Positions 1 through 64,000 of a stretch of 64,000 nucleotides of DNA are shown in pieces (within the stretch, counting starts at the first letter, position 1; each line of letters starts with the position of its first letter). The stretch covers positions 28,770 to 92,769 of the forward strand of contig JAUSJO010000008.1 of NCBI GenBank assembly GCA_030647205.1. The letters run 5' to 3'. Both the position numbers and the translations under genes were made by a program. This stretch comes from a bacterium. Its GTDB lineage: Bacteria > Patescibacteriota > CPR2 > UBA1875 > JAJYID01. The notes below the pieces were generated by a model, which did not search any database, was not told the origin of the DNA, and saw nothing but the letters and a program-made list of their open reading frames with translations.

Positions 1-1
1 C

Positions 2-388
2 GGTGATAGTTCGGAAGTATCGGTGCTTCAAAACACGCCAAACATCGAATATAAGGCCTTTGGAAGCGGTGAGTGGATTTTGGAGGATACAGACAAGAGT
101 AAAGAGGCAAAAAACTGTCAGAACGCCCTCAAATACGTCAGAGGCAATCTTAAAAACTATGATGTGGTAGTTATCGATGAGGCGATAACGGCTGTGGACC
201 TGGGATTATTGGACGAAAGTGATATTCTGAGTATTTTAGCCGAAATCCCTGATGATAAGGAGGTTGTACTGACGGGCAGAGGGGCGACGGAAAAATTGAT
301 TGAACGTGCGGATTTAGTTTCAGAGATGAAAAAAATAAAACATTATTATGATAAAGGCGTTGAGGCCAGAAAGGGAATCGAGTTATGA
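2..388 (+). CDS. ATP:cob(I)alamin adenosyltransferase (CobO/BtuR family), C-terminal part; the gene starts upstream of the window
   Basis: The open frame runs to the 5' edge of the window. The C-terminal sequence 'VVVIDEAITAVDLGLL...VVLTGRGATEKLIERADLVSEMKKIKHYYDKGVEARKGIEL' matches the conserved CobO/BtuR C-terminus (hhDE, VVLTGR, IKH...G(I/V)xARKGIEF). The stop codon is TGA. Confidence 0.7.
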   Translation, partial: GDSSEVSVLQNTPNIEYKAFGSGEWILEDTDKSKEAKNCQNALKYVRGNLKNYDVVVIDEAITAVDLGLLDESDILSILAEIPDDKEVVLTGRGATEKLIERADLVSEMKKIKHYYDKGVEARKGIEL

Positions 389-1026
389 AGGAGATCAGTT
401 GGAGGGTGAAAAAAGGATGGGTTTATCTTCTTGGGATATGTCTAATACTTGGAGTTGTGGCTATAGGGCTGCAAGACTCAAGTATGAAAGCAGAAGGGGC
501 GCAAGATCCTTCTGTAAGTAGCGAAAGTACAGTCACTGACAGTACTGAGGCTAAAAACGAACCTGTAAGCACAAATACTGTTCCAAAAAAGAGCGAAAAT
601 CAGCCGCAAAATAAGCCTTCAGGTACAAAGGCAAAGCCGGTAACAACGGTTCGAGAGATTCAAGCAGGTGGTGTTGCGACGGCTCAAGTTCAAACAGTAA
701 GCGCAGTTGCTCCTACAGTTGTCACACCGGTACAGAAAGATACGGTCGAGATGAATATCTCGGGTCTTGGAACCTATAAAGTAGAAATAGCTAAAGGCGA
801 GAACGCTTTTCAGGCGCTTCAGGCGGCTGCAAACCAAAACGGTTTTATTGTTGAGTACAAAATGTATTCATGGGGGAATATGATAACAAAGATAGGCGCA
901 TCAAAAGCTCAAGGGACCTACTACTGGGCTCTTTACTACAATGGTGGTTACTCAATGGTCGGAGCAAGCGACCTGATATTAAAAAATAATGATAAAGTAG
1001 AGTGGAGGTATGAATCATGGATGTAA
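385..1026 (+). CDS. Secreted or membrane-anchored protein with a C-terminal DUF4430 (transcobalamin-like) domain
   Basis: It has an N-terminal TM or signal segment, then a low-complexity S/T/P/Q linker. The C-terminal ~90 aa ('YKVEIAKGENAFQALQAA...YYWALYYNGGYSMVGASDLILKNNDKVEWRYE') resembles DUF4430, which is often found next to cobalamin genes. It overlaps the CobO stop by 4 nt. Confidence 0.6.
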   Translation: MKEISWRVKKGWVYLLGICLILGVVAIGLQDSSMKAEGAQDPSVSSESTVTDSTEAKNEPVSTNTVPKKSENQPQNKPSGTKAKPVTTVREIQAGGVATAQVQTVSAVAPTVVTPVQKDTVEMNISGLGTYKVEIAKGENAFQALQAAANQNGFIVEYKMYSWGNMITKIGASKAQGTYYWALYYNGGYSMVGASDLILKNNDKVEWRYESWM

Positions 1027-1580
1027 GAGTTAAGTCTGTTTTAGCAAAAATTGATGAGAATGCAGTTGCTATACTGCTCGTTATCGTCGCAGTATCAACA
1101 AGGCTTTTGCCTCATCCGGCGAACTTTGCCGCTGTGGGCGCTGTAGCGCTTTTCTCAGGGACTTATTTAAAGAAAAAGTATGCTCTCTGGCTGCCGCTTA
1201 TTATTATGATGGTCTCAGACGTTATTATAGGCCTTCATAACCTCATTCTATTCACTTGGGGAAGCTTCATCTTGATGGGGTGTATCGGTCTTTGGGTAAG
1301 GAAGAATAAAAACGTGCAAAACGTGATTTTTGGTACTATTACCGGCTCACTTGTTTTCTTCTTCGTCACTAACTTTGCAGTGTGGGCGTTTACTCCGTTT
1401 TATGCAAAGACGCTGCAGGGGCTTTTGCAGTGTTTCGTACTGGCGCTTCCTTTCTTTAGGAACTCTCTCGCCGGAGATGTCTTCTATGTTGGAGTGCTAT
1501 ATGGTGCATATGAAGGTGCGATATATCTCTTACCGAGACTAAAGAAAAACATGGGCTTAGTCCAAGCAACGAATAAATAA
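1017..1580 (+). CDS. Polytopic membrane protein, possibly an ECF-transporter S-component-like substrate-capture protein
   Basis: It has 5-6 predicted hydrophobic helices across 187 aa and overlaps the DUF4430 gene by 10 nt. A role in cobalamin uptake is inferred from context only. Confidence 0.45.
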   Translation: MDVRVKSVLAKIDENAVAILLVIVAVSTRLLPHPANFAAVGAVALFSGTYLKKKYALWLPLIIMMVSDVIIGLHNLILFTWGSFILMGCIGLWVRKNKNVQNVIFGTITGSLVFFFVTNFAVWAFTPFYAKTLQGLLQCFVLALPFFRNSLAGDVFYVGVLYGAYEGAIYLLPRLKKNMGLVQATNK

Positions 1581-1630
1581 ATTATTCAAATAGTTATTCC
1601 AAAGAACTAAAAATTATTTTGTGTCAAATA

Positions 1631-1664
1631 CCATAGCTTTTTTACCGGAGCTATGGTATTTTTA
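1631..1664 (+). terminator. Rho-independent terminator
   Basis: Hairpin ccatagc-N12-gctatgg followed by TATTTTT. Confidence 0.5.
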
Positions 1665-1683
1665 GCGCAGATAAAATGAAAAA

Positions 1684-2505
1684 ATGAATAAAGCAGAAGA
1701 AAAAATAAATATTTTTCTGGAAGCCATTCCTTGGCTAAAAGACTTTAAGGGTAAGATTTTTGTATTGAAATATGGCGGAGAGCTGCTTGCGAGTGAGGAA
1801 AATCTTAAAAATATTGCCGGTGATATAGATCTTTTGTGTACTCTTGGTATTCACACAGTCGTTGTTCATGGCGGAGGACCGCAACTTGATGCGCAGTTAG
1901 ATAAAAGGGAGATTAAGTTTGAGAAAAAAGGCGGTATGCGCATATACTCAAAGGAAATCTTAGATGTTTCTCAAAAGGTATTTACTGAAGTTGCAAAGGA
2001 AGTCAGACACAACATAGATGCTCATAAAGTAAAGACAAAACTTATTCCTTATGAATATATTCACGTAAAACGTTCTAAAGAGTTGGGATTTGTGGGTAAA
2101 GTGACATCCATCGACCCCATTTTTGCCAAAATGATTACTGGTCATCTTGTTCCCATAATGCCGCTTTTTGGCTGGGACGAAGAGGGAAATCTTTGCAATG
2201 TGAATGCAGATGATATGGCGGTGTCGGTCGCAGAAATGCTTGGTGCAGAAAAGCTAATTATCCATACATCGGTTGACGGGGTTTTGGATGACAAAGGCAA
2301 GACTATTACTCATTTGGACGTAGATACTGCAGAGAGAATGATTAAAGAGCGTCACATAAGAGGAGGGATGATACCAAAAGTTCTTCATGCAATAGAGTCT
2401 GAGAAAGTGGGGAAAATCCATATAATTAACGGGAATATCCCTCATGCGCTTTTATATGAAGTATTCACCAAAGAGGGTATAGGAACTGAGATAGTTCGGG
2501 ATTAG
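1684..2505 (+). CDS. argB: Amino-acid kinase family protein, acetylglutamate kinase-like (ArgB/LysZ-like)
   Basis: 'FVLKYGGELL' and 'HTVVVHGGGPQLDAQL' match ArgB signature motifs (VVHGGGPQI). No other arg genes are nearby, so the assignment at family level is firm but the specific substrate is not. Confidence 0.7.
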   Translation: MNKAEEKINIFLEAIPWLKDFKGKIFVLKYGGELLASEENLKNIAGDIDLLCTLGIHTVVVHGGGPQLDAQLDKREIKFEKKGGMRIYSKEILDVSQKVFTEVAKEVRHNIDAHKVKTKLIPYEYIHVKRSKELGFVGKVTSIDPIFAKMITGHLVPIMPLFGWDEEGNLCNVNADDMAVSVAEMLGAEKLIIHTSVDGVLDDKGKTITHLDVDTAERMIKERHIRGGMIPKVLHAIESEKVGKIHIINGNIPHALLYEVFTKEGIGTEIVRD

Positions 2506-2870
2506 GCCGTTTTGTCATCCTGAAGTATGGAGGATCTATGGTTCGTCATTCCGGACTTCCTGCCCGACCTGAACGGTCGTTCGGGCGGGGATCCGGAATC
2601 TAGGATAATTAAACCTGCTAAAGTAGTCATTATCATTATCCACTTTTTTAGAAAAAGTGGAGCAAAAATCGCGGCTTAGACGGTCTCTCAAAGTGTCGTC
2701 TGGTTCGCTCTCTCATCTTTAAAAAAATTAACTCGTTTCACTCAGACAAAATTATTTTTAAAGGTTCGTTTACTCCCAGACTTCCTTTTCGAGCCGATAG
2801 CCGCAAGAGAGTTCTCTTTGAAAAAATCACGCCGGGAAGAGAAATTTATTCGTGATGTCGGGATGTTTTG
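2506..2870 (+). repeat. Intergenic repeat copy A (~365 nt), hairpin-rich; candidate structured RNA or leader
   Basis: It aligns along its length with 4524-4850; shared blocks include tttttagaaaaagt, aaaaatcgcg.ctta, caaagtgtcg, ttcgctc, gaaaaaat.aactcg, ctcagacaa.attatttt, gacttcct.ttgaaaaaatca.gcgg and gtgatg.cgggaKg. Its 5' 35 nt are shared with the reverse complement of 25052-25111. It contains the hairpin ccacttttt-tag-aaaaagtgg at 2640-2660. Confidence 0.75.
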
Positions 2871-3223
2871 TATTTGACACAAGGGAAGCTATTTATGCTA
2901 TTATGAGTTTATACAAAATAACCTTTCATGGAGGGGTTTTGAACAAACTTGTCAAATATATGCTCATAGTTTTTGTCGCATTCAACGTTCTCGGTGGAAC
3001 TGTTTTGGGCTTGCATGATTATTCGCAGGATAAAGATGCAAAAAAGGCATTTCGAAATTTTTATGCAAATGATACGGCGGTGATGGGAGCATATGACAAA
3101 AAACTATCAAACTCTTTAAACAAATATGAAACTGATTTTATCGTTGTGGTGGCTTTTGTGGCCCTTTTGGGTATTTTATATTCATTCAGCAAGAGGGAAT
3201 ATATCAAGAAACATAAAAAGTAA
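2852..3223 (+). CDS. Small membrane protein; the start is uncertain (internal ATG at 2903 or 2960). It has a weak DUF378-like motif.
   Basis: It has two hydrophobic helices. 'FVAFNVLGGTVLGLHDYS' loosely resembles the DUF378 core 'IGALNWGLVGLFDYN' of the 4923 product. There is no clear SD. Confidence 0.45.
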   Translation: MMSGCFVFDTREAIYAIMSLYKITFHGGVLNKLVKYMLIVFVAFNVLGGTVLGLHDYSQDKDAKKAFRNFYANDTAVMGAYDKKLSNSLNKYETDFIVVVAFVALLGILYSFSKREYIKKHKK

Positions 3224-3295
3224 TATTTTGTGAGTTTAAACATAAACATTGAACTTGAAAACCTGTAAGATAATTTCAAAGAAAAGAGGAATATA

Positions 3296-3724
3296 ATGGA
3301 AGAAGTCAAAAAATATGCTGACAGTATCTCTGCTGAACTTTCGGAGAAGAAAGGCGTCTGGACGCTTACAAAGGTAGTTGCGGAAAGAAAGGCATTCTTA
3401 AGCAAAAAGAAACTGGAGTATATCGCCAAGTTTAGATTTGATGATGAGAACAAAGAGATTCGATTTACGGAAATGCTCAAAGAGTCGGGCTCGGGTATTT
3501 CTAGCGGCGATATGGATGATATGTCTCCCGGTTTTGGATTTAAGGCGGGAACCTACAAAACGGGCATGGGCGGGAGAGAAGGTAGTATAAAAGAGCAGTC
3601 AAATCTTTTCGGCAAGGATTATAGCTATGAATTTAAATTCGAAGAAATTAGAGCAAAAATAGAAGAAATCGCAAAAAATAAAGGTTATGACTTCAAATAT
3701 CAAATAACGTCAAAAGGTCTTTAA
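3296..3724 (+). CDS. Hypothetical protein
   Basis: 142-aa ORF with an SD-like 'aaagaggaa' upstream. No recognisable domain. Confidence 0.5.
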   Translation: MEEVKKYADSISAELSEKKGVWTLTKVVAERKAFLSKKKLEYIAKFRFDDENKEIRFTEMLKESGSGISSGDMDDMSPGFGFKAGTYKTGMGGREGSIKEQSNLFGKDYSYEFKFEEIRAKIEEIAKNKGYDFKYQITSKGL

Positions 3725-3737
3725 GAAAGGAGTAGTC

Positions 3738-4523
3738 ATGAAAAAAGGTTTAATCATCGGGGGTGCGGTTCTCACAGTGGTGGTTTTGATTTTAGGATAC
3801 GGTTTTTATAATGCGTCGAAAGTACGCTCATACGCTAAGGATGTGGATGCGATAATTACAGAGAGTGATGCGACTTGGAATACAAAAGAGATCGAGAAAA
3901 GCTCGAGTTCGATTACGGATCTGCAAAAAGAAATGAACAAAGTAAAGACTGACTCGGAGGTACAACTCGCAAAACTAAACAGTATGAGCGCGCCGGGAAA
4001 AGCAAAAGATCTGGAAAAGAAAACGAAAGAGTATTTTGTTCTTGCAAAAAATGTCGCAGACCAGACAGCTACATTTTTGGAATATGTCAAAGTTGTGGAA
4101 GCATCAGGGAACGACTTGAAAAACATCGATAGCGGCGCCACGACACCTTCAGCAGCTGGTGTTGCAGCAACATTTACGAAAATGCACAATGCCTTGTCGG
4201 CAACTATCACGAAGCTTGAAGCGGCAACTCCCCCGTCATCTATGAAAGATTTTCACGACAAATACATCGCAGCTCTAAAAAAAATGGATGCGGCGATAGT
4301 AAAAGGTATCGACTATGCAAATGCAAACCAGCTGGATAAGCTTAGTACCATTACTACTGATTTAGACGGGGCAGTTAAAGATCTAAATGCCATCAAAACT
4401 CCGTCGAACGACACTATTCTCGAAGACTTGGTAACAAAGGCAAATAAAGACAAGCTAGACAAATATCCAGATCAAATAAAGGCCGAAGCACAGAAACTGG
4501 AAAAGACAATCATTAGTTACTAG
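3738..4523 (+). CDS. Hypothetical membrane-anchored or secreted protein
   Basis: It has an N-terminal TM helix (LIIGGAVLTVVVLILGYGF), SD 'aaggag', and a helical, K/E/A-rich body. Confidence 0.55.
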   Translation: MKKGLIIGGAVLTVVVLILGYGFYNASKVRSYAKDVDAIITESDATWNTKEIEKSSSSITDLQKEMNKVKTDSEVQLAKLNSMSAPGKAKDLEKKTKEYFVLAKNVADQTATFLEYVKVVEASGNDLKNIDSGATTPSAAGVAATFTKMHNALSATITKLEAATPPSSMKDFHDKYIAALKKMDAAIVKGIDYANANQLDKLSTITTDLDGAVKDLNAIKTPSNDTILEDLVTKANKDKLDKYPDQIKAEAQKLEKTIISY

Positions 4524-4850
4524 TATTCTGCTATAGTCCCCTCGTCTTGTCATTCCCGTGGAGGCGGGAATCCAGTCTTGAAATAGTTTCTACTTCTTTA
4601 GAATTCATTTATTACTTTTTTAGAAAAAGTAATACAAAAATCGCGACTTATGGCGGCGACAAAGTGTCGGATTTCAGTTCGCTCAGGTTTGAAAAAATGA
4701 ACTCGCTAGAACGCTCAGACAACATTATTTTCAAATCTTCGTTCACTTTATCCTCGCTTTGTCTTCGATAGTCGCAGGAGACCATTTGCCCGTAGACTTC
4801 CTTTGAAAAAATCATGCGGATTGAGAATTTTTCTGTGATGGCGGGAGGTA
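4524..4850 (+). repeat. Intergenic repeat copy B (~325 nt), homologous to 2506-2870
   Basis: It aligns with copy A with one ~40-nt indel. Its hairpin ttacttttt-tag-aaaaagtaa (4612-4632) preserves the copy-A stem by compensatory changes (cc/gg to tt/aa). Its 5' hairpin cattcccg-N5-cgggaatc is analogous to the copy-A gtcattccgg...ccggaatc hairpin. Confidence 0.75.
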
Positions 4851-4922
4851 AGTTTTGGAACTTTAACCATAAACATTCTCTCCTGACTTTCTATAATTAA
4901 AATAGGAAAATATAGAGAGGAG

Positions 4923-5141
4923 GTGAGGGAAATGAAAATGAACTGGCTTGATTGGACTACGGGCGTTTTGGTCATCATTGGAGCGCTAAACTGGGGACTT
5001 GTCGGACTCTTTGACTATAACCTAGTGTCGGCGATTCTTGGTGATATGACATTTCTGACGAGGACAGTGTATGTTCTTGTAGGTATAAGCGGTCTTTATA
5101 TGATCTATAGCTTGGCAACAAAGTCTATGGTGAAAGAATAA
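4923..5141 (+). CDS. DUF378 family small membrane protein
   Basis: 'GVLVIIGALNWGLVGLFDYNLVSAILG...YVLVGISGLY' is a typical DUF378 sequence. It has the strong SD 'gagaggaggtgaggg'. Confidence 0.75.
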   Translation: MREMKMNWLDWTTGVLVIIGALNWGLVGLFDYNLVSAILGDMTFLTRTVYVLVGISGLYMIYSLATKSMVKE

Positions 5142-5213
5142 ATGTTTTGTAGGTCATGAGCAAACATCCCAATATCTTCTTGGTATCGGGATGTTTTGTG
5201 TTAAAATGTTTTT

Positions 5214-5480
5214 ATGAAATTGAGAATATTTATTCAAGGTGACGCCCCCGAAATGCGCGATGCGAAAGATCTTGCAGATAGGGTCAAGGATTCTGTTGTA
5301 GATAATGTAGACATTGAAACCCTAGATATAGAGGACCGTGAGGGTAAGGAAGTCGCAGAGGTTTATGATATTACAACTGTCCCATCCTTTTTGGTTACGA
5401 CCGATGACGGAGTTTTTATAAACTCATGGGTAGGCAAGATCCCTGCAGAGTTTGAACTAAAGGGTGCAATAGGAGTATGA
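5214..5480 (+). CDS. Small thioredoxin-fold-like protein without a CxxC motif
   Basis: 88 aa; 'VPSFLVTTDDGVFINSWVGKIP' resembles the thioredoxin-family beta3-alpha region. It has no cysteines, so redox activity is unlikely. Confidence 0.4.
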   Translation: MKLRIFIQGDAPEMRDAKDLADRVKDSVVDNVDIETLDIEDREGKEVAEVYDITTVPSFLVTTDDGVFINSWVGKIPAEFELKGAIGV

Positions 5481-5734
5481 ATACAACAGTGTTTTTAAAG
5501 AATGCCTTTGATTTTCTCTCTTCGGCTATCTTTGTCCTGGTATTTGTCAGAATTATTTTGAGTTGGATGCCGAATGCTCGTAATGCTCTGACTCAATTTG
5601 TTTTTGATATTACAGAACCAATTTTGAAACCTTTCAGAATATTTAATCCCAAAAACTCTCCTCTTGATTTCTCACCGATTATTGTAGTTATTTTGATTGA
5701 AGTGGCTAGGAATATACTGATGAGATTTATTTGA
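5477..5734 (+). CDS. yggT: YggT family membrane protein
   Basis: 'VFVRIILSWMPNARN...ITEPILKPFR' matches the YggT/Ycf19 signature. 85 aa with two TM helices. Confidence 0.75.
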   Translation: MNTTVFLKNAFDFLSSAIFVLVFVRIILSWMPNARNALTQFVFDITEPILKPFRIFNPKNSPLDFSPIIVVILIEVARNILMRFI

Positions 5735-5791
5735 CATTGGGAAAATCGGGTAATATAGTAACAAAAGTAAAACTTAAAGAAAGGGAAAATT

Positions 5792-6052
5792 ATGAGTACA
5801 GAAACTATGCCACAATCAACAGAAAACAGTTTTGAGGGTGCTGACAATGACGAGTTGGCGCGAAGAATCAGTGACATTGATAATGCACTGCAGGTATATT
5901 CAGACGGTGAAGAGTCTAACTTAAAAAGAGGGGAAATGAGACGGGATCTTTTTGAGGAGCTAGAAAGAAGAATGAACGGAGACACTGCGGCGGCAGCAGA
6001 TCTTGTGGAACGGATTGGGGCAGAAAACCTGAATGACGAACTAGCAGCTTAG
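5792..6052 (+). CDS. Hypothetical acidic protein
   Basis: 86-aa ORF with SD 'aaagggaaaa'. No known domain. Confidence 0.45.
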   Translation: MSTETMPQSTENSFEGADNDELARRISDIDNALQVYSDGEESNLKRGEMRRDLFEELERRMNGDTAAAADLVERIGAENLNDELAA

Positions 6053-6058
6053 GTTAAA

Positions 6059-6283
6059 ATGAAGGTTCAAGTTAAAGTTAAAACTGGCGCAAGACAAGAT
6101 TGCGTCAGTTTTGATGAAGAAAAAAATCTCTACATAGTTTCTACAAAAATCCCTCCGATTGAAGGACGGGCAAATGAAGCAGTTATAAAACTACTTGCCG
6201 GATATTTTAAAGTGCCAAAATCGGAAGTGACTTTAAAAACAGGGCAGAAATCAAAAATTAAAGTTTTTGAGATTGACGACTAA
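6059..6283 (+). CDS. yggU: DUF167 (YggU) family protein
   Basis: 'VKVKTGARQD...VSTKIPPIEGRANEAVIKLLAGYFKVPKSEVTLKTGQKSKIKVFEI' matches the YggU/DUF167 consensus. Pairing with yggT is the conserved arrangement. Confidence 0.8.
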   Translation: MKVQVKVKTGARQDCVSFDEEKNLYIVSTKIPPIEGRANEAVIKLLAGYFKVPKSEVTLKTGQKSKIKVFEIDD

Positions 6284-6681
6284 GTATTAAAATACTCAGC
6301 TACTTCCGGTGGCCAAAGTGAGTTTGCTTTTTCAGAGCAAACTGTATGAATATCATCTTTTTGTATATATTTAACGTCTGTTAGGTCATCTCCCGGACAT
6401 AAAGCATGTGTGAGAGGTCTACATAAATACCACCGCGCAACTCTTTCTGTTTCTGCAACAACTGTTTCGCCAAAGAACTTTATAACCTCGATAGCTATGC
6501 CGGCCTCTTCCATTACTTCTCTGATGAGTCCCTGCTCCTCGGTTTCATTATCTTCCAAACTACCACCGGGAATATGCCAAGCTTCACTCAAAGGATGGCC
6601 TTTGGTTTTCATCTTCTTGCCAACCAAGACTTTTCCCTCGTGTTCAACGACTGCTACTATTGCTTTTCTATAATTTTTCAT
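6280..6681 (-). CDS. NUDIX hydrolase
   Basis: It has the Nudix box 'GGSLEDNETEEQGLIREVMEEAGI' (GX5EX7REUXEEXGU). Confidence 0.85.
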   Translation of the reverse strand: MKNYRKAIVAVVEHEGKVLVGKKMKTKGHPLSEAWHIPGGSLEDNETEEQGLIREVMEEAGIAIEVIKFFGETVVAETERVARWYLCRPLTHALCPGDDLTDVKYIQKDDIHTVCSEKANSLWPPEVAEYFNT

Positions 6682-6822
6682 TTTTATCCTGACTTTTTAT
6701 TATTATAGCAACATTTGATTATTACCGCTAAAGAAAGTATAATAAGCTCAGATCGGAGGGGTTGAAAAAACTTTTTCCGATTTTTTTGTACTTTGAATGC
6801 AATCCTGAAAAAGGAGATTTAA

Positions 6823-7530
6823 ATGAGTCAGGACGCCAAAACATTGCAAGTAGTTGATGGAACTTCAGAACAGTTTCAAAAGAGCTTGGAAGATATTATG
6901 CTGGTTCTTGATCAGACTATAGCAGGGAGGAGAAGTATAACAGTTACTGACTTCCAGGGAAAGGATGAAGCATATCACGTGGTTTTGAAAAGAAACCGTT
7001 TCGAGCTGGTAACCTTAAAAGGTGAGACTGCTCGTATAAAGGCCAGTATTATTAAGGAGCTTGATAGTGACTTTCTGTGCTCTGTCGTCGGATCTTTGGT
7101 TGAAAGTAGCAACTCGCTTCTAATGGCAGAAGACATAGGTAGGATAAAGGTGCTGATAGACCTTTTCGAATCACTCGACAATACAAGATGGGTTTATGAG
7201 TTTGATGTTGATCGTGTATTGATACGGCACACCAGTCAAGAAACCTGTTCGGCGGACCGGTCAATAGGTACCATGTTCACTTCTCGCCCCGGGATAGAAA
7301 TATTCTACAGAGCCCTTGAAAATTTTACAGAAAGGGCCACAGGGAAAAAGAAAGAGCTTGAAGATAGTATTGCGGCTCAAAGTGATGACGTGGCGATTCT
7401 TAGCTCTGATATAGAGGAGGCACAAGGTATCTTGGGTGTCCTAATGGAGAGACGGGAATGGCGCCCTTCTTCATCGGAAGGTGAATTTGATGCTCCAGAT
7501 ACTTCCCCCGACGAGGATATCCCGTTCTAG
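6823..7530 (+). CDS. Hypothetical protein
   Basis: 235-aa ORF with SD 'aaaaaggag'. It is followed by the terminator at 7558-7590. Confidence 0.55.
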   Translation: MSQDAKTLQVVDGTSEQFQKSLEDIMLVLDQTIAGRRSITVTDFQGKDEAYHVVLKRNRFELVTLKGETARIKASIIKELDSDFLCSVVGSLVESSNSLLMAEDIGRIKVLIDLFESLDNTRWVYEFDVDRVLIRHTSQETCSADRSIGTMFTSRPGIEIFYRALENFTERATGKKKELEDSIAAQSDDVAILSSDIEEAQGILGVLMERREWRPSSSEGEFDAPDTSPDEDIPF

Positions 7531-7557
7531 AGAAGAAATCTCCAAAGTAATAAATGA

Positions 7558-7590
7558 GCGGCTGTGTGGAAACACAGCCGCTTTTCTCTT
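7558..7590 (+). terminator. Rho-independent terminator
   Basis: gcggctgtgtgg-aaa-cacagccgc followed by TTTTCTCTT. Confidence 0.75.
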
Positions 7591-7593
7591 TGT

Positions 7594-7622
7594 TTGACCT
7601 TGGTGGGTAAACAAAGTATAAT
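7594..7622 (+). promoter_or_regulatory. Sigma70-like promoter for ileS
   Basis: TTGACC, a 17-nt spacer, then TATAAT, about 40 nt upstream of the ileS ATG. Confidence 0.6.
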
Positions 7623-7664
7623 ATTTGTGCCTTAAGTAGGCACATTTTATTTAATTTATAAGTT

Positions 7665-10652
7665 ATGAAAAAGTTTGTGCGTGTTGAGTCGAAACCGGAT
7701 TTTCCAAAGATAGATGAGGAAGTTCTTTCCTTTTGGAAGAAAAATCAGGTATTTGAGGAAACGCAGAAAAAAGATGAGAGCAAAGAAAGTTTCGTTTTCT
7801 TTGAAGGTCCGCCGACTGCAAACGGTAAGCCCGGCGTTCATCATGTTTTATCGCGTGTTTTTAAGGATATAATCCCACGTTTTAAAACCATGCAAGGTTA
7901 TCAAGTTGATAGAAAAGGCGGCTGGGATACGCATGGTCTTCCTGTAGAGCTTGAGGTAGAGAAGAACTTGGGCATTTCCGGAAAACCTGAGATAGAGAAG
8001 TATGGGGTAGAGAAATTCAACAAAAAATGCCGAGAAAGCGTTTTTAAATACGTAAAAGAGTGGGAAGAACTTACCGACAGGATTGGTTACTGGGTAGATA
8101 CAAAAGATCCTTATATTACTTATGATACCAGCTACATCCAAAGTTTGTGGTGGGTGCTTGGCGAGGCTTGGAAGAAAGATTTGCTATATGAGGGTTATAA
8201 AGTTGTGCCGTATTGTCCTCGTTGCGGGACTACCCTTTCCTCACATGAAGTTGCGCAAGGGTATGAAGATGTCACGGAAAATACGGTTTATGTAAAGTTT
8301 CCGGTGGAAGGGGAGAAGGATACTTACTTTCTGGCTTGGACAACAACTCCTTGGACATTACCGGGAAACAGCGGCCTCGCATTTGGCCCCGAAATAAAAT
8401 ACGTAAAAGTAGAGTCTGATGGCGGGAAATATATTTTAGCCAAGGACAGGGCAGAGACGGTATTTGCCGGCAAGAAATACAAAGTTCTGGAAGAGTTTTT
8501 TGGCAAGGAAATGGTTCAGGATGTTCTGAATAAACCGACCAAGACAAGCCATTATGAACCGCTTTTTGCAGAAGGCGCAAAATTTAAAAAAGAAGAGGAC
8601 ACCCAGGAGTACCGAGCTATCCTTGGAGATTTTGTCTCTACCGAAGACGGAACGGGGATAGTCCACATAGCGCCGGCATTTGGTGAAGACGACTATAATG
8701 TTGGGCGACTGAAAAACGATCTTTCGGTGCTGATGACAGTCGATGAACAGGGAAATGTACTTACAGATGTTGGAAAAGGGAAGTTTGCTAAGGACGCTGA
8801 CCCTCTAATAATTTCAGACTTAAAGAAACGGGGATTAATATTCAAAGAAGAAGAATATACTCACTCATATCCGTTCTGTTGGCGTTGTCACTCTCCCCTG
8901 CTTTATTATGCGCGTGATACTTGGTACATCAGGATGTCATCCCTCAAGGATGAGCTGGTTAAGAACAACGAGGAAGTTCACTGGTATCCTTCTCATATCA
9001 AAAATGGCCGTTTTGGTGAGTGGATCCGCGACGTGAAAGACTGGGCGCTATCGCGTGAGAGATACTGGGGCACGCCGCTGCCGATATGGAAATGCGAGAA
9101 ATGCGGGAAGAAAGAGCTTGTTTCAAGTTTCAAAGAATTAGGCGAAAAAACGCACAAAGAGATTGCTGACGACTTTGATCCGCACAGGCCGTATATCGAT
9201 GAATATACGTGGAAATGCGACTGTGGGGGCGACTTTAGGCGTTACTCGCATGTTATAGACTGTTGGTTTGACTCAGGGGCTATGCCGTACGCTCAGTGGG
9301 GTTATCCGTTTGAAGGGAATTCTGACAAAAATCTCGAGAGTCATTTCCCTGCCGACTATATTTGCGAAGCGGTGGATCAGACGAGAGGTTGGTTTTATAC
9401 ACTTCTTGCCATTTCCACATTTTTAGAAAAAGGACCGGCCTACAAACACGTCATTAGCTTGGGTCACATATTAGATGAAAACGGTCAGAAGATGTCGAAG
9501 TCTGTTGGAAACGTTGTAAATCCTTGGGATGTACTAAGTACTCACGGCGCTGACGCGCTTCGCTGGTATATGTACTCGGCAACAACGCCGGGCAATCCGC
9601 GAAATTTCTCTATCAAGCTCGTTGGCGAAGGGAAGAGGTTTCTAGTAACTTACTGGAATGTTTATAGTTTCTTTGTGACCTATGCATCGGTCGATAATTA
9701 CACGCCAAGTGAAAAGCGCAAAAAATCAGAGAATATTATGGATAAGTGGATTCTTTCTAGAAAGGCTAAGTTGGTTGAAAATATCACTAAACATTTAGAA
9801 AGATATAATATTTACAAAGCGACTCAGGAAATCGAGGGATTTTTAGATGATCTTTCAAACTGGTATGTTCGACAATCAAGGAAAAGATTTTGGAAGAGTG
9901 AAAACGACACCGACAAAACAGCTGCATATGACACTTTGTATGAAGTGCTAATTGATTTTACTAAAGTGTTAGCGCCATTCATGCCTTTCATAACAGAAAA
10001 AATATATCAAAATCTCAACTCGGACATTGGTAGTATTCACCTGTCTCAATGGCCGACTTCCGAAAAAGAAGAAATTGATGAGAAGATTGAGGAGAACATG
10101 AGTTTGCATAGATCTACTCTTAATCAGATACTTTCCCTAAGGTCTGACGCTGGTATTAAAGTCAGGCAACCTTTATCAGGAGCAACGATTGTTAATAAAA
10201 AAGGAATTGATTGGGATATGAAGCTTTTTATGTCGATTCTTGAGTCAGAAGCAAACCTAAAAGCAATCAGCGAGGAACCAGAATCAACTTGGCAAGTTCA
10301 AATAGGAAAAGATGAGAAAAATTATAGAGTAAGCGAAGATGAATGGGTGAGGGTGGCCCTTGATACAAAAATTACAGATGAGCTAAAACAAGAGGGGTTG
10401 GCTCGTGAAATAGTCAGGCAAGTTCAGGCAATGCGCAAAAAGGCCGGATTTAATGTCGAGGATAGGATTCATCTGTATTGGAGTACCGAAGATAAACTCT
10501 TGAAGTCAGTATTTGAAAAAGAGGGAAGCTATATCGCTAAAGAGACCCTGGCAAAAGAGGTTGTGGTTGGTGATGTGAAGGAATCAGACTACAATGAGAC
10601 AGCGAAGATAGAGGGGGCAGACATGTTGCTCGGTGTAAAAAAGGCTAAATAA
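7665..10652 (+). CDS. ileS: Isoleucine--tRNA ligase (type 2, eukaryote/archaeal-like)
   Basis: HIGH-region 'PPTANGKPGVHHVL' and 'KMSKSVGN' (KMSKS) are present. At 995 aa with CP1 editing-domain-like architecture, it lacks the long C-terminal zinc-finger extension of the type-1 enzyme. Confidence 0.95.
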   Translation: MKKFVRVESKPDFPKIDEEVLSFWKKNQVFEETQKKDESKESFVFFEGPPTANGKPGVHHVLSRVFKDIIPRFKTMQGYQVDRKGGWDTHGLPVELEVEKNLGISGKPEIEKYGVEKFNKKCRESVFKYVKEWEELTDRIGYWVDTKDPYITYDTSYIQSLWWVLGEAWKKDLLYEGYKVVPYCPRCGTTLSSHEVAQGYEDVTENTVYVKFPVEGEKDTYFLAWTTTPWTLPGNSGLAFGPEIKYVKVESDGGKYILAKDRAETVFAGKKYKVLEEFFGKEMVQDVLNKPTKTSHYEPLFAEGAKFKKEEDTQEYRAILGDFVSTEDGTGIVHIAPAFGEDDYNVGRLKNDLSVLMTVDEQGNVLTDVGKGKFAKDADPLIISDLKKRGLIFKEEEYTHSYPFCWRCHSPLLYYARDTWYIRMSSLKDELVKNNEEVHWYPSHIKNGRFGEWIRDVKDWALSRERYWGTPLPIWKCEKCGKKELVSSFKELGEKTHKEIADDFDPHRPYIDEYTWKCDCGGDFRRYSHVIDCWFDSGAMPYAQWGYPFEGNSDKNLESHFPADYICEAVDQTRGWFYTLLAISTFLEKGPAYKHVISLGHILDENGQKMSKSVGNVVNPWDVLSTHGADALRWYMYSATTPGNPRNFSIKLVGEGKRFLVTYWNVYSFFVTYASVDNYTPSEKRKKSENIMDKWILSRKAKLVENITKHLERYNIYKATQEIEGFLDDLSNWYVRQSRKRFWKSENDTDKTAAYDTLYEVLIDFTKVLAPFMPFITEKIYQNLNSDIGSIHLSQWPTSEKEEIDEKIEENMSLHRSTLNQILSLRSDAGIKVRQPLSGATIVNKKGIDWDMKLFMSILESEANLKAISEEPESTWQVQIGKDEKNYRVSEDEWVRVALDTKITDELKQEGLAREIVRQVQAMRKKAGFNVEDRIHLYWSTEDKLLKSVFEKEGSYIAKETLAKEVVVGDVKESDYNETAKIEGADMLLGVKKAK

Positions 10653-10660
10653 ACTAAACT

Positions 10661-11761
10661 ATGTTTTTTAATCTCAGGTCCTTAAAAAACTTTGACTGGA
10701 TAGTTATCATCATTACCCTTTTGCTTTTCGCTATCGGTATCGCCATCATCTACTCCACAACTTATGGAATGACCGGCGGTAGTAAGGAAGCTATACAACA
10801 GGGTATATTCGGTATAGTTGGTGTTTTGGCATTTTTTTTAGTGGCATTTTTTGATTATCGTTCTTTTCGCGGGACCAGCAGCATCTTGTATTTTATTACA
10901 ATTCTACTTTTGGCGGTTGTATTTTTTACTGGGGTGACGACTATGGGTGCAACAAGGTGGATAAATATTGGTGGATTTCAGTTTCAGCCATCGGAGTTTG
11001 CGAAGCTTTTTATGATTATCGCGATGGCGAAGTACTTCAGTGAGCATGCTGAGGATATGCATAATTTCAAACGGATAGTCATATCGGGGATTTATTTTGC
11101 TATCCCGACGTTTCTGGTCATCTTGCAGCCTGACCTTGGAACTGCTCTTGTTTTTATCGTTATTTGGATATCGATGCTTGCTGTTAGCAGAATAAAATTG
11201 AAACACTTTTTAGTTCTTGTTATTGGAGCACTTCTACTTTTACCCATCGGCTGGGCAACGATGCACGACTATCAGAAGAAAAGAATCTTTGCACTAGTGG
11301 ATCCGGCGAGCGACCCTCAGGGTGCGGGATACAACGTAACACAGGCGCAGATAGCCATCGGTTCCGGGCAGATATTTGGACGGGGACTGGGGCATGGTTC
11401 GCAGTCACAACTAAACTTTATTCCTGAAAAACATACTGACTTTATTTTCGCTGCGCTAGCTGAAGAAATGGGATTTTTGGGATCGGCAATTGTGATCTCG
11501 CTCTTTGCGGTACTTATTTTCCGAGGCATTACGATTGCGGCGAAATCCCGTGATTATTTCGGCATGTATCTTTCGACCGGTATAGTGGCGATGCTAGCCT
11601 TCCATGTGTTTCTAAACATCGGCATGAATCTCGGCATCGCGCCGGTAGCCGGTATCCCGCTTCCTCTGATTAGTTTGGGCGGTTCCTCGGTTGTAGTAAC
11701 GTTTGTCCTAATAGGGATACTCGAAAGTATTCACATTCATCATAAAAAGATAGATTTCTAA
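10661..11761 (+). CDS. ftsW: SEDS-family peptidoglycan glycosyltransferase (FtsW/RodA)
   Basis: 'GGFQFQPSEFAKLFMIIAMAKYF' and 'HTDFIFAALAEEMGFLGS' are typical of FtsW/RodA/SpoVE. About 10 TM helices. Confidence 0.9.
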   Translation: MFFNLRSLKNFDWIVIIITLLLFAIGIAIIYSTTYGMTGGSKEAIQQGIFGIVGVLAFFLVAFFDYRSFRGTSSILYFITILLLAVVFFTGVTTMGATRWINIGGFQFQPSEFAKLFMIIAMAKYFSEHAEDMHNFKRIVISGIYFAIPTFLVILQPDLGTALVFIVIWISMLAVSRIKLKHFLVLVIGALLLLPIGWATMHDYQKKRIFALVDPASDPQGAGYNVTQAQIAIGSGQIFGRGLGHGSQSQLNFIPEKHTDFIFAALAEEMGFLGSAIVISLFAVLIFRGITIAAKSRDYFGMYLSTGIVAMLAFHVFLNIGMNLGIAPVAGIPLPLISLGGSSVVVTFVLIGILESIHIHHKKIDF

Positions 11762-11770
11762 GAGTCCAAA

Positions 11771-12634
11771 ATGAAAGAATTAAAAAAGTATATACCTCTC
11801 GATAAGTCTTGGGTTATGAGAATGGGGATTTTGGATCTATTAAATATATACCCCGACATAAATGTTTTTCTAAGCAAGCAAAGATTTCTTAGCGAAGACT
11901 TAACAGCCCTAAAGGGCGTTTGCAGAGATTGGAATTCAAAGAAAAAAATTGATGTTGGTGAGTCGGGGACTCTTTATAGGTTTCTCCAGTTCGTCTCGTG
12001 GAGGTTTGATCTTAATAAAGAATTTATAGTTCATGGTACATTGCAAAGTAGAAATATATGTAATAACCCTGAAATTGTCCAGTACTCTCTAGACAAACTC
12101 TTAAAACTGGATCAGGGCACTTCTCAATGGGCAAGCGCTGCTGTTTTGTGTGGGGACAAGGAGAAAATGAAAACCCCGCCGTACAAACTAAGGTTAACGT
12201 ATGAAGCGGTAAACCACTGGCAGAATCAAAGAGCTAAAGGAAAAACATGGAAAGCTCGTTATGACATAACTATTGAAAATCAAGCAAGGGCTTTCTTGGA
12301 AATATTAAATGGAGAGAATGCAATATTTAATCCGGAGCAGGCCGAAGATTACTGTTTTGCGAGGGTCTTCGGATTTATTACTAAAGAAGAAGGTGAAGAG
12401 CGTTGGCCCAGTTTAAGAGGGCACGAAAGTGATCGAATCGAAGAAATGGAAACGGCACTTGATGAATATCAGAATGGTAAAGTGATAACTTCCAAAGATC
12501 ACAGAGTGGTACAGGCGGTTGCTATGAAGGCAAAAGTAGATAGAAAAAACATTAGCTTTCAATATCCAAACTCTGTGAGTAAATCATGGCCTCAGTTTTG
12601 GGATTTTTTGGAGAATATAGAAAAAATACGGTAG
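11771..12634 (+). CDS. Hypothetical protein with weak similarity to enolpyruvyl-transferase (EPSP synthase/MurA) motifs; short and divergent
   Basis: 'LDKSWVMRMGILDLL' resembles the AroA/MurA N-terminal 'DKSISHRALIFGAL' or 'GAKNAALPILFAAL'. 'IDVGESGTLYRFL' resembles the AroA 'IDVGNSGTTIRLI'. At 287 aa it is far shorter than the ~430-aa EPT fold. Confidence 0.3.
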   Translation: MKELKKYIPLDKSWVMRMGILDLLNIYPDINVFLSKQRFLSEDLTALKGVCRDWNSKKKIDVGESGTLYRFLQFVSWRFDLNKEFIVHGTLQSRNICNNPEIVQYSLDKLLKLDQGTSQWASAAVLCGDKEKMKTPPYKLRLTYEAVNHWQNQRAKGKTWKARYDITIENQARAFLEILNGENAIFNPEQAEDYCFARVFGFITKEEGEERWPSLRGHESDRIEEMETALDEYQNGKVITSKDHRVVQAVAMKAKVDRKNISFQYPNSVSKSWPQFWDFLENIEKIR

Positions 12635-12700
12635 ATTTTTAGCCTTGACCAAAAGAGATTATTTTGGTAAACTCTATAAGTTAGCATTTTAAATAAAGAT

Positions 12701-13033
12701 ATGGTAGAAAAAGAAAACAAAAAGTTTGCAGTGATAAAAACCGGTGGGAAACAGTACAAGGTTTCTGAAGGCGATGTTTTTGATATTGAAAAAGTTGAAA
12801 TAGAAGACGGTAAAGATATCAACTTTGAAGAGGTTCTTTTAGTTGCTGATGGCGATAAAGTAGAAGTTGGCCAGCCAAATGTAAAGGATGCGAAAGTTAA
12901 GGCAAAGGTTGTGTCACAAGAAAAAGCCGATAAAATTATAGTCTTTAAGTATAAGAAACGGAAAAATTACAGAAAAAAGACCGGTCACAGGCAAAAAGTG
13001 ACGAAAGTTCAGATAGAAAAAATAAGCGTATAA
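12701..13033 (+). CDS. rplU: 50S ribosomal protein L21
   Basis: 'FAVIKTGGKQYKVSEGDVFDIEK...' and 'KIIVFKYKKRKNYRKKTGHRQKVTKVQI' match the L21 consensus. Confidence 0.9.
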   Translation: MVEKENKKFAVIKTGGKQYKVSEGDVFDIEKVEIEDGKDINFEEVLLVADGDKVEVGQPNVKDAKVKAKVVSQEKADKIIVFKYKKRKNYRKKTGHRQKVTKVQIEKISV

Positions 13034-13051
13034 AACAACCTCGAAAAGGGG

Positions 13052-13390
13052 TTGTTTTTGCATAGTACAAGCGTTACGATAAAAACAGGTCATAGGAAAA
13101 TATCTTACCAAATTCTTATGGAGAACCTTACAATTTATACTACGAAGGAGGGAGGTGTAATGTTGAAGCGTAAAGACATTGAGAAAGAGGTTAAAAGCCG
13201 GGTAGAAAAAGCGCTGGACTCATTGACAGTCAATATAACAAAGGAGATAACCATCGAAGGGCCGGTGTCGGGAGAGTCTCATGTATGTATGCTTTCTGAA
13301 GTGTTAAATGATAGCCAGAGGGCGAGAACTTTGAGGGAAATCGTCGAGTTTGAAAGCGGATTTCAGCACCTCAAAGCAAAAGTAGCGTAG
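13052..13390 (+). CDS. Hypothetical protein; an internal start near 13160 is possible
   Basis: The ORF follows rplU where rpmA (L27) is normally expected, but the product shows no L27 similarity. An SD-like 'aaggaggg' at 13145 favours the ATG at 13160. Confidence 0.35.
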   Translation: MFLHSTSVTIKTGHRKISYQILMENLTIYTTKEGGVMLKRKDIEKEVKSRVEKALDSLTVNITKEITIEGPVSGESHVCMLSEVLNDSQRARTLREIVEFESGFQHLKAKVA

Positions 13391-13405
13391 TATAAATCCT
13401 TTAAA

Positions 13406-13436
13406 GGGCCCGCATCGTGCGGGCCCTTGTCCTTTG
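13406..13436 (+). terminator. Rho-independent terminator
   Basis: gggcccgca-tcg-tgcgggccc followed by a T-rich tail. Confidence 0.55.
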
Positions 13437-13537
13437 TAAATTTATTATTAAATTAGTAAACTTTAATGGTACAATAAAAGTATAAATGTCGGACTATTAT
13501 TATCCAAAATACACTCCGGCAAACAAGGAGAAGAAAA

Positions 13538-14677
13538 ATGACAGACAGTGTTCATATACCTAAAATAGTTATCACGGGAGGGCCATGCGGCGGAAAAACC
13601 ACAGGGATGAGCTATTGTGTTGAGAAACTTCAGGATTATGGATTCAAGCCTATAGTTATTCCCGAGACTCCAACCATGTTTATCCTTTCCGGTCTCGACC
13701 CAACAGTAATGGCTGCCGATGAGTATATTAGATTTGAGGAAGGTCTGCTCAAATCACAACTTCAGATAGAGGACAACTTTGTTTATTTGGCGACTCATTT
13801 GAATCATAATAAACCTGTTTTAATTTTTGATAGAGGCGTTATGGATATTGCTGCTTACCTTTCTCAGGAGCAGTTTGAGGCGATAGTTGATGATATGGGG
13901 ATGAGTATAACCTCGTTGCGTGACAAACGCTACGATGGGGTGTTTCATCTGGTTACGGCAGCGATCGGCGCGGAAAAGTTCTATACTTGCGAAAACAACC
14001 CTGCGCGACTAGAGACCAACCTTGAAGACGCGCGAGAGGCAGATAGGAAGACGATGGAGGCATGGGTTGGCGCTCCACATCTTCAGGTAATAGACAACTC
14101 TGACGACTTTGAGGGCAAAATGAAACGAACTTTCCAGGCAATATGCCGTGTACTTGGTATTCCTGTTCCCGTGGAAGATGAGCGTAAGTTTCTTGTTGCC
14201 GATTTTGATGAAGACGAACTGCCTTATCACCAAAAAATATCTATTGAGCAAGTGTATCTGCTATCAGAAGATGAGAATGATGAGGTGCGCATAAGGAAAA
14301 GAGGGCAAAACGGTGCGTTTTGCTACTATAAAACACACAAAGCTTCTACGGGAAAGGCGGGCAAAAGGTATGAGAAGGAAAGACCCATTACCGGAAAGGA
14401 ATATTGTGAGGAGCTTGCACATGCTGATCCTGATAGAGTCCCCATTAAAAAAGACAGGATATGCTTTTTGTGGAAGAACCAGTACTTTGAGCTCGACATT
14501 ATCAAGAGTCCCGGAAAACATGCCGGCAAGATTCTTCTTGAGATTGAGCTGACGGAAGATAACGAAGATGTTAAACTACCCTCTTTCATAAAGATACTAA
14601 AAGAAGTTACTGATGACCCTAGCTACCATAACTCTTCTTTGGCGCTAAAGAGTAGGGAATCATCTAAATCCGCTTAA
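13538..14677 (+). CDS. P-loop NTPase (NadR/AAA_28-like) fused to a C-terminal CYTH (triphosphate tunnel) domain
   Basis: N-terminal Walker A 'ITGGPCGGKTTGM' and Walker B-like 'VLIFDRG'. The C-terminal domain opens with the CYTH signature 'EDERKFLVADFDEDELP' (ExExK) and carries further acidic and basic tunnel residues. Confidence 0.7.
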   Translation: MTDSVHIPKIVITGGPCGGKTTGMSYCVEKLQDYGFKPIVIPETPTMFILSGLDPTVMAADEYIRFEEGLLKSQLQIEDNFVYLATHLNHNKPVLIFDRGVMDIAAYLSQEQFEAIVDDMGMSITSLRDKRYDGVFHLVTAAIGAEKFYTCENNPARLETNLEDAREADRKTMEAWVGAPHLQVIDNSDDFEGKMKRTFQAICRVLGIPVPVEDERKFLVADFDEDELPYHQKISIEQVYLLSEDENDEVRIRKRGQNGAFCYYKTHKASTGKAGKRYEKERPITGKEYCEELAHADPDRVPIKKDRICFLWKNQYFELDIIKSPGKHAGKILLEIELTEDNEDVKLPSFIKILKEVTDDPSYHNSSLALKSRESSKSA

Positions 14678-14712
14678 AAATCAAGTTTTAAGAAGATAGT
14701 TTTTCTGCTATA

Positions 14713-15489
14713 GTGAAGATAACTATGGGACAGGTAATAACAGTGACAAACCAAAAGGGCGGGGTTGGAAAAACCACGACCACGATGAACTTGGCTGCGT
14801 ATCTTGCAAATGAAGGCAGTCGGGTTCTTTTAATTGACCTTGATCCGCAAGGAAACTCAACGAGTGGCATCGGCATAGACAGAAGAAGTGTCAACCGGTC
14901 TCTTTATGATATCCTGATAAACGAAGTTCACCCGCGCGAAGCGATTTACAAAACGAAATATGAAAATTTGCACATTATTCCTTCGGCTCAAGTTTTGGCG
15001 GCGGCTGAGGTAGAGCTTGTTTCCCACTTGGCCCGCGAGCACAAGCTGAAAAATGCTCTGGCAAAAATTTCAAACGATTACGACTACATATTCATGGATT
15101 CTCCTCCATCTTTGGGACTACTCACAGTAAACGGATTAACAGCCTCGGATAAAATATTAATTCCTGTCCAGGCAGAGTATTTTGCCCTTGAAGGTCTGGG
15201 TCAGCTTTTGCATACAGTACAAAGAATTAAAACGAATTTAAACCCAAAAATTGATTTGCTCGGAGTCCTTATAACAATGTATGATAAAAGAACGATACTT
15301 TCCCGGCAGGTTGAGGGTGAAGTGAAAAAACATTTTCCCGGAAAAGTTTTTGATACAGTTGTTCCGAGGAATATTCGTCTTGCTGAGGCGCCGAGTTTCG
15401 GCAAAAGTATATTTGGATATGACAAGCTTGGCAAAGGGGCAAGCGCTTATAAAAGTTTAGCAAAGGAGGTGCACTTAAAATGTCAGTGA
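14713..15489 (+). CDS. parA: Chromosome-partitioning ATPase ParA/Soj
   Basis: Deviant Walker A 'NQKGGVGKTTTTMNLAAYLA'. A ParB gene overlaps its 3' end. Confidence 0.95.
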   Translation: MKITMGQVITVTNQKGGVGKTTTTMNLAAYLANEGSRVLLIDLDPQGNSTSGIGIDRRSVNRSLYDILINEVHPREAIYKTKYENLHIIPSAQVLAAAEVELVSHLAREHKLKNALAKISNDYDYIFMDSPPSLGLLTVNGLTASDKILIPVQAEYFALEGLGQLLHTVQRIKTNLNPKIDLLGVLITMYDKRTILSRQVEGEVKKHFPGKVFDTVVPRNIRLAEAPSFGKSIFGYDKLGKGASAYKSLAKEVHLKCQ

Positions 15490-16352
15490 AAGGTAGCAGG
15501 GGTTTAGGCAGGGGCTTGGATGCTTTGATCCCCACAAATAGTACAAGTCAGTCTTCAAATGTTTCAGGGAAACCGGAAGGCAGTCTTATAAATGTTCCAA
15601 CGAACTCTATCCGGCCAAACTCGCAGCAACCGAGACAGACATTTGGTGACGAATCTTTGGCGGATCTGGCAAGCTCAATCCAGGAACACGGAATTATCCA
15701 GCCTCTCGTTGTGGTTAAGGTAGAGGATGGTTATGAGCTTGTTGCCGGTGAGAGACGCTTAAGAGCGGCAAAAGTTATAGGACTAAAAGAAGTGCCGGTA
15801 ATAATCCGAAGTGCCAAAGAACTCAAAAAACTTGAGTTGGCGATGGTTGAAAATATTCAAAGAGACAATCTAAATGTCTTGGATGAAGCGCGCGGCTACA
15901 AAAGGCTGATGGACGAGTTTTCGCTCTCTCAGGAAGATGTCGCAAGGAAAATGGGAAAGTCGAGAAGTGCTGTTGCAAACAAAATCCGTCTTTTGGATTT
16001 ACCGGTGGAAGTAAAAAGGGCGATAAACGCAGGACAAATTTCAGAGGGGCACGGACGTGCGCTTTTGGGTCTTGATAACCCGGAACAGATTTTGATGCTT
16101 TGCGGACTTATCATCGCCCGTAAACTTTCCGTCAGAGAAACTGAGCAGAAGGTTAACGAGGTACTATCAGGTCAGAAAATATCGAGGTCTGATAAAAAAG
16201 AAAAAGACCCGAATGTTTTAGACCTTGAGAAACAGCTTCGTGAGTCGATCGGAGCGAGAGTGAAAATCCGAAGCAAGCGAAACGGCGGCTCTATTGTTAT
16301 CGACTATACATCCCAGCAAGAGCTGGAAAGAATCCTAGGACTTCTTAAATAA
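15480..16352 (+). CDS. parB: Chromosome-partitioning protein ParB/Spo0J
   Basis: ParB box 'LVAGERRLRAAK', an HTH region and a C-terminal dimerisation region. Confidence 0.95.
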   Translation: MSVKGSRGLGRGLDALIPTNSTSQSSNVSGKPEGSLINVPTNSIRPNSQQPRQTFGDESLADLASSIQEHGIIQPLVVVKVEDGYELVAGERRLRAAKVIGLKEVPVIIRSAKELKKLELAMVENIQRDNLNVLDEARGYKRLMDEFSLSQEDVARKMGKSRSAVANKIRLLDLPVEVKRAINAGQISEGHGRALLGLDNPEQILMLCGLIIARKLSVRETEQKVNEVLSGQKISRSDKKEKDPNVLDLEKQLRESIGARVKIRSKRNGGSIVIDYTSQQELERILGLLK

Positions 16353-16359
16353 AATTATT

Positions 16360-16713
16360 ATGGGTATAAACGTAGAGTTTAATCCCGACTTGGCGCTTCG
16401 GGATATCTCAGAGTTTAAAAATGGAAACAGAGAAAAAGAAGAGTGCATCCCGGAAGATCTAAAAGCCGGGAGTATTTATGATTTTTTGAAAAGCGGGCAG
16501 AGAAACTATTGGTTGGAGGGTGAACTTCCTCTTCTTGAAACTAAGGGTGATGCAGTTTTATCCCGTCCGGTTGCGAGCATTATTATCTTAGAGATCACTC
16601 ATTTTAAAGAAAAAGATAAGGTCTATACAAAAGGTAAATATAAAGTAGTCGAAATTTTTAGTGATGATAAAATTTATTTTGAAAGCTATGCGAGGGTCGG
16701 AGTAAGAGACTAA
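16360..16713 (+). CDS. Hypothetical protein
   Basis: 117-aa ORF immediately downstream of parB. No known domain. Confidence 0.45.
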   Translation: MGINVEFNPDLALRDISEFKNGNREKEECIPEDLKAGSIYDFLKSGQRNYWLEGELPLLETKGDAVLSRPVASIIILEITHFKEKDKVYTKGKYKVVEIFSDDKIYFESYARVGVRD

Positions 16714-16827
16714 GCTGCGAGTGTTCGCTTGCCAAAGTGTAGCACTGTAAAATTTTTTATAGTATAATCATTGTCTCTAAGAATAACTTTGTGTACCTAT
16801 AAATGATTCCAAAAAGGAGTGGTATGA

Positions 16828-17484
16828 ATGGCGTATAGCCCTTTCTTGGATTTATATCCAACAAGCAAGATAAGTGGTAACAAGCTCAGCGAAGAAGAAA
16901 TAGCATACTACAGGAAAAAAGAAGCAGCAAAGAGGGGCGTATGTGGTGAAGAGGGTTGTGGCGTTCCACTTGCAGGTGACAATAAAACCGGGAAATGCTC
17001 TATTCATGGCGGAAGTAAATACGAAAATGTGAATATTGGCAAGTACCATAAGAAGTGGAGAGACGATTTCTTTAGGGCCTTTGGCGCACTTAAGGAAAGA
17101 GGTCATAAGGTTACCAGAGATAGTCTGGATGACATCCTTATAGATCGTCCTATAGATAAATGGCTAGAGGTGCTCAGAAGAGAAGGATATCTCGTCCCTA
17201 GGGCAGCGTCTGTGTTGTATGAAAGAGTCAAGGACAAGCCACTGTCAGAAGAATCAGCAACGGTGAAGCAGATCGTAGAAGGGGTAGAAAGTCTTGTCAT
17301 ACAAAATGCAAAAAGATCATTTTGTATGACAGAAATCCAGAAATACTGTGGAGTAACCCCAAAGATCGCTAAGCTGGCTCTCAAAAATGCCGTAGGCTTA
17401 GGCTATTTAAAGGCTGTAGAGCCGGCACAAGAAGTTACTCTTACCAAGAAAGGTAAACAATTTTTAGCCAAACTTGGTTACTGA
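16828..17484 (+). CDS. Hypothetical protein with an N-terminal Cys-rich segment
   Basis: SD 'aaaaaggag'. 'CGEEGCGVPLAGDNKTGKCSIHGG' is a possible zinc-ribbon. The C-terminal half may be a winged helix. Confidence 0.5.
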   Translation: MAYSPFLDLYPTSKISGNKLSEEEIAYYRKKEAAKRGVCGEEGCGVPLAGDNKTGKCSIHGGSKYENVNIGKYHKKWRDDFFRAFGALKERGHKVTRDSLDDILIDRPIDKWLEVLRREGYLVPRAASVLYERVKDKPLSEESATVKQIVEGVESLVIQNAKRSFCMTEIQKYCGVTPKIAKLALKNAVGLGYLKAVEPAQEVTLTKKGKQFLAKLGY

Positions 17485-17489
17485 GACAA

Positions 17490-17520
17490 GCGCCCCGATG
17501 GATATCGGGGCGCCTTTTTA
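17490..17520. terminator. Bidirectional Rho-independent terminator between convergent genes
   Basis: gcgccccgatggatatcggggcgc with A/T runs on both sides. Confidence 0.7.
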
Positions 17521-17534
17521 TTGCATGTTAAATT

Positions 17535-18164
17535 TTAGTATTTAGGATGAGGGATAAGACCAAGCTCGTTGATCGGTAAAATTCTGATCCATGCTTTTCC
17601 GGTAATGTGGTCTTTCGGTAGAACTCCCCATTCTCTAGAGTCGAGACTGGCATTGGGCTGTCTGTTGTCGCCGAGGACAAAGTATTCATTTTTGCCCAGG
17701 GTTTTGTTGATGCTACCCAGAAGTTTGTAGTTATCACTTTTTGGGATGTATGATTCATTTAAAACAAAACCATCAGGATGCTCTTTATTTTTTATTGTCA
17801 CGGTCCCGTCTTTGATGACGACAGTTTCTCCTGGTACGCCGATGATTCTTTTAATGAAATTAGTGCAGGGACCCTGAAGAAAAGTTCTATTGATAACGCT
17901 TTTTGATATAAAGCTGTCGCACTGGTTTTCGGGGTGCTTAAAAATTATGACTTCGCCACGATGCAGACCGAAGATCCTTGATGAAAGCTCCTCAACAAAG
18001 ATATACTCATTGTCGTGAAAGTTCGGTTCCATAGAACTCCCCTTGACAATGAAGGGCTGAATGATGAAAAAACGGACAACTATTATTAAAACAGAAACTA
18101 TCAATATTGTTTTGATTATTTCTTTAGTGAATATTTTTCCGTTTTCGGATTTTTCTTGTTCCAT
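17535..18164 (-). CDS. lepB: Signal peptidase I
   Basis: N-terminal TM, catalytic-Ser box 'GSSMEPNF', and 'GDNRQPNASLDSREWGVLPKDHITGKA' (Lys-box region). Confidence 0.9.
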   Translation of the reverse strand: MEQEKSENGKIFTKEIIKTILIVSVLIIVVRFFIIQPFIVKGSSMEPNFHDNEYIFVEELSSRIFGLHRGEVIIFKHPENQCDSFISKSVINRTFLQGPCTNFIKRIIGVPGETVVIKDGTVTIKNKEHPDGFVLNESYIPKSDNYKLLGSINKTLGKNEYFVLGDNRQPNASLDSREWGVLPKDHITGKAWIRILPINELGLIPHPKY

Positions 18165-18288
18165 AGAGCTATAACTTATTCTTTCTTACTACAAACTAAC
18201 AAACAGTGTAGCAACAAAACACTTGGCGGGCAATGGATTTTTTTGTATACTTTCCTTGTTAAACATTATCAAAATACGTAAAGGTAAA

Positions 18289-19662
18289 ATGAGTAAAAAA
18301 TCGATTGATGACATATTGAGTGAGATTGAAAACGAAAAAACCGGAGAAGAAGTGCGAAAAAACGAAGGCGGCGAAAAGACCCCTGTAAAGTTTAAAAAGA
18401 AAAAGAAAAAGAACTGGAAAAAAAGGATTATCCTTACATTGCTTGTCGTATTCTTGATTGGCGGTTCTTTAGTCGGTGTCAAAGCTTATATGATGGCAAA
18501 GAAAATGTTTCAGGGAGGGACGGTCCCCGGTCTTTTGGGTTTCTTGGGTCAAAACCAGCTGAAGGGTGAGGCGGATGGAAGGATTAATATTCTGCTTCTT
18601 GGCATCGGCGGTGCAAACCATCCCGGCGGAACGCTGACAGACACCATAATGGTTGCCAGTATCAAGCCGCAGACAAATGAAGTTGCTATGTTGAGCGTTC
18701 CGCGAGACCTATATGTTCCGATTGACGGTTACGGAAAGGACAAGATAAATGCCGCAAATGCTCTCGGCGAGCAGAAAAACTATCCCGGTGGCGGTATGGC
18801 ACTCTCAAAAGATACGATTTCAAAAACTCTTGATATTCCAATCCACTATACTGTCAGAGTTGATTTTGAAGGTTTTTCTAAGATCATTGATGCTGTCGGC
18901 GGAGTGGATATGGATGTTGAGCAGGATCTGTATGATCCATACTATCCTGATGGTACATACTCAATCAAAAAAGGGCATTATCACATGGACGGGAAAGCGG
19001 CGCTTAAATATGCCAGGAGTCGTGAGACTACCTCTGACTTTGACAGAGCAAAAAGACAGCAGAAAATAATAATTGCCGTAAAAGAGAAGGTATTAAGCGC
19101 AGGAACGCTTACAAATCCTCAAAAAATGAATGATATTTTATCAGCACTTTCTGATCATATCAAAACAGATATGCAAATATGGGAAGCCCAAAGGCTTGCA
19201 ACTATTTTCCAAAAAGTAGATAAAAATAAAATTATAAACAGAGTTTTAGATAACTCGGCAGATGGACCGCTTGAGTCTGCCAACATGGGAATGTATGTTC
19301 TTTTGCCTAAAACAGGAAACTTTAAGGAAATCCAAAGTATTGCTCAAAATATTTTTACCGATTCTTCTCTCAGAAGTGAGGCGGCGAAAATACAAGTATT
19401 GAATGCCACAGGGGTTTCGGGACAGGCGAAAAAGGCAGCAGATGGAATCTCAGGAAACGGATTTAAAATAGAAGATGTTTCAAACGCAGACGAAGTTAAC
19501 ACGGCAACCGTCATTTATGATCACTCAAATGGGACAAAGCCAAAAACGATAGAGTTTCTCGAGAAAAAATACTGTGTCAAGTCAGTGCAAAAGGCTGACA
19601 ATACCGGTGCGGGCTATGACATCTCGGTTGTGATAGGTAAAGACCAGCTAAACAAAGACTGA
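18289..19662 (+). CDS. LytR-CpsA-Psr (LCP) family cell-envelope phosphotransferase
   Basis: 'INILLLGIGGANHPGGTLTDTIMVASIKP...LSVPRDLYV' is the LCP core. The C-terminal region is LytR_C-like. The start is trimmed to the ATG at 18289 (MSKKS), which has SD 'aaaggtaaa'; the upstream part of the longer ORF is a poly-A/T tract. Confidence 0.85.
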   Translation: MSKKSIDDILSEIENEKTGEEVRKNEGGEKTPVKFKKKKKKNWKKRIILTLLVVFLIGGSLVGVKAYMMAKKMFQGGTVPGLLGFLGQNQLKGEADGRINILLLGIGGANHPGGTLTDTIMVASIKPQTNEVAMLSVPRDLYVPIDGYGKDKINAANALGEQKNYPGGGMALSKDTISKTLDIPIHYTVRVDFEGFSKIIDAVGGVDMDVEQDLYDPYYPDGTYSIKKGHYHMDGKAALKYARSRETTSDFDRAKRQQKIIIAVKEKVLSAGTLTNPQKMNDILSALSDHIKTDMQIWEAQRLATIFQKVDKNKIINRVLDNSADGPLESANMGMYVLLPKTGNFKEIQSIAQNIFTDSSLRSEAAKIQVLNATGVSGQAKKAADGISGNGFKIEDVSNADEVNTATVIYDHSNGTKPKTIEFLEKKYCVKSVQKADNTGAGYDISVVIGKDQLNKD

Positions 19663-20489
19663 TGAAAATACCTGCAGGAAATAAATCGGACTTAGTTCTT
19701 GCATTTCTCTACGTAGAAAGCATCCTTCTCTCTTTAATAATAGAAAATAGAGGATTTTTCTGGCTCCTCTTCGCGTTTTCGACAGTAACTGTTTTTTTCT
19801 ATAGTATTATTTTTCTGGAAATACACTGGAAAAAAATCCTCGAAAGCGAAAAAAAATATGATGTGACTATAGTTGTTGTAATGACGGCAATGCTTAATGC
19901 CAACGTTATGGTTTTTGCTAATCGTCTCATCCTTGGCATCATACTGCTTATCTACTATGTTGGTCTCAGGTACTTGATGGGAATGTTTAAGAGTTCTAAT
20001 GTGAGCCAAATGCAGAAAAATGCCCTCAATCTGTCTGTTCTGTTTACAATATTTCTTGGCAGCAACCTTCTTACTAATATTACTATTATTTTAGAAAAAG
20101 GGGTTGGTGAGATAGCCGTTGCCCTTTCTAATGTTGTTATGTTTGCATTTCTTTATCTAATCTCCTACTATAACTTTGCAAAAAACAGAGTCCCAAAGAA
20201 GTGGGCTCGCGTGTATTCTGCCGTTTTGGCGCTTATTTTGAGCGAAGCGTCTCTACTTGCCGGTTTTTATCTTGAAAGATATCCAAGTATATACAAAGTT
20301 GAAAGCACATCAAACATGGCGATTGTTACATTGCCGCTTTTTCTGGTCGTAATATACTATATGTTGTATGGACTCATGATACATAAACTAGAAAAGAGAC
20401 TTGCTTCACGTGTTTTAATGGAATACGTAGGGATATCAACCGTGATACTGATAACTTTATTTATAACTATACGTTGGTTTGCAACATAG
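19662..20489 (+). CDS. Polytopic membrane protein, hypothetical
   Basis: 275 aa with about 7-8 hydrophobic helices. Translationally coupled to the LCP gene. Confidence 0.55.
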   Translation: MKIPAGNKSDLVLAFLYVESILLSLIIENRGFFWLLFAFSTVTVFFYSIIFLEIHWKKILESEKKYDVTIVVVMTAMLNANVMVFANRLILGIILLIYYVGLRYLMGMFKSSNVSQMQKNALNLSVLFTIFLGSNLLTNITIILEKGVGEIAVALSNVVMFAFLYLISYYNFAKNRVPKKWARVYSAVLALILSEASLLAGFYLERYPSIYKVESTSNMAIVTLPLFLVVIYYMLYGLMIHKLEKRLASRVLMEYVGISTVILITLFITIRWFAT

Positions 20490-20498
20490 GAGGCTTAT

Positions 20499-21653
20499 AT
20501 GGATCAATCTAGCAGTAGCAAGATCTCTGCGAAAAATTCAGATAATGAGAATGAACACGCAGTTTTAAAGAAAAAAGCTGCATTTTTAATAATTGCCTCT
20601 TTTGCTATGGGTATTTTAGGGGGGATCTTAGGATCTAATATTTCAAATGGGAATATAAACACTAACTTTGGCGGTGGAAATAAAACTTATAAGGTAACAG
20701 AACAGTCAGCAGTTATTGATGTAGTCAAAAAAGTTAGTCCTGCCGTAGTTAGTATTACAAGCGAGAGCTCGACCCTTGGGTTTTTTGGCCAAGTTCAACG
20801 GACAAAAAGTTCCGGTACAGGGTTCATTGTTGATCCAAACGGACTTATTGTTACAAATAAGCATGTTGTCGCAGATCAAAATGCCAAATACAGCGTTTTT
20901 ACAAGCGATGGCAAGGAGTATAAGGCGGAGATTAAAGCTCAGGATTCGTTAACCGACTTGGCATTTATAAAAATTGATGCAAAGGGTTTACCGGTTGCGG
21001 ATCTCGGCAACTCTGATGATCTTCAGGTTGGGCAAAGTGTGATTGCTATAGGTAATGCCCTGGGGCAATACCAAAATACAGTGACAACTGGTGTAGTCAG
21101 CGGTATCGGTAGGGCCATAGAGGCAGGAGACTCTACTGGCGGGTCTGCAGAGAATCTGGAAAATGTTATCCAGACTGATGCCGCTATAAACCCTGGAAAC
21201 TCAGGTGGTCCGCTTGTAAACATTGGCGGTCAAGTTATTGGTATAAACACTGCCGTAGATCAACAAGGGCAGCTCATCGGTTTTGCAATACCGATAAGTA
21301 TGATAAAAAAACAAATTGATTCCGTAAAAATTTCCGGTAAGATAGAGCGTCCCATTCTCGGAATTCGCTATATTCCTATTACGAAAGAGTTTGCGGCTAG
21401 AAATAACCTGAAAACCGAAAAAGGCGCGCTTGTCTACGGCGGGAGTGATCCGGGAGTCCTTCCGGGCTCACCGGCAGCCAAGGCGGGAATAAAAGACGGA
21501 GATATTATCCTAAAAATGGGCAATGATGAGCTTAACCAAAACCACTCTGTCACAGGGCTCTTACAAAAATATTCCCCAGGAGATAAGGTGACTCTCACAA
21601 TTCTCCGTGATTCAAAAGAACAAAAGATAGATGTGACCCTCGGGAAAAATTAG
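20499..21653 (+). CDS. htrA: HtrA/DegP family serine protease with a PDZ domain
   Basis: 'TGSGFIV', 'NPGNSGGPLVNIGGQVIGINTA' (catalytic Ser) and a C-terminal PDZ ('GSPAAKAGIKDGDIIL'). Confidence 0.9.
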   Translation: MDQSSSSKISAKNSDNENEHAVLKKKAAFLIIASFAMGILGGILGSNISNGNINTNFGGGNKTYKVTEQSAVIDVVKKVSPAVVSITSESSTLGFFGQVQRTKSSGTGFIVDPNGLIVTNKHVVADQNAKYSVFTSDGKEYKAEIKAQDSLTDLAFIKIDAKGLPVADLGNSDDLQVGQSVIAIGNALGQYQNTVTTGVVSGIGRAIEAGDSTGGSAENLENVIQTDAAINPGNSGGPLVNIGGQVIGINTAVDQQGQLIGFAIPISMIKKQIDSVKISGKIERPILGIRYIPITKEFAARNNLKTEKGALVYGGSDPGVLPGSPAAKAGIKDGDIILKMGNDELNQNHSVTGLLQKYSPGDKVTLTILRDSKEQKIDVTLGKN

Positions 21654-21776
21654 AGATAGTTTTCAGCGAAATTATTTTCATAATAATACCTCTTAAGTTT
21701 GACAAATGTAGGTAAATTTTGCTTTAATGATAGTAAGACTGTATTATTAACGTAAGGTTTAGCTAAAACATAAGGT

Positions 21777-22097
21777 ATGGCGAATAAAGAAAACTGTTGG
21801 GAGTTTAAAAAATGCGGCCGTGAACCGGGCGGGGAAAATGTTGGACATCTTGGTGTTTGTCCTGCTGCTCAGCATGGTGAAGGAGATGGCGTAAATGGAG
21901 GTGATTGTCGTGGTAGAGTATGTTTTGCCGTTACAGGAACTTTCTGTGGAGGAGAGATACAGGGAACATTTGCTCAGAAAGAAATAAGCTGCCTTGATTG
22001 CCCATTTTTCAATGTAGTTGAAGAGGAGGAAGGAAGCGACTTTTGTCTGCTTCTCCCGGGGCAAACATATACGCCAAGATACGACAAGAAGAAGTAA
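21777..22097 (+). CDS. Small cysteine-rich protein with a two-CW-like motif (CWEFKKCG ... C)
   Basis: About 12 Cys in 106 aa. 'NCWEFKKCGREPGGENVGHLGVCPAA' resembles the 2-CW domain consensus. A second Cys cluster is 'CRGRVCFAVTGTFCGG...CLDCPFF'. A candidate promoter (TTGACA, 18-nt spacer, TTTAAT) lies at about 21699-21730. Confidence 0.5.
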   Translation: MANKENCWEFKKCGREPGGENVGHLGVCPAAQHGEGDGVNGGDCRGRVCFAVTGTFCGGEIQGTFAQKEISCLDCPFFNVVEEEEGSDFCLLLPGQTYTPRYDKKK

Positions 22098-22612
22098 GGT
22101 TCATCCGCAAACACTATATAGATTTAAGTTTTTTAGTTTTGTTAAAGAAGAATATATTTTTTATAGCAAGCTTAATCCTGATTATAGGATTAGGTTTTTT
22201 GTTTTTTCAAACTAAAAATATTGAAAAACCTAAAACTGAAAAACCTAAGAATGATGTTTGTTATAAAGACAGGTGTTTCCAGGTAGAGATCGCAAGAACT
22301 TACGCTGAACATGAGAAAGGCTTGATGTCCAGGGAGTCCCTGCCTGCGGACCATGGAATGCTCTTTGTTTTTAGGGAGTCTAGTAGGTACTCATTCTGGA
22401 TGAAAAATACTCTTATTCCGCTTGATATTATCTGGCTTGATGAAAATGGCAAGGTTGTTTATATCAAGGAAAATACCAAACCTTGTGGAGAGGGTTTATG
22501 CGAGACGATGAAACCAGATACCCCTGCTCTGTATGTCTTAGAAATAAATAGCGGGAAAGTAAAAGAAGTCGGACTAAATGTCGGGGATAGTGTCCAGTTC
22601 GATTTTAAATAA
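22043..22612 (+). CDS. DUF192 (COG1430) domain membrane-anchored protein; the true start is probably near 22138 (TTG) or later
   Basis: N-terminal TM, then 'YAEHEKGLMSRESLPADHGMLFVFRESSRYSFWMKNTLIPLDIIWLDENGKVVYIKENTKPC', which matches DUF192. The 5' end of the ORF overlaps the upstream Cys-rich gene. Confidence 0.7.
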   Translation: MSASPGANIYAKIRQEEVRFIRKHYIDLSFLVLLKKNIFFIASLILIIGLGFLFFQTKNIEKPKTEKPKNDVCYKDRCFQVEIARTYAEHEKGLMSRESLPADHGMLFVFRESSRYSFWMKNTLIPLDIIWLDENGKVVYIKENTKPCGEGLCETMKPDTPALYVLEINSGKVKEVGLNVGDSVQFDFK

Positions 22613-22618
22613 TAAGAA

Positions 22619-22650
22619 AAGCGGCACCATTTCCGGTGCCGCTTGTTTTT
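22619..22650 (+). terminator. Rho-independent terminator
   Basis: gcggcacc-atttcc-ggtgccgc followed by TTGTTTTT. Confidence 0.8.
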
Positions 22651-22789
22651 ATACCTAGCTCGTTATTGCAGAGATCTAGATCAGCGGTCATTTTTTTGTT
22701 GATACGGTGAAAGCCACTTCGATTAGTGTAGAACCTACCAAGAGATACATCTCATGTCTCCCTTAGTATTTTCAATTTGGAGTTGGCTT

Positions 22790-23332
22790 TTAGCTTTTAA
22801 CAGGTTCCATAATGATTGCTATAGCTTCGACAAAGTGCTGAATGTACTGAGCATATTTACAGGTGACCAAGTTGCCGTTTACCACAACCGGCTTATCAAT
22901 AAACTCGCCCCTCGCTTCCATGATTTCTCTTACCGTCGGAGGGTCGCATGTCACTCTTCTGCCCTCTGATATGCCTGCTGCAGCGAGTGAAGCAGCCCCG
23001 TTTCCTATACTGCCGATGCACTTTCCTAAGCCATTTATAGCGAGAATGAGAGTCATTAGTTCGTCTTGAAGGCGAAGTAATGCAGGGGTTTCATGAGAGA
23101 GGATAATCAGACCATCAAGCCCCTTTTCATTTATTTCTGAGTATTTTCTCGTATTGGCAAACTTGTGGTTATCTCCTATAGCTCTTTCATTGCTTCCTAC
23201 GCCGATCAGTCGAAAACCCATAGGTTTAAGATGGGTTGCAAGTTTTAACGATTCAGCTGCTCTAAAACCGTTTTCGAGCACTATGCCTATTGCTTGTCCC
23301 TTGATATCCATCTTTCTCACTCCTTTCAGCAA
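22790..23332 (-). CDS. DJ-1/PfpI family protein
   Basis: Class-I glutamine-amidotransferase-like fold motifs ('LIGVGS', nucleophile-elbow-like 'CIGSIGNGAASLAAAGI'). 180 aa. Confidence 0.7.
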   Translation of the reverse strand: MLKGVRKMDIKGQAIGIVLENGFRAAESLKLATHLKPMGFRLIGVGSNERAIGDNHKFANTRKYSEINEKGLDGLIILSHETPALLRLQDELMTLILAINGLGKCIGSIGNGAASLAAAGISEGRRVTCDPPTVREIMEARGEFIDKPVVVNGNLVTCKYAQYIQHFVEAIAIIMEPVKS

Positions 23333-23463
23333 AGAAAATTATGGCAGAAATGCTTGATAGAAGGATTGATAATATTTAGAAGGTGCAAAAAGTGATTATA
23401 TCATAAATTCAATAAGTGGTAAAGTTTTTCTAATTATAAAAATAACCATAGAAACGCTTAAGC

Positions 23464-25002
23464 GTGAGTGCTAATATTATTCTCATGGAAAAGGAATATA
23501 TGGTAGAAAAAGACGGTTTTGAAGGCAAACCGACATCTGTATGGCTTGATACGACGCCGGAAACTCATTTTGACGCTTTAGCTACTGATTTGAGCACTGA
23601 TGTTTGTGTAGTTGGCGGGGGTATCGCCGGTCTTATGAGCGCATATTTGCTTACAGAAGCCGGACACAAAGTTGTAGTTATTGAAGCCGGGAAAATTGTT
23701 GAGGACGTGACGGCTTACACTACAGCGAAAATTACGTCTCAACATGGTGATATTTATAGCTATTTGATTAAAGCGATTGGCGAGACAAAGGCAAAAATGT
23801 ATGCAGATGCTAACCAGTCCGGACTTAGAAAAATAGTCTCTATAATTCTGGACAAAAAAATAGATTGTGATCTCGTGAAGCAATCCTCATATTTATTTAC
23901 CGAAAAATATAGAAATGTGCCGATGCTAAAAAAAGAAGCACAAGCTGCAGCGAGACTAGGGCTACCTGCCTCATTTGTTGAGAGCACTCCGCTTGGTTTT
24001 GATAAGGGCGCGGTAGAGTTTAGGAACCAAGCCCAGTTTCATCCGCGAAAGTTTCTGCTGTTTCTAGCAAAGGAAATTGTAAAGAAAGGGTCTATTTTTG
24101 AAAATACCAGAGCGCTTGACATTAAGGATGGCAGTGTCATTACCGATAAAGGCAAAGTAACCGCCAAGAATATCGTAATAGCGACACACTTTCCATTTTT
24201 TGATAAAGAACGATTTTATACCAAGCTTTTCCCACACAGGTCATATGTTCTGGGTATGAGATTAAAGTCAGAGGTGCCTGAAGGGATGTATTTTAATATT
24301 GATGGCAACAGGGGTTCTATGCGAAACCAGATAGTAGACGGTAAGAAATATCTTCTAGTAGGTGCGGGAACAGAAAAAGCGGGAGAGGATGCGGATACGG
24401 AAAAATATTATGAAAACAACAAACAGTATGCGGAAGCAAGATTCAAAGTCGACTCTATAGATTATCACTGGTTTACTCAAGATAATCGGACTTTGGACAG
24501 AGTCCCATATATAGGTAAGCTCTCGCAAGGAAATATCTATGTGGCGACGGGCTTTGGCGGTTGGGGGATGACGACAAGCGCGGTGAGCGCAATGATTATC
24601 ACCGACCTAATATCAGACAAGGTAAATCCGTGGTCGCCACTATTTAACCCAAACAGAAGGGCTTATGTGAAATATACAAAAACACTCATTGGTGAAAATG
24701 TAAAACTGGTTAGCCATCTTTTGTCAAGACGACTAAAAAGGCATGCTTTTGATCTTCCGACCGGATTTGAGGCGGGAGAGGGGAAAATTATCAAAGTAAA
24801 AGGGAAGAAAGTGGCCATTTATAAAGATAAAAAAGGAGAGATTCATGCGATGTCGCCGAAATGCACGCATATGGGTTGTACGGTGAACTGGAATGGCACG
24901 GAAAAGACGTGGGACTGTCCTTGCCATGGCTCACGATATAACTATGACGGCAAGGTCATTCATGGGCCGGCGCTACGGGATTTAGAGAAAGAAGAGATTT
25001 AG
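23464..25002 (+). CDS. FAD-dependent oxidoreductase fused to a C-terminal Rieske [2Fe-2S] domain
   Basis: N-terminal dinucleotide-binding 'VCVVGGGIAGLMSAYLL'. C-terminal Rieske boxes 'CTHMGC' and 'CPCHGSRY'. The start may be the ATG at 23479 or 23497. Confidence 0.8.
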   Translation: MSANIILMEKEYMVEKDGFEGKPTSVWLDTTPETHFDALATDLSTDVCVVGGGIAGLMSAYLLTEAGHKVVVIEAGKIVEDVTAYTTAKITSQHGDIYSYLIKAIGETKAKMYADANQSGLRKIVSIILDKKIDCDLVKQSSYLFTEKYRNVPMLKKEAQAAARLGLPASFVESTPLGFDKGAVEFRNQAQFHPRKFLLFLAKEIVKKGSIFENTRALDIKDGSVITDKGKVTAKNIVIATHFPFFDKERFYTKLFPHRSYVLGMRLKSEVPEGMYFNIDGNRGSMRNQIVDGKKYLLVGAGTEKAGEDADTEKYYENNKQYAEARFKVDSIDYHWFTQDNRTLDRVPYIGKLSQGNIYVATGFGGWGMTTSAVSAMIITDLISDKVNPWSPLFNPNRRAYVKYTKTLIGENVKLVSHLLSRRLKRHAFDLPTGFEAGEGKIIKVKGKKVAIYKDKKGEIHAMSPKCTHMGCTVNWNGTEKTWDCPCHGSRYNYDGKVIHGPALRDLEKEEI

Positions 25003-25049
25003 TTTTGTATACTTGTTTTTGCTTTTGGGTGAGTGTAATTTAGTAACAT

Positions 25050-25112
25050 AAGGCGTCATTCTGACGAAGGAAGAATCTCTAGATCCTTCGTACCTCAGGA
25101 TGACAAAAACGT
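25050..25112 (-). repeat. Short hairpin repeat (copy C), related to the 5' end of repeat copy A
   Basis: Its reverse complement 'cgtttttgtcatcctgaggtacgaaggatctagag' matches 2509-2545 'cgttttgtcatcctgaagtatggaggatctatgg'. It has an internal imperfect inverted repeat, gtcattctgacgaagg / ccttcgtacctcaggatgac. Confidence 0.6.
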
Positions 25113-25131
25113 AAAGTAGGAGAGGTATTTT

Positions 25132-25632
25132 ATGGCAAAAAACAAAAACTGGGAAGAGAAAATGAAAGATTCTAAGGATCTGCCGAAAGTTGTAAAGCTG
25201 GATCCAAAAGGCGTAAAGCAGTGGGGTGGCGAAACGATGGTTGTGCCCGCGCCTTTGGAGGTGGATGAGATTATGAGGAGTGTTCCGGAAGGTAAGTTGG
25301 TTACAATAAATGAAATTAGACAAAAGTTAGCAAAAAAACATCACACGGATATCGGCTGCCCACTAACATCCGGCATATTTGCCTGGATTGTCGCTAATGC
25401 AGCCGAGGAAATGAGAGAAACCCTAAATGCTCAGGGCAAGAAAGGGGAAATTAGTGATAAAGATATCACTCCTTGGTGGAGAACTCTAAAAACCGGCGGA
25501 TTTCTGAACGAGAAATTCCCAAGTGGTCCTGACATGCAAAAGAAAATGCTCGAAGGCGAGGGGCATAAAGTTGCTCAAAAAGGCAAGAAATGGCAAGTAG
25601 AAGATTATGAAAGTAAAGTTGTTAAGGTGTAA
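25132..25632 (+). CDS. MGMT-family DNA-binding-domain protein, alkyltransferase-like (active-site Cys replaced: PWWR)
   Basis: 'VPEGKLVTINEIRQKLA...IGCPLTSGIFAWIVANAA...ITPWWRTLKTGG' resembles the MGMT/ATL DNA-binding domain (consensus PCHRVV or PWHRVV). It has SD 'gtaggagagg'. Confidence 0.4.
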   Translation: MAKNKNWEEKMKDSKDLPKVVKLDPKGVKQWGGETMVVPAPLEVDEIMRSVPEGKLVTINEIRQKLAKKHHTDIGCPLTSGIFAWIVANAAEEMRETLNAQGKKGEISDKDITPWWRTLKTGGFLNEKFPSGPDMQKKMLEGEGHKVAQKGKKWQVEDYESKVVKV

Positions 25633-25634
25633 TT

Positions 25635-26105
25635 ATGAAAATCAAACTAAACTACATTATTATTCCCCTTATCGCCGTAGCTGTGGCGGTTTCGGGCAGC
25701 CTAGCAACATCTGCAAATATAGCTAGCTGGTATAGTAGCTTAACGCTGCCATCATTCGCTCCGCCAGGACAGATTATTGGTATTGTCTGGACAGCGCTTT
25801 ACGTTTTAATTACCGCCTCGGTTTTACTTTTTTGGAATAAATCCAAGCGCGATGATAAATTCCAGACTATTACCGGCATATTCCTCGTTAATGCTTTTCT
25901 AAATGCATTTTGGAGCTATGTATTTTTTTCTTTGCAGCAGATCGGCTTGGCAATTTTCGTATCAAGTGCAATGGCACTAACCATTTATGCCCTCATTTAT
26001 TTTATTTATTCTCGTCAAAGAATTGCGGCACTGCTCCTCATACCCTACGGTCTCTGGGTAACATTTGCCACATATCTCAACTATCTCATTTGGACGTTAA
26101 ACTAG
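25635..26105 (+). CDS. tspO: TspO/MBR family tryptophan-rich sensory protein
   Basis: 'WYSSLTLPSFAPPGQIIGIVWTALYVLITASVLL' and 'NAFWSYVFF' are TspO hallmarks. 5 TM helices. Confidence 0.85.
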   Translation: MKIKLNYIIIPLIAVAVAVSGSLATSANIASWYSSLTLPSFAPPGQIIGIVWTALYVLITASVLLFWNKSKRDDKFQTITGIFLVNAFLNAFWSYVFFSLQQIGLAIFVSSAMALTIYALIYFIYSRQRIAALLLIPYGLWVTFATYLNYLIWTLN

Positions 26106-26165
26106 AAGATTTCTTTTGTAACTATATACATATAAAAACTTTTATAGCTTTAATAAAATATAACC

Positions 26166-26645
26166 ATGATAGATCCAAACATTAAACCAACAGGATGCTG
26201 TGATCCTTTTGATCCCGAACCTTGGGATAAAAAGGAGATTTTGTGGGATGAGAAACTTTTTATGAAAGATCATATAAAAAGTGTTTTCCATATACCTATA
26301 GATATGAACAAAGTGATGACGAGAGATATGGAGAAGATTATGAAGGCGAACGCCAAAGGCGAGCAACTCATGCTTTCTGACGAGAAGTCTCTCTGGGGTT
26401 CAGATATCTATATTGCAGTTGCAAAAGAAGTGCCGGATGCTCAGATGACTACTCTTTCGGGCACATTTCTGACAAAAGTATATGAGGGGCCATATAAGGA
26501 TATACAAAAGTGGACTGAAGATATGAAGGAGTATGTGAAAGAAAAGGGTAAGGTAATAAAGAAAATGTATTTCTGCTATACCACCTGCCCTAACTGTGCC
26601 AAAGCCTACGGCAAAAACTATGTTATTCTCTTTGCCCAGGTATAG
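26166..26645 (+). CDS. Hypothetical protein
   Basis: 159-aa ORF with a C-terminal 'CYTTCPNCAKAYGKNYVI'. No confident domain. Confidence 0.5.
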   Translation: MIDPNIKPTGCCDPFDPEPWDKKEILWDEKLFMKDHIKSVFHIPIDMNKVMTRDMEKIMKANAKGEQLMLSDEKSLWGSDIYIAVAKEVPDAQMTTLSGTFLTKVYEGPYKDIQKWTEDMKEYVKEKGKVIKKMYFCYTTCPNCAKAYGKNYVILFAQV

Positions 26646-26709
26646 CTATCCTTGTGCTTCGACATTTTATGGCTTTGCACAATGTTTTTTTATAGATAAC
26701 TATATTATA

Positions 26710-26952
26710 ATGTTCGATAGACCTATTTTACCGATGCTGTATTCTATGGAGGGGCATGGGATGAATGAAGAAAGCGTAGAAATGGGCGAGAGTGCGCAAA
26801 TGGACAGTGCCGCTACTATATACAGCGGGTACACGAAATGTCCATATTGCAAAAAACCTATTTTTTCAGAACAGCTTCAGGGGCCGGGTGGCACATATGA
26901 GTGTGGCTCATGCCACAATCCTATAAGACCTGAGTTCCTGGAATGGAGATGA
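26710..26952 (+). CDS. Small zinc-ribbon protein; start uncertain
   Basis: 'CPYCKKPIF...CGSCHNPI' is a 4-Cys ribbon. The upstream part of the ORF overlaps the end of the previous gene, so it is trimmed to an internal Met. Confidence 0.3.
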   Translation: MFDRPILPMLYSMEGHGMNEESVEMGESAQMDSAATIYSGYTKCPYCKKPIFSEQLQGPGGTYECGSCHNPIRPEFLEWR

Positions 26953-26993
26953 AAAAATAGTCGTTAAAAAGTTTCTCCAGCAGGAGAAAGTAA

Positions 26994-27025
26994 AGGGGCG
27001 GTCCTGTGAGGCCGCCCCTTATTCT
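26994..27025 (+). terminator. Putative terminator
   Basis: aggggcggtcc-tgtg-aggccgcccct followed by a short T-rich tail. Confidence 0.4.
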
Positions 27026-27099
27026 GCGGGATATATACATGGATTATTACAAACATTTAGGAATCAAGCAAAACTCTAGCTGATTATCCCTAAATAGGG

Positions 27100-27158
27100 T
27101 ATAATTATCATATCTAAAAAATTGTAGTCGGGAGGGATCCCGGCTTGTTCATTTACAA
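27100..27158 (+). promoter_or_regulatory. Promoter/5'-leader module, copy 1 (TATAAT ... atctaaaaaa ... gtcgggaGGGATCCCggcttgttcatttacaaa)
   Basis: It is nearly identical to 57452-57513. It begins at a TATAAT -10 box and contains the 8-bp palindrome GGGATCCC (27134-27141). It lies directly upstream of a 47-aa Cys-protein gene. Confidence 0.6.
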
Positions 27159-27174
27159 AGACAAAGGAGAAATC

Positions 27175-27318
27175 ATGAGTAGCGGACCTAATGCACAAAA
27201 AGCACGACGATTGTTGGAAGATAGAACTCCGGCTCGTTGTTTAACGTGTGGAATGAAACTAGCAACCATCTGGAGCAAGCATAACTGTCACATTCCTGTC
27301 GGAATCCACAAAAAGTAG
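27175..27318 (+). CDS. Small Cys-rich protein (47 aa), not in the ORF track
   Basis: SD 'aaaggaga', 8 nt upstream of the ATG. The translation MSSGPNAQKARRLLEDRTPARCLTCGMKLATIWSKHNCHIPVGIHKK has a CxxC...CxH layout. Confidence 0.35.
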   Translation: MSSGPNAQKARRLLEDRTPARCLTCGMKLATIWSKHNCHIPVGIHKK

Positions 27319-27445
27319 GAAGTGGTCTGATGAAAAAAATCAGCAAGGTAGTAAATTCACTGTCTTTACCTACGTGGTTGTGCCCGATTTGCTTTATTGT
27401 GCGGCGTTTCTTCCCGTTTTCAACACCTTCAAAGGAGTTCTCACA

Positions 27446-27634
27446 ATGGGGAAACTAAATGCAGGGTACGTAATAGCGGCAATGTTTTTCTTTGCGGCGA
27501 TCATCAGCTGGTTTAGATGGTCAGAGATTATTCTGACAATTTTCTTTGTCGTTGCAACCATATGTTTTTTCCGTTTTGGGAGATCTATCTCAAGGGCTAT
27601 CAGTGGCTCAACGAAGAGTCAAGTTAGGGAGTGA
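27446..27634 (+). CDS. Small membrane protein (62 aa)
   Basis: SD 'aaaggag' precedes the ATG at 27446. Two hydrophobic helices. The longer ORF from 27374 lacks an SD. Confidence 0.45.
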   Translation: MGKLNAGYVIAAMFFFAAIISWFRWSEIILTIFFVVATICFFRFGRSISRAISGSTKSQVRE

Positions 27635-27930
27635 TGTTCAACATGAGAGATGAAGCCGGAGAATACAAGCTGGACAAGTTGATAGATAAGGTAATCTTCG
27701 CGACGATTGAAGAAATATCAGATGACTTGCGCGAGCAGTTTTATGACCATAAGCGCCGGTCGGAAGGACAGATCAACTTCGAGGTCGGCGGCGAAACATT
27801 CTCAGTGAGGGAAGATGAGATGCCCAAAGACTTCAACGAGCAAAAGGTTTTTATCGTCAAGCGGTTCTTCGATGTCAAGTTGGATAGATACGCTGAGAAT
27901 TTGCGGAAAATGCTGAAGAGCCCCTACTAG
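27631..27930 (+). CDS. Hypothetical protein
   Basis: 99-aa ORF, translationally coupled (ATGA overlap). Confidence 0.45.
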   Translation: MMFNMRDEAGEYKLDKLIDKVIFATIEEISDDLREQFYDHKRRSEGQINFEVGGETFSVREDEMPKDFNEQKVFIVKRFFDVKLDRYAENLRKMLKSPY

Positions 27931-27958
27931 TTATACGCAAGACAAAAGGAGAAGCTCT

Positions 27959-28321
27959 ATGGACAAAGAAATGGCTAATATATTTCTGGACTTGAAAGTC
28001 GCAGAATGTATCGAGGATTTTCCTTATGACTTTCCTATGTCAGAAGAGGCAGAAAAAGAGCTTGGGATGCGTGTCGTGACATGCCTCGAAAAAATCCAAT
28101 CACCCGAAGATCTCTGGGCGATATTGCAGGCGGATGATACCAACTTCGAGCTGGCTCTTAACTACTCAACACCATTGTATGGTGCTTATGGTGGAGATAC
28201 AGTTTCCTCTGTGAGAGCCGAGGCGGGGGTTAAGTTCTGCATCCTCCACAATATCCTCTTCTTCAAGTGTCTTGAGTTACTTCCAGAGAAAAAAAGACAA
28301 GAGCATGGGGTTATCAGCTGA
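27959..28321 (+). CDS. Hypothetical protein
   Basis: 120-aa ORF with SD 'aaaggagaag'. Confidence 0.5.
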   Translation: MDKEMANIFLDLKVAECIEDFPYDFPMSEEAEKELGMRVVTCLEKIQSPEDLWAILQADDTNFELALNYSTPLYGAYGGDTVSSVRAEAGVKFCILHNILFFKCLELLPEKKRQEHGVIS

Positions 28322-28386
28322 TCAGGCAAGCTTCTAGCCCAAAAGGCCATTAAGTGTCTCCGGAGAGAGCCATGGTCTCATCTTAA

Positions 28387-28416
28387 GACCCGATTTATTT
28401 CGGGTCTTTTTCTTTT
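28387..28416 (+). terminator. Rho-independent terminator
   Basis: gacccga-tttatt-tcgggtc followed by TTTTTCTTTT. Confidence 0.7.
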
Positions 28417-28445
28417 ACCCAAAATATTTATGCTATAATATTTTC

Positions 28446-29549
28446 ATGAATAAAAAACTCAAAATTGCACTGTTTATAACAATCCCGATAATTATCTTAA
28501 TTTTAATAGGCCTATCTGTTTGGTTTTTCTGGCCAAAAAATAAGGTTACCGTTGAGGGCGTTCCTGAAGATGTAGTAAAGACTAAGCTTCAGTTTACTCA
28601 TGACATTTTTGACCCGACCAAAGTAAAGTTCGTGACACCGCTTGGTGAGCTAAACGGCGGATATGAGGAAGCGCAGACCATAAACGGTGTTTGCGTGAAT
28701 AACAAAACCGCCGAAGAGGTAGAAGTGTATGCGCCTGCTGATATGACGCTTGAGGATTACTCGTATTTTGTAGACCCTCGTCAAACACGCAAAGCAAACT
28801 GGCATCTCGGCTTTCGGATATCAAAAGACGTAAAGCTAAGCTTTGATCACATCACTTCGCCGATTGACAGTATTAGGGACGCCACTCCGCCCACACCGAC
28901 ATCGGGCTATGTACCGCCAAAGAAGAAACTGAATTTCAAGGCAGGGGAGCTGATAGCCAAGACATCAGGGACCGACCAGGCTCACAACTGGAACATTTAT
29001 TTGCGCGACACATTCACCAGTAATACTTTTGTAAATCAAGATAGATATGAAGCACTAAAGGATAGATATGACTACATAAACGCCACCTGCCCGTTTGACT
29101 ACTATGCGGACGCTAAAAAGCAGCTGTTCATCGCGCTGATGGGAGCAACCGCGCCTGGCCAGTCAAAAACTTGCGGTAATCCTTCCAAAGATGTAAAGGG
29201 GGCTATCTCGGGTATGTGGCATTTAACGAGAGACGGCGTCCAGGCAGATTATCAAGGCGAGTATGCCACGCCACTTAGTATTTACAAGGACTCTGCCGGC
29301 AAGATAGTGCTTTATGAGATAAACAAGAAACGTTCTCTCTTGGACAGCACAAACCCGACCTACAAAGATCCTGCGACTATTACAACATCTCATTGTTATG
29401 CGCTCACGGACTACGGTGAAGGTGAAAAACCAAAAGGGTATGCATACTTCAAGGTTGTGTCCGATATGGAAATGAAGCTTGCCTACAGCGGAACCGGCTC
29501 CTGCCCGACAACATTCCCGGAAGCCACCGCAAAGACTTACTATAGGTAG
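28446..29549 (+). CDS. Membrane-anchored or secreted hypothetical protein
   Basis: N-terminal TM 'LKIALFITIPIIILILIGLSVWFFW'. 367 aa, probably extracytoplasmic. Confidence 0.55.
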   Translation: MNKKLKIALFITIPIIILILIGLSVWFFWPKNKVTVEGVPEDVVKTKLQFTHDIFDPTKVKFVTPLGELNGGYEEAQTINGVCVNNKTAEEVEVYAPADMTLEDYSYFVDPRQTRKANWHLGFRISKDVKLSFDHITSPIDSIRDATPPTPTSGYVPPKKKLNFKAGELIAKTSGTDQAHNWNIYLRDTFTSNTFVNQDRYEALKDRYDYINATCPFDYYADAKKQLFIALMGATAPGQSKTCGNPSKDVKGAISGMWHLTRDGVQADYQGEYATPLSIYKDSAGKIVLYEINKKRSLLDSTNPTYKDPATITTSHCYALTDYGEGEKPKGYAYFKVVSDMEMKLAYSGTGSCPTTFPEATAKTYYR

Positions 29550-29554
29550 CGAGT

Positions 29555-30247
29555 ATGAATTTGGAAGAACTAAAAAATGACCTGCGAAGCTTAGCCGACA
29601 AAAGTAGAATCCCTGACTATCAGAGATTCTTCAAGACCGGAAAAGGCGAGTACGGTGAGGGGGATATTTTTCTCGGCATTGTGGTCCCGAATATCAGGAA
29701 AGTAGCCAGGAAATATAAGGAACTAGATGTTGCCGATATTTCAAAACTCGTGAGTTCACAGGTTCATGAGGAGAGATTCTGTGCGCTTGTTATCATGACT
29801 TTACGATATCCAAAAGATAAAGACACTTTTTATAATTTATACCTTCAAAATTTGAAATACATAAACAACTGGGATTTGGTAGATGTTACGTGCCCTCGTA
29901 TTGTTGGCGACTATCTACTAGATAAACCCCGATATATTCTATACAAATTTGCAAAGTCACAGAACCTCTGGCAAAAGCGCATCGCCATCATCTCAACGTT
30001 TATGTTTATCAGAAATGATGACTTTGATGATACTTTAAATCTTTCAGAAATACTTTTGCACGATAAGCATGATCTCATCCACAAAGCGGTTGGTTGGAGC
30101 TTAAGGGAGGTAGGAAACAGGGCAAAGGTGGTAGAGGTGGATTTTCTGAAGAGACACTACAAAACCATGCCCAGAACGGCACTAAGGTATGCAATCGAAA
30201 AATTTCCGGAAGATGAGAGGAAGAAGTACCTAAAAGGAGATATATAG
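29555..30247 (+). CDS. DNA alkylation repair protein (AlkD/AlkC-like HEAT-repeat glycosylase family)
   Basis: 'IPDYQRFFKTGKGEYGEGDIFLGIVVPNIRKVARK' matches the family signature (FFKTGxGEYGEGDxFLGVxxPxxR). Confidence 0.75.
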   Translation: MNLEELKNDLRSLADKSRIPDYQRFFKTGKGEYGEGDIFLGIVVPNIRKVARKYKELDVADISKLVSSQVHEERFCALVIMTLRYPKDKDTFYNLYLQNLKYINNWDLVDVTCPRIVGDYLLDKPRYILYKFAKSQNLWQKRIAIISTFMFIRNDDFDDTLNLSEILLHDKHDLIHKAVGWSLREVGNRAKVVEVDFLKRHYKTMPRTALRYAIEKFPEDERKKYLKGDI

Positions 30248-30395
30248 TTATTTTTGGCAGTACTATAGGCTGATTGGCGAACTTAAATTATATTGACAAT
30301 AGGAAATGTTTATGTTATTATATGGAAATACTTATTTCAAAAAAGAGATAAGAGAATCTTTATAAAAATCTAAAAAACCTTTGGAGGTGAGGCGG

Positions 30396-31196
30396 ATGCC
30401 TTCTCATTTTGAGAAAGCAGACCGAGGACTCAAGGCAAGCGGGGACGAGACTTTGTCAGAAAAGATGTTTTCCGCGATACTGGTACTGGCAATCGTCTAC
30501 CTTTTCTTCCCTGAAGCGATGCCCTTTAAGTTCTTCGAACTGTGGGGTATCAGAGGAAATGACGGTCCCATTGACTGGGTCCTGTCATCGTGGCCCATAC
30601 TTATTTGGGCTATAGCCGCTACCTCTTATTGTTTCCTGACCAGAAATCGTCAGGATGTCAACGACAGGGCTGAGGAGATGCTTGCAAAAGGCACACTAGT
30701 GAGTCTGTTTGCAGGCGTGGTGGAAGAAGTATGTTTCCGCTGGATACTGTTTCTGAGCTGTATCGTGGGAGCCATGGTAGGTAATTTTCTCTTCTTTGGC
30801 TTCCTGGGCTTCGGTATCGTTGAAGCAGTCCAGGTCCATATTTTGGGACCGATTGCTGACTTTTTCACCTTCGGTCACCTGAGTATATACTTGGGGAGTC
30901 CCACAAACTGGGCGATCGGAGCGGCGATCCTGTCAGCGAATGCGTTTTTCAGGAATGGCCACAAGTACCTTGGACCTCTGGGTTTCGTGAATAGCTGGTT
31001 TATTGGCATGTTCATGTTTATCCTGCTCTTTAGGTACGGACTGCTTGCCTGTATCCTGGTGCATTTCCTGTACGACTTCCTGATTTTCTCCATTCTCTAT
31101 ATTGATCGTGTTATTGAGAGAAGGTTCGGACTGGGCCTCCCGTCCAAGAGAACCGCTCCGGTCAGCTGGCTGGAAGACTTGATGGAAGAGGAGTAA
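30396..31196 (+). CDS. CPBP family intramembrane metalloprotease (CAAX protease/Abi)
   Basis: Motif 1 'VVEEVCFRWILF' (EExxxR), motif 2 'FxxxH'-like 'FTFGHL', motif 3 'HFLYDF'. The start is set to the ATG at 30396, which follows SD 'ggaggtgagg'. Confidence 0.8.
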   Translation: MPSHFEKADRGLKASGDETLSEKMFSAILVLAIVYLFFPEAMPFKFFELWGIRGNDGPIDWVLSSWPILIWAIAATSYCFLTRNRQDVNDRAEEMLAKGTLVSLFAGVVEEVCFRWILFLSCIVGAMVGNFLFFGFLGFGIVEAVQVHILGPIADFFTFGHLSIYLGSPTNWAIGAAILSANAFFRNGHKYLGPLGFVNSWFIGMFMFILLFRYGLLACILVHFLYDFLIFSILYIDRVIERRFGLGLPSKRTAPVSWLEDLMEEE

Positions 31197-31219
31197 GGTT
31201 ATTAGATTAGTGTAAAGAA

Positions 31220-31249
31220 AGGGGCTGCATGTTTTGCGGCCCCTTTTTC
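31220..31249 (+). terminator. Rho-independent terminator
   Basis: aggggctgc-atgttt-tgcggcccct followed by TTTTT. Confidence 0.7.
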
Positions 31250-31322
31250 AATTGAATTTTTACTTTAAATAAAGTATAGTTACTCAAAGAGGGGGTTTCC
31301 CTCATTTTTATTTGAGAGTACC

Positions 31323-31694
31323 TTGGACAATGTTGACTACTTCCGAGAGAGGAGAGTTATGAGCAGACATTCTCATGTAGAAAAAGGATGGGGAATAGCA
31401 GTATCGTACTACTGTGATGGCTGCGGTCATGAAATCGAGTCTGATAATGGGTATGGTTTCGAATGGCCAGCCATAAAGGTTGAAGGATCGTATTTCTGCT
31501 ATGGCTGCTTAAAAACTGCTCTCAAACTTGGTGCTATTGTCGCCAGAGATGAAGAGCACAAGGAAACGATACTCAAAGGGCAGCGTCTGGAGGATTGGGA
31601 TGAGGGCAACCGGATTATGACCGAAAAGGATGGAGAAAGACCATTTTACTTTGCAGACGGTGTGAAAGATCATTTACTACAAACTATCAGTTGA
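31323..31694 (+). CDS. Hypothetical protein with Cys pairs (possible zinc ribbon)
   Basis: 'YCDGCGHEIE ... CYGC'. 123 aa. Confidence 0.45.
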   Translation: MDNVDYFRERRVMSRHSHVEKGWGIAVSYYCDGCGHEIESDNGYGFEWPAIKVEGSYFCYGCLKTALKLGAIVARDEEHKETILKGQRLEDWDEGNRIMTEKDGERPFYFADGVKDHLLQTIS

Positions 31695-31706
31695 AAGGGG
31701 ATGATA

Positions 31707-31859
31707 ATGTCAACCAGATGCGAATGCACACACCCGATTCCCGAAGGACGTGGCTACTGTTTCAGGTGCGGTTACCCAATGGGGGTAGAAGCTTCCAAAA
31801 GGGCCAAAGCTGACAGAGCGGCGAAGGAAGCAGAAGAGGAAAGCCAAAAGGCCGGTTAA
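31707..31859 (+). CDS. Small zinc-ribbon protein (50 aa), not in the ORF track
   Basis: SD 'aaagggg'. The translation MSTRCECTHPIPEGRGYCFRCGYPMG... has CxC...CxxC followed by a basic or acidic tail. Confidence 0.3.
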   Translation: MSTRCECTHPIPEGRGYCFRCGYPMGVEASKRAKADRAAKEAEEESQKAG

Positions 31860-31891
31860 ACGGTAAGAACAAGGAAGAATGTCAATTTGCA

Positions 31892-31927
31892 AAGCCCCAG
31901 GTCGAAAGACCCGGGGCTTTTCTTTTT
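31892..31927 (+). terminator. Rho-independent terminator
   Basis: agccccaggtc-gaaa-gacccggggct followed by TTTCTTTTT. Confidence 0.7.
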
Positions 31928-32016
31928 GGGCAAATAACTATTCTCCGGAAAAGTAGTATCTCAGCTGTCCTTTTTCTTTACGCATGCTATAATTAGCCTA
32001 TTAAGAAGGATTTTTT

Positions 32017-32853
32017 ATGTATTCACCTGATAATTTTTTAAATCTGTTCCAAGGAAAAGATTATAGTACAGAAGAAGAACTAGAAAATGACTTTAAGGGC
32101 AAGATAACAGGCTTGTTTAATATCTCTAGCCAACGTTTGAAATCTCAACATCTGACAACTTCATTCGACAAAAGGCTTAGCAATAAAAGTGATGTTATTA
32201 TTTGGGGAGAAGATGACCCAGATCTAGCGCTTGTCATTTTTGAACTTAAAATTGAAAAATCAATCAGACAGTTTAAAAAAGGGAGTTATGAGGATGCAAA
32301 GAAGCAACTTCACTTATATTGCCAAGACATGAGAGCCGCTTATGGTGTCCTTTTGTCTGAAAAGAAATGCTGGATATTTAGATATGACTACAGGGGATCA
32401 AAAACAAGTCATACCGAAGTGAAAATATTACCATTATTAAACCAGATTGAAAATGAGATGACCGCAAGTGTTTCAGAAGAAGTGGATCTTAGAAGAATGG
32501 CAAAGAGGAAAGATGGTATAGAGAAGGGTCTTCTTGAAAAAAGTGCTCAAATAAGGCTAGAAACAAACAGTAGACTCGGCAAAGAAAGAGAAAGACACAA
32601 AAAGTTACTTAAATTTTATACATTTATGGCGATGGGTGCTGTCGTAATATTTTTCATAGTAGGAGGTTATTTCTATAAAGGTGCAGCTTGCGATATTAAA
32701 GGTAATACTTCTCAAAATGGTGACAAGATATATCATACAAAAGAAAGCCCCTCTTATTCCAAAGTTAAGATTGACCCAAAATATGGCGAAAAAATGTTTT
32801 GTTCTGAGAAAGAGGCTGTTAACGCTGGTTTTAGAAAATGGCAAAGCAAGTAG
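32017..32853 (+). CDS. Hypothetical protein with an N-terminal PD-(D/E)xK-like motif, one TM segment and a C-terminal conserved YH...C...AGFR motif
   Basis: 'IIWGEDDPDLALVIFELKIEKS' fits the D...ExK nuclease core. 'KKLLKFYTFMAMGAVVIFFIVGGYF' is a TM segment. The C-terminus 'IYHTKESPSYSKVKIDPKYGEKMFCSEKEAVNAGFRKW' is a recurring bacterial C-terminal motif. Confidence 0.5.
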   Translation: MYSPDNFLNLFQGKDYSTEEELENDFKGKITGLFNISSQRLKSQHLTTSFDKRLSNKSDVIIWGEDDPDLALVIFELKIEKSIRQFKKGSYEDAKKQLHLYCQDMRAAYGVLLSEKKCWIFRYDYRGSKTSHTEVKILPLLNQIENEMTASVSEEVDLRRMAKRKDGIEKGLLEKSAQIRLETNSRLGKERERHKKLLKFYTFMAMGAVVIFFIVGGYFYKGAACDIKGNTSQNGDKIYHTKESPSYSKVKIDPKYGEKMFCSEKEAVNAGFRKWQSK

Positions 32854-32900
32854 CAGCTCATCTGTCTTTTTTCTTACCCTTGTGCTAAAATAAGGGCATT

Positions 32901-35000
32901 ATGGACGCAAACAAGTCAGACATTAAAGATTTTATATATACCCCGGGTAGGTTTTTTAAAATTCCTGATTTCCAAAGACCGTATTCTTGGGATAAGGTGA
33001 ATGTCTTAAACTTCCTAGAAGACTTGAAGCAAGCAGTCAAGACAAACCAGAAGCATTTTTTCGGTAGTGTAGTATACGTGAACGAAGGGGACGAAAATAG
33101 CACGATTATAGATGGTCAGCAAAGAGTGACAACAGTCGTTTTAATGCTTACTGCAATTTACCATATTTTATTGGATAATCCCGAAAAAAGCACGATGCAT
33201 TCAGATGAGATCCTTGAAAACTATCTTTTTAACAAAAAAGATTATTATAAAGAGAAAAACCGGATCAAACTAAGAACTGTTACTACTGACGATGAAATCT
33301 ATAAACAAATATTTGAACGGGCCAACATTAGTAGTAACTGCAGGGAAAGTAAACTCTATAGATCATATGAAATATTTTACGAGCACTTTAAGGGCCAACA
33401 AAGTTTGGAAGATTATGTCAAAGGCCTTGCTTGCTTCCAAATAGTAAAGATTTTTCTGGACTCTACCGATGACAATCCACAGAAAGTTTTTGAAAGCATC
33501 AACTCAACCGGGAAGCCCCTAACCGATGGTGACAAGATCCGAAACTTTGCGTTGATGCTCAACAATAGCGAGGCCAGAGAAATGGTGTTGAACAAATATT
33601 GGAAACTCATAGAGTCTGAGCTAACCGAAATAAATAAGGATTATATCTCAGATTTCTTTAAATACCTATTAACGGCAAAACTACAAAGAGACGTAAAAAT
33701 TGATCAGGTTTATCCAGAGTTTAAAAAACTGTTTTATTCAAAAATCGATGACCGTCAAGACGATAAAGATAAACTGGAAGAATTCTACGGTGATATTCTT
33801 AATAACTTAGATTATTATAGCTTCTTAAAATTCAATAAAGACGAGGATAACGACTATAAACTAGTTAGTGATAAAGGGTTCAGGCTCAACTACCTTAAAG
33901 TAGAAACTCATTTCCCGTTTTTGATGAGCGTACTTGCGGAATATAAATCAAAAAAGATCGATGATGAAACACTGGTTAGAATTTTTGATATTCTGGAAAG
34001 TTTTCTTGCCAGGAGAATCATTTGTAATATTTACTCAACTGGTTTAAATAAGTTTTTTGCCGTTTTGCACAGAGAGATTGCCACCTATCAATCAGAATAT
34101 CCTGGTAGCAACTATGCAGATGTTTTTGCGTATATTTTGGCTAACAAAACTGGTGATTTAAGGTTCCCAAAGCATCTCGAGATAGAGGACAACTTAGAAA
34201 ACAACGAATTTTATACACAAAAAGGCATATATGTTAGATATATCCTAAGTTCAGTTGATGACAGTTCAAAGGAATCAAAGATTTTGAGACAAATCTCGGA
34301 AGGAACTCTGCCTCTCACGATTGAGCATATAATGCCGCAGACACTTAACAACGCTTGGAAAAAAGAGTTGGGACCAACCTATGATCAGATACATGATAAG
34401 TATTTGCATACTTTGCCAAACCTTACTTTGACGGGATATAACTCAAAATATTCCAACAACTCATTTAAAGACAAGAAGACAATTGAAAATGGTTTTATGG
34501 ATAGCCCACTAGTTATAAACCAGTTCATTAAAAAACTCGATATTTGGGATCTAAAGGCACTACAAAAAAGAACAAAGTGGTGGCTCAAGCAGATTGATAA
34601 GGTTTGGCCAGTCCCAGAAACCAAGTTCGCTCCAAAGATTCAAGAGACAGAAATAATTTTTGCCGAGGATGATCTCATGGGAGCAAAGATTAAAGCGATA
34701 AAGATTTTTGGGGAAACATATGACTGCAAAAACTGGATAGCTGCATACAAGTTAATACTAGAAAAGTTATTCGAAAACGAGCCAGAAATCTTCAACTGTG
34801 TTGTCTCGGACGAGTTTTTACCTAGATATATAAAAACTACAGAAGATGATTTACTAGAACCGAGGGAAATTACTGGAACACCATACTATTTTGAGGCTAG
34901 TTTAAATAATAACTACAAAAGAGATGTAGTCGCTGCATTGCTAGAATATGCAGAGATTAGTCCATCGGAAATAACGGTACTGTTGGATGAGAAAGCTTAA
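32901..35000 (+). CDS. GmrSD-like type IV restriction or anti-phage enzyme (N-terminal DUF262 ParB-like NTPase, C-terminal DUF1524 His-Me nuclease)
   Basis: DUF262 motifs 'IPDFQRPYSW' and 'IIDGQQRVTT'. The C-terminal 'TIEHIMPQT...' region resembles the DUF1524 HNH-like core. 699 aa. Confidence 0.8.
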   Translation: MDANKSDIKDFIYTPGRFFKIPDFQRPYSWDKVNVLNFLEDLKQAVKTNQKHFFGSVVYVNEGDENSTIIDGQQRVTTVVLMLTAIYHILLDNPEKSTMHSDEILENYLFNKKDYYKEKNRIKLRTVTTDDEIYKQIFERANISSNCRESKLYRSYEIFYEHFKGQQSLEDYVKGLACFQIVKIFLDSTDDNPQKVFESINSTGKPLTDGDKIRNFALMLNNSEAREMVLNKYWKLIESELTEINKDYISDFFKYLLTAKLQRDVKIDQVYPEFKKLFYSKIDDRQDDKDKLEEFYGDILNNLDYYSFLKFNKDEDNDYKLVSDKGFRLNYLKVETHFPFLMSVLAEYKSKKIDDETLVRIFDILESFLARRIICNIYSTGLNKFFAVLHREIATYQSEYPGSNYADVFAYILANKTGDLRFPKHLEIEDNLENNEFYTQKGIYVRYILSSVDDSSKESKILRQISEGTLPLTIEHIMPQTLNNAWKKELGPTYDQIHDKYLHTLPNLTLTGYNSKYSNNSFKDKKTIENGFMDSPLVINQFIKKLDIWDLKALQKRTKWWLKQIDKVWPVPETKFAPKIQETEIIFAEDDLMGAKIKAIKIFGETYDCKNWIAAYKLILEKLFENEPEIFNCVVSDEFLPRYIKTTEDDLLEPREITGTPYYFEASLNNNYKRDVVAALLEYAEISPSEITVLLDEKA

Positions 35001-35011
35001 TAAATAAAACT

Positions 35012-35734
35012 ATGGCAAGAAAACTATACGATCCGAAATCAAAAGAACAGTTTAAAATCAGCCGTACAGGTATAGAGAACTATATCCGTTGTCCGAGGTG
35101 TTTTTATATGAACCAGCGTCTTGGTATAGGTCAGCCGGGCGGATATCCTTTCACTTTAAACTCCGCCGTAGATCATCTTTTGAAAAAGGAGTTCGACATT
35201 CACAGAGCTGGCGCTACCACGCATCCTTTGATGAAACATTATGGTATAGATGCGGTTCCCTTCCAACATGAAGATATGGACAAGTGGCGTCACAACTTCA
35301 CTGGAGTCCAATATATACATAAATCAACAGGATTTTTGATATATGGCGCCGTTGATGATGTCTGGGTGGATCCAAACGGCCAGATCATGGTAGTTGACTA
35401 CAAAGCAACCTCAAAGGATGGGGAAGTAAATCTCGATGCCGAGTGGCAGGACGGGTACAAAAGACAAATGGAAATATATCAGTGGCTTCTCAGGCAAAAC
35501 GGATTCAAAGTTTCGGATACAGGATATTTTGTATATGCTAATGGGCAGAAAGACAGAAAAGCATTTGATGCAAAGCTAGAGTTTGATATCAAAATAATCC
35601 CTTATACGGGAAGTGACGGATGGGTTGAAAAAGCTATAATGGACGCAAAAAAATGTCTAGACTCTGGAGATATCCCTGACTACACTGAGGGTTGTGACTT
35701 CTGTAAGTATCAAAAAGCACTCAAACAACTTTAG
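35012..35734 (+). CDS. PD-(D/E)xK nuclease, Cas4/RecB-like with four Cys (possible Fe-S cluster)
   Basis: N-terminal 'CPRCFY', 'VDDVWVD...MVVDYKATSK' (D/EVK core), 'QMEIYQWLL' (QxxxY), and C-terminal 'CDFCKY'. There are no cas genes in the window. Confidence 0.65.
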   Translation: MARKLYDPKSKEQFKISRTGIENYIRCPRCFYMNQRLGIGQPGGYPFTLNSAVDHLLKKEFDIHRAGATTHPLMKHYGIDAVPFQHEDMDKWRHNFTGVQYIHKSTGFLIYGAVDDVWVDPNGQIMVVDYKATSKDGEVNLDAEWQDGYKRQMEIYQWLLRQNGFKVSDTGYFVYANGQKDRKAFDAKLEFDIKIIPYTGSDGWVEKAIMDAKKCLDSGDIPDYTEGCDFCKYQKALKQL

Positions 35735-35828
35735 AAATTCCTTAGAATAAGGTATTTATTAACTGCTTTGTACACTGGATTTTCCTTCCAAAGAAGAGTA
35801 AAATATAAGCACTAAATGAGGGAATTTT

Positions 35829-37385
35829 ATGACCGAGGAGCAGAAAAAACAGCTTCAGACTCAACTTTGGAATATCGCCAACGAACTCCGAGGCAAAATG
35901 AATGCCGATGAGTTTCGTGACTATATTCTTGGCTTTATTTTCTATAAGTATCTTTCAGAAAAAATGCATCTTTATGCCAACGAAGTTCTTGAAGCAGACA
36001 AGATAGATTACACCGATATCAAAGAGAACACAGAAGATGGCAAAAAAATTATTGAAGTTATAAAAAAAGAATCCATAGATAAGCTTGGCTATTTTCTCAA
36101 ACCCTCAGAACTTTTTCATTCTCTGGTGGAGAGAGACGCGAACTCAAATGACATCATCGAAGATCTAGAGAGAATCCTTGGCAATATAGAAAGAAGTACT
36201 ATGGGGACTGACAGCGAGGACGATTTTGATAAACTTTTCTCAGAGCTAGACCTAAACAACTCAAAACTTGGTAGATCTGTTCATGATCGAAGTCAGCTTA
36301 TAGGGAAAGTTCTTTCTCATCTTGATAAGATAAATTTCTTTTTGGAAGATTCAAGGATAGATGTCCTTGGGGATGCTTATGAATATCTAATTGGTCAGTT
36401 TGCCAGTGGCGCCGGGAAGAAAGCAGGGGAATTCTATACTCCTCAAGAAGTTTCAGAAGTTCTAGCAAAACTTGTAACTTCGGGGAAAAAACATTTGAAA
36501 AGTGTTTACGATCCAACTTGCGGTTCTGGCTCATTGCTTTTGAGAGTTGCCAGATATGTCGACGATGTTGGCTTTTTCTATGGACAAGAAATGAACCACA
36601 CTACATACAACCTTGCTCGTATGAACATGATTCTTCACGATGTTCGTTATGACAGATTCAATATCAGGCAGGAAGACACTCTGGAGCATCCACAACATTT
36701 AGAAGAACGATTTGAAGCAATTGTTGCCAACCCACCATTTGGCGCCGAATGGTCAGCTCATCAGACATTTTTGAATGATGATCGCTTTAGCCAGTATGGC
36801 AGACTAGCGCCAAAGAAGAAGGCCGACTATGCCTTTATAGAACACATGATTTATCAGCTGGATGATAATGGAACCATGGCAACCGTTATGCCTCATGGCG
36901 TGCTTTTCCGTGGTGCTGCAGAGGGACACATTCGCGAGCATCTCATCAAAGAAAAGAATTATCTAGATGCTGTTATCGGACTTCCTGCAAATCTCTTTTA
37001 CGGCACGAGTATTTCTGCTTGTCTCCTAGTTTTTCAAAAATGCCGTAAGAACTCTGATAATGTTCTCTTTATAGATGCAAGCAAACATTTTGTAAAAGGC
37101 AAGAACCAAAACAAACTTCAGGCCGAAGACATAGAAAAGATTATCAAAACTTATCGAGAAAGAAAAGTAGAGGATAAATACAGTTATGTGGCAAGTCTCA
37201 AGGAAATAGCCGAAAATGACTACAACCTGAACATTCCTATTTACGTAGACACTTTTGAAGAGGAAGAGTTGATAGATCTCGCAGAAGTTACTCAAGAAAT
37301 AAAAAAGATTGATAAAGAGATGGTGGGTGTTGATAAAAAGATAGCAGAATATTGTAAGGAGATCGGCATCAATCCGCCGTTTTAA
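35829..37385 (+). CDS. hsdM: Type I restriction-modification system DNA methyltransferase subunit M
   Basis: N-terminal HsdM_N region. SAM motif I 'DPTCGSGSLL' and catalytic motif IV 'IVANPPFGAEW' (NPPF) of N6-adenine MTases. Confidence 0.9.
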   Translation: MTEEQKKQLQTQLWNIANELRGKMNADEFRDYILGFIFYKYLSEKMHLYANEVLEADKIDYTDIKENTEDGKKIIEVIKKESIDKLGYFLKPSELFHSLVERDANSNDIIEDLERILGNIERSTMGTDSEDDFDKLFSELDLNNSKLGRSVHDRSQLIGKVLSHLDKINFFLEDSRIDVLGDAYEYLIGQFASGAGKKAGEFYTPQEVSEVLAKLVTSGKKHLKSVYDPTCGSGSLLLRVARYVDDVGFFYGQEMNHTTYNLARMNMILHDVRYDRFNIRQEDTLEHPQHLEERFEAIVANPPFGAEWSAHQTFLNDDRFSQYGRLAPKKKADYAFIEHMIYQLDDNGTMATVMPHGVLFRGAAEGHIREHLIKEKNYLDAVIGLPANLFYGTSISACLLVFQKCRKNSDNVLFIDASKHFVKGKNQNKLQAEDIEKIIKTYRERKVEDKYSYVASLKEIAENDYNLNIPIYVDTFEEEELIDLAEVTQEIKKIDKEMVGVDKKIAEYCKEIGINPPF

Positions 37386-37389
37386 TTTT

Positions 37390-38244
37390 ATGCTTTCTGA
37401 AGATGAAATAGTTAAAGAGATGATAAAGGCGAACGCGACGGAAGCGTATAGGGACGCCGCTCAACCAGCGGTTAGAGTAGTCGGGCAGTCAATAGCGCAA
37501 TGTGTGTCATTATTTGTAACACCCATCGGCAGGATGGCGGCGATTTTAGAAAAAAATCTTCACCTTTATTTAGATAAACTTGATAGATATAAAGAGAAAG
37601 AACTTATATCTCCAGATGTTAGAATTCTAGTGCCGATACTGGAAAAGTTGAGGTATACGGAAGACATTGTAGTGGCAGAATATTACGCAGAGATACTAGC
37701 AAAGGCATCTACCAAGGAAAATTCAAAAAGGGTGCTGATCTCATTTATCGAAATTTTAAATAGATTAAGCTCTGACGAGATCAAAATATTAGAGTATATA
37801 AACTCTAACGATAATATTGTTGATTTTGAACCAATAACTGAAGAGGAGAGCGGACAACTGAACTTACCTGCTGGTTTTTGCAAAGCTGTTATTAAGGGTG
37901 CGGTTCCCGTTATTGATATTAAAATTGTTCAAAGTGGCACTACAGGTTTTTCGATTGCCGGCAGAAACTGCAATTTATTGCCCGATCTAATTAATCTTTC
38001 TGGGCCAAGGAATATTGATTCATATGTAGACAATATGATCTCACTCGGTCTCCTGGAGCGACCACATGACAGATCTTTCGCAAACAAGAAAATTTATTCA
38101 AAGCTTGAAAATGACCCAAATGTTATAGAGTTACAAAAGGGCTTAGCGAAAAGCCAAAGGATTGAGTTTGATAGGGCACAATTGGCAATAACTAGTTTAG
38201 GCGTAAAACTTTTAGAACTTTGCTCAACAGGGGTTAAGCCATGA
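37390..38244 (+). CDS. Hypothetical protein embedded between hsdM and hsdS (possible Abi-like accessory defense gene)
   Basis: 284-aa ORF translationally coupled on both sides (a 4-nt gap from hsdM and an ATGA overlap with hsdS). It has no TRD-like repeats and no confidently recognised domain. Confidence 0.55.
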   Translation: MLSEDEIVKEMIKANATEAYRDAAQPAVRVVGQSIAQCVSLFVTPIGRMAAILEKNLHLYLDKLDRYKEKELISPDVRILVPILEKLRYTEDIVVAEYYAEILAKASTKENSKRVLISFIEILNRLSSDEIKILEYINSNDNIVDFEPITEEESGQLNLPAGFCKAVIKGAVPVIDIKIVQSGTTGFSIAGRNCNLLPDLINLSGPRNIDSYVDNMISLGLLERPHDRSFANKKIYSKLENDPNVIELQKGLAKSQRIEFDRAQLAITSLGVKLLELCSTGVKP

Positions 38245-39488
38245 TGGTGGAAACAACAAATGTTCCCAAACTTAGGTTTAAGGAATTTAAGGATGCGTGG
38301 CAAACTCCTACGTTTGGTACTGTATTTGAACGTGTAACTACGAAAAACAAAGAAAATAACCAAAATATCCTAACAATTTCAGCTCAGGATGGACTAATCG
38401 GCCAAGATAAATTTTTTACTAAACTAGTCTCCGCTAAGGATGTGACTGGCTATTATCTATTACGAAAAAATGACTTTGCTTACAATAAGAGTTATTCAAA
38501 GGGTTACCCCATGGGGGCGATAAAGAGACTTTTCAAAGATAACGCTGGAGTTGTATCAACTTTGTACATCTGCTTTAGATCGAAAGAACCGAGAAGCATT
38601 ATATTTTATGAGCAGTATTTTGATGCTGGGAAATTAAATATTGAGATTGAAAAGATAGCGCAAGAAGGGGCAAGGAATCATGGCTTATTAAACATGAGTG
38701 TTGTTGATTTTTTTAAAATGTCTATCTTAAGACCAAACATTACAGAACAAGAAAAGATTGCGGGGTTTTTGGGGAGTGTTGATGAGAAAATTGGGAAATT
38801 GGAAGAGAAGAAAAAGCAGTTTGAGAAATATAAAAAAGGTGTAATGCAGGCGATTTTCTCGCAAAAAATCCGCTTTAAAGATAAGACTGGAATGGAATTT
38901 CCGGATTGGGAGGAAAAGGAATTGGGTGAAATCGGTAAGACATACAACGGACTAACCGGTAAATCTGCGGAAGACTTTGGAAAAGGGTTTCCATATATTA
39001 CTTATAAGCAAATTTTTGACGGCTCTAATGTAGATGTTTCAAAATGTAGTTTTGTGAACATTAAAGAAAATGAAGCACAAAGTAAAGCGAAGAAAGGTGA
39101 CGTGTTTTTTACTACATCTTCTGAGACGCCCCTAGAAGTTGGTTTTTCCTCAGTCTTGTTAGAAGATGTTGAGGATGTGTATCTTAATAGTTTTTGTTTC
39201 GGATTTAGACTGTTTGATAATAAAAAAACTTTGCCATATTTTCTAAAGTTCTTATTTAGAAGCGAGTATTTTAGAAGAAAAACAATAAGATTAGCACAAG
39301 GTAGTACTAGATATAATATCTCAAAAATTGGTCTTTTAAAAACAATTATTCAAATACCGGATTCAGAAGAACAGGGGAAAATCGCCGAATTTTTGACAAG
39401 CTTGGATGATAAAATTGATTTAATAAATAAGGAGTTGGGGAAGGTTAAAGAATTCAAAAAAGCCCTTCTCCAGCAGATGTTTGTGTGA
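38241..39488 (+). CDS. hsdS: Type I restriction-modification system specificity subunit S
   Basis: Two target-recognition domains separated by the conserved coiled-coil repeats ('...KKKQFEKYKKGVMQAIFSQKIRF' and '...ELGKVKEFKKALLQQMF'). Confidence 0.85.
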   Translation: MMVETTNVPKLRFKEFKDAWQTPTFGTVFERVTTKNKENNQNILTISAQDGLIGQDKFFTKLVSAKDVTGYYLLRKNDFAYNKSYSKGYPMGAIKRLFKDNAGVVSTLYICFRSKEPRSIIFYEQYFDAGKLNIEIEKIAQEGARNHGLLNMSVVDFFKMSILRPNITEQEKIAGFLGSVDEKIGKLEEKKKQFEKYKKGVMQAIFSQKIRFKDKTGMEFPDWEEKELGEIGKTYNGLTGKSAEDFGKGFPYITYKQIFDGSNVDVSKCSFVNIKENEAQSKAKKGDVFFTTSSETPLEVGFSSVLLEDVEDVYLNSFCFGFRLFDNKKTLPYFLKFLFRSEYFRRKTIRLAQGSTRYNISKIGLLKTIIQIPDSEEQGKIAEFLTSLDDKIDLINKELGKVKEFKKALLQQMFV

Positions 39489-41128
39489 TGATTATCAAAC
39501 TTTTAAATAATTCTGATAAAAACCTATTTGTTGGTTTGGCTGGTCCTGGAACTGGGAAAAGCCATACTTTTAAGACTATTATTAATTCAGGTGAATTTAA
39601 GGGCAAGAAGATACTTATATTATCGTTTATTAACAAATTAGTTAACGACCTAGAAAGAGAGTTCGATGATTTTGACAATGTTAGAGTTTCCACACTACAT
39701 TCGTTTGCGTTGCAGAAGTACAAGAACTTGTTTCGTGAAACAACAATAGAGCTCGAACAAGACCTAGACGGTTTGATAAGTGAAGATTATTTCTATATTA
39801 ATAAAGAGAAAATTAGTTACGAAGCAAGGCTATGCGAGGGTAATCTTGATAAAGAGGAGGAGGAGTTTTATTTGGGGCGGGCTGAATTTTATAGCAATGA
39901 AGGGAAACTTTATTCTTTCAACTCAATAATTCATGCAGTCAACAGTATCTTCTCAAACAATAACGATAAGATCCCAGATGAATATGACTTAATACTCGTA
40001 GATGAGTTTCAGGACTTTAATCAACTAGAATATAACTTGATCAAGTTGTTGAACAAGAAAAATAAAGTTATCTTAGTCGGTGACGATGATCAGTCCTTGT
40101 ATGACTGGAAGCACGCACGGCCAGAGCTAATACGTGCACTATATAATCATGAAGGAACAGGTGAATTTTCGTTAGACTTCTGCTACAGATGCACACAAGT
40201 TGTTGTTGACGCGGTAAATAGCCTGATATCAAACGCGAAGAGTGATGGTTACCTTCAAGATAGAGCAGATGAGAAGAAATTTCTATATCCCACAGAAAGG
40301 ACTGATGACAAGAATGAAATAAGCGCAAAACATTCTTGTATCGATTTTGTTTCGGGGGTGAGTGGCCATCAATTGATATACCAGCTAGCGACAAGAATAC
40401 GAAAAGAAGTAGAAGAACATAATGGCGGCAGAGTACTTGTATTAGTTCCATCTTTTCTTAAACAATCAATTTATGAAGGTCTTTCTGGGGAGGGTTTTAA
40501 TGTAGTTGAGTTTGAATTATTTGGGAATGAAGGACGCAATAAGATAAAACACAAGTATCTAATTGAGGCATTTAAAACGTTAGCTATAAGAAAAACAGAT
40601 AACTTAATGTTAAGGAAGATAATTCCGTTATATCTATCGGACTCTGAAATTAGAAAACTAATAATAAATTGTGATAATCTCCAAAAGAAAATATGGTACG
40701 TTTTGGATGGAGAAACAAAAGTTCGCATTGAGCAAGATATAGCATTGTTTAAAAAAGCAAAGCAAGGAAAGACTGAACTAACGGCCGATGAGTTGAAGAG
40801 ATTTAGTGAAATATTTAACCTAAAGAATTTAATATCAAAGATGATAAAAGGTTTTGCGCCGAATACTCGGGGCGCTATAGAGGTTGAGATGACAACAGTG
40901 ATGAGCTCTAAAGGACTTTCGGCTGATTTCGTGTATTATATTGGGGTTGATGATTATATTATGCTTGATAAAGAAACAGGCGAGCTAACTGACCAAAAAA
41001 TCTGTGAGTTTCTAGTTGGGATAACAAGAGCGAAGAAAAAACTAACATTATTCTCAGCAAATGAGGGCGAGCCAGTAATACTGAAATTTATTGATAGTAA
41101 ATTCGTGAGGAGAAGTAAAACCAAATGA
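39485..41128 (+). CDS. UvrD/PcrA-like SF1 helicase-family protein embedded between hsdS and hsdR
   Basis: Walker A 'GLAGPGTGKSHTF', motif II 'LILVDEFQDFNQ', motif III 'VLVGDDDQSLYDW', and the C-terminal UvrD_C-like 'GLSADFVYYIGVDD...VGITRAKKKLTLF'. At 547 aa it is a minimal UvrD-like core. It is overlap-coupled to both neighbours. Confidence 0.75.
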   Translation: MMIIKLLNNSDKNLFVGLAGPGTGKSHTFKTIINSGEFKGKKILILSFINKLVNDLEREFDDFDNVRVSTLHSFALQKYKNLFRETTIELEQDLDGLISEDYFYINKEKISYEARLCEGNLDKEEEEFYLGRAEFYSNEGKLYSFNSIIHAVNSIFSNNNDKIPDEYDLILVDEFQDFNQLEYNLIKLLNKKNKVILVGDDDQSLYDWKHARPELIRALYNHEGTGEFSLDFCYRCTQVVVDAVNSLISNAKSDGYLQDRADEKKFLYPTERTDDKNEISAKHSCIDFVSGVSGHQLIYQLATRIRKEVEEHNGGRVLVLVPSFLKQSIYEGLSGEGFNVVEFELFGNEGRNKIKHKYLIEAFKTLAIRKTDNLMLRKIIPLYLSDSEIRKLIINCDNLQKKIWYVLDGETKVRIEQDIALFKKAKQGKTELTADELKRFSEIFNLKNLISKMIKGFAPNTRGAIEVEMTTVMSSKGLSADFVYYIGVDDYIMLDKETGELTDQKICEFLVGITRAKKKLTLFSANEGEPVILKFIDSKFVRRSKTK

Positions 41129-43986
41129 CAGCACAATCAGAACAAGCATTAGAGAATAGTTTAGTCAAACAGCTCGAGGGGATGAGATACGAGCGGGTTG
41201 TTATTTATGACGAGGAAATGCTCTTTGTGAACCTGAAGATTCAGCTGGAAAAACACAATGGTATAAAGCTGAGCGATAAAGAGTTTGAGAGGATTCTAAA
41301 TCATTTGGACAAAGGGAATGTTTTTGATCGGGCGAAGATATTGCGAGACAAGATGCATCTGGTTCGAGATGATGGCATGAGTGCATACATAGAGTTTCTA
41401 AACACTCGAGAGTGGTGCCAGAACGAGTTTCAGGTGGCAAATCAGATCACAAATACGGGTGAGTATAAGACTAGGTATGATGTAACTATTTTGATCAACG
41501 GACTCCCTCTGGTTCAGATAGAGCTAAAAAGAAGAGGACTGGAGCTAAAGGAAGCTTTCAACCAAGTAAATCGATATCGCCGGCACTCATACACCGCTGC
41601 TCGTGGTCTTTTCCAGTACATTCAAATCTTTGTTATTAGCAACGGAGTAAATACAAAGTACTATGCGAACACGGTGAGCTACATGACAGACAAGAAGCAG
41701 TCCTTCAAACAAACATTTTTCTGGGCCAATAAGAGTAATAAGAACATAAAAAAGCTGGATGATTTTGCCAAGATATTTCTGGAGAGATGCCATCTGGCGA
41801 AGATGATTACAAAGTACACAGTACTTTCTGAAGCGGACAAGATTCTGATGGTTTTGCGACCTTATCAGTACTATGCGGTTGAAGCGATAGTTGATCGAGT
41901 AAAGAACTCGAAAAAGAATGGTTATATCTGGCACACCACTGGAAGCGGCAAGACATTGACAGCATTTAAGGCGAGCCAGACCTTGATAGATTCACCCGAT
42001 GTCTATAAAGTCGTTTTTGTCGTCGATCGGAACGATTTGGATTACCAGACGATAAAAGAGTTTAATAAGTTCAGAGCGGGAAGTGTTGACGGAACTGATA
42101 ATACTCGGATGCTGGTGAAGCAGTTCGAAGATGAGACGAATGACGCAAAACTGATCGTGACGACCATACAAAAGATTAATACTGCTATCAGTAAAGAACG
42201 ACATCTGAAGAAAATGGAAAAGCATAAAGACAAGAAAATAGTCTTTATTTTCGATGAGTGCCACAGGAGCCAGTTTGGTGAGACGCACAAAAGGATTACT
42301 CAGTATTTTCAGAATTATCAAATGTTTGGCTTTACCGGTACACCGATATTCGCCGAGAACGCTGTGGGTTCTGGGGCTGACAAAAAGACAACTGCCCAGC
42401 TTTTCGATGAGTGTCTGCATAAATATGTGATTACCGATGCGATATCTGATGAAAATGTTTTACGATTTCTAGTAGAGTATGTGGGTAGATACAGGAGAAA
42501 GGCAGATAGTGAGAACGACATAGATATAGAGGTTGAAGGGATTGATACAAAAGAGCTCATGGAATCGTCTAAGAGGATTGAAAAGATTACCGACTACATA
42601 ATCGCAAACCATGATAGAAAAACTCATTCCAAAGAATTTACGGCTATGTTTTGTACCTCGAGTATTGATGTTTTGACAAGATATTATGAAACTTTCAGGA
42701 AGAAGAAAGAAGCGGGAGAGCATAATCTAAAAATCGCCACAATCTTTAGTTTTGCCGCAAATGAGGAAGATAAAGACGCTGATGGAATGATAGGTGAGGC
42801 GGATGTTGATATAGAAAAGGACCAGCCTATCAATAAACACTCAAGGGATAAGCTCGAAGAATACATCGGTGATTACAATAAAATGTTTGGTACTAACTTC
42901 ACAACAAAAGACAACACCAGCTTTTATAACTATTATAAAAATATTGCACAGAGAGTGAAGGAAAGGGACATTGATATTTTAATAGTGGTAAACATGTTTC
43001 TGACCGGATTTGACGCGAAAACTTTAAATACTCTATATGTTGATAAAAACTTGCGATATCACGGACTGATCCAGGCTTACTCAAGGACAAACAGAATATT
43101 AAATGAACGTAAGTCGCATGGCAACATTGTAGTTTTTAGAAACTTAAAGAAGGCGACCGACCGAGCCGTAGCCCTCTTTAGCAATAAAGATGCAAAGGAA
43201 ATAATATTTTTAGAACCATATAAAAAATATGTTGAGCAATTCAATGGTGTTTTGCTCGACTTAAGGAATTTGGCACCCACACCGGACTATGTGGATGATC
43301 TAGTTAGTGAAACAGATCAGCTAGTTTTCGTAACTACATTTAGAGAATTAACTCGTTTGAAAAATGTTTTAACTACTTTTGCTGACTTTTCTTTCTCAGA
43401 TACAAGGATATCGGAGCAAGAATTTGAGGATTACAAAAGTAAGTATCTAGATATATATGACAAAGTTAAGAGCGATAATGAGCATGAAAAAGTTTCTATC
43501 TTAGATGATGTTGATTTTGAAATTGAGTTAATAAGAAGGGATGAAATAAACATTGATTACATCTTGAGACTCCTTGCTTTATATATTGACGCAGATGAAA
43601 CAGAGCGTAAGCGTATCGTGAAAAACGTTTCAGATATCATGTCAGGAGATTTAGCTCTAAGAAGCAAGAAGGAATTAATTGAAAAGTTCATAGAAGAGAA
43701 CATTCCTGAAATTAAAGATTCGACAGAAGTGGATGGCGCTTTTGAAGAGTTTTGGCGAGAAGAACAATTGAAAGAATTTGAGAAGATTTGTAAAGAAGAA
43801 GGCTTAATGGATGAAATGCTGCAGAAGGTAATAGATAGATATTTATACACGGGGCTTAAGCCAAAAAGGCATGATTTGGCAAAAACATTGAAAACCCAGC
43901 CAAAAGTTCTAGAGAGGGACAATATAATCAAAAGGATTGGGAAGAAAGTAGATAAATTCATCGAAACGTTTTTGGATGGGGTGTAA
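41125..43986 (+). CDS. hsdR: Type I restriction enzyme endonuclease/helicase subunit R
   Basis: HsdR_N nuclease region, SF2 motor motifs 'HTTGSGKTLTAF' (motif I) and 'IFDECHRSQFG' (DEAH-like motif II), and a long C-terminal helical domain. 953 aa. Confidence 0.9.
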   Translation: MTAQSEQALENSLVKQLEGMRYERVVIYDEEMLFVNLKIQLEKHNGIKLSDKEFERILNHLDKGNVFDRAKILRDKMHLVRDDGMSAYIEFLNTREWCQNEFQVANQITNTGEYKTRYDVTILINGLPLVQIELKRRGLELKEAFNQVNRYRRHSYTAARGLFQYIQIFVISNGVNTKYYANTVSYMTDKKQSFKQTFFWANKSNKNIKKLDDFAKIFLERCHLAKMITKYTVLSEADKILMVLRPYQYYAVEAIVDRVKNSKKNGYIWHTTGSGKTLTAFKASQTLIDSPDVYKVVFVVDRNDLDYQTIKEFNKFRAGSVDGTDNTRMLVKQFEDETNDAKLIVTTIQKINTAISKERHLKKMEKHKDKKIVFIFDECHRSQFGETHKRITQYFQNYQMFGFTGTPIFAENAVGSGADKKTTAQLFDECLHKYVITDAISDENVLRFLVEYVGRYRRKADSENDIDIEVEGIDTKELMESSKRIEKITDYIIANHDRKTHSKEFTAMFCTSSIDVLTRYYETFRKKKEAGEHNLKIATIFSFAANEEDKDADGMIGEADVDIEKDQPINKHSRDKLEEYIGDYNKMFGTNFTTKDNTSFYNYYKNIAQRVKERDIDILIVVNMFLTGFDAKTLNTLYVDKNLRYHGLIQAYSRTNRILNERKSHGNIVVFRNLKKATDRAVALFSNKDAKEIIFLEPYKKYVEQFNGVLLDLRNLAPTPDYVDDLVSETDQLVFVTTFRELTRLKNVLTTFADFSFSDTRISEQEFEDYKSKYLDIYDKVKSDNEHEKVSILDDVDFEIELIRRDEINIDYILRLLALYIDADETERKRIVKNVSDIMSGDLALRSKKELIEKFIEENIPEIKDSTEVDGAFEEFWREEQLKEFEKICKEEGLMDEMLQKVIDRYLYTGLKPKRHDLAKTLKTQPKVLERDNIIKRIGKKVDKFIETFLDGV

Positions 43987-43995
43987 AAATTTCTA

Positions 43996-44128
43996 AGCAA
44001 GCTCTCAGCTTTATCTTCCTAAATAGGTAAATTTAAAAATCTACCGATTTTTTGTGCTAGAATATTCTTATGTCAAATGCATTTCGGAAAATCATTGAGT
44101 TTATAAAGGCGAAAAAGATAAAATTATG
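43996..44128 (+). repeat. Direct repeat DR1 (~133 bp) flanking the fic gene; it contains a truncated duplicate of the promoter and first 17 codons of the 45453 gene
   Basis: The 49-bp core 'gctagaatattcttatgtcaaatgcatttcggaaaatcattgagtttata' (44056-44104) is identical to 45439-45487. The flanks are about 80% identical. Confidence 0.85.
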
Positions 44129-44129
44129 A
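44070..44129 (+). pseudogene. Duplicated 5' fragment (19 codons plus stop) of the downstream secreted-protein gene
   Basis: It translates MSNAFRKIIEFIKAKKIKL*, compared with MSNAFRKIIEFIEAKKILVIV... at 45453. Confidence 0.4.
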
Positions 44130-44186
44130 GTAAGTTAACTGAAATTAGTTTTTGAGCTCAAATTTTGAATAATTAGTATATCCTTC

Positions 44187-44222
44187 TTGACAAATAGTAT
44201 ACTAAAACGTAAAATAGTATAC
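44187..44222 (+). promoter_or_regulatory. Candidate fic promoter (TTGACA-17-TAAAAT) overlapped by two GTATAC palindromes
   Basis: 'atagtatac' repeats at 44194-44202 and 44214-44222, 20 bp apart (two helical turns). One copy lies in the spacer and one over the -10/+1 region. Confidence 0.5.
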
Positions 44223-44246
44223 ATAAATAAATTAAAGTAAACTATA

Positions 44247-45380
44247 ATGAAAATTGAAATAGGTAAATTCGTAAGCCAACCAAGAGGGTATAAGTCCTTT
44301 GTCACCAATCCCTTTCCTCCTAAGGGTATTTTTGGCTTTCCTGCTAAAACGCTTGTGAAGGCAGATAAGGCTACTAGGCTTGTCGGTAAGCTGGATGGTG
44401 TTACACACGAGTTGCCGGATGTGGACTTCTTCCTATATATGTTTATTATTAAGGATGCTGAGGCATCCTCTCAAATAGAAGGAACAAAAGCAACAATCGT
44501 TGATGTTTTAGAGGCCAATGCTGGGATAGCGCCAAAAGAGACAGATTCAAGCGATATTGACTTTTATATTGAGGCCTTAAATTATGGGATTGTAAGAATA
44601 AAAAAGTTACCCCTGTCCTTGAGATTTATTAGAGAGTTACACTCTAAACTTATGACGGGTGCAAGAGCGACTCATTTTTCAGATCCTGGCAACTTTCGAA
44701 ATTCTCAAAACTGGATAGGTGGTGCTACGTTGTCTGATGCGAGTTACGTTCCACCAGCTGTTACTGATATGAATCCAGCTCTCAGTGATTTGGAAAAATT
44801 TTTACACAATGAGGAAGTATTGCCATTAATCCAGGCAGCTATTGCTCATGCTCAGTTTGAGACGATTCATCCTTTTCTTGATGGTAATGGTAGAACCGGT
44901 CGACTTCTTATCACCCTTTTGTTATTGGAAAGGAAGTTATTAGATAAACCGGTATTATTTCTTTCTTGGTATTTTAAAAAACATCAAAAGGTCTATTATC
45001 AGAAACTCGGCGATTACCATGATGGTAAGGTGGATGAATGGGTTAATTTTTTCCTAGATGGGGTGATCGAAACCGCCGAAGATTCCATTAGAATCAGCAA
45101 GAAGATTTTTCAATTAAGGGAAGAAGATATGTGCAAGATTCATGCCCTTGGCAAACGAGAAGCTGAGAGTGGCATTTTGGTATTGAGAAATTTATTTAAG
45201 ATGCCAATCATAAATTCCAGAATAGTTATGGGATGGACCGGCTTCACTAGAGCAGGATCTATAAAACTGATAGAGCGCTTTGTAAGTCTTGGGATATTGA
45301 TCGAGAGAAAAACAGAAGGTAAGGAAAAAGTTTATTCATATGTAAATTATTTAAAAGCGTTTACTAGGGATAACAAATAA
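44247..45380 (+). CDS. fic: Fic family protein (class II, with an internal inhibitory motif)
   Basis: Fic motif 'HPFLDGNGRTGRLL' (HPFx[DE]GNGRxxR). The N-terminal 'SSQIEGTKAT' fits the [ST]xxxE[GN] auto-inhibitory helix. The C-terminal domain is winged-helix-like. Confidence 0.9.
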   Translation: MKIEIGKFVSQPRGYKSFVTNPFPPKGIFGFPAKTLVKADKATRLVGKLDGVTHELPDVDFFLYMFIIKDAEASSQIEGTKATIVDVLEANAGIAPKETDSSDIDFYIEALNYGIVRIKKLPLSLRFIRELHSKLMTGARATHFSDPGNFRNSQNWIGGATLSDASYVPPAVTDMNPALSDLEKFLHNEEVLPLIQAAIAHAQFETIHPFLDGNGRTGRLLITLLLLERKLLDKPVLFLSWYFKKHQKVYYQKLGDYHDGKVDEWVNFFLDGVIETAEDSIRISKKIFQLREEDMCKIHALGKREAESGILVLRNLFKMPIINSRIVMGWTGFTRAGSIKLIERFVSLGILIERKTEGKEKVYSYVNYLKAFTRDNK

Positions 45381-45389
45381 TAAAGTAAT

Positions 45390-45508
45390 TAGCAAACTCT
45401 CAGCTTTATCTCTTATTACTCATTAAAAACAATTTTGCGCTAGAATATTCTTATGTCAAATGCATTTCGGAAAATCATTGAGTTTATAGAGGCGAAGAAG
45501 ATATTGGT
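45390..45508 (+). repeat. Direct repeat DR2 (partner of DR1); it overlaps the true promoter and 5' end of the 45453 gene
   Basis: See DR1. The offset between the identical cores is 1383 bp. Confidence 0.85.
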
Positions 45509-46304
45509 TATTGTTTGTGCCTTGGCGTTAGTCATTATTGTCATTGCAACAACTGTGGTTTTGATCAAAAGATCTCCAGAGAAAAAATCAGAAGAGTTTA
45601 GAGATGTTCCAAAAATTGCCGAAACAAGGGTTGATGAAAGTGCCAGTCAGTGGCCGAGTACAAGCGCGAAGTACATTACCGCTGTGCCGGTAGACCTGAG
45701 CCAGATACAAAGTATTTCTAAGTATCGCAGTTGTGCGGGGCATGACTTTGCCGGGTATAGTTTTGAGCAGGTACAGGAAGCTAATCGCTCAATGAAGCAC
45801 TATGTCTATCCGACTCCGCAGTTTCAGGGGACGACTGACAAGGTCAAGGTGTTTGCTCCTTTTGACGGAGTGGTTTCAAAAGTTGAGCTTGAGAGTGAGG
45901 TAGCCGGTCAGCCCGGCAAGCGCCCTAAAACAGGAAATAGCATCACTTTTTCAACTGAGGTTGATAAAAATGTTGGTTTTGAGTTTAGTCACGTCTACTT
46001 CGCGGGAGATTTTAAAGTTGGTGACAAGGTGAAGGCGGGCGAACTGATCGGTTATGCCGCTCTAGGTGACAAGGGCAACGATTTTGACCTCGTACTTTCC
46101 GGGACGCGCCTAAAGAACGAGAAGGCATATGGTAGCGCTTTTGACCACATGACAGATAGCGTCCTCGCAGAGTTTGCCAAGTATGGTGTAACGCCTGAAA
46201 ATAATAAGTTTACTAAAGAATATCGAGATGCTAATCCCTGTGACTTCACTCAGCAACAACAAAGAGGTCGTACGGGCGCTGACTGGCTCCAGCTAAAACA
46301 CTGA
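45453..46304 (+). CDS. Membrane-anchored or secreted hypothetical protein
   Basis: N-terminal TM 'ILVIVCALALVIIVIATTVVLI'. 283 aa. The ATG lies only about 6 nt after a TAGAAT -10-like box, so the mRNA may be leaderless. Confidence 0.6.
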   Translation: MSNAFRKIIEFIEAKKILVIVCALALVIIVIATTVVLIKRSPEKKSEEFRDVPKIAETRVDESASQWPSTSAKYITAVPVDLSQIQSISKYRSCAGHDFAGYSFEQVQEANRSMKHYVYPTPQFQGTTDKVKVFAPFDGVVSKVELESEVAGQPGKRPKTGNSITFSTEVDKNVGFEFSHVYFAGDFKVGDKVKAGELIGYAALGDKGNDFDLVLSGTRLKNEKAYGSAFDHMTDSVLAEFAKYGVTPENNKFTKEYRDANPCDFTQQQQRGRTGADWLQLKH

Positions 46305-46403
46305 CATTCCAATATTCTCAAGAATGTAAGAATGTCGTTTTTTTGTTTCTGTATACTTGTTTCGCCACACATATTCCAATATTCTTGAGAATGTAAGAAT
46401 ATT
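46296..46403 (+). promoter_or_regulatory. Two copies of a ~32-bp palindromic operator-like repeat upstream of arsR
   Basis: 'acattccaatattctcaagaatgtaagaatgt' (46305-46336) and 'atattccaatattcttgagaatgtaagaatatt' (46371-46403). Each contains the inverted repeats attct-N3-agaat and acattc...gaatgt. A third copy lies at 46686-46718. Confidence 0.6.
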
Positions 46404-46416
46404 TTTTGGAGGGATT

Positions 46417-46686
46417 ATGAAGAAAACACCAAGACAACTTGAAAGACATTTAAAGGGTCTGGCAAATCATAGGCGCATTGAGATCCTGGACTGTATCGCC
46501 AGAAATGACGGGATAATACTAGAGTCAATCGCCGAGCACTTGGAGTGTAATGTAAAAACAATTTCAGAGCACACAAGAAGGTTGTATCAGGCTGGACTCG
46601 TAAACAAAAAGTATCACGGAAGGGCAGTAATGCACTCACTTTCTCCATATGGTAAGCAGTTTTATAGCTTCATAAAAAAGTTCTAA
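46417..46686 (+). CDS. ArsR/SmtB family transcriptional regulator
   Basis: 'LKGLANHRRIEILDCIARNDGIILESIAEHLECNVKTISEHTRRLYQAGLVNKKYHGRAVMHSL' has the ArsR wHTH layout. The start is set to the ATG at 46417, after SD 'ggaggg'; the longer ORF from 46357 would read through the operator repeats. Confidence 0.75.
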   Translation: MKKTPRQLERHLKGLANHRRIEILDCIARNDGIILESIAEHLECNVKTISEHTRRLYQAGLVNKKYHGRAVMHSLSPYGKQFYSFIKKF

Positions 46687-46718
46687 CATTCCAACATTCT
46701 GGAGAATGTGAGAATGTT
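46686..46718 (+). promoter_or_regulatory. Third copy of the arsR-associated palindromic repeat, downstream of arsR
   Basis: 'acattccaacattctggagaatgtgagaatgtt'. Confidence 0.5.
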
Positions 46719-46849
46719 AGTTCTAAGTAAGATTTTAGTCGTATCTTGAAAGTTTATTGTAAAAACGCTCAATGAAAAACATCGAGCATATGTTAGTATT
46801 TGTATAATATATGTTGGTTTCTTTAAACTATAAGTGAAGGGAGATAAAA

Positions 46850-47089
46850 ATGACTGAAGAAGAAGACAAAGAAAAAAGAAAAGAGCGTATTGATGAACAA
46901 GAGAGAGCAAAAGAGAGGGCAAGCGAAAGAGAAGTGGAGCGGATCAATATACAAGAAAGAGAAAAGCATCGATTGAATGAGAAAGAAGCGGATCGGATTG
47001 CAACAAAAGAGCGTGAAATACATCGATTAAATGAAAAAGAGGCAGAGCGAATTCGTATTAAAGAGCGGGATAGAAATCGCCGCCGCTGA
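46850..47089 (+). CDS. Highly charged repetitive (E/R/K-rich) small protein
   Basis: SD 'gaagggag'. 79 aa built of ER(I/E)xxKERExxRxNEKEA-type repeats. It is followed by the terminator at 47115-47150. The repetitive composition makes the coding call uncertain. Confidence 0.4.
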   Translation: MTEEEDKEKRKERIDEQERAKERASEREVERINIQEREKHRLNEKEADRIATKEREIHRLNEKEAERIRIKERDRNRRR

Positions 47090-47114
47090 AGTTTGTGTTT
47101 TTAAATAAGTGAAA

Positions 47115-47150
47115 ACAAAAAAGAGGCGGCCTTGTGGGGCCGCCTCTTGT
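47115..47150. terminator. Bidirectional Rho-independent terminator
   Basis: aaaaaagaggcggcc-ttgtg-ggccgcctctt. It serves the convergent genes at 46850 (+) and 47195 (-). Confidence 0.7.
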
Positions 47151-47194
47151 AGTAGCTTTGCTACTTAAGTTGCGATCATGTCTGGCGACATGAT

Positions 47195-48166
47195 TTATAT
47201 ATCACTGAACGAAGGAGCGAAATGACCGATCATGCGGTAACCGTCCATGAAGTAGAGTGTGGAGTGACCAATGTTACCTCCAAGAAAATTCACACCTTCA
47301 GGTACGATAATGTTGATTGAGTCTGCGCCATATCGCGGTGTTGCGGGGAAGTCGGCTTTGGCTACAAAGAAGTCTCTCTGCTGTCGTGAGAACGGATAGG
47401 TATAGTGGTGAGTTACTTCTCCGCCATTTTTGCGGAAGCCTTCGAGCCAGTCACGGTATTCCCCTATGGAAGCGTGGACCAACCTGTCGGCAACTATCTT
47501 TTGCCCATCTTCGTTGATCACCTCAGAAGGCATTAGTGTCATATAAGCACTGATAGTTGTACCCATACGCCGGCTGAGCTCATTGGCTACGAAGGAGATA
47601 CCCTTCGAAACGAATCGATCCATCGGAGCTCCGATGTGTTGTTCCCGGATGTGTTCGTTGTACTCTAGGAGACCCCGAACGTTTCTACACTCATCTTGAA
47701 AACTCAGAGATCCCCAATGGATAAGATACTGGATTGTTCTGATATATTTAGGCTCCAGACCTTTTATTGACTCAGGGTTACGGAAAGACTCTGTGATAAC
47801 CCGACTTTCCTGATCGACTGCCTTGACAATCAAGTCACCGGTCGTGACTTCTGAAACGTAGCCGTTTGTGAAGCTGCTAATGGCAACTACACCATCAAGT
47901 GCGAAATGGGTTTGATTATGCATGTGGGATGAATGCCCTTTTTCGGCTTCCGGATGATCTTCCAGATATGCTTGTAGTTCCGCGATAGCTAGATCACGGA
48001 GTATGGAAGGATCCATATTCTCATAATCCACGGTATGGTCGATACGACCGAAGCGCCCTGTCTGATAGCTAGTGCTGGAAGCCGGCCTGCTCTTCGTAGC
48101 CGCGCTGGCGCCTCCAAGCAGGAGGATTAACAGGATGATAACTATCAATGGGTCCATTAGGGACAC
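47195..48166 (-). CDS. Hypothetical protein with an N-terminal signal or TM segment
   Basis: 'MSLMDPLIVIILLILLLGGASAA' followed by a 300-aa body of unknown family. It is divergent from the ADP-ribosylglycohydrolase gene. Confidence 0.6.
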   Translation of the reverse strand: MSLMDPLIVIILLILLLGGASAATKSRPASSTSYQTGRFGRIDHTVDYENMDPSILRDLAIAELQAYLEDHPEAEKGHSSHMHNQTHFALDGVVAISSFTNGYVSEVTTGDLIVKAVDQESRVITESFRNPESIKGLEPKYIRTIQYLIHWGSLSFQDECRNVRGLLEYNEHIREQHIGAPMDRFVSKGISFVANELSRRMGTTISAYMTLMPSEVINEDGQKIVADRLVHASIGEYRDWLEGFRKNGGEVTHHYTYPFSRQQRDFFVAKADFPATPRYGADSINIIVPEGVNFLGGNIGHSTLYFMDGYRMIGHFAPSFSDI

Positions 48167-48372
48167 ATCCTTTCTGTTTGTTTGATTTATTTTAGTTAAA
48201 AAGGGGCTCCAATGCTTTTATGTTATTATGCATGGGATTGGTACATCATAACATAAAGACTATAAAATGTCAATGAGGATATCGTTGTAGATGAGAAGGG
48301 GGAAGAGTGTAAATAAAGCACTTGACTTTGTTAGTGTATTTGATACAATATCATTAACAACTATAAGGAGGA

Positions 48373-49356
48373 GTGATGAACATTGATACGAAGGCCCGCG
48401 CCGTTGGATGCATGATAGGAGCTGCCTATGGTGATGCTCTTGGCGCTCCAGTCGAGTTTATGAGCTATGAGGAGATAGTTGCCAAGCATGGTGCCGAAGG
48501 TATAGATGTGCCGGATGTACGCTGGGAAGGTCTGCCGCCTGGGATTATCACTGATGATACTCAGATGGCTATGGCGACCGCAAACGGTATACTCGACTCT
48601 CCCGGTCAAGGAGACGTACTTGAGAATATCTTCAAAAGGTATCTCGAGTGGAGAGAGTATATCAGGCACAATCGAAGAGGTGCCGGCAAAACCTGCAGGG
48701 AGTCACTTGACTCCGGTGTCATGGGAACGATCGAAAAACCGCTGAACGAAGGCAAAGGATGCGGTGGAGTGATGAGAGCCCACCCTGTTGGTATCGCCTT
48801 TCGGGAAAGTCCGGAAAGGGCTTTTGAGATCGGTATGCGTTCCGGAGCGATCACCCACGGTACACCCGAGGCGTATGTGCCATCAGGAGTCATCGCGAGT
48901 ATCGTCTCGCATATCTTCTTCGGAGCGACTCTTGAAGGGGCAGCGAAAATGGCTCTCGTTCAAGCCGAAAACCTGGGCGAGGAAAAAAGCCGGGAAACAG
49001 TCAATTTCCTGAAAATGGCTCTCGATGCAGCAACCGATCAAGCGGTTCAGACTATTCACGATAAGCTGTCTGTGCCTAACGCAACAATGAAAGGCGGCGG
49101 TTGGCTCGGATATGACGCTCTGGCCATCGGCTTATATGCCGCGAGGGTCAGCCTGGATGATCCGGTCAAAGCTGTAAAAATCGCAGTTAACCACAGTGGT
49201 GACAGCGACTCTACGGGCGACATCACCGGCGCAATGATGGGCGCAATCTTTGGTCCGGAGCCATTCCTTAAAGAACTGGACAAGACCGGGATAGCTCTCG
49301 AGCACAGAGAAGAGCTCATTTCCATGGGTGAACGTCTTGCTATCTGGCAACCGTAA
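48373..49356 (+). CDS. ADP-ribosylglycohydrolase family protein (DraG/ARH-like)
   Basis: 'GCMIGAAYGDALGAPVEF' and 'ITDDTQMAMA' are the family signatures. The C-terminus has the Asp-rich metal site 'NHSGDSDSTGDITGAMMG'. A candidate promoter (TTGACT, 16-nt spacer, TACAAT) lies at about 48323-48351. Confidence 0.85.
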   Translation: MMNIDTKARAVGCMIGAAYGDALGAPVEFMSYEEIVAKHGAEGIDVPDVRWEGLPPGIITDDTQMAMATANGILDSPGQGDVLENIFKRYLEWREYIRHNRRGAGKTCRESLDSGVMGTIEKPLNEGKGCGGVMRAHPVGIAFRESPERAFEIGMRSGAITHGTPEAYVPSGVIASIVSHIFFGATLEGAAKMALVQAENLGEEKSRETVNFLKMALDAATDQAVQTIHDKLSVPNATMKGGGWLGYDALAIGLYAARVSLDDPVKAVKIAVNHSGDSDSTGDITGAMMGAIFGPEPFLKELDKTGIALEHREELISMGERLAIWQP

Positions 49357-49365
49357 GCCAAACTA

Positions 49366-49400
49366 CTCCCCCACGTAACATAAGTGGGGGAGTTTTCTAT
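49366..49400 (+). terminator. Rho-independent terminator
   Basis: ctcccccac-gtaacataa-gtgggggag followed by TTTTCTATTT. Confidence 0.7.
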
Positions 49401-49464
49401 TTAGTCTAAAATCTTGATAGAACAGCAAAATGAGGTATACTAAAGCTATAATAAGGAGTTTGTT

Positions 49465-49734
49465 ATGTCAGGAGAAAACTTTACTTTAGAAGAAGCGAAA
49501 GAAATGGGCGAAAGCCTAGGAATAGAGTGGGACATGTTTGACGTTGAGCAGTTTCAAATGGGTATGAATGTAGAGCTTGAACATGGAACGATGCACAGGG
49601 TATCAAATATTACTAATGACAATCCTGAGATGACCGCAAAGATTGCACTTGCCCACCTAAATGAAATCCGCGACTACTATACTCGTCTTGAAGCTATGGA
49701 AAAAGAAGGCGAAGCATTCTGGGAAGGGAAATAG
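49465..49734 (+). CDS. Small hypothetical protein (DUF5661-like)
   Basis: 89 aa with SD 'aaggag'. 'EEAKEMGESLGIEWD...MGMNVELEHG' resembles the DUF5661 family. Confidence 0.45.
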   Translation: MSGENFTLEEAKEMGESLGIEWDMFDVEQFQMGMNVELEHGTMHRVSNITNDNPEMTAKIALAHLNEIRDYYTRLEAMEKEGEAFWEGK

Positions 49735-49738
49735 TTCT

Positions 49739-50500
49739 ATGAAAATAACACTTCTTGGGACTGGTTCATTTGTTTCGGATCTTGAACATATGGGGCCGGG
49801 GTATCTCTTGGAAACGGACGATAAAAAAATTCTGGTTGATACAGGTTGTGGGGTCCAGATACAGCTCATTAAACTGGGTATAAACATTTATGACCTTGAT
49901 TATATATTTATCACTCACTTTCATCCCGATCACACAGTGGAACTCTACTCTATGTTGGTCAGAAGGTATATGCTCTCTGCTTTTTATGGAAAGGATCCAA
50001 GGCCTCTATATGTTTACGGCCCAAAAGGGATAGCTGAGTTTATAAAAGGAATCGCAAAAATACATCAACTGGATCTAGTTCCTCAATTTAAAGAAATATA
50101 TTTTGAAGAGCTGGTTGATAAAATGAAAGAGCTGGACAACTTTAGTGTAGAAGCGTTTGCGGTTGATCATTTAAACTCCGACGCGGTTTCGTACAGGTTT
50201 CAGGCGGAAGGCAAAAAAGTTGTTTTTTCCGGAGATACTAAGCTTTGCGAAGGGATTCAAAAAGCGATACAGGATGTCGACCTCTTCATTACTGACTGTT
50301 CCGCCCCAAAAGATAATCCTATCGAACCGCATCTTTTGACAACTGAGATAGGTGAAATTTCTAAAAAAGCAAATGTAAAAAAAGTAGTTTTATCACATTT
50401 ACTCCCTCTGGGCTACGACACAGACCTGGTCTCTGAAGTGAAAGAAAAGTTTGATGGTGAGGTAGTTTTAGGTAAAGATTTGATGGAACTAGAGGTCTAG
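49739..50500 (+). CDS. MBL-fold metallo-hydrolase
   Basis: 'FITHFHPDHT' (HxHxDH), with downstream His/Asp ligands ('AVDHLNSD', 'VLSHLLP'). The start is trimmed to the ATG at 49739 (MKITLLGTGSF). Confidence 0.85.
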   Translation: MKITLLGTGSFVSDLEHMGPGYLLETDDKKILVDTGCGVQIQLIKLGINIYDLDYIFITHFHPDHTVELYSMLVRRYMLSAFYGKDPRPLYVYGPKGIAEFIKGIAKIHQLDLVPQFKEIYFEELVDKMKELDNFSVEAFAVDHLNSDAVSYRFQAEGKKVVFSGDTKLCEGIQKAIQDVDLFITDCSAPKDNPIEPHLLTTEIGEISKKANVKKVVLSHLLPLGYDTDLVSEVKEKFDGEVVLGKDLMELEV

Positions 50501-50862
50501 TGAAAATCTGGAATTTGAGAATTAGGAAAGAAGATAAAGGAATTTTTGACCGGATTAAGTCCGGTGAGAAAACCATAGAAACACGGCCGCTAAATGCTCC
50601 GGATTCAAAGAAAGACTATTCACAGATAGCATCTGGCGATAAACTTATATTTTCTTGTGACGGTGAAAAGTTGTATAAAAATGTCGAGGCAGTAAGGATC
50701 TATAAAGATTTTGAACAATATTTAGATACGGAAGATTTGGAAAATATTTTAGGGAAGGGAATGACCAAGGAAGTTGCCAGAGATATCCATTACGGTTTCC
50801 CAGGATGCAAAGAACGGCTTGAAAAGTATGGTATTATAGCTATGGATATGGAGCAAAAATGA
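50500..50862 (+). CDS. ASCH (PUA-like) domain protein
   Basis: 120 aa. 'IFDRIKSGEKTIETRP...GDKLIFS' fits ASCH. Overlap-coupled to the MBL gene. Confidence 0.55.
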   Translation: MKIWNLRIRKEDKGIFDRIKSGEKTIETRPLNAPDSKKDYSQIASGDKLIFSCDGEKLYKNVEAVRIYKDFEQYLDTEDLENILGKGMTKEVARDIHYGFPGCKERLEKYGIIAMDMEQK

Positions 50863-52127
50863 ACGAAGGTGGCAAATATAACCCGGCAGAAGGCTCAGAC
50901 GTATCTGGGCACAATGATATAGATGAAAACAATGAACTCGCCGATGAAAAGATTGAGAGAAGTTTTCTTGTTTCAGGGTTGCCGGAAAAGTTAGAAAATT
51001 ACGATTACTATGAGGTGGAGGAGACTTCATCTTCGGGAAAACCTAGGAAAATTTACAGAGGAGATAGTTTGGGGAAGGGGGATTATGTTAAAGTCAGCGG
51101 AATATATGTCAGGAAAGACTATCTAGAGCAGCCGTCTCATATCCCTAACAAAAAAGCGATCAGGGATAGATATGAAATACCATATGAAGATCCAAATCTG
51201 GGAGAAATAACCATTCATTTAGATATTTTCAAAGAACCTCTCAATAACAAGGGTGCCGTAATGGCTAATGTTGACTTTGCTAGCGAAGAAGACGCCAAGG
51301 CCTTCACACCGCCAGACTGGTTTACAGAGGAAACAACAGAAGAGATGGCAGAGGATATGAAGAAAGGGGTATCTATATTTTCGGGGACACTTATTCCTCA
51401 AAGAGCTATTCTTGGTGAGGCGCTAGGCAGGTTAAAACAGTCTGATTTTTATACAAAATCGGCTAAAACACAAGCCGATATCAAAAACAAGGACTTTGAT
51501 TGGGGGCAAGAAGATCAAAGAGTTAGGGATTTTAGAGACCAGGTAGAGGCCGAGAAATCTTTGATGGAGAAGAAGGATGGGTTAAGCTTTGATGAGCTCA
51601 AGAGAGGTGATGTTTTTATCTTTGAGACAGTTAGAGATATAAAGTTTGAGGCGGAAAAATATCTTGATAGGTTAGAGCAAAGAATCAATAATCTGCAAGA
51701 AGGTGATCCTGCAAGAAGGAAAATGACAGAACTGCTCAACCGAGGCAGGGTCTTGCTTGAATATGCCGATCTTAAACCGGTTGGCGATGGGGAGAGGCAG
51801 CATGATTTTGATACATTAAGAGATGCCATCAGTGAATACCCAGACTTTTTCGAGGCCCAAGATGTTAGCGGTAGATATAGAGTTGAGGTTACGGGGAAAA
51901 GGAAGCTGCGTGTCAGGGGAGGAGAAAAAGAAGACTGTTTACTAGTAAAAATGGACAGCGATAGTCGGGGAGAAGATGGTCTCACGGCTAGAATCGCAAA
52001 AAAAGACTTTAGTCTGGAGAACTTATCCGAGAGTTTGGGTAGGATTTACTTCGAGAATGTTAAACGGGGTGGAGAACCGCATGCGGGCGGGATGTCGATA
52101 CCGAGAATTGGCAGAGTATATAAGTAG
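50859..52127 (+). CDS. Hypothetical protein with an N-terminal degenerate CYTH-like motif
   Basis: Residues ~30-45, 'DEKIERSFLVSGLPEKL', mirror the CYTH N-terminal strand 'EIERKFLVxxLPxxL', but the first Glu and the Lys of ExExK are replaced (K...S). The 422-aa body is charged and helical. Confidence 0.55.
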   Translation: MNEGGKYNPAEGSDVSGHNDIDENNELADEKIERSFLVSGLPEKLENYDYYEVEETSSSGKPRKIYRGDSLGKGDYVKVSGIYVRKDYLEQPSHIPNKKAIRDRYEIPYEDPNLGEITIHLDIFKEPLNNKGAVMANVDFASEEDAKAFTPPDWFTEETTEEMAEDMKKGVSIFSGTLIPQRAILGEALGRLKQSDFYTKSAKTQADIKNKDFDWGQEDQRVRDFRDQVEAEKSLMEKKDGLSFDELKRGDVFIFETVRDIKFEAEKYLDRLEQRINNLQEGDPARRKMTELLNRGRVLLEYADLKPVGDGERQHDFDTLRDAISEYPDFFEAQDVSGRYRVEVTGKRKLRVRGGEKEDCLLVKMDSDSRGEDGLTARIAKKDFSLENLSESLGRIYFENVKRGGEPHAGGMSIPRIGRVYK

Positions 52128-52152
52128 AACTTATATTGCATTGCCTGAAGTA

Positions 52153-52180
52153 TTGACAAAATCAATTTATTTGGTATAAT
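52153..52180 (+). promoter_or_regulatory. Sigma70-like promoter (TTGACA-16-TATAAT) with a ~130-nt leader before the AAA+ gene
   Basis: TTGACA at 52153-52158 and TATAAT at 52175-52180. Confidence 0.55.
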
Positions 52181-52308
52181 TGATTAGTTTTAAACTGCTT
52201 ATTTTTAAGTCAGGTTTTATGCCCTTTTAAAAGTGAAAAGGAGGAATCATCTACTAGCTAGCCAAAGTTTTCTTTATTGTCAATCCAACAAAAGATTGGA
52301 GCCCAAAA

Positions 52309-53562
52309 GTGGTAAGAGCAAACTTAAAAAAGCCCTCTGTAGTAGAAATGAAAGAAGTGATTGCGATTTCGGAGAAGATGAGGAGGATAGAAGCTGATCT
52401 GAATGATATTTTCCCTGAAAGGGAATTTCTCATCCGTCAGATTATCATGGCTCTTTTAACCAAAGAGCACATCATGGTGTACGGTGAGTACGGTACTGCC
52501 AAGTCAGACCTTACCCGTACGCTTTTTGAAACCATCACCGATGGCGAAGTGTTTTCTATTGCTCTCACCAAGTTCATGGCGGAGTCATCGTTCATCGGCA
52601 TTCCGAATCCGAAAATCATGGCCGAGGAAGGCCGTCTTGAGTACGATGTCAACTCCGGAATACTGGTAGCGGACTTCGTCGAGCTGGACGAGTTCCTGGA
52701 TGCATCTGATCCCACGCAAAGGACGTTCCTTGGGATCCTCAATGAGCGCGTTTTTAAACGCGGAAGACAAACGGAACTTGCAAGACTGCATACCGCAGTG
52801 GCATCAACAAACGGTAATCCGCGGGAGGCCCTTGCGAATAAGGATGATCTGGGCGCGGTGCTCGATCGCTTTTTGTACTGGTCACACGTCGGTTACTTAA
52901 AGGAACCGGAAAGCCGCCTGAAGATGTATGCAAAGTACCTCTCTGGCTCCAAGCCGGCAGAGACGGTATCTCTGGCAGAACTGCAGAAGATATCAAAAGT
53001 CGTAGTGAATCCGTGTCAGATAACCGACCCAGAGATTATCGAGGTTTATGATATGGTGATCGAGGCAGTGGCTGAGCACTCCCTGGATGGCAAAGTCAGC
53101 GACCGGAGAAAGTGTAAACTCACGACTCTCTTGGAAGCCAACGCAATATATCATGGCAGGTATGAAGTGTACCTCGATGACATTGCGGCTGTCCGCTACG
53201 GCATCCTCGACAACAGCGATCCTGATAAAGTGGCTCATGTGGATGAGATCATCGCGAACATCATCGAAACCTACAAAGTAGAGAGGGCAAAGTCCAACCC
53301 GGACGATGCCTACCTCGACCTGCTGGGCAAGTACGATGAAGAGGTTCAGGCAGTTTTAAACAACGGTTTCGATCAGATGCCGTTTGATGAGCTGTCAAAT
53401 GTCGTTGCAGATCTTCAGGAGATAAGGTCCAAGGTTGAAAACATAACCCCGGGCCTGCCGAAAGTCCAGGAAAAGAGGATGCAGATCCTAAGCGACGTCG
53501 ATGCTCTGGTTGAGCGCGCAATCGCGAGGTTTACCCAAAGCAACCAGCGTGTAACTATCTAG
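52309..53562 (+). CDS. MoxR-like AAA+ ATPase with an atypical Walker A (GEYGTAKS)
   Basis: 'IMVYGEYGTAKSDLTRTLF' is a P-loop with Ala in place of the second conserved Gly. 'ILVADFVELDEF' is Walker B-like. It is paired with a downstream vWA gene, as in classical MoxR-vWA (CoxD/CoxE-type) pairs. The GTG start at 52309 is uncertain; an ATG at 52349 is an alternative. Confidence 0.65.
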   Translation: MVRANLKKPSVVEMKEVIAISEKMRRIEADLNDIFPEREFLIRQIIMALLTKEHIMVYGEYGTAKSDLTRTLFETITDGEVFSIALTKFMAESSFIGIPNPKIMAEEGRLEYDVNSGILVADFVELDEFLDASDPTQRTFLGILNERVFKRGRQTELARLHTAVASTNGNPREALANKDDLGAVLDRFLYWSHVGYLKEPESRLKMYAKYLSGSKPAETVSLAELQKISKVVVNPCQITDPEIIEVYDMVIEAVAEHSLDGKVSDRRKCKLTTLLEANAIYHGRYEVYLDDIAAVRYGILDNSDPDKVAHVDEIIANIIETYKVERAKSNPDDAYLDLLGKYDEEVQAVLNNGFDQMPFDELSNVVADLQEIRSKVENITPGLPKVQEKRMQILSDVDALVERAIARFTQSNQRVTI

Positions 53563-53577
53563 GGAAAAAGGAGAGTC

Positions 53578-54726
53578 ATGGATTACATAATACCGATAGT
53601 GGCTCTCGCTCTCCTTATGCTACTGCTACTACTTCTTATTAAGTATTTTTTGCGTAAACGCCGACAGGCTGAAATGCAAAGATACCTTGAGGAGTTGGAA
53701 GCTGCAGAGTCATCAGGATCCTCACAGTCTTTAAGTTCCGGTGAATCAACAGGACAAGGCGAGGGAGATTCTGAGGCGGCGGATGAGAGCAAGGAGGCAG
53801 AGGAAAGAGAAGCTCTGAGGCAGATGCTGCTCACACAAGCGGCCAGGAAAAAGAAGGAGCTTGCTGAGAAGATGGTGGGTGTTAAGCAGATCATAGCTAA
53901 AAACAACGCACTCTCGCAAGTTCTTTGTCAAAAAGCCGGAATGTCGCACATGTCGCTTCAGCAAATGAACGACGAAGAGACAGTCAGACAGATCGCGAAG
54001 CGAATGAAGAAAGCAGACATTGAGGTATTTAAACTGGCAGCGTCTCAGCAGGATATTCAGTTTAATCTGAAGTCCGAAACGACGAGAGAGCCAGTGCCAT
54101 ATCCGACTAACGATATGGAGCCCACACCGATGTCTGACTTCGATCAGATGCCGCAGATCATGGAGACCCAGAAGTATGAGCTCGGAGAGCAGTATTATTC
54201 CGAGTTGGCACAGCAAAGGGTGCTCGTCATGCAGTCCTACGAAAGTAAGACCCAAAGGAAGCTCCTATATATACTTATGGATGTTTCCGGATCGATGGCG
54301 GACGACATGAATAATGGGTTCCCAAGACATGTATGGGCTCGGGGTATCGCGCTAAATCTCATGCTCGAAGCACTTGAGGGTAAGGCTAAATACTTCTATC
54401 GGCCATTTGACGGTGAAACACATCGTCTGATGCAGGTGGAAAATCGTGATGAGGCGAGAAACGCGATAGCTGCCGTGGAGAGCACTGGTTTCTCCGGTGG
54501 CGGGACTGATATACCGAATGCTATAGCTCGTGCATGTAAGGATATCAGAACCAAGGGCGGAGATATCGGCAAAGCCGACATTCTTCTCATAACCGACGGG
54601 AGGTCCGATATGAACCCCGCGGAAATGAAAAACACCTTAGGAGATATCAAACTTCACACTATAGTGCTCGGCCTTTCTTCCGAGGAGCTCAAGGAGATAT
54701 CCTCAACTTATAAGCAAATAAGCTAG
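53578..54726 (+). CDS. von Willebrand factor A (vWA) domain protein with an N-terminal TM helix and a coiled-coil linker
   Basis: N-terminal TM 'IIPIVALALLMLLLLLLI'. MIDAS residues 'LMDVSGSM' (DxSxS), 'GGGTDI' (Thr) and 'LITDGRSD' (Asp). Confidence 0.8.
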   Translation: MDYIIPIVALALLMLLLLLLIKYFLRKRRQAEMQRYLEELEAAESSGSSQSLSSGESTGQGEGDSEAADESKEAEEREALRQMLLTQAARKKKELAEKMVGVKQIIAKNNALSQVLCQKAGMSHMSLQQMNDEETVRQIAKRMKKADIEVFKLAASQQDIQFNLKSETTREPVPYPTNDMEPTPMSDFDQMPQIMETQKYELGEQYYSELAQQRVLVMQSYESKTQRKLLYILMDVSGSMADDMNNGFPRHVWARGIALNLMLEALEGKAKYFYRPFDGETHRLMQVENRDEARNAIAAVESTGFSGGGTDIPNAIARACKDIRTKGGDIGKADILLITDGRSDMNPAEMKNTLGDIKLHTIVLGLSSEELKEISSTYKQIS

Positions 54727-54738
54727 GATGTCCCACAA

Positions 54739-54790
54739 GGGGCGCTTTGAACGGACTTAATTGTCCGAACAAAGCGCCCTTTTTCTTTTG
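54739..54790. terminator. Bidirectional terminator between convergent genes
   Basis: ggggcgctttg-[cggac-ttaatt-gtccg]-aacaaagcgccc followed by TTTTTCTTTT. Confidence 0.65.
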
Positions 54791-54829
54791 TCTAAAGAAA
54801 AAGCAATAATTTTTTCTCAAACAGTTTGC

Positions 54830-55351
54830 TTAGGATTTTTCTAAAATAAGGTCGCTATAGGATAACTCAACCAGGTCTTTTTCCGGAATTCCAAATAGTT
54901 TCATATATTTTTGGCACTGATCATACAGAACTTCTTTGCTTATCTTGCCCGTATCGTCAACTGCCTCAATCTCAATGAAAGTGCCTAAATCGCGAACCGT
55001 ATCTATATGAAATCTCACGTTATCTATAGAGTAAATTTCTCTTTGTTTATCTACAACTGTTAGAACTTCGAGCGCCTTTTCTAGGATTTCTTTTATTGAA
55101 GCCGCATCCTTGACTTGGGTTCGGGTGATATTTGACTGTTTCGGACCGCATTTGTTTTCTCTGGTATAGTAGATCAGATGATTCTTATTATCTACTTCCC
55201 GTAATTTGAGACGACCATCACTCACCTTGAAGTAAGTGTCGACTTGGTGGTCAGTACCTAAAAAGTCGGCTTTTTTTGAATTTAAAATTTTACGAACACG
55301 ATCATGGTTTTTTGAGAGTGCTTTAATCTCAATATTGATATGTTTTTTCAT
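54830..55351 (-). CDS. CYTH domain protein (CyaB-like class IV adenylyl cyclase / triphosphatase family)
   Basis: N-terminal 'INIEIKALSKN' (ExExK). The 173-aa length and the acidic and basic residue pattern ('KLREVD', 'FIEIEAV') are typical of CyaB/ThTPase-like CYTH proteins. Confidence 0.7.
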   Translation of the reverse strand: MKKHINIEIKALSKNHDRVRKILNSKKADFLGTDHQVDTYFKVSDGRLKLREVDNKNHLIYYTRENKCGPKQSNITRTQVKDAASIKEILEKALEVLTVVDKQREIYSIDNVRFHIDTVRDLGTFIEIEAVDDTGKISKEVLYDQCQKYMKLFGIPEKDLVELSYSDLILEKS

Positions 55352-56418
55352 TATTCTAGGTTTTCTAATGCTTTTTCTTGTGAGGCTTTTTGAAGTGCGG
55401 AGATAATATCATCCAGTTTACCGTTTAATATTTCCGGTAAGTTATGGGAAGAGAAGTTTATTCTATGATCAGTAACTCTGTCTTGAGGGAAGTTATAAGT
55501 GCGGATTTTTTCGCTCCTATCTCCCGAACCGATTTGTGACTTACGAAGGTCACTTCTTTTTTTAGATTCTTCCTCAAGTTTTATTGCGAGTAGTCTGGAT
55601 CTTAAAACAGACATCGCTTTTTCTTTATTCTTCAACTGCGACTTGCCATCTTGGCAGGAAACTATCATGCCTGTAGGTATGTAAGTGATGCGAACGGCAG
55701 AGTCGGTAGTGTTCACGCTTTGTCCGCCTGGACCTGATGAGCGAAATACATCCACTTTTATGTCAGCGGGAGAGATCTCAATATCTACTTCTTCTGCTTC
55801 CGGCATTACAGCGACTGTTGCGGCTGAGGTGTGTATGCGTCCTTGTGACTCTGTTTCAGGAACACGCTGAACTCTATGAACTCCGCTCTCGAACTTCAAA
55901 TATTTGTAAACATCTTCGCCCTCAATACGCGCTACCATTTCCTTGATGCCCTCAATCCCCGTAATATTCGAGGTCATAACAGACACTTTCCAGTTCATCT
56001 TTTCCGCATATCGTGAGTACATTCTGAAAAGATCTCCGGCAAAAAGAGCTGCTTCATCACCGCCTGTGCCGGCGCGGATTTCCAAAATTACATTTTTCTC
56101 GTCAGAAGGATCTGTCGGGGTCAGCATAGTTTGAAGCCTTTTTTCCGTTTCTATAATTTTGCCTTCAGTCTCTGCAATTTGCTCGGATAAAAACTCCTTC
56201 ATTGACTCATCGGTCTCTTTCTCCACCATATCTTTAGAGTTTGCGATATCGTCTTTGAGCCGCTGTAAATCCTCAAAAACCACGAGTAACCCCTTCAACT
56301 CTGTATGTCTTCTTGATAAAGTCTTTAATTTCTGGGCGTCAGAAGCTATATCGGGAGAGGCGAGTTCCTTCTCGATTTCTTCAAATTCTTTTTTAAACTG
56401 GTCGTATTTATCTAGCAT
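55351..56418 (-). CDS. prfA: Peptide chain release factor 1
   Basis: GGQ motif '[24 protein letters not shown]' and RF1-type domain 2 '[26 protein letters not shown]'. The recognition tripeptide reads PET where canonical RF1 has PAT/PVT. Confidence 0.9.
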
Positions 56419-56474
56419 AGATACAATTATAGCGCTTTTTGGCGTACCAAAATAGCGCTATACCTATAAATTAT

Positions 56475-56828
56475 TTATTTTTCGTCAGTTGTTTCGTTTT
56501 GATCCGGCTTAACATCAACTGTTTCTTCTTTTAGTTCTTCTTTAATTTCTTCCATTTTTTTGTCTAAGCTAAGAACTTCCTTAGGCTCGACTTTTTCTGT
56601 CTTTGGCTTTTTTGAATCCTTTAGTTTTTGTGCTGTTTCCATCCTTGCCTTAAACTTATCAACTCTTCCGGCTGTATCAACTAGTTTTTGTTTACCTGTG
56701 AAAAATGGGTGACAAGCAGAGCAAATTTCCACTGCCAAATCGCCAACGGTATTTTTTGTCTCAATGACATTCCCACAACCGCAGGTCACTTTTGCTTTTT
56801 TATATTCCGGATGTATATCTTTTTTCAT
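56475..56828 (-). CDS. rpmE: 50S ribosomal protein L31 with a ~45-aa K/E-rich C-terminal extension
   Basis: '[59 protein letters not shown]' is the L31 core with its Cys4 zinc site. Confidence 0.9.
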
Positions 56829-56962
56829 AACAGAGATATTTTAGCAGAAAAAATCAAATGTATCAAGGGTTTTGATACAGCATAAAAGCATTGACATTTT
56901 GGATGAATATGATATAATACCGCAAGTACGTTGTAAATCAATTCTTTCTGGAGGGAGTCCTC

Positions 56963-57145
56963 ATGAAAATTATCCTCGGTTTTGCGATCATGGCGCTTGG
57001 AGGATACTTATGCACCTTAGCGATGGGTGACACGAGCAGTCCCATAAGTGTCCTTGGTCTTACCGAGTTTTTTGCTGGGATTATAGTTTTCTTCACGGGG
57101 CTCGGTATTGCAGTGGATGATTTTGTAAATCGGCTCCCCATCTAA
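56963..57145 (+). CDS. Small membrane protein (60 aa)
   Basis: Two hydrophobic helices. SD 'ggaggg'. Confidence 0.45.
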   Translation: MKIILGFAIMALGGYLCTLAMGDTSSPISVLGLTEFFAGIIVFFTGLGIAVDDFVNRLPI

Positions 57146-57160
57146 CAGGAGGTTGTTCAG

Positions 57161-57370
57161 ATGACAAGACTAATCGGTGTTGTAATACTGATAGTTGGGC
57201 TGGTACTGTTTTACATGGCAGTTACCAATCCTACTCCGGCAGATGAAAGCCTGGTTGTCTCTGTTGAGGCAATATTAGCAGTAGCTTTCGTGGGCTGGGG
57301 AACTTACACCGGGTTTCGGAGTTTGCTCCATCGGATATCCGTCTATGCCGGGCTATCCAAAGACAACTAG
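57161..57370 (+). CDS. Small membrane protein (69 aa)
   Basis: Two hydrophobic helices. SD 'aggagg'. It is followed by a terminator. Confidence 0.5.
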   Translation: MTRLIGVVILIVGLVLFYMAVTNPTPADESLVVSVEAILAVAFVGWGTYTGFRSLLHRISVYAGLSKDN

Positions 57371-57400
57371 CTCCGACAACTTGATATACCGTACGCCTAG

Positions 57401-57437
57401 GCGGGCCATATGCAACATTTGGCCCGCTTTTTCTTTT
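57401..57437 (+). terminator. Rho-independent terminator
   Basis: gcgggccat-atgcaacatt-tggcccgc followed by TTTTTCTTTT. Confidence 0.75.
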
Positions 57438-57451
57438 ATTAAGAGTTATGC

Positions 57452-57513
57452 TATAATCTTTTTATCTAAAAAAGCTTGAGTCGGGAGGGATCCCGGCTTG
57501 TTCGTTTACAAAA
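57452..57513 (+). promoter_or_regulatory. Promoter/5'-leader module, copy 2 (TATAAT ... atctaaaaaa ... gtcgggaGGGATCCCggcttgttcgtttacaaa)
   Basis: Near-identical to 27100-27158. GGGATCCC lies at 57487-57494. Confidence 0.6.
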
Positions 57514-57535
57514 TTGCTTGGAAAAGGAGGATATC

Positions 57536-58126
57536 TTGAGTAATAGCTCTGATAACAGTATTAAACTTTCTGTGGGGGTGACCGACCATTTAATACCGTT
57601 ACTCGTAGATCTTTTCTATGATAACGGCGAGGGCATGGCTCTAAAAAGTAGTCTGCAGGGGTTTATTTCAGAAAAAAGCCAGGAACGAGCCTGGTCGAAT
57701 TTTCAAGATGTCTTTGGCCTTTTGGATAAAAACGAAACCGAGGAGAGGTTCGAGGGTTTTAGCATCATAATTTCTAATATAGACTTTACCGGATACGATG
57801 ACTTTTGCCATCTAATGGACGAAAAGGCAAGGGAGCTTAGCAGAGTGCTTGCAGACGATCCGATCATAAGAAACAGAGACTCAGGAGAAATCTCTGCAAG
57901 CTTGTATCGGGAATATGCTTCGCTGCGCATCATGGAAGCATGTATATCCATAGTGATGGATGTGCTTATGGCTCTTTTTGACCGGCTGCCTTTTAGTAGT
58001 CAGCAGTTCATGAGCGAACCTCTTGCAAACCTGCCTCTGTCCTTTGGTATCAGTTTGCATAAAGTCAACAGTCAGGAAGAAATGATAAGGGCTAATCTTA
58101 TCAAATTCGAGGATATCAAGCCCTGA
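57536..58126 (+). CDS. Hypothetical protein (196 aa)
   Basis: The start is set to the TTG at 57536, which follows SD 'aaaggagga'. The longer ORF from 57476 would translate the conserved leader motif. Confidence 0.5.
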   Translation: MSNSSDNSIKLSVGVTDHLIPLLVDLFYDNGEGMALKSSLQGFISEKSQERAWSNFQDVFGLLDKNETEERFEGFSIIISNIDFTGYDDFCHLMDEKARELSRVLADDPIIRNRDSGEISASLYREYASLRIMEACISIVMDVLMALFDRLPFSSQQFMSEPLANLPLSFGISLHKVNSQEEMIRANLIKFEDIKP

Positions 58127-58249
58127 TAAACTTCTGAGGGAGTTGAAAAGCTCGAGACTACCCATAAAATGGTGGCAAAAGCAGAGGATTCAGGCGAAAA
58201 TATCCAAGCAAGATTCTATGCTCTCAATTAAGCAAAAAGAGCAACCTAT

Positions 58250-58327
58250 GGGGGGTGGCCATCGCAAGTGGAACAGTGATTCCACGATGGCCACCCCGAC
58301 CCGAAAAATGAGTTCGGGTCTTTTTTA
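58250..58327 (+). ncRNA. Double-hairpin element, copy 1 (a long stem-loop plus an intrinsic terminator); candidate structured 3' element or small RNA
   Basis: ggggtggccatcg-[caagtggaacagtgattccac]-cgatggccacccc, then gacccgaa-aaatgagt-tcgggtc followed by TTTTTT. The homologue at 58965-59040 carries compensatory stem changes. Confidence 0.55.
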
Positions 58328-58460
58328 TAACAAACCTGTGATGTGTCATATGGTTAAGTGTTGCATATTTATGTTTATCGTGGTATAGTTACTAAACGTT
58401 ATTATCCGGGGGTAAATCCCCGGTTTTTATTACGCGCAACTTAGAAAGGTGGTTTTCAAA

Positions 58461-58943
58461 GTGGCCTTTGAATTGGAAAACAAAGCATTAAAAGGGATTA
58501 TTCAAAGCGATCCGGGAATGTTTTCAAACTATAGTTTAGAAGGGTCTGCTGACGATAAATTCGTGCCATATGCATTCGCTTGCATATACCCCATAAGGAC
58601 GCTGAGCTATGTTTTTTTTCAAGTGGACGGGGGCGAGATTGATGTCGCAGCTCACCGCAAAATGATCATGGAGTACACGCTGAGAGATGAGGTTTTTGAA
58701 ATACAAAAACCCATACTTGAAGTCTGGGACGGTTTGAACGAGCTGCATACTGATCTTGCAGTAAGTCTCTACGCTGAAGTCCTGGACAGAATGCAGCTTC
58801 CTTTCACATTCATCATGTTTGCCCGGACCTATCCCAAAGGAGAAAGGCTAGCCGCTCTTTATCATCCTTCTGAGTTTCCCAGTTCTGTCTGCCTCAATTT
58901 GTTAAAGGAAGCAGTCAAGAAAAGAGATGTGAGGGATAACTAG
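58461..58943 (+). CDS. Hypothetical protein
   Basis: The ORF begins at 58449 in the track. The GTG at 58461 is better placed relative to SD 'aaaggtgg'. No known domain. Confidence 0.45.
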   Translation: MAFELENKALKGIIQSDPGMFSNYSLEGSADDKFVPYAFACIYPIRTLSYVFFQVDGGEIDVAAHRKMIMEYTLRDEVFEIQKPILEVWDGLNELHTDLAVSLYAEVLDRMQLPFTFIMFARTYPKGERLAALYHPSEFPSSVCLNLLKEAVKKRDVRDN

Positions 58944-58964
58944 GAAGGACTGGAAAACGATTTG

Positions 58965-59040
58965 TGGGGGTGGCCGCCAAACTGGAACTGTGATTCCAAA
59001 ACGGCCACCCCGACCCAAGATTTGTTTTGGGTCTTTTTTA
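58965..59040 (+). ncRNA. Double-hairpin element, copy 2
   Basis: gggggtggccgcc-[aaactggaactgtgattccaaaa]-cggccacccc, then gacccaag-atttgtt-ttgggtc followed by TTTTTT. It shares the loop core tggaac.gtgattcca with copy 1. Confidence 0.55.
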
Positions 59041-59646
59041 TTTTGCCAGCACTTTGGCTATTTCTTTTTTTAAATAGGTTAGGGCTGTAGGATCAGCTTC
59101 ATTTTGTGTCGACTGAATACATTTTTCTAGAAGTGGCAAGTATAGTTTTCTTGTTTCTTCAAATTTTCTTTCCCTCTTGGCTTCATCGATATCATCCGAA
59201 TCTCGCAGGTTGTGCAGTCTGTCGGCAAACTTGACTATGATGACACCCATGTCGTCGCATTCGTACATTTTTTTTACGTAACTTTCCACATCATTTGTCT
59301 TTGTAAGATATCCAAGGCCGTTTACCACTCTTTCTCCAAAAAGTTTGTCTAGTCCATGGTTTGAGAGGATGAAGCTGTCTTCGATAATGTCGTGCAGAAG
59401 CGCCATGATAATCATCTCAGGATCATATATCTTTAGCTCATTTATCAGAACAAGGGCAACGTTTTTTGGATGTTCAAAATATCTTGCTCCCTGGTCTCTA
59501 AACTGATTTCTGTGTCCATATTTTGATAAGGTATAGGCGTCTTCTATGGTTTTTAGGTCTTCTTTTGAAACATGAGGTCTCAAAGTATCTAGAAAACTTA
59601 TTCTGTTTACAGTTTGTTGATTTACCATTTCATTTAATCCCTTCAT
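59038..59646 (-). CDS. HD-domain (p)ppGpp hydrolase, a small alarmone hydrolase of the RelA/SpoT-HD type
   Basis: 'YTLSKYGHRNQFRDQGARYFEHPKNVALVL' and 'ALLHDIIEDS' form the His-Asp metal motif of the RelA/SpoT HD domain. 202 aa with no synthetase domain. Confidence 0.75.
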   Translation of the reverse strand: MKGLNEMVNQQTVNRISFLDTLRPHVSKEDLKTIEDAYTLSKYGHRNQFRDQGARYFEHPKNVALVLINELKIYDPEMIIMALLHDIIEDSFILSNHGLDKLFGERVVNGLGYLTKTNDVESYVKKMYECDDMGVIIVKFADRLHNLRDSDDIDEAKRERKFEETRKLYLPLLEKCIQSTQNEADPTALTYLKKEIAKVLAK

Positions 59647-59719
59647 CGTTCGTTAGCTTTATTGATGGAGTGTGCCCCCGGGCGACTTAGCCGCCCGGGA
59701 TTATAGTAGCACTTGTCAG

Positions 59720-59965
59720 TTAGAAGTGGAAGGCGCGGGTTTCTTGGAGTTGTTTGTCCTTGTCCAAGAACAAATTGTACACCTCCATGACCCTTTGCAT
59801 CTCCATCTCTCTGAACTTTTCCGTTTTTTCGTTGGCATCCTCTTCTGGCATGACGTACACGGGATAGTCTTCATGGTCAAACGTGTCACAGACCACGATC
59901 ATGTGGGTTGCTCCCTGTTTCTTCCCTTGATTGAACCATCTTGAGATCGTACTTGGCGCGGTCAT
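59720..59965 (-). CDS. Hypothetical small protein
   Basis: 81-aa ORF with SD 'aaggaggag' upstream on the minus strand. Confidence 0.5.
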   Translation of the reverse strand: MTAPSTISRWFNQGKKQGATHMIVVCDTFDHEDYPVYVMPEEDANEKTEKFREMEMQRVMEVYNLFLDKDKQLQETRAFHF

Positions 59966-60139
59966 AGCTCCTCCTTTGTTTGGGGTTTAGAGACGTCCTA
60001 GAACGAAAAAATGCGGCTGACAAGGTACTTACTACCTTGTAATAACCGCAATGGACGCTTTCTAGATGAAAGCCGCTGACCTATTACATTTTCATTTTAT
60101 CATACATACCGTATTTGTCAAGTACTCGTTGCGTGTTTT

Positions 60140-60343
60140 TTGTCTTTAGGTCCTTGGTTGGTTTATAATACATTCATGCAAAAGGGGATTATTATGATCG
60201 GACTTTTTATCGGATCATCCATTGGCAGCTACCTGCCTGTACTTTGGGGTGGTAGTTTACTTTCATTCACTTCAGTATTATTGGGCGCAATTGGCGGTTT
60301 GGCTGGTGTCTGGACAGGGTATAAAATTACACAGAGTTTTTAG
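60140..60343 (+). CDS. Small glycine-zipper membrane protein; the start is probably an internal Met near 60185-60194
   Basis: 'IGLFIGSSIGSYLPVLWGG...LLGAIGGLAGVWTGY' forms two Gly-rich TM helices. SD 'aaagggg'. Confidence 0.45.
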   Translation: MSLGPWLVYNTFMQKGIIMIGLFIGSSIGSYLPVLWGGSLLSFTSVLLGAIGGLAGVWTGYKITQSF

Positions 60344-60506
60344 TATCTCGATTCCCTTGCATTCACCTTTATTCTTTGCTATACTAAACAAGCTTAAAAA
60401 AATATTAAAACACACGCTTTTTGATGCTCGATTCCTCCCGTAAAAGGGTTGTTGGGCAGGTGATAAAGGCGGAGGTCCGACGAATGTCGGAAAGAAAAGG
60501 AGAAAC

Positions 60507-61334
60507 ATGGCAGAAGTAACAATGCAAAAGCTATTTGAAGCGGGAGCACATTTCGGGCACCAGACACAAAGGTGGAATCCGAAGATGGCTCCTTATATTT
60601 TTACTCAAAAAAACAAGGTTCACATCATAGACCTTGCTCAGACTGTTAAGAAAATGGACGAAGCGAAGAAATTCGTTGAATCTATAGTGAAAAATGAAGG
60701 CAAAGTTCTCTTTGTCGGTACAAAGAAACAAGCGCAAAGCATTATTAAGGAAGAAGCCGAGAAATGCGGTATGCCTTATGTCTCAGAAAGATGGCTTGGC
60801 GGAATGCTGACGAACTTTCAGACGATTGCCTCAAGGACAAAGTACATGAAAGATCTTGAGAGAAATATCGAAGAAGGTACCGGGATGACAAAAAAGGAAA
60901 AGCTTAAGGGTGAGGAAGAGCTTAAAAAACTTCGAGCAAACCTTGGTGGTATCTTGGATATCACTAAAGTTCCTGATGCAATCTTTATAGTGGACATTGC
61001 TAAAGAGTCAACAGCGGTGAACGAAGCAAAAAAGATAGGGATACCAATAGTTGCGATCGTAGATACCAATGTAAACCCTGAACTTGTAGACTTTCCCATA
61101 CCAGCAAATGATGACGCTGTGAAAGCAGTAAAAATAATTTGTGAGTATATTTCAGACGCGATTAAGGCGGTACCGGTAAAGAAGGATACTAAAGAAGGTC
61201 CTGTAGCCACCTCTGATGACAAAAAGGAAGATAAAGTCTTGGAAAAGGATATAGAGAAAGCAGAGGAGCTAGAGGAAAAAGAAAAAGAAGTATTAGCGAA
61301 AGAATCAAAGAAAGAAGAGAAGGAGGCAAAATAA
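60507..61334 (+). CDS. rpsB: 30S ribosomal protein S2
   Basis: 'LFEAGAHFGHQTQRWNPKMAPYIF' is the S2 signature. It has an acidic/K-rich C-terminal tail. Confidence 0.95.
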   Translation: MAEVTMQKLFEAGAHFGHQTQRWNPKMAPYIFTQKNKVHIIDLAQTVKKMDEAKKFVESIVKNEGKVLFVGTKKQAQSIIKEEAEKCGMPYVSERWLGGMLTNFQTIASRTKYMKDLERNIEEGTGMTKKEKLKGEEELKKLRANLGGILDITKVPDAIFIVDIAKESTAVNEAKKIGIPIVAIVDTNVNPELVDFPIPANDDAVKAVKIICEYISDAIKAVPVKKDTKEGPVATSDDKKEDKVLEKDIEKAEELEEKEKEVLAKESKKEEKEAK

Positions 61335-61927
61335 TGGCAGATATAAAAGCAAGTGATGTAGCGTCTTTGCGTAAAATTACAGGCGCTCCCATGATGGATT
61401 GTAAAAAAGCACTAGTTGAGTCAAGTGGAGATACAGACAAGGCAATCGAGTATCTACGGAAAAAGGGAGCTGCAACAGCAGCAAAAAGAGCCGACCGTGA
61501 GGCAAAGGAAGGCGTAGTTGCTTCATATATTCATGGTGATAAACTTGGTGTTCTGGTCGAGGTGAACTCAGAAACTGACTTTGTCGCAAGAAGCGAGGAC
61601 TTTCAGAAGTTTGCTAAGGATGTAGCGATGCACGTGGCAGCAGCTAATCCGGAATATTTGAAACCGGAAGATGTCCCATCGGAAATCTTAGACAAAGAAA
61701 AAGAAATAGAGCTTGAGAAGCTAAAAAAAGAAGGCAAACCGGAGAATATTCTAGAAAAAATCTGGGAAGGCAAAAAAGAAAAATATTTTAGCGAGAATTG
61801 CCTGATGAAGCAAAGTTATGTGAAAAATCCTGATATTACCATTGAAGAACTTTTAAATGAAGTTGTTGGGAAAATCGGGGAAAAGATAGAGATACGAAGA
61901 TTCGCACGGTTCGAAGTAGGAAAATAA
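61334..61927 (+). CDS. tsf: Elongation factor Ts
   Basis: The N-terminal UBA-like 'LRKITGAPMMDCKKALVESSGDTDKAIEYLRKKG' is the EF-Ts signature. It is a short form at 197 aa. Confidence 0.95.
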   Translation: MADIKASDVASLRKITGAPMMDCKKALVESSGDTDKAIEYLRKKGAATAAKRADREAKEGVVASYIHGDKLGVLVEVNSETDFVARSEDFQKFAKDVAMHVAAANPEYLKPEDVPSEILDKEKEIELEKLKKEGKPENILEKIWEGKKEKYFSENCLMKQSYVKNPDITIEELLNEVVGKIGEKIEIRRFARFEVGK

Positions 61928-61989
61928 GATTAGCACTTTAGTATAGATTTCCGTTCTTTACGGGAAATAACAAAAGGAGGAACTACGAT

Positions 61990-62547
61990 ATGATACAAGA
62001 AATTGTGAAAGAAACTGAGCCAAAGTTTAAAAAGGCCATTGAGATACTGGAAGAGGAAATGGCAGCCATCCACACAGGAAGGGCGAGCTCTTCCTTGATT
62101 GATGGTATTCTTGTCGACGTATATGGAGTCAAAACTCCGATTAAAGCTGTTGCAAATATTTCTATACCTGAGCCGAGATCTATCTTGATACAGCCTTGGG
62201 ATAGGTCAAACATATCCCAAATAGAAACAGCTATTCGTGAATCAGACCTGAAGCTCAACCCGGTAAACACTGGTGAAAATATCCGTATCAATCTGCCGGA
62301 GCTGACGGAAGATCGAAGAAAAGAGTTCGTTAAGGTTGCTAAAGAAAAGGCAGAAAGTGCCCGAGTATCAGTACGAAATGTTCGCGGGGAAGCTTGGAAC
62401 GCCATAAAAAAAGCAAAAACTGATGGGAAGATTGGCGAAGATGATATGTATTACGGTGAAGAACAATTGCAAAAGATTGTTGATAAGCACAATAAGGAGA
62501 TAGAAGAAGTTTTCTCCAAAAAAGAATCCGAGCTTTTAACTATTTGA
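61990..62547 (+). CDS. frr: Ribosome recycling factor
   Basis: 185 aa. 'RINLPELTEDRRKEFVKVAKEKAESARVSVRNVRGEA' is the RRF signature. Confidence 0.95.
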   Translation: MIQEIVKETEPKFKKAIEILEEEMAAIHTGRASSSLIDGILVDVYGVKTPIKAVANISIPEPRSILIQPWDRSNISQIETAIRESDLKLNPVNTGENIRINLPELTEDRRKEFVKVAKEKAESARVSVRNVRGEAWNAIKKAKTDGKIGEDDMYYGEEQLQKIVDKHNKEIEEVFSKKESELLTI

Positions 62548-62577
62548 CATTAAATTTTTTAACGAAAGGAGCCTTGT

Positions 62578-63705
62578 TTGGCACTTTTAATCTCGATCCT
62601 AGGAGTTTTGTTTGTTTTCTCTCTCATTATTTTTGTGCATGAGTTCGGTCATTTTATAGCTGCAAAAAGAAGCGGAGTCAGGGTTGATGAGTTCGCTTTT
62701 GGTTTTCCTCCAAAACTATGGAGTAAGAAAAAAGGAGATACTAAATACGCCATAAATCTTATTCCCCTCGGCGGTTATGTGAAAATTCACGGCGATGATG
62801 GGTCAAATCCTGACGATCCGACTAGTTATGCAGGAAAACCGGCGTATATAAAAATTATTATTCTGCTTGCCGGCGTTACCCTGAACTTTGTACTGGCATG
62901 GTTTATACTTTTTGGCGGATATCTTTTTGGCATGCAACCGATACTGCCCGAGATGGCTGCTCACAATGGCATCCAAAACAATATGAAAGTTGTCGTGTCA
63001 AATGTCGAGAAAGGCACTCCGGCTGAAAAAGTGGGCATTCAAAAGAGTGATGTGATAAAAAGCGTAGATGGCCAGAGCATAAAGACAAATTTTGAAATGC
63101 TCAGCTATTTTCAGGAGAAGTCAGATAAGTCTGGGGGACAACCGATATCTGTTAAAATTGTAATAGAAAGAAACGGCGGATCACTTGAAAAGACTATTAC
63201 AACCTATAAATCAAAGCAAAAGTCCGGGAAAAATGAGGTTGAGATAAACAGGATTGGTGTTGTTGTTGATAATAAAGGGAATATAAAGGCGCCGCCTCTA
63301 ATTGCTGCAAAAGTTGCTTTTCAAGAACTGGGCAGGATGATGTATCTGACTATCTTGGGGGTTTTCGACCTCTTCACGAAGTTGATCATGAGTTTTCAGG
63401 TATCAGATAATGTTGCCGGTCCCGTAGGTATCTTTGTAGTAACCGGCAGCTTTGCGCAAATGGGAATATCCGCACTTCTTCAGTTTGCGGCAGTTCTATC
63501 GATAGCTGTTGGCGTTTTTAACATTATCCCGATTCCCGGTCTTGATGGCGGACATACGCTTATAGTTTTGATAGAAACAGCTGTCAGAAAAAAGTTTTCC
63601 AACAAAACAAAAAATATCATCCAGTTTGCCGGTTTTGGGGCACTGATATTACTAATGGTAGTTGTAACCTTCAAAGATATCCTTAGATTTGGTATTATTA
63701 AGTAG
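62578..63705 (+). CDS. rseP: RIP metalloprotease RseP (site-2 protease, M50 family) with a PDZ domain
   Basis: 'HEFGHFIAAK' (HExxH), a central PDZ, and a C-terminal 'NIIPIPGLDGGH' (LDG motif). TTG start. Confidence 0.9.
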   Translation: MALLISILGVLFVFSLIIFVHEFGHFIAAKRSGVRVDEFAFGFPPKLWSKKKGDTKYAINLIPLGGYVKIHGDDGSNPDDPTSYAGKPAYIKIIILLAGVTLNFVLAWFILFGGYLFGMQPILPEMAAHNGIQNNMKVVVSNVEKGTPAEKVGIQKSDVIKSVDGQSIKTNFEMLSYFQEKSDKSGGQPISVKIVIERNGGSLEKTITTYKSKQKSGKNEVEINRIGVVVDNKGNIKAPPLIAAKVAFQELGRMMYLTILGVFDLFTKLIMSFQVSDNVAGPVGIFVVTGSFAQMGISALLQFAAVLSIAVGVFNIIPIPGLDGGHTLIVLIETAVRKKFSNKTKNIIQFAGFGALILLMVVVTFKDILRFGIIK

Positions 63706-63735
63706 TTTGATAATTAAAGTAATAATTCAAAAAAA

Positions 63736-64000
63736 TGAAAACAAGCAAACTTTTTACAAAAACAACAAAGAATATCTCGAAAGAGGCTGAGAGTAAAAAC
63801 CATGAGTTTTTGGTTCGGGCCGGTTATGTGGATCAGTTAATGGCTGGTGTTTATACATATTTGCCGTTAGGCCTTAAGGTTTTGCAAAAAATAGAAAGCA
63901 TCATTAGAGAAGAAATGACGGCCATTGATGGGCAAGAAATATTGATGCCGGCGCTTCATCCCGCAGAGAATTGGAAGAAAACAGGCCGCTGGGAAACTAT
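63736..64000 (+). CDS. proS: Proline--tRNA ligase, N-terminal fragment (continues beyond the window)
   Basis: 'FLVRAGYVDQLMAGVYTYLPLGLKVLQKIESIIREEMTAIDGQEILMPALHPAENWKKTGRWE' is the ProRS N-terminus. It is not in the ORF track because it is truncated. Confidence 0.85.

Follow-up and report, generated by a model that had tools for sequence, protein, structure and literature searches.

A GmrSD-type restriction gene beside a phylum-wide solo Cas4-like nuclease in a strain-variable island of Patescibacteria

Layout of the locus

The window, by which we mean the whole 64-kb stretch of DNA that was analyzed, contains three consecutive, tightly spaced open reading frames on the + strand, here called genes A, B, and C, with hsdM next at 35829 (Table 1). 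The three frames, and the motifs that the first-pass annotation had described in them, were all found in place. They open a variable island: backbone homology to the sister strain L002 stops at 31926, and a terminator-like hairpin closes the conserved backbone just before the island. Candidate promoter-like elements precede genes A and B, the latter overlapping 36 nt (32861-32896) that are conserved in L002. Further downstream, the direct repeats bracketing the SoFic gene point to a cassette-type insertion in the island. The earlier placement of a GmrSD-type gene next to a type I restriction-modification (R-M) operon was borne out, and the island that holds both is low in GC and varies between strains. 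Scans of the 64-kb window gave no Rfam matches and no tRNA genes, and neither CRISPR-like nor tandem repeats; no cas domain was seen on those ORFs that were scanned in the 28-46 kb interval.

Table 1. Features of the island and its boundary, in window coordinates
Feature	Position	Strand	Details
Terminator-like hairpin + T-run	31896..31927	+	Read from sequence
Promoter-like element 5' of gene A	31962..31993	+	Candidate, consensus match: …GTCCTTTTTCTTTAC…TGCTATAAT, extended -10
Gene A	32017..32853	+	278 aa ORF
Gene A nuclease domain, HsdR-N-terminal-type PD-(D/E)xK, cytoplasmic	32017..32430	+	aa 1-138; D59, E76-x-K78, Q97..Y101
Gene A single transmembrane (TM) helix	32605..32673	+	aa 197-219; hydrophobic segment aa 197-215, Kyte-Doolittle hydropathy 2.18
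Gene A sunset domain, extracytoplasmic	32695..32844	+	aa 227-276; C225…YH239-240…C262…AGFR
Promoter-like element 5' of gene B	32854..32891	+	Candidate: …GTCTTTTTTCTTAC…TGCTAAAAT
Gene B	32901..35000	+	699 aa ORF
Gene B DUF262/GmrS ParB-like NTPase domain	32946..33548	+	aa 16-216
Gene B DUF1524/GmrD His-Me-finger nuclease domain	34167..34580	+	aa 423-560
Gene B SeqA-C-terminal-like domain	34734..34970	+	aa 612-690, inside conserved 130-aa C-terminal extension
Gene C	35012..35734	+	240 aa ORF
Type I R-M operon hsdM-(Abi_alpha)-hsdS-(UvrD/GajB-like helicase)-hsdR	35829..43986	+	Context
SoFic-type Fic gene	44247..45380	+	PADLOC SoFic 1.5e-105; direct repeats on both sides

Gene A combines a nuclease-type domain, a membrane helix, and a sunset domain

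The proposal that gene A unites a PD-(D/E)xK motif, a TM helix, and a Cys/His motif held up on motifs, hydropathy, a sunset match, and family-wide matches to Pfam HSDR_N_2. The latter were obtained for 20 of 24 family members (best 1.5e-9), with the window copy reaching only 0.098. The D…ExK…QxxxY residues are invariant in the family, and a low-confidence AF2 model orders the nuclease domain as alpha-beta-beta-beta-alpha-beta-beta. The TM segment lies at the same position in all members; six K/R residues before it and two after it predict an N-terminus inside the cell. The C-terminal YH...C...AGFR stretch corresponds to the NCBIfam family sunset (NF051437; 4e-12, above the cut-off), modeled by AF2 with a pLDDT of ~80; no description of sunset function was found in the searchable literature. 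The HsdR-N-type nuclease would be tethered at the cytoplasmic side of the membrane, and the sunset domain outside the cytoplasm might serve as a sensor or anchor. Some other sunset proteins that we found join the domain to a secreted SNase.

Among 1.84 billion proteins, the gene A family amounts to only ~30 clusters (50% identity). Its members were seen in three contexts: A-B-C, A'-C' with zero gap, and A'' overlapping a gene of the DUF2779 family. A Cas4-like gene was adjacent or one gene away in all three. Gene A is an independent, dispensable cassette.

Gene B encodes a single-chain GmrSD-type enzyme with a SeqA-like tail

The DUF262/DUF1524 assignment of gene B withstood profile search, both domains exceeding the curated Pfam cut-offs (GmrSD_N, 3.7e-34; GmrSD_C, 7.1e-24). 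Its best PADLOC models were Orf5 (1.5e-113) and HEC-06 (1.8e-55), and the best 120 of more than 6300 homologs were mostly ~700 aa long with full-length coverage. DGQQR (aa 71-75, 33111-33125) is invariant in 18 sequences, and EHIMP occupies 34323-34337 within EHIMPQ (aa 475-480). In HEC-06, which defends E. coli as a single gene, DGQQR and EHICP, the equivalent of EHIMP, are both essential (bioRxiv 10.1101/2024.01.29.577857). GmrSD-family enzymes such as Eco94GmrSD, BrxU, and HEC-06 are active as single proteins (PMC4437046; for HEC-06, bioRxiv 10.1101/2024.01.29.577857). Since HEC-06 is self-sufficient in E. coli, gene B probably needs no partner. At the sequence level, gene B is shown to be an intact single-chain GmrSD/HEC-06-like type IV restriction enzyme; judging from its family, it would be an NTP-dependent, modification-dependent endonuclease that cuts modified phage DNA.

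The C-terminal domain, previously unassigned, resembles the C-terminal DNA-binding domain of SeqA. Pfam SeqA matched 11 of 18 family members (best 2.5e-5), with the window copy below the cut-off (0.009; 16.5 bits versus 25.5), and a profile of the extension matched five SeqA PDB chains over nearly the whole domain (E 0.014-0.067). This tail may read DNA or its modification.

Gene C is a conserved solo nuclease found across the phylum

A Cas4-like fold lacking a cas partner, as first described for gene C, was upheld. The protein matched Pfam PDDEXK_1 (PF12705; 1.1e-12), and its fold is of the Cas4/Dna2/AddB type, closest to Cas4 (best structural matches 7mi4, 4ic1, and 8d3l). CPRC (aa 27-30), CDFC (aa 228-231), DD115-116, D129-Y-K131, and Q152...Y156 are all invariant in a 30-sequence family alignment. 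Both the catalytic residues of the RecB type and a metal or Fe-S site of the form CxxC…CxxC are intact.

The family is found in no fewer than 556 Patescibacteria species (GTDB) and comprises 8000 or more protein clusters, at 63-70% identity; among the best 120 of its at least 8000 homologs, identity to gene C was 63-100%. In 80 loci from other species, no neighbor family recurred in more than 10, the 150 immediate neighbors were spread over 163 Pfam families, and a gene with both GmrSD_N and GmrSD_C flanked gene C only once. Most neighbors were housekeeping genes (MnmA, YchF, UDG, PolA, tRNA synthetases), indicating that gene C does not require the adjacency; a minority of species had type I R-M, OLD-family, DndB-like, and diverse DUF262 proteins or serine recombinases nearby. 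The reading of gene C as island cargo did not survive this breadth of species, level of identity, and lack of fixed neighbors: it is a conserved housekeeping nuclease, presumably an exonuclease, that occurs without GmrSD. Sequence comparison shows it to be a fixed, vertically conserved solo Cas4/Dna2/AddB-fold nuclease carried by nearly all Patescibacteria. It would process DNA ends, probably as a 5'-3' exonuclease in general DNA maintenance, independently of gene B. Solo-Cas4 proteins are typical of CPR genomes without CRISPR-Cas, their genes evolve as ordinary vertically inherited genes, and their role has been given as "defence or repair", with R-M adjacency already noted for DPANN (PMC5704561). 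The M. mazei Solo-Cas4 is not virus-induced (PMC12501428).

Close homologs of gene B recur beside Cas4-like nucleases

Sister strains lack gene A or gene B, never gene C. In L002, B and C are kept (84% nucleotide identity), a two-component system replaces gene A, and the type I R-M system is different; in L083, A' abuts C' and gene B is absent; L089 and L091 retain B-C. Overall, B-C adjacency is preserved in four related strains. Both flanks of gene C vary among close strains, with gene A or the two-component system on the 5' side and three R-M systems on the 3' side.

Across independent contexts of the gene B subfamily, a Cas4-like nuclease of the C or DUF2779 type was directly adjacent in six of eight, a positive outcome of the suggested check for such a gene next to GmrSD homologs, here the close ones. 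The order is B→C in the window lineage and DUF2779→B in L090; in L092/93, B converges on a gene of the C type (50% identity), and B→DUF2779 occurs in L094/95, L096, and L099, with gaps of 4-26 nt and unrelated flanks. In the remaining two (L097/98 and L100-102), B is present with no Cas4-like gene within 5 kb. Distant GmrSD loci (<=33% identity) had an adjacent Cas4-like nuclease in 0 of 80 cases; the difference is significant (Fisher p = 5e-8) in a test that compares a small sample of eight B contexts, ignoring kinship, with a control from a different collection. In islands with several defense genes (window, L094, L096, L099), B is always the gene that touches the nuclease. Viewed from gene C, the 80 species loci contain seven ORFs of the DUF262 type; all lay within 3.3 kb of gene C (p = 0.002), and four of them were immediate neighbors (odds ratio 9, p = 0.007).

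DUF2779 (PF11074) is a fusion of a Cas4-like domain with a DEDD exonuclease (PMC13621843, PMC3985635). Its member in JCVI-syn3.0 (MMSYN1_0389) is quasi-essential in the minimal cell, suggesting a basic DNA-processing role. Aligning this family to that of gene C with hhalign gave no significant match. In five IMG/VR loci, DUF2779 follows, on the 3' side, defense genes of quite different kinds (Gabija-like, type ISP, helicase/REase, TnsA-like). Between L096 and L099, DUF2779 is 77% identical and the gene B homolog just 49%; these incongruent divergences indicate that the GmrSD-DUF2779 pair is not strictly co-evolving.

Alternative explanations for the arrangement

Could gene C be a genuine adaptation Cas4 whose cas1, cas2, and CRISPR partners lie elsewhere in the genome? 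Its nearest fold and weak PADLOC and TIGRFAM Cas4 matches would fit, but its scores fall under the curated Cas4 cut-offs (PF01930, 16.8 bits versus 22.7; TIGR00372, 35 versus 65). The canonical Cas4/AddB cysteine layout is C…CxxCx5C, from which the CxxC…CxxC of gene C departs. Neighbor clustering and Pfam counts revealed no cas genes within 10 kb of gene C in the 80 species loci, the window has no CRISPR array, and solo-Cas4 is what CPR genomes without CRISPR-Cas typically carry (PMC5704561); we consider this origin hardly credible. An obligate defense system made up of A, B, and C, or of B and C alone, with the Cas4-like and PD-ExK proteins as required GmrSD subunits, is very unlikely. The close-set, same-strand order, the B-C adjacency in four strains, and the Cas4-like gene within one gene in every A-family context would suit it. 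Against it stand L002 with B and C but no A, L083 with A' and C' but no B, the two contexts in which B has no Cas4-like gene nearby, the single full GmrSD among 80 flanks of a gene present in at least 556 species, and the action of Eco94GmrSD, BrxU, and HEC-06 as single proteins (PMC4437046; bioRxiv 10.1101/2024.01.29.577857). These patterns of presence and absence largely refute such a system. The first-pass annotation had asked whether the genes work together or independently; a partial answer is that a Cas4-like gene recurs beside close GmrSD homologs in six of eight contexts, and that L002 and L083 contradict an obligate three-gene unit.

The reading that we favor, at about even odds (roughly 0.5), is that three separately inherited genes meet in an island around the fixed gene C, with facultative coupling between restriction and a solo-Cas4 end-processing nuclease. 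A defense island would have been built up around this phylum-wide gene. Gene C begins 11 nt past the gene B stop with no terminator in between, and gene B has its own promoter-like element, so B and C are probably co-transcribed. Facultative coupling is inferred from a B subfamily that repeatedly touches interchangeable nucleases of the solo-Cas4 type, C-type and DUF2779-type proteins being putative analogs in this position. In the E. coli paradigm, RecBCD/AddAB degrade restricted DNA; likewise, the Cas4-like exonuclease would degrade or process the ends made by the restriction enzyme. The main rival, a possibility that we take seriously but would bet against, is a hot-spot alone, in which A, B, and C are functionally unrelated, gene C (or DUF2779 in other lineages or mobile elements) is merely a highly conserved gene with flanks that attract recombination or integration, and defense cassettes, those with GmrSD among them, accumulate beside the nuclease but make no use of it. 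It accords with the variable flanks of gene C, the diverse defense genes and serine recombinases near it in a minority of species, the repeats around the SoFic cassette, the self-sufficiency of HEC-06, and the ordinary vertical behavior of solo-cas4 genes (PMC5704561); DUF2779 following many unrelated defense systems fits a cargo hot-spot as well as a shared accessory nuclease. Against it, B touches the nuclease in every multi-defense island, the 4-26 nt gaps look operonic, unlike a random cassette order, the subfamily pairs in its four arrangements with either of two nuclease families that are only distantly related, and adjacency is absent from all 80 distant GmrSD loci. A GmrSD subtype found unusually often beside a Cas4-like nuclease may hint at the role of "solo" Cas4 proteins.

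Comparison with known systems

Gene A shares the D…ExK…QxxxY signature with the N-terminal nuclease domain of HsdR (PF13588, HSDR_N_2), but it has no helicase or motor module, is membrane-anchored, and belongs to a tiny family without a Pfam entry of its own. In architecture it resembles ToxR-like bitopic sunset proteins, with a DNA-binding or nuclease domain in the cytoplasm, a single TM helix, and sunset on the outside. Gene B has the single chain, the DUF262 domain with DGQQR, the long linker, the DUF1524 domain with its EH…N…N His-Me motif, and the type I R-M neighbor typical of the GmrSD family (Eco94GmrSD, BrxU, SspE, HEC-06). It differs in its conserved extra C-terminal domain of ~130 aa and, as a subfamily, in recurring beside a solo Cas4-like nuclease; the GmrSD paper texts that we searched do not mention "Cas4". 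Solved structures (SspE, a DUF262 protein) match it weakly by sequence over the first ~100 residues.

Gene C shares RecB motifs, four conserved cysteines, and its closest structures with CRISPR-associated Cas4 (PF01930/TIGR00372), from which it differs in cysteine spacing and in having no cas1, cas2, or CRISPR nearby. DUF2779 is likewise a solo Cas4-like nuclease and takes the same place beside B-subfamily GmrSD (L090, L094, L096, L099), but at ~495 aa it lacks the N-terminal Cys pair and carries a fused DEDD/RNase H-like 3'-5' exonuclease. Gene C resembles the solo-Cas4 of CPR/DPANN described by Hudaiberdiev et al. 2017 (PMC5704561) in being a nuclease of the Cas4 fold encoded away from cas loci, over-represented in small-genome Patescibacteria and conserved as if vertically inherited; it differs in its assignment to PF12705, not PF01930, in its CxxC…CxxC layout, and in being linked here specifically to DUF262/GmrSD-type genes and a membrane nuclease. 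By analogy with RecBCD/AddAB, the proposed division of labor would be the same, with a restriction endonuclease making breaks and a RecB-fold exonuclease destroying the fragments, except that gene C has no helicase subunit.

Layout of the defence island

Genes A, B and C, three consecutive ORFs on the plus strand, were found exactly where the first-pass annotation had placed them, and they directly precede a type I restriction-modification (R-M) operon. The operon (35829-43986) carries HsdM, HsdS and HsdR, all intact, and its two embedded genes fit what has been called "guilt-by-embedding" in type I R-M systems. The GC content is approximately 0.35 at 32-45 kb versus 0.40-0.45 in the flanks, and no tRNA gene, Rfam match, tandem repeat or CRISPR-like repeat family was detected in the 64-kb window. 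An NCBI MAG (locus tag Q7S53_05605) encodes proteins with 100% identity to A and B. The names of homologues, together with 80 loci from related genomes, put the organism in the Patescibacteria (CPR).

Features of the island and its surroundings, in window positions
Feature	Position	Strand	Remarks
Gene for 367-aa protein	28446-29549		TM segment at N-terminus
Gene for 271-aa protein	30381-31196		Rce1/CAAX-protease-like membrane protein
Gene A	32017-32853	+	ORF, 278 aa
Gene B	32901-35000	+	ORF, 699 aa
Gene C	35012-35734	+	ORF, 240 aa
hsdM	35829-37385		downstream of C
Abi_alpha/PADLOC PDC-S47 gene	37390-38244		between hsdM and hsdS
hsdS	38241-39488		downstream of C
UvrD/GajB-like helicase gene	39485-41128		between hsdS and hsdR; start/stop codons overlap
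hsdR	41125-43986		downstream of C
SoFic-flanking repeats	43987-44120 and 45382-45503		direct repeats
SoFic-type Fic gene	44247-45380		downstream of hsdR
Gene following SoFic	45453-46304		
42-nt repeats	46299-46722		three copies
77-nt repeats	58249-58325 and 58963-59039		70% identical; two hairpins and a T-run
164-aa ORF	58449-58943		between the 77-nt repeats

Several further sequence elements were observed. Direct repeats, 71 nt (96% identical) and 30 nt (83%) long, lie on both sides of the SoFic gene. The repeat contains the initial 17 codons of the following gene with its promoter-like region, so that the start of this gene recurs in truncated form upstream of SoFic, in what resembles the trace of an inserted cassette. 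A partly palindromic repeat (…CATTCCAATATTCT..AGAATGTAAGAATGT…) marks the right edge of the variable island and surrounds a small ORF that reads like a putative wHTH repressor; these repeats could be operator sites. The genes for the 367-aa and 271-aa proteins, to the left of A, also have no counterpart in the sister strain L002 (L-numbers denote loci from related genomes or collections). A similar promoter-like motif, GTC(C)T5-6CTT(T)AC…TGCTAWAAT, precedes the 367-aa gene (o367), A and B. A shared "cassette junction" repeat or recombination site before these three genes was considered and dropped, as the layout resembles an ordinary host terminator followed by an extended -10 promoter. Other islands with these genes contain Shedu (SduA_C), Vsr/Dcm, Fic and Pol-beta NTase genes (L092:7896-8957, L084:5534-6601), and genes of the Fic type turn up repeatedly in the vicinity of A-, B- and C-family members (SoFic in the window, L084, and two immediate neighbours of C).

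Gene C is constant and its neighbours are exchanged

Comparison with close relatives revealed that A, B and C are not one unit: C is constant, and A, B and the R-M genes are interchangeable cassettes on either side of it. The locus L001 is arranged as the window, with B and C 100% identical. In L002, the backbone is common up to 31926 and again from 46753, and the B-C block is kept (84% at the nucleotide level; B 90% and C 95% identical), with DUF5666 and a two-component system in place of A and a different type I R-M instead of the window's. L083 has no B; there an A homologue abuts the C homologue C' (82% identity), and an hsdR follows. The B-C pair is retained in L089 (B 80%, C 93%) and in L091 (B 79%, C 90%), where an MmeI-type enzyme comes next. 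The grouping of the three genes as a unit was contradicted by these presence/absence patterns, with B and C found without A in one relative and homologues of A and C without B in another.

A phylum-wide family of solo Cas4-like nucleases

Gene C matches PDDEXK_1 (PF12705, Pfam; 1.1e-12) and remains below both Cas4 cut-offs (PF01930, Cas_Cas4, 16.8 bits versus 22.7; TIGR00372, 35.3 versus 65). It combines RecB-type catalytic residues and a Cas4-like fold match with four cysteines in CxxC…CxxC spacing, and the CPRC/CDFC layout noticed earlier was confirmed in an alignment of 30 family sequences, in which C27, C30, C228, C231, D115-D116, D129-Y-K131, Q152 and Y156 are invariant. C has all invariant residues of the phylum-wide Patescibacteria solo Cas4-like family and full-length homology to it at 60% identity or more. 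Its homologues number at least 8000, the best 120 of these being 63-100% identical and, where named, from Patescibacteria. Family knowledge suggests that C would degrade DNA as a metal-dependent exonuclease, its cysteines binding a metal or an Fe-S centre. Searches of C or its profile against PDB sequences returned chance matches to cellulases only. Public gene calls of the closest relatives (L001/L002) begin C at Met33 (208 aa), losing the invariant CPRC; the family alignment indicates that the 240-aa start is correct.

No conserved partner of C was found in 80 C-centred loci from other species (hereafter, species loci). No neighbour family is common to more than 10 of the 80, and the 150 immediate neighbours spread over 163 Pfam families, most commonly an ATP-cone+Mrr_cat protein (6), GmrSD_N (3), PDDEXK_1 (3), TspO and MgtC, with PolA, seryl-tRNA synthetase, MnmA, YchF and UDG as single housekeeping neighbours. 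The absence of a cas partner, proposed from the sequence, was upheld by the lack of a CRISPR array in the window and of any cas neighbour in the species loci. A dedicated partnership of C with GmrSD was contradicted, on the terms that the first-pass annotation had set for its refutation: the gene is a conserved, exonuclease-type gene that occurs without GmrSD in relatives and is encoded in at least 556 GTDB species genomes.

Immediately upstream of C-type genes, the neighbour seen most often is the ~284-aa ATP-cone + Mrr_cat (restriction-endonuclease-like) protein, encoded on the same strand in 6-8 of the 80 species with a median gap of ~37 nt (e.g., L007:9118-9972); this adds another nuclease-type gene coupled to C. 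Several C-family proteins (P0010, P0016, P0019, P0036, P0051, P0083, P0105) have low-complexity C-terminal tails ending in …LF, which recall interaction tips of the sliding-clamp or SSB type; a tail of this kind is missing from the window copy.

A predicted GmrSD enzyme with a SeqA-like tail

The DUF262/DUF1524 assignment of B was borne out. Both GmrSD_N (DUF262, PF03235; 3.7e-34, 119 bits) and GmrSD_C (DUF1524, PF07510; 7.1e-24, 84.7 bits) exceed their Pfam cut-offs (33.2 and 23, respectively), and B also matches the PADLOC models "Orf5" (1.5e-113) and HEC-06 (1.8e-55). Across an 18-member alignment reaching down to 43% identity, the DGQQR NTPase motif (aa 71-75) and EHIMP (aa 475-479) are invariant, as are E475-H476…N507, N514 and N519 of the His-Me (HNH-like) nuclease domain. 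Residues equivalent to DGQQR/EHIMP are essential for phage defence in HEC-06, a single-gene system (bioRxiv 10.1101/2024.01.29.577857). Judged by its sequence, B is an intact GmrSD-family type IV restriction enzyme, and family knowledge suggests that it cuts modified DNA in an NTP-dependent manner.

Since the close homologues listed are mostly ~700 aa long and align over their full length, the last 130 aa of B, which had no domain assignment, constitute a conserved part of the subfamily. The SeqA C-terminal domain (PF03925, Pfam) is matched by 11/18 B-type tails (best 2.5e-5), with the window copy at 0.009 and 16.5 bits, under the Pfam cut-off of 25.5. The best consistent matches of the tail profile were five SeqA crystal-structure chains in the PDB (E 0.014-0.067), covering almost the whole domain. 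The tail is probably a SeqA-like DNA-reading domain; that it reads methylation is speculative.

A small family of membrane-anchored nuclease-like proteins

The YH…C…AGFR motif reported at the C-terminus of A corresponds to a sunset domain (NCBIfam NF051437; aa 227-276; 4e-12), which scores 46 bits against a curated cut-off of 27. Six K/R residues precede the sole hydrophobic segment (aa 197-215) and two follow it, predicting an N-terminus inside the cell and a sunset domain outside. The family is tiny, with 30 cluster representatives among 1.84 billion proteins (exhaustive HMMER search, N-terminal 150 aa). All members examined share the N-terminal domain, followed in almost all by the hydrophobic (TM) segment, and the exterior part varies from one to three sunset domains to a KTSC domain, an FN3-like domain, or nothing.

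The description of A as a PD-ExK protein found some support across the family and fell short of threshold for the window copy. HSDR_N_2 (PF13588, Pfam) is matched by 20 of 24 family members at E <= 0.01 (best 1.5e-9), D59 and K78 are invariant, and E76, Y101 and Q103 nearly so; the window copy reaches 0.098 and 13.2 bits, below the cut-off of 25. Its AF2 model is poor (pLDDT 59, from a 3-sequence alignment), and the order of secondary structures fits a PD-(D/E)xK core. Profile searches of the family against the PDB gave no match, scans of IMG/VR no members, and tblastn, HMM and motif searches of the 80 species loci no A-like proteins. The nuclease domain would be cytoplasmic. In other proteins, the sunset domain is joined to a ToxR-like wHTH+TM protein or a secreted SNase, which suggests an extracytoplasmic sensing or anchoring role; that in A it senses something outside the cell is speculative. 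No relevant literature on the "sunset domain" was found.

Close relatives of B mostly adjoin Cas4-like nuclease genes

The first-pass annotation had asked whether a Cas4-like gene recurs downstream of GmrSD homologues, and for adjacency on either side the answer was positive: such a gene lies directly adjacent to B in six of eight independent contexts of the B subfamily. The neighbour is a C-family gene or DUF2779 (PF11074), another solo Cas4-like nuclease family.

Independent contexts of the B subfamily
Context	Locus	B identity	Arrangement
1	window lineage		B→C
2	L092/93	71%	B convergent with C-family gene (50% identity), 4-nt overlap; Shedu, Vsr/Dcm next
3	L094/95	68%	B→26 nt→DUF2779, mobile-element-like region
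4	L090	66%	IS-split Cas4/DUF2779 gene directly upstream of B
5	L096	58%	hsdR-M-S→B→4 nt→DUF2779
6	L097/98	51%	no Cas4-like neighbour
7	L099	46%	PLD-helicase, MmeI-type→B→4 nt→DUF2779
8	L100-102	44%	no Cas4-like neighbour

In comparison, none of 80 IMG/VR loci with GmrSDs at 33% identity or less had a Cas4-like neighbour (Fisher p = 5e-8, with contexts partly related and collections that differ). Two plasmid GmrSD regions, H1 and H3 (~30% identity), likewise had no Cas4 neighbour, which limits the association to the close B subfamily. Where several defence genes lie together (window, L094, L096, L099), B is always the one touching the nuclease gene. Viewed from C, all seven DUF262-type ORFs in the species loci are within 3.3 kb of it, a zone comprising 41% of the bases (p = 0.002), and four are immediately beside it (odds ratio 9, p = 0.007). 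These seven are diverse: GmrSD_N+HNH, +HEPN, +FecR, DndB-like, and one full GmrSD. In the A family, too, a Cas4-like gene (C, C' or DUF2779) is either the immediate neighbour or one gene away in 3/3 available contexts.

DUF2779 matches Cas_Cas4 above the cut-off, and is known as a fusion of solo-Cas4 and DEDD exonuclease that is quasi-essential in JCVI-syn3.0 (PMC13621843, PMC3985635). Because hhalign detected no significant similarity between DUF2779 and the C family, the two were taken as analogous or only distantly related.

At five IMG/VR loci, DUF2779 genes directly follow unrelated defence genes: ResIII/RE_endonuc + PIF1 helicase (L187), Gabija-like AAA_15/TOPRIM + UvrD (L188, L189), type ISP R-M (L190) and a TnsA-like 713-aa protein (L191); the genes downstream are Trypsin-like, Hsp70-like and KAP NTPase. 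A Zn-ribbon protein of ~350 aa is encoded beside GmrSD and DUF2779 genes at L090:5112-6185 and L096:8966-9991 (30% identity, 3.5e-44), in the orders D-B-X and B-D-X, and may be a third recurrent component.

Functional coupling or shared location

We favor, at roughly even odds (about 0.5), a facultative functional coupling, in which restriction-type endonucleases (B, perhaps A) would be preferentially co-expressed with a solo-Cas4 exonuclease that would process the DNA ends they make. It is supported by the tight 0-26-nt junctions, by B consistently bordering the nuclease gene, and by the fact that analogous nuclease families take each other's place there; degradation of B cleavage products by C itself is speculative. 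The same adjacency could arise from a hot-spot beside a very conserved gene, a possible explanation to which we assign less weight. The five loci in which DUF2779 comes directly after unrelated defence genes (Gabija-like, type ISP, helicase/REase, TnsA-like) point that way, as do the incongruent divergences of B and DUF2779, the self-sufficiency of HEC-06, and the cassette-type insertion of SoFic with its 71-nt, 96%-identical repeat on either side. Were location the whole cause, this would be an ordinary defence island beside a conserved gene.

The exchange of A and B among close relatives largely excludes an obligate three-gene A-B-C system, which we deem very improbable. Least probable of all is an orphan CRISPR Cas4, also largely excluded: C was rejected as a CRISPR Cas4 on the PF01930 and TIGR00372 cut-offs and on its context in the window and the species loci. 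Facultative coupling might extend further, and we put this forward tentatively, as a rather unlikely generalization: in bacteria with small genomes, solo Cas4-type nucleases (the 240-aa Patescibacteria family and DUF2779) would be the common back-end exonuclease of restriction-type defences. A SeqA-tailed GmrSD subfamily and the small family of membrane HsdR-N/sunset nucleases would have evolved as front-end endonucleases, preferentially in an operon with them. Type IV restriction would then include a hitherto unrecognized "cut-then-chew" module of two components, in which the nuclease partners can be swapped.

Together with its relatives, the locus provides a concrete, testable lead on the role of solo-Cas4 in CPR/DPANN. 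If functional, the coupling would explain the disposal of restricted DNA in organisms with minimal repair machinery and would add a new accessory component to type IV restriction. The SeqA-like tail offers a possible means by which this subfamily of GmrSD could read DNA or a modification on it. The A family joins a predicted cytoplasmic nuclease to a single TM helix and a sunset domain outside the cell, an undescribed architecture.

Comparison with known systems

The searchable literature shows no precedent for three findings: the specific, recurring adjacency of GmrSD and solo-Cas4 with swappable nuclease partners, the SeqA-like tail in this subfamily of GmrSD, and the small HsdR-N+TM+sunset family. 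GmrSD beside type I R-M is already well known (PMC4619093). Solo-Cas4 in CPR is known as well; since at least 2017 it has been described as vertically inherited, with a role framed as "defence or repair" (PMC5704561), and C matches this published description.

Follow-up and report, generated by a model that had tools for sequence, protein, structure and literature searches.

A candidate accessory helicase of restriction systems in Patescibacteria and its likely Cas4-like nuclease partner

The 64,000-nucleotide stretch of a patescibacterial genome analysed here (the window) contains a low-GC defence island at about 32.0-45.5 kb, whose core is a type I restriction-modification (R-M) operon (Table 1). 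The five ORFs of the operon are tightly packed, the first junction being a gap of 4 nt and the next three overlaps of 4 nt, a spacing that fits translational coupling. HsdM, HsdS and HsdR have complete domain sets in Pfam and PADLOC; the Specificity_I matches of HsdS span its full length (e.g., residues 2-415 at E 5e-79) and the REase_I match of HsdR reaches 1072 bits across residues 1-946. Judged by its sequence, the type I R-M operon is intact and holds two unrelated embedded accessory genes. The first-pass annotation had also described the three hsd genes as present and intact, with two additional coupled ORFs among them, and we recovered the same coordinates and the same start/stop overlaps. 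It covered positions 35829-43986 and missed the gene of a Cas4-like nuclease lying outside this span, 11 nt after the stop of a GmrSD-type gene. On the other side of the operon, a SoFic-type Fic gene, with direct repeats of about 135 nt on both sides, is probably a separate transcription unit.

Table 1. Genes of the defence island, with positions in the window.
Feature	Position	Strand	Matches and context
GmrSD-type (type IV) restriction enzyme	32901-35000	+	GmrSD_N + GmrSD_C; PADLOC Orf5 1.5e-113, HEC-06 1.8e-55
Cas4-like PD-(D/E)XK nuclease, 240 aa	35012-35734	+	Pfam PDDEXK_1 E 1e-12, weak Cas4 matches; 94 nt upstream of hsdM
hsdM, type I methyltransferase, 518 aa	35829-37385	+	HsdM_N + N6_Mtase E 3e-111; PADLOC MTase_I 2e-165
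Abi_alpha (DUF4393) gene, 284 aa	37390-38244	+	Pfam PF14337, PADLOC PDC-S47; between hsdM and hsdS
hsdS, specificity subunit, 415 aa, two target-recognition domains	38241-39488	+	Methylase_S; PADLOC Specificity_I 3e-105
UvrD-like SF1A helicase, 547 aa	39485-41128	+	UvrD-helicase, AAA_19, UvrD_C domains; between hsdS and hsdR
hsdR, restriction/translocase subunit, 953 aa	41125-43986	+	HSDR_N, SWI2_SNF2/ResIII, T1R_D3-like, EcoR124_C; PADLOC REase_I
SoFic-type Fic protein	44247-45380	+	Fic_N + Fic; PADLOC SoFic 1.5e-105

The first accessory protein had been described as lacking a recognised domain. It matches Abi_alpha at E 1.1e-34 with 120.6 bits, well over the cut-off of 29, and the PADLOC candidate PDC-S47 at E 3.7e-42 across residues 16-279, i.e., nearly end to end. 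The accompanying guess that it could be Abi-like, to be checked against Abi-alpha/DUF4393, proved right. The gene is a candidate for a self-contained, single-gene system of the abortive-infection type, and of a known type. The E. faecalis Abi-alpha (V583 prophage-6, ef2833) belongs to the same family and has a similar size (272 aa); it protects as a single gene, premature lysis being the sole known aspect of its mechanism (PMC6356687). The two differ in their setting, a Firmicutes prophage there and here an R-M operon in the chromosome of an uncultured bacterium. PADLOC defined its PDC candidates as genes nested in type I R-M, BREX or DISARM loci (Payne et al. 2024), and this is exactly the situation of the gene in the window. 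The Abi_alpha component of the locus is ordinary; the helicase family is the undescribed part.

The positions of the two accessory genes raise a question: are they two halves of one system? The first-pass annotation had proposed either a split two-gene system or two independent insertions, and comparative data speak for the latter. Three orthologous hsd operons (L014, L019 and L021), whose HsdM proteins are 58-70% identical to that of the window, keep the hsdS-helicase-hsdR arrangement, with equally tight spacing, and lack Abi_alpha. In L021, where HsdM and HsdR are each 70% identical to their counterparts, the junctions are 4-nt overlaps as in the window, and in L019 two unrelated ORFs fill the slot between hsdM and hsdS. 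The reverse is found in L181, ordered hsdM-Abi_alpha-hsdS-BroN-hsdR, where Abi_alpha occupies the same slot as in the window and the helicase is absent. Other Abi_alpha homologues stand alone (L179, L180) or adjoin a type ISP enzyme (L182), and the helicase is missing from all four Abi_alpha contexts examined (L179-L182). Because the helicase occurs without Abi_alpha in three operons and Abi_alpha without the helicase in another, we favour independent insertions, the hsdM-hsdS interval being a variable cargo slot that is occupied here by Abi_alpha. A split pair would agree with the translational coupling of the two genes in one operon, and with an Abi_alpha gene (49% identical) no more than two genes away from a helicase-family member in L041 and another directly upstream of one in L053/L054, proximities that may reflect a loose functional link. 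However, of the 78 helicase loci that are non-redundant, just 3 have an Abi_alpha gene close by, the ORFs between or beside the two genes show no relationship between L041 and L053, and the E. faecalis protein protects as a single gene (PMC6356687). On these comparisons of gene content, a split two-gene system appears largely refuted already, and we give it very little credence.

The helicase starts with GTG, and an ATG at 39488 corresponds to the 546-aa database form. Its translation contains the full UvrD motif set reported in the first pass (GTGKS, DEFQD, GDDDQSLY and VGITRAKKKL). Proteins of this family have about 540 aa and are 50-63% identical, with an invariant Walker A lysine (K25), DEFQD, GDDDQ, R235 and R515. 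The AF2 model (pLDDT 89.5) has UvrD (2is6) as its best Foldseek match (E 1e-25, TMq 0.72), so the predicted fold appears nearest to UvrD/PcrA/Rep and then to AddA/AdnA/RecB. Sequence matches in NCBIfam and the PDB are also UvrD, Rep and PcrA. The protein nevertheless scores 84-89 bits against NCBIfam equivalogs, whose cut-offs are 950-1140, and restriction genes surround the helicase in most informative loci, which speaks strongly against the conserved chromosomal UvrD/PcrA paralogue that had been considered earlier. We also rejected the analogy with Gabija, which pairs the OLD/Toprim nuclease GajA with GajB. The two are alike in that an SF1 helicase of UvrD type occurs in a defence setting, and GajB models are the best PADLOC matches of the window helicase (E 8.5e-32), but what these matches span is largely the conserved motor motifs. 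The solved structures of GajB come at Foldseek ranks 43-45 (E 1e-11, TMq 0.36), behind UvrD, PcrA, Rep, AddA, AdnA and RecB, and GajB was not detected in a PDB profile search at 1e-5. The lack of an OLD/Toprim partner noted in the first-pass annotation does hold for the ORFs examined from 23.4 to 53.6 kb, among which no GajA gene was found.

The helicase family, mostly from Patescibacteria, seems to be an uncharacterised accessory of restriction systems in general. Of the 47 informative loci, at least 20 have the helicase adjoining or embedded in restriction genes, which may be of type I, II, IIG/ISP, III or IV. In the clade closest to the window helicase, the partners are type I (the window, L014, L017, L019, L020, L021, L029 and L030), type II (L001, a DpnII; L024; L035), type IIG (L003), type III (L026) and GmrSD_N-HNH (L018, L023). 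A second clade, 31-35% identical to the window helicase and 34% to that of L018, is found with type I (L050, L098), type III (L076), type ISP (L083) and type IIG (L089, L060) enzymes, and with an N4/N6 methyltransferase (L073). The 72 upstream neighbours of second-clade helicases include 10 N6_Mtase, 7 Methylase_S, 5 N6_N4_Mtase and 5 ResIII/HSDR_N. Within hsd operons the site varies: the helicase gene lies between hsdS and hsdR (as in the window, L014, L019 and L021), in the interval from hsdM to hsdS, or downstream of hsdS/hsdR.

Which enzyme could work with this motor? In the window, the likely partner is the Cas4-like nuclease, even though hsdM, Abi_alpha and hsdS, following a 94-nt gap, stand between the two genes. 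Its AF2 model (pLDDT 89.7) has Cas4, RecE, AdnAB nuclease domains, Exo5 and Dna2 as top Foldseek matches, with the AddB nuclease domain also among the closest folds, and the family has invariant C27, C30, C228, C231 and D129-Y-K131. PDDEXK_1 is the most frequent family downstream of helicase homologues. A nuclease of about 250 aa, 53-62% identical to that of the window, comes directly after the helicase homologue in L003, L018, L023, L050 and L076, and after hsdR in L014; the gene adjoins or overlaps the stop codon of the helicase gene in all of the former save L023, where it lies within about 90 nt. The nuclease genes of L018 and L076 share 87.5% protein and 79% nucleotide identity, and nucleotide homology between these loci is confined to them, the upstream helicases being 34% identical and the downstream genes unrelated, which favours an adjacency kept by selection over a common ancestry of the loci or a hotspot of insertion. 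Other helicases neighbour PD-(D/E)XK proteins with DUF2779 (L017, L021, L035) or SduA_C (L009, L024), and some loci have no recognisable nuclease partner (L001, L026, L013, and L012, with an SNase gene only). The nuclease family is far commoner than that of the helicase: it has at least 8000 candidates, every one of the 8000 that were scored having E < 1e-5, and the 120 best of those listed are at least 63% identical. It stands alone among housekeeping genes in L183, the sole complete Patescibacteria genome inspected. Because of this abundance and of the context in L183, the nuclease may be a general repair enzyme with no more than an occasional link to the helicase.

The combination of a UvrD-type SF1A motor with a Cas4/RecB-type PD-(D/E)XK nuclease recalls AddAB, AdnAB and RecBCD, and the N- and C-terminal cysteines of the window nuclease bracket the nuclease domain as in AddAB-type enzymes. 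In Cas4 and AddB the cysteine pattern is 1+3, whereas here it is CxxC...CxxC (2+2). The window proteins are also small (547 and 240 aa, against subunits of >1000 aa), without a second or inactivated motor lobe or any sign of Chi recognition; their genes are in restriction operons instead of repair loci, and the nuclease partner of the helicase family is interchangeable (PDDEXK_1, DUF2779, SduA_C). ZomB, in which the same domains are fused in one protein, demonstrates that their combination confers ATP-dependent nuclease activity (PMC9453066); the domains are separate here. Hachiman and Shedu share the two-gene logic of a helicase paired with a PD-(D/E)XK nuclease, and an SduA_C nuclease directly follows the helicase in two family members (L009, L024). 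However, the window lacks SduA, and in Hachiman the helicase HamB belongs to SF2 and HamA is a DUF1837 protein; neither is present among the PADLOC matches listed for the nuclease or among the best 25 of 42 listed for the helicase. Accessory defence genes nested in hsd operons are also known from PrrC/RloC and the restriction-linked "rlo" ORFs of type I loci, PrrC being almost exclusively embedded in type I R-M (Payne et al. 2024). The accessory genes of the window differ in having no anticodon-nuclease homology, and the helicase family differs from PrrC in extending beyond type I systems.

Our best reading, with a probability of about one half, is that the helicase and the Cas4-like nuclease form a minimal split machine similar to AddAB/AdnAB, with Abi_alpha as a separate module. 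The SF1A motor would load on double-strand ends cut by HsdR, or by whichever restriction enzyme accompanies it, and unwind the DNA, and the nuclease, in physical interaction with the helicase, would degrade the unwound strands to the benefit of defence. Alternatively, the helicase, with or without the nuclease, could be an autonomous anti-phage system comparable to Hachiman, Gabija, Nhi or Shedu, sensing phage DNA or replication intermediates and degrading DNA or aborting infection; its embedding in R-M operons would then serve co-transfer and co-regulation only, and its mechanism would not depend on restriction cleavage. Known defence systems are commonly nested in type I R-M, BREX or DISARM loci while functioning independently of them (Payne et al. 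2024). The variable position of the helicase in hsd operons suggests repeated insertion, and some members are found with SduA_C (L009, L024), AbiH (L012), Fic (L013) or an AAA_21 + RloB pair (L018), with no methyltransferase directly beside them. Yet four hsd operons diverged to 54-70% identity keep the helicase at an identical tight position, pointing to long-term co-inheritance and not to transient cargo. All restriction types are covered across two clades with about 34% identity to each other, L001 and L026 have the helicase and a restriction system with no further nuclease, and no dedicated PADLOC model matches the helicase. We consider autonomy possible, if rather doubtful.

The helicase could also serve the host by clearing restriction complexes, stalled or post-cleavage, off the DNA (restriction alleviation, roadblock removal), the nuclease being an unrelated housekeeping repair enzyme. 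UvrD, PcrA and Rep, its nearest folds, are protein-displacing accessory helicases, type I enzymes remain DNA-bound after cleavage, and the nuclease family occurs very widely in Patescibacteria and may be found by itself amid housekeeping genes. But the helicase also accompanies simple type II (DpnII, C5 methyltransferase) and type IV enzymes, which form no long-lived translocating roadblocks, and it is repeatedly and tightly joined to several PD-(D/E)XK families, with the L018/L076 cassette exchange as one case, so that we find this role unlikely. A coincidental adjacency, of a diverged housekeeping paralogue or of islands inserting beside a conserved nuclease hotspot, would fit the UvrD, Rep and PcrA matches and the high conservation of the nuclease in Patescibacteria. 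It is already disfavoured, indeed very improbable, given the scores far under the equivalog cut-offs, the restriction and defence genes around most informative helicases, and the near-identical nuclease genes of L018 and L076 with different flanks on both sides. Moreover, a nuclease HMM run on about 858 kb of helicase loci gave 17 matches (10 distinct sequences), all inside helicase or R-M gene strings. If the helicase and the Cas4-like nuclease do act together on restriction-made ends, a single restriction cut would be turned into the irreversible destruction of the invader DNA.

Our analysis points to the UvrD-like SF1A helicase encoded within the type I operon as a so far undescribed accessory of restriction systems. 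The likely partner of this helicase is a Cas4-like nuclease, encoded just upstream of hsdM. The operon itself is complete according to Pfam and PADLOC: HsdM combines HsdM_N with an N6-adenine methyltransferase domain, HsdS has two target-recognition domains, and HsdR joins an N-terminal nuclease to an SF2 motor and a C-terminal assembly domain. Of the four junctions between its five genes, the first is a 4-nt gap and the other three are 4-nt overlaps. The operon boundaries are based solely on gene spacing; scans for promoters and terminators between 31.5 and 46.5 kb found sites no more often than in shuffled sequence. The helicase could start at a GTG (39485) or an ATG (39488), and the identical database protein (P0001) has 546 aa. 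The first-pass annotation had described hsdM, hsdS and hsdR as intact and had quoted a set of helicase motifs; the three domain sets are complete and every motif is present. Its observation was largely right, and its interpretation only in part: the span it considered (35829-43986) holds the helicase but leaves out the likely partner nuclease.

Features of the window and of related loci (positions in the L-numbered loci listed here, all with relatives of the helicase, are those within the locus)
Feature	Positions	Placement	Evidence
Sunset-domain protein, 278 aa	32017-32853	left edge of island	NCBIfam NF051437 E 4e-12, C-terminal; no Pfam match
GmrSD-type enzyme, 699 aa	32901-35000		PADLOC Orf5 1.5e-113, HEC-06 1.8e-55
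Cas4-like nuclease, 240 aa	35012-35734	(+), upstream of hsdM	PDDEXK_1
hsdM	35829-37385	same strand as other four operon ORFs	HsdM_N 3.5e-17, N6_Mtase 3e-111, PADLOC MTase_I 2e-165
Abi_alpha ORF, 284 aa	37390-38244	same strand, between hsdM and hsdS	
hsdS	38241-39488	same strand	Methylase_S; PADLOC Specificity_I full-length, residues 2-415
Helicase, 547 aa	39485-41128	same strand (+), between hsdS and hsdR	
hsdR	41125-43986	same strand	HSDR_N, SWI2_SNF2/ResIII, T1R_D3-like, EcoR124_C; PADLOC REase_I 1072 bits
Direct repeat, ~135 nt	43987-44120, 45382-45503	brackets SoFic gene	
SoFic gene	44247-45380		
283-aa gene	45453-46304	downstream of SoFic gene	
42-nt elements, three copies	46299-46722	around small ORF	partly palindromic, ATTCCAATATTCTCAAGAATGTAAGAAT core
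Small ORF	46357-46686		
Fic/SoFic-like gene	L013 2134-3060		
AAA_21 ATPase and RloB-like protein	L018 5210-6966	directly upstream of helicase, PDDEXK_1 and DUF2726 genes	
PDDEXK_1 nuclease	L018 8626-9318		
231-aa and 252-aa ORFs	L019 2059-3568	hsdM-hsdS slot	no convincing Pfam match
Fic/SoFic-like gene	L020 4390-5616		
Receiver-domain protein and DUF2779 nuclease	L021 7199-8982	after hsdR	
AAA_14/DUF4143 ATPase	L029 6716-8140	between hsdS and hsdR	
Fic/SoFic-like gene	L050 3672-4766		
PDDEXK_1 nuclease	L076 6099-6794		

The helicase belongs to a tight family of ~540-aa proteins (50-63% identity), which come, where a source is named, from Nomurabacteria, Pacebacteria and one Flavisolibacter, and in which the Walker A, DEFQD and GDDDQ motifs and the arginine fingers are invariant. 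The best structural matches of its predicted model (pLDDT 89.5) are UvrD, PcrA and Rep (E 1e-25, TMq about 0.7, with UvrD first at 0.72), followed by AddA, AdnA and RecB (E about 1e-16). Could it be a housekeeping enzyme? The NCBIfam UvrD/PcrA/Rep equivalogs score 70-89 bits, against cut-offs of 911-1168, and align with the motor motifs only; housekeeping UvrD, PcrA and Rep have ~650-750 aa, whereas this protein has 547. These scores, the length and the restriction or defence context of most informative loci rule out a housekeeping UvrD, PcrA or Rep, and the low scores and R-M or defence contexts also count against the objection, anticipated in the first-pass annotation, that this could be a conserved chromosomal UvrD/PcrA paralogue found regardless of R-M. 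The resemblance to GajB seen at that stage is not upheld by structure: GajB (8iud, 8sm3) ranks 43-45 (E 1e-11, TMq 0.36), and it is absent from a PDB profile search that matched Rep, UvrD, PcrA, AddA and RecB. As had been noted, an OLD/Toprim partner is missing, with no AAA_15, OLD or Toprim protein among the ORFs scanned between 23.4 and 53.6 kb. We rejected Gabija because GajA is missing from these ORFs and the helicase resembles a generic UvrD more than GajB. A scan of viral contigs gave no close relative of the helicase (best match 28% identical), so the family is not evidently phage-borne. We found no description of the family, or of its R-M embedding, in the PADLOC v2 models or the searched literature, which is no proof of novelty.

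A scan of genome contigs with the single helicase sequence gave 2 loci and a metagenome scan with an alignment gave 80; contexts come from exact-protein look-ups and from these 80 metagenome loci, annotated with Pfam. In the close clade, the same gene string holds genes of type I (the window, L014, L017, L019, L020, L021, L029, L030), type II (DpnII M-R-M in L001, an N4/N6 methyltransferase in L024, a C5 methyltransferase in L035), type IIG (L003 and its replicates), type III (L026) or type IV (GmrSD_N-HNH enzymes in L018 and L023) systems, or else AbiH (L012) or Fic (L013). The members of a second clade are 31-35% identical to the window helicase, the identity between the two clades being only about 34%, and accompany type I (L050, L098), type III (L076), type ISP (L083) and type IIG (L089, L060) genes and an N4/N6 methyltransferase (L073). 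Among the 47 non-redundant loci with a same-strand upstream neighbour, at least 20 have a methyltransferase or restriction gene adjoining the helicase; many of the others are truncated contigs. Within hsd operons the helicase does not have one fixed slot: it may lie between hsdS and hsdR, in the hsdM-hsdS interval (L020, L029), or after hsdS or hsdR (L017, L030). The family probably accompanies restriction systems of all kinds as an accessory. Related hsd operons also carry further cargo, namely the receiver-domain and DUF2779 genes of L021 and the AAA_14/DUF4143 ATPase gene of L029 (see table); the AAA_21 and RloB-like genes of L018 resemble an AbiL or "restriction-linked ORF" pair.

The Abi_alpha half of the observation is ordinary. 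The 284-aa protein had been listed as lacking a recognised domain, which is wrong: it matches Pfam Abi_alpha (PF14337/DUF4393; E 1.1e-34, 120.6 bits for a gathering cut-off of 29) over residues 56-278, and PADLOC PDC-S47 (PDLC05024; E 3.7e-42), with residues 16-279 on positions 16-261 of the 265 of the profile. The accompanying suggestion that it might be Abi-like (Abi-alpha/DUF4393) is borne out by the PF14337 match above the gathering score. Its HMM match and its embedding in the hsdM/hsdS slot of a type I system make it a PDC-S47 gene; the PADLOC PDC candidates were derived through "guilt-by-embedding" in type I R-M, BREX and DISARM (bioRxiv 10.1101/2024.01.29.577857). Abi-alpha was first defined as ef2833 of prophage 6 of E. 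faecalis V583, a single 272-aa protein that gives abortive infection with premature lysis, a phenotype known for E. faecalis ef2833 only (PMC6356687). Solved structures include no sequence relative of Abi_alpha, and literature searches returned nothing on PDC-S47 or on UvrD combined with DUF2779. Homology to PrrC or RloC is absent from both embedded genes in the Pfam and PADLOC output. Relatives of Abi_alpha, 45-56% identical and mostly from Patescibacteria, occur alone amid housekeeping genes (L179, L180), next to a type ISP enzyme (L182), and in the same slot of a different, helicase-free type I operon (L181: hsdM-Abi_alpha-hsdS-BroN-hsdR). Hence, the gene is a module that stands by itself and is of a kind catalogued before (PF14337, PDC-S47), and its insertion, one further case of a catalogued embedded defence candidate, adds little.

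Are the two embedded genes parts of one system? The first-pass annotation had allowed for a split two-gene system or for two independent insertions, and orthologous hsd operons favour the latter. These are L021 (HsdM and HsdR both 70% identical to those of the window; hsdM-hsdS-Hel-hsdR-REC-DUF2779), L014 (58% and 54%; hsdM-hsdS-Hel-hsdR-PDDEXK_1) and L019 (58% and 58%; hsdM-231aa-252aa-hsdS-Hel-hsdR). The helicase lies in the hsdS/hsdR gap in all three and Abi_alpha is in none, which indicates that the helicase was co-inherited with this hsd lineage and that the hsdM-hsdS slot carries exchangeable cargo. Abi_alpha and the helicase are thus two independent insertions, and a split system was rejected on comparative grounds (L014, L019, L021; L179-L182). 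Abi_alpha is also found near helicase-family members in L041 and L053/L054, which makes 3 out of 78 helicase loci after removal of redundancy; the ORFs accompanying the two genes there are unrelated. The unrelated 231-aa and 252-aa ORFs that fill the slot in L019 are candidate embedded defence genes.

The partner of the helicase may instead be the nuclease. PDDEXK_1 is the most frequent family downstream of the helicase, and the window nuclease is 53-62% identical to ~250-aa proteins whose genes abut or overlap the helicase stop codon in L003, L018, L050 and L076, lie at most about 90 nt away in L023, and come after hsdR in L014. The nuclease genes of L018 and L076 share 87.5% protein and 79% nucleotide identity, with nucleotide homology limited to the nuclease gene, from its start; directly upstream, the two helicases have only 34% identity, and the genes downstream bear no relation to each other. 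One nuclease cassette has thus been joined to two divergent helicases, which speaks for selection on the adjacency and against the view that the two loci simply descend from a common ancestor. The same comparison led us to reject an insertion hotspot as the cause of the adjacency. Other nucleases adjoining the helicase are DUF2779 (L017, L021, L035), SduA_C (L009, L024), DUF2726 (L018 and, by homology, L023) and SNase (L012). An iterated nuclease HMM found no hidden remote copies among unannotated helicase neighbours, and the ORFs of 240 aa (L041), 246 aa (L053), 263 aa (L016), 248 aa (L017) and 201 aa (L012) are unrelated to the nuclease and to one another. The PDDEXK_1 family is far larger than that of the helicase: all of the at least 8000 scored candidates have E < 1e-5, and the best 120 of them are at least 63% identical, the named ones spanning several Patescibacteria lineages. 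In the one complete genome examined (L183), the nuclease stands alone amid housekeeping genes. Given this family size and stand-alone occurrence, the nuclease is probably a general Patescibacteria enzyme recruited at a subset of loci, and not an obligate partner of the helicase.

The predicted model of the nuclease (pLDDT 89.7) is closest to Cas4, RecE, the nuclease domains of AdnA/AdnB and AddB, Exo5 and Dna2. Its invariant residues include C27, C30, C228, C231, the D115/D116 pair and D129-Y-K131; it shares with the Cas4/AddB group a cysteine cluster on both sides of the PD-(D/E)XK core, but the 2+2 cysteine pattern differs. A CRISPR Cas4 was rejected, since TIGR00372 gives 35.3 bits for a cut-off of 65 and there are no cas genes near the nuclease in the window or in related loci. 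The two proteins have the parts of an AddAB/AdnAB machine: a UvrD-like SF1A motor with intact ATPase motifs, and a RecB/Cas4-type nuclease with bracketing cysteines, here on a separate polypeptide. AddAB/AdnAB enzymes are stable complexes of large two-lobed subunits with Chi-regulated end resection; in size (547 and 240 aa), the proteins found here are far from AddA and AddB. By analogy, they may work like AddAB/AdnAB yet fall outside the architecture of that family. Proteins that fuse UvrD to Cas4-like domains exist, and ATP-dependent nuclease activity has been shown for at least one of them, ZomB (PMC9453066).

The best-supported reading is that helicase and nuclease could form a minimal split AddAB/AdnAB-like machine acting on double-strand ends, because such ends are the one product common to all the accompanying restriction types. 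Restriction would supply the end as an entry site, the SF1A motor would unwind the DNA from there, and the nuclease would degrade the strands. From the observed gene identities, folds, catalytic residues, embedding and adjacency we infer that the two proteins interact, that ends are their substrate and that the cell benefits. A wider and more tentative proposal, to which we give a probability of about 30%, is that the helicase, usually with the nuclease, is a portable "end-destruction" accessory carried on restriction systems of every type in Patescibacteria and related bacteria, whose loading depends on restriction and which replaces, within the R-M operon, the exonuclease role of E. coli RecBCD. 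The main competing view takes the pair to be an autonomous defence system, with a logic like that of Hachiman or Shedu, merely embedded in R-M operons. That four diverged hsd operons have kept the helicase leans towards functional integration, as do L001 and L026, where a restriction system has the helicase and no other nuclease, but neither is decisive. It is less likely that the helicase protects the host by clearing roadblocks, or that its adjacency to restriction genes is coincidental.

The operon lies within a low-GC stretch of about 32.0-45.5 kb (GC 0.33-0.41, versus 0.44-0.50 in the flanks), together with a sunset-domain protein with a possible hydrophobic segment, a GmrSD type IV enzyme, the Cas4-like nuclease and a SoFic protein. 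The flanking genes are ordinary chromosomal ones, and we found no tRNA genes or island-flanking repeats that would mark the integration site of the whole island. The GmrSD-type gene ends 11 nt before the nuclease gene, and GmrSD_N-HNH proteins are likewise encoded upstream of the helicase-nuclease pair in L018 and L023. The repeat bracketing the SoFic gene (71 nt at 96% and 30 nt at 83% identity) extends over the first ~17 codons of the 283-aa gene that lies downstream, so that a truncated copy of the 5' end of that gene directly follows hsdR; SoFic looks like a recent cassette insertion into the interval between hsdR and the 283-aa gene. Fic/SoFic-like genes adjoin helicase-containing R-M strings in L013, L020 and L050 as well, the L020 protein being 55% identical to the window SoFic, which suggests that R-M system, helicase and Fic recur as a trio. 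Further downstream, the small ORF could encode an ArsR-type HTH regulator, with the 42-nt repeats around it as its putative operator sites.

These results bring forward a so far uncharacterised family of helicases, most of them from uncultured Patescibacteria, that adjoins restriction genes of types I, II, IIG/ISP, III and IV and is repeatedly joined to interchangeable PD-(D/E)XK nucleases. The locus also shows how a partner gene just outside an operon is missed when looking inside the operon only. If the wider proposal is true, the accessory would be an unrecognised, widespread third functional component of R-M and not a separate defence system. If the helicase and nuclease process restriction ends, they would be a compact two-protein helicase-nuclease, biochemically easy to study, through which bacteria with small genomes could turn a single cut into the irreversible destruction of invader DNA.

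Follow-up and report, generated by a model that had tools for sequence, protein, structure and literature searches.

Long direct repeats around a SoFic-type fic gene at the edge of a Patescibacteria defense island, read as a candidate scar of one-ended homologous recombination

Analysis of a 64,000-nt stretch of DNA (the window) from an uncultured Patescibacteria MAG places a single defense gene, fic, between two direct repeat copies of ~122-134 nt, for which a chance origin is excluded. Its conservation in relatives identifies the repeat as the promoter and 5′ end native to the next gene, called X here. The reading we favor, with a probability of roughly 55%, is that these flanking repeats are the scar of one-ended homologous recombination, either Campbell-type or homology-facilitated illegitimate recombination. 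Because SoFic is already an established defense system, the kind of gene is known and the gene itself adds little. The value lies in the scar, which would be a clean natural example of a single defense gene added at an island edge without mobile-element machinery, leaving the neighboring gene X intact. Patescibacteria depend on DNA uptake and carry few classical mobile elements.

A direct-repeat search of the window returned a 71-nt pair (44050-44120 and 45433-45503, 96% identity) and a 30-nt pair (43987-44016 and 45382-45411, 83% identity), which alignment places within an upstream copy, DR1 (43987-44120, + strand), and a downstream copy, DR2 (45382-45503, + strand), the latter being the working promoter and 5′ end of X. 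The two copies form a mosaic. Block 1 (43996-44016 in DR1, + strand) matches at 20/21 positions (95%), the spacer at 6/33 (18%) with a 12-nt indel that gives DR1 12 extra nt, and block 2 (44050-44120 in DR1, + strand), which includes the extended -10 TGTGCTAGAAT, at 68/71 (96%). The left block, AGCAARCTCTCAGCTTTATCT, occurs only twice in the 64-kb window. Within block 2 lies an exact core of 50 nt (44056-44105, + strand, identical to 45439-45488), with the -10 TAGAAT at 44058-44063 and an ATG at 44070; it is found 2 times in the window, while shuffles expect 0.00, and carries two perfect 10-nt palindromes, AGAATATTCT and AAATGCATTT. The original prediction was right that the repeats exist, but the core that it gave as 49 nt has 50, its repeat ends at 44128 and 45508 lie beyond the homology, which stops at 44120 and 45503, and its ‘80% identical flanks’ are an average that masks the mosaic.

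DR2 continues without a break into X, and its TGn element is altered to CGC. In DR1, the ATG at 44070 opens a dead stub ORF, MSNAFRKIIEFIKAKKIKL (44070-44129, + strand), whose first 17 codons match those of the gene starting at 45453 and are followed by two codons and a TGA (44127-44129), bearing out the earlier description of a truncated copy of the next gene. The 17 residues equal the N-terminus of P0361, itself a 90% (amino acid) relative of X, a cluster mate of MDO8508018.1 and encoded on a 3,956-bp JGI contig. A degenerate form of the stub’s N-terminal coding pattern had no match in JGI metagenome contigs, and with 2 copies in the window and 0 in IMG/VR the repeat does not qualify as a common intergenic element.

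The sole real ORF between the repeats, fic (44247-45380, + strand; locus tag Q7S53_05650 on a 95-kb contig), encodes a 377-aa SoFic-type class II Fic protein, MDO8508017.1, with Fic_N and Fic domains, identified by Pfam, PADLOC and structure alignment. It starts 126 nt past the end of DR1, and DR2 begins 2 nt after its stop; the gene is bracketed exactly by the repeats and follows directly after hsdR (which ends at 43986), as first proposed. The full-length PADLOC SoFic model matches with E = 1.5e-105 (model positions 5-360 of 361 against residues 14-374), and SoFic structures match with E of about 1e-29, with both motifs aligned and the alignment reaching residue 376. The catalytic motif H208PFLDGNGRTGR219 (HPFLDGNGRTGR, residues 208-219) fits HxFx(D/E)GNGRxxR, aligns to HPFIDGNGRTGR of SoFic and is invariant among 19 homologues. 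The inhibitory motif S74-S-Q-I-E78-G79 (SSQIEG, residues 74-79) lies within Fic_N, N-terminal to the Fic core, where it aligns to SoFic SSEIEN and fits (S/T)xxxE(G/N) in the same chain. An inhibitory helix motif of this kind defines class II Fic proteins, of which SoFic is a published single-gene anti-phage defense system (PMC12249575). The class II assignment made earlier from these two motifs is upheld, and SoFic-type describes the protein more exactly. A C-terminal wHTH is deduced from the SoFic alignment, with no Pfam call in the window protein.

Compared with SoFic of Shewanella oneidensis, as catalogued in PADLOC/DefenseFinder, the window protein is of equal length, is likewise built of Fic_N, a Fic core and a C-terminal region, and carries an inhibitory (S/T)xxxE(G/N) and a catalytic HPFxDGNGRxGR. 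Its gene also occupies a defense-island position, and an operator-like array is found in the 75 nt before its start codon. The best alignment between the two proteins nevertheless reaches only 106 bits, and unlike SoFic the window locus is without the small downstream antitoxin-like gene (AS1). Since the NCBIfam NF046030 score of 143.8 bits is below the 550-bit equivalog cut-off, the window Fic has the same architecture as S. oneidensis SoFic but is not its orthologue-level equivalog. By homology, the product would be an AMP-transferase restrained by its own N-terminal inhibitory helix, and it would be expected to stop translation in infected cells. For SoFic itself, the literature describes anti-phage activity and the AMPylation of a host target, for example EF-Tu.

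The predicted fic promoter was also located, in a promoter and operator region (44172-44246, + strand) with TTGACA at 44187 and TAAAAT at 44215 separated by 17 nt and matching at 11/12 positions. Three conserved TAGTATAY boxes start at 44174, 44195 and 44215, spaced 20-21 nt. SoFic binds its own promoter <100 bp from the start codon (bioRxiv 10.64898/2026.07.09.737422), and the window fic is probably autoregulated through these boxes as putative operators. Homology to the fic relatives L010 and L014 runs from ~44172 to the stop codon. Before it comes a stop-rich filler of 51 nt (44121-44171, + strand), not kept in other fic loci, which spans the distance from an illegitimate joint at 44120/44121 to the conserved fic module.

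Gene X (45453-46304, + strand) is widespread in Patescibacteria; its product is anchored in the membrane and has a distant M23 (LytM/lysostaphin-like) peptidase domain. L007, a relative of X (78% amino acid identity), has only one copy of the flank, in a k=31 contig without a break. Conserved there are block 1, the extended -10, the X coding sequence over its first 36 nt, and 49/50 core nt; a second relative, L008, keeps TGTGCTAGAAT followed after 6 nt by ATG. Block 1 is also a candidate coding relic of an upstream gene, as L007 reads ...KKTLSFIS and a stop in frame there, with 47 nt available. A scan of genome contigs with X gave only relatives of 61-63% identity, in unrelated surroundings. 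Membership of X in a conserved defense hotspot was considered and rejected, as the neighbors of X vary in distant relatives and none of them are defense genes.

Directly 5′ of DR1 is hsdR (41125-43986, + strand; Pfam HSDR_N/SWI2_SNF2/EcoR124_C; PADLOC REase_I, 1071 bits), which closes a type I R-M operon. The island holds GmrSD, a Cas4-like nuclease and this type I R-M system with Abi_alpha and a GajB-like helicase, and fic is at its distal end. In the closest hsdR relative, L026 (96% amino acid identity), DNA homology ends ~5-9 nt past the stop codon, after which comes a convergent DUF2196 gene. The closest fic relatives (76-78%) have unrelated genes downstream, and a metagenome scan with Fic gave 8 loci, all distant. 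The closest relatives of fic, hsdR and X are thus all found in other surroundings. The earlier view of fic as a self-contained unit with a promoter of its own is supported. Because homology ends just after the stop codon for hsdR and at the stop codon for fic, two different cargo genes abut the same flank edge. Scans of genome and metagenome contigs found among relatives no empty site (hsdR-flank-X), and among the relatives scanned there was no donor arrangement (fic directly 5′ of X, without DR1). Exact look-ups of X, of its alternative starts and of the downstream ArsR-like gene gave no match.

Divergence between the copies is non-uniform (spacer 6/33 versus block 2 68/71, p = 5e-16) and follows the same constraint pattern as seen between orthologues, which argues against a simple target-site duplication with later decay. 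DR1 has 13 private changes and the 12-nt indel in the 47 nt leftward, and none in the adjacent 71 nt of block 2. The DR2 spacer is nearer to L007 than to DR1. Left of the core, DR2 groups with L007 at 13 sites versus 1, while right of it DR1 groups with L007 at 2 sites versus 0; this discordance across the core (Fisher p = 0.025), a possible crossover signal, has only two sites on the right. As a separate observation, the lack of private changes in block 2 of DR1 could mean promoter selection on DR1 or gene conversion.

The usual hallmarks of mobile elements were searched for around fic. Among the ORFs scanned from 23.5 to 56.4 kb, the fic unit included, there is no recombinase or integrase. 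A search for terminal inverted repeats also found none: the best inverted pair (15/19 complementary) lies away from the ends and is 1 of 31 chance-level pairs. Transposons and IS elements also leave direct repeats around an inserted gene, but their target-site duplications are 2-15 nt and identical when fresh, in contrast to the mosaic of 122-134 nt in the window, and they carry a transposase and terminal inverted repeats. The ‘target duplication’ of the original prediction finds no support in this transposon sense. Its other option, movement by recombination between the repeats, is plausible and is the reading favored here. An integron cassette was rejected, as the X promoter follows fic with no attC-like imperfect palindrome and no IntI is among the scanned proteins. 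So were a tRNA-derived att site (no tRNAs in the window or in other repeat-bearing loci), a known RNA element (the repeat matches nothing in Rfam) and a phage attachment site (IMG/VR lacks the core, and a search for viral relatives of X found none).

In the favored one-ended recombination, the donor would have been a related genome with fic abutting this same flank, and the fic module would have brought along a copy of the X promoter and 5′ end. It would have entered between hsdR and X, at the distal edge of the island, by a single crossover of a circularized fragment (Campbell-type) or by homology-facilitated illegitimate recombination. Both are documented fates of incoming DNA; they produce a direct duplication of the chromosomal segment on either side of the insert, with one seamless and one homology-free joint, need no dedicated recombinase and are reversible between the copies (PMC3240628). 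The window has the same features: a direct duplication flanks the insert, and the joint of DR2 into X is seamless while DR1 ends abruptly at 44120/44121 with no homology. The homologous exchange would have taken place within the 50-nt core or close to it, with the illegitimate joint connecting X codon 17 to 44121. Such an event would leave X intact behind DR2 and a 19-codon dead stub behind an intact DR1 promoter, which may read into fic. Because the copies share 50-71 nt of near-identity, RecA-dependent recombination should also be able to release fic as a 1,383-bp circle. Compared with described Campbell-type integrations this would be a natural case, known here from sequence alone. Both cargo genes meet the flank within ~8 nt, and the scar model has to assume a shared hotspot edge.

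One possible alternative is a long target duplication in situ, in which a foreign piece of filler and fic was joined illegitimately at two staggered resident points, one just past the end of hsdR and the other within X at codon 17, so that the 134 nt between them were doubled and then diverged; joining across sister chromosomes and replication-fork repair are possible routes. The geometry fits exactly, selection could set the left edge (survivors retain hsdR and also X with its complete promoter), and the 76-425-nt repeats at other SoFic loci suit random joints. Transformation is known to make duplications through inter-chromatid pairing (PMC3784515, Johnston et al. 2013), with incoming DNA that bridges two positions or chromatids; these merodiploid duplications, however, are 100-900 kb and IS-bordered, as against 0.13 kb around a 1.26-kb insert in the window. 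We consider duplication in situ unlikely, since 13 private DR1 changes and a 12-nt indel to the left with 0 to the right do not resemble neutral decay of a relic and would call for selection on DR1 or gene conversion limited to the part conserved between species, and since the DR2 spacer is nearer to L007 than to DR1. A mirror history, in which fic directly 5′ of X is ancestral and the R-M island (hsdR with a partial flank) is the incoming DNA, with its illegitimate joint 126 nt upstream of fic, predicts the same scar. The whole of 32-44 kb is low in G+C and island-like, and the R-M operon is a mosaic, L026 having AAA_13 where the window has a UvrD-like helicase, but nothing like the X flank lies downstream of hsdR in its closest relative. 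Nothing separates the mirror history from the preferred one, and we hold it to be quite unlikely.

Site-specific integration of a cis-mobilizable cassette (CIME/IMEX-like), with the core as att and the integrase elsewhere, is highly improbable, even though attL/attR pairs classically show an exact core and less similar arms, as here, the core has its two palindromes, and the target gene would regain its 5′ end from the arm carried by the element. Integrative elements (attL/attR, ICE/CIME), which target a gene end and bring a replacement for it, have in common with the window direct repeats made of a gene end and an intact target gene, and their accretion arrays resemble the array of the phage SoFic locus L030. 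Against this, neither the unit nor the scanned ORFs hold an integrase, and the core amounts to a conserved promoter with 5′ coding sequence; because L007 keeps it equally as such, its identity needs no recombinase. The ‘arm’ also stops abruptly at a codon within X and is followed by the 51-nt filler, and among other SoFic loci the repeats share neither sequence nor length. An artefact of assembly or a population mixture, whereby the contig threads a graph loop that stands for an empty site plus a fic molecule, or for two strains, was also weighed. In SRR13727527, which contains the exact junction k-mers, two Logan contigs break at the points that an exact repeat of 50 nt imposes on a k=31 graph: the hsdR contig ends at 44085 and the fic contig covers 44076-45468, which gives the repeats independent read-level support. 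Because the k=31 graph is a loop on a 50-nt node, to which a hybrid ‘empty’ path brings no new k-mers, the graph alone does not separate the integrated form from an empty site plus circle. An artefact is nonetheless very improbable, as assemblers with k >= 55 or 150-nt reads resolve a 50-nt repeat with diagnostic mismatches at 44055 (T/C) and 44106 (A/G), 52 nt apart, the fic contig is unbranched across 1,393 nt, and a fic-only 1.38-kb circle is implausible as a replicon.

Suggestive statistics point to recurrence of the flank-duplication geometry in a few phage SoFic loci, which speaks for the scar reading. If this recurrence holds, flank duplications could flag recent gain of defense genes and genes that recombination can remove. 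A broader reading, in which SoFic modules (promoter/operator and gene, up to the stop codon) are recombinase-free cassettes that stack at defense/moron hotspots, is unlikely; if true, they would take along part of the adjoining flank as a portable arm of homology, every new cassette would be marked by a partial duplication of the flank (76-425 nt), and the cassettes could pop out again by homologous recombination. The window, the three-cassette array of L030 and the locus L073 would then be examples of one general mode of island growth, of interest for genomes without obvious mobile elements, such as those of Patescibacteria. A search for related phages that would show the empty site of L030 found none. 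On its phage contig, the array reads orf79, repeat, Phd-ParE, repeat, SoFic, and a repeat leading into the next gene, and every repeat begins 4-11 nt after the preceding stop, with a left edge common to all. The architecture of L073 is similar, and the repeats of these other loci are of unrelated sequence, with lengths from 76 to 425 nt.

The fic gene (44247-45380, plus strand) is bracketed by two direct repeats, DR1 (43987-44120) and DR2 (45382-45503), recovered both by reading the sequence and by a repeat scan. The duplication described in the original prediction is real and its coordinates were correct to a few bases, with the exact core measuring 50 nt rather than 49 nt and the homology ending at 44120 and 45503. 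Both copies open with a left block, AGCAARCTCTCAGCTTTATCT, identical at 20/21 positions, followed by a spacer that barely aligns (6/33 identical, and 12 nt longer in DR1) and a 71-nt right block that is 96% identical (68/71). Inside the right block lies the exact core (44056-44105 = 45439-45488). The left block and the core each occur twice in the 64-kb window, against 0.03 and 0.00 matches, respectively, in shuffled sequence. As had been claimed, DR1 carries a truncated start of the next gene, X (45453-46304, plus strand), with an ATG at 44070 and 17 matching codons, then two further codons and TGA; a 51-nt stop-rich filler (44121-44171) separates DR1 from the fic module. Within the core lie two perfect palindromes of 10 nt, one overlapping the -10 (AGAATATTCT) and one in X codons 2-5 (AAATGCATTT). 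Promoter-like TTGACA-16/18-(C/A)AAAAT sites are found on the minus strand.

The product of X is membrane-anchored and carries a distant M23 peptidase domain; the gene is widespread in Patescibacteria. In its closest relative with DNA sequence (locus L007; 78% amino acid identity, 79% nucleotide identity over the CDS), the region upstream of X occurs only once, on a k=31 contig without breaks, and comprises the left block, a DR2-like spacer and an extended -10 (TGTGGTAGAAT) with the ATG 6 nt downstream; the first 36 nt of the CDS are identical. A more distant relative (L008, 63% amino acid identity) retains TGTGCTAGAAT-6-ATG. The repeat thus represents the promoter and 5′ end native to X, whose mRNA is probably leaderless, because the ATG lies only 6 nt past the -10. 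The TGn of the extended -10 is kept in DR1, L007 and L008 and lost in DR2 (TGTGC to TGCGC). The truncated peptide of DR1, MSNAFRKIIEFIKAKKI, equals the first 17 residues of P0361, a JGI/IMG protein 90% identical to X and encoded on a 3,956-bp contig, whereas X itself differs and has E13. The exact core is conserved between species, and a perfect match of the two copies there is not in itself a sign of a recent event.

Comparison with relatives of hsdR and fic locates the module edges. For hsdR (41125-43986), the gene directly upstream of DR1, DNA homology to the closest locus (L026, 96% amino acid identity) ends 5-9 nt past the hsdR stop, beyond which that locus has a convergent DUF2196 gene. 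Homology among fic loci runs from approximately 44172 to the stop codon and not beyond. Two unrelated cargo genes thus abut the same flank at points no more than approximately 8 nt apart. No terminator-like site was found on either side of fic, toward hsdR or toward X.

The best reading of the repeats is a recombination scar of a generally known type. The simplest account would be an additive exchange by one-ended homologous recombination, with two versions of the locus as partners that differed in the cargo next to a shared flank (hsdR|flank and fic|flank); either could have been the resident partner. The incoming fragment would have ended inside X, at codon 17. It could have been circularized and then integrated through one crossover within the conserved core; alternatively, the flank could have anchored it and an illegitimate joint closed it. 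Precedents exist for both routes in incoming DNA (PMC3240628), and transformation-triggered duplications are known (PMC3784515). Either route would retain both cargo genes, leaving X intact behind DR2 and the stub behind a still-intact DR1 promoter, which should read into fic. Recombination between the 50-71-nt near-identical blocks would reverse the step, with fic lost as a 1,383-bp circle.

A long in situ duplication of the flank around fic, with DR1 as a decaying relic, would instead predict evenly spread changes, and the contrast between the spacer (6/33) and the right block (68/71) is far from even (Fisher p = 5e-16). With L007 as third sequence, the private changes of DR1 (13 substitutions and the 12-nt indel) are confined to the left of the core; DR2 has one private change on the left and two on the right. 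This imbalance (13:1 versus 0:2, p = 0.025), which depends on only two right-hand sites, is what an exchange through the core would be expected to leave, in which case DR1-left and DR2-right would belong to one haplotype, and DR2-left and DR1-right to the other, L007-like one. The original prediction had also offered a cassette inserted by target duplication. This proposal, and with it a transposon footprint, is not supported, and the recombination scar is the better reading: the unit between the repeats holds no recombinase, the copies diverge strongly unevenly, and the unit has no terminal inverted repeats, the best pair (15/19 complementary) lying off the ends as one of 31 chance-level pairs. 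An integrase acting in trans is a further rival; no integrase or transposase is encoded by the ORFs scanned from 23.5 to 56.4 kb. The unit has no attC-like site, and the window has no tRNA gene. The last rival is an assembly loop. Independent support for the repeats comes from run SRR13727527, in which the Logan contig with hsdR ends at window position 44085 and the contig with fic covers 44076-45468. An exact repeat of 50 nt forces a k=31 graph to break at precisely these points, so every junction k-mer is present in the raw reads. Such a graph fits the integrated form and an empty site plus circle equally.

Neither an empty site (hsdR-flank-X) nor fic-flank-X was present in any relative examined. 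The nearest relative of X has the flank in single copy behind yet another upstream sequence, and the nearest relatives of fic and hsdR lie in other contexts, without the repeat; fic is therefore not carried at this position by all relatives, an arrangement that the original prediction had set against an insertion. The repeat has no Rfam match, and searches found no copies of the core in IMG/VR and no viral relatives of X.

Fic_N and Fic domains are present in the Fic protein (MDO8508017.1, 377 aa). Its match to the PADLOC SoFic model is full-length (E = 1.5e-105), and it aligns with solved SoFic structures up to residue 376. The alignment includes the two motifs previously noted, the inhibitory SSQIEG (residues 74-79) and the catalytic HPFLDGNGRTGR (residues 208-219). 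SoFic is a class II Fic that acts as a single-gene anti-phage system (PMC12249575), and fic is a new member of this known defence family. Its NCBIfam equivalog score falls far short of the cut-off (144 versus 550 bits); it is a member of the architecture family and not an orthologue of the Shewanella enzyme. This family is very large (>8,000 matches) and shows high conservation from phylum to phylum, with identities to the window protein mostly approximately 62-66% among the best matches listed. The promoter attributed to fic, TTGACA-17-TAAAAT, was recovered at 44187-44215 as the top promoter-like site of the region. Three TAGTATAY boxes, 20-21 nt apart, surround its -35 and -10 (44172-44225); one is a perfect palindrome, TAGTATACTA, and the boxes are conserved in the nearest fic loci (near position 7929 in L010, and ahead of fic in L013-L016). 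Their probable role is autoregulation, as an operator for the DNA-binding domain of Fic itself. This fits the binding of SoFic to its own promoter, <100 bp from the start codon, reported in a 2026 preprint that also describes AMPylation of EF-Tu by SoFic.

Only one part of this analysis goes beyond the routine, namely that scars of this type could be general around SoFic and other accessory genes. Bracketing repeats were found at 0/12 other loci from metagenomes and MAGs (7 distinct fic contexts), and at four independent loci among 76 testable in IMG/VR (L030, L045, L073 (= L078) and L086). The clearest is L030 (= L190; IMGVR_UViG_3300010280_000442), a three-cassette array at locus coordinates 145-3754 with the order orf79, 160-nt repeat, Phd-ParE toxin-antitoxin, 425-nt repeat, SoFic-like gene, 425-nt repeat. 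Its last repeat is continuous with an intact minus-strand gene, and the copies share one left edge, a terminator hairpin, each beginning 4-11 nt past the previous stop codon. L073 has a duplication of the final 25 codons of a convergent gene, with the downstream copy beginning 10 nt past the fic stop. Bracketing was seen at 5/86 SoFic loci versus 0/80 control hsdR loci (two-sided Fisher p = 0.06). The 974 kb surrounding these SoFic loci contain approximately 13 independent repeat families, of which 4 bracket fic, against an expected 5-10% (binomial p = 0.003-0.03); some of the other repeat pairs are merely tandem paralogues. The recurrence is suggestive, not established.

The 95-kb contig derives from an uncultured Patescibacteria/CPR MAG, in which X is MDO8508018.1. 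From approximately 32 to 45.4 kb of the window, G+C is low and the genes form a defence island: a GmrSD-type enzyme, a Cas4-like PD-(D/E)XK nuclease, HsdM, Abi_alpha (PDC-S47), HsdS, a UvrD/GajB-like helicase, HsdR and Fic. Within it, the type I restriction-modification operon (35829-43986) holds two extra genes: Abi_alpha separates hsdM from hsdS, and the helicase separates hsdS from hsdR. In L026, the locus with the closest hsdR, an AAA_13 ATPase occupies the helicase position, so operon-internal cargo is swapped between relatives. Downstream of X, three inverted-repeat copies (ATTCCAAYATTCT..AGAATGT.AGAAT; 46299-46340, 46366-46407 and 46681-46722) surround an ArsR/SmtB-like gene (46357-46686) and look like its operators; the motif has AATATTCT in common with the X promoter palindrome. 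A 79-aa ORF at 46850-47089 is made of 54-nt tandem units encoding EREKHRLNEKEA-like repeats. Further conflict-system-like genes follow at 48373-54726, among them an ADP-ribosylglycohydrolase, a metallo-beta-lactamase-fold protein with a weak Apyc1 (anti-Pycsar) match, and a bpMoxR ATPase adjoining a VWA protein. Elsewhere in the window, two ORF-free intergenic stretches on the same strand (2633-2830 and 4605-4800), approximately 76% identical over 150-200 nt and without an Rfam match even at a relaxed threshold, enclose three small genes (2852-3223, 3296-3724 and 3738-4523) and could be paralogous small RNAs or a second flank-duplication scar.
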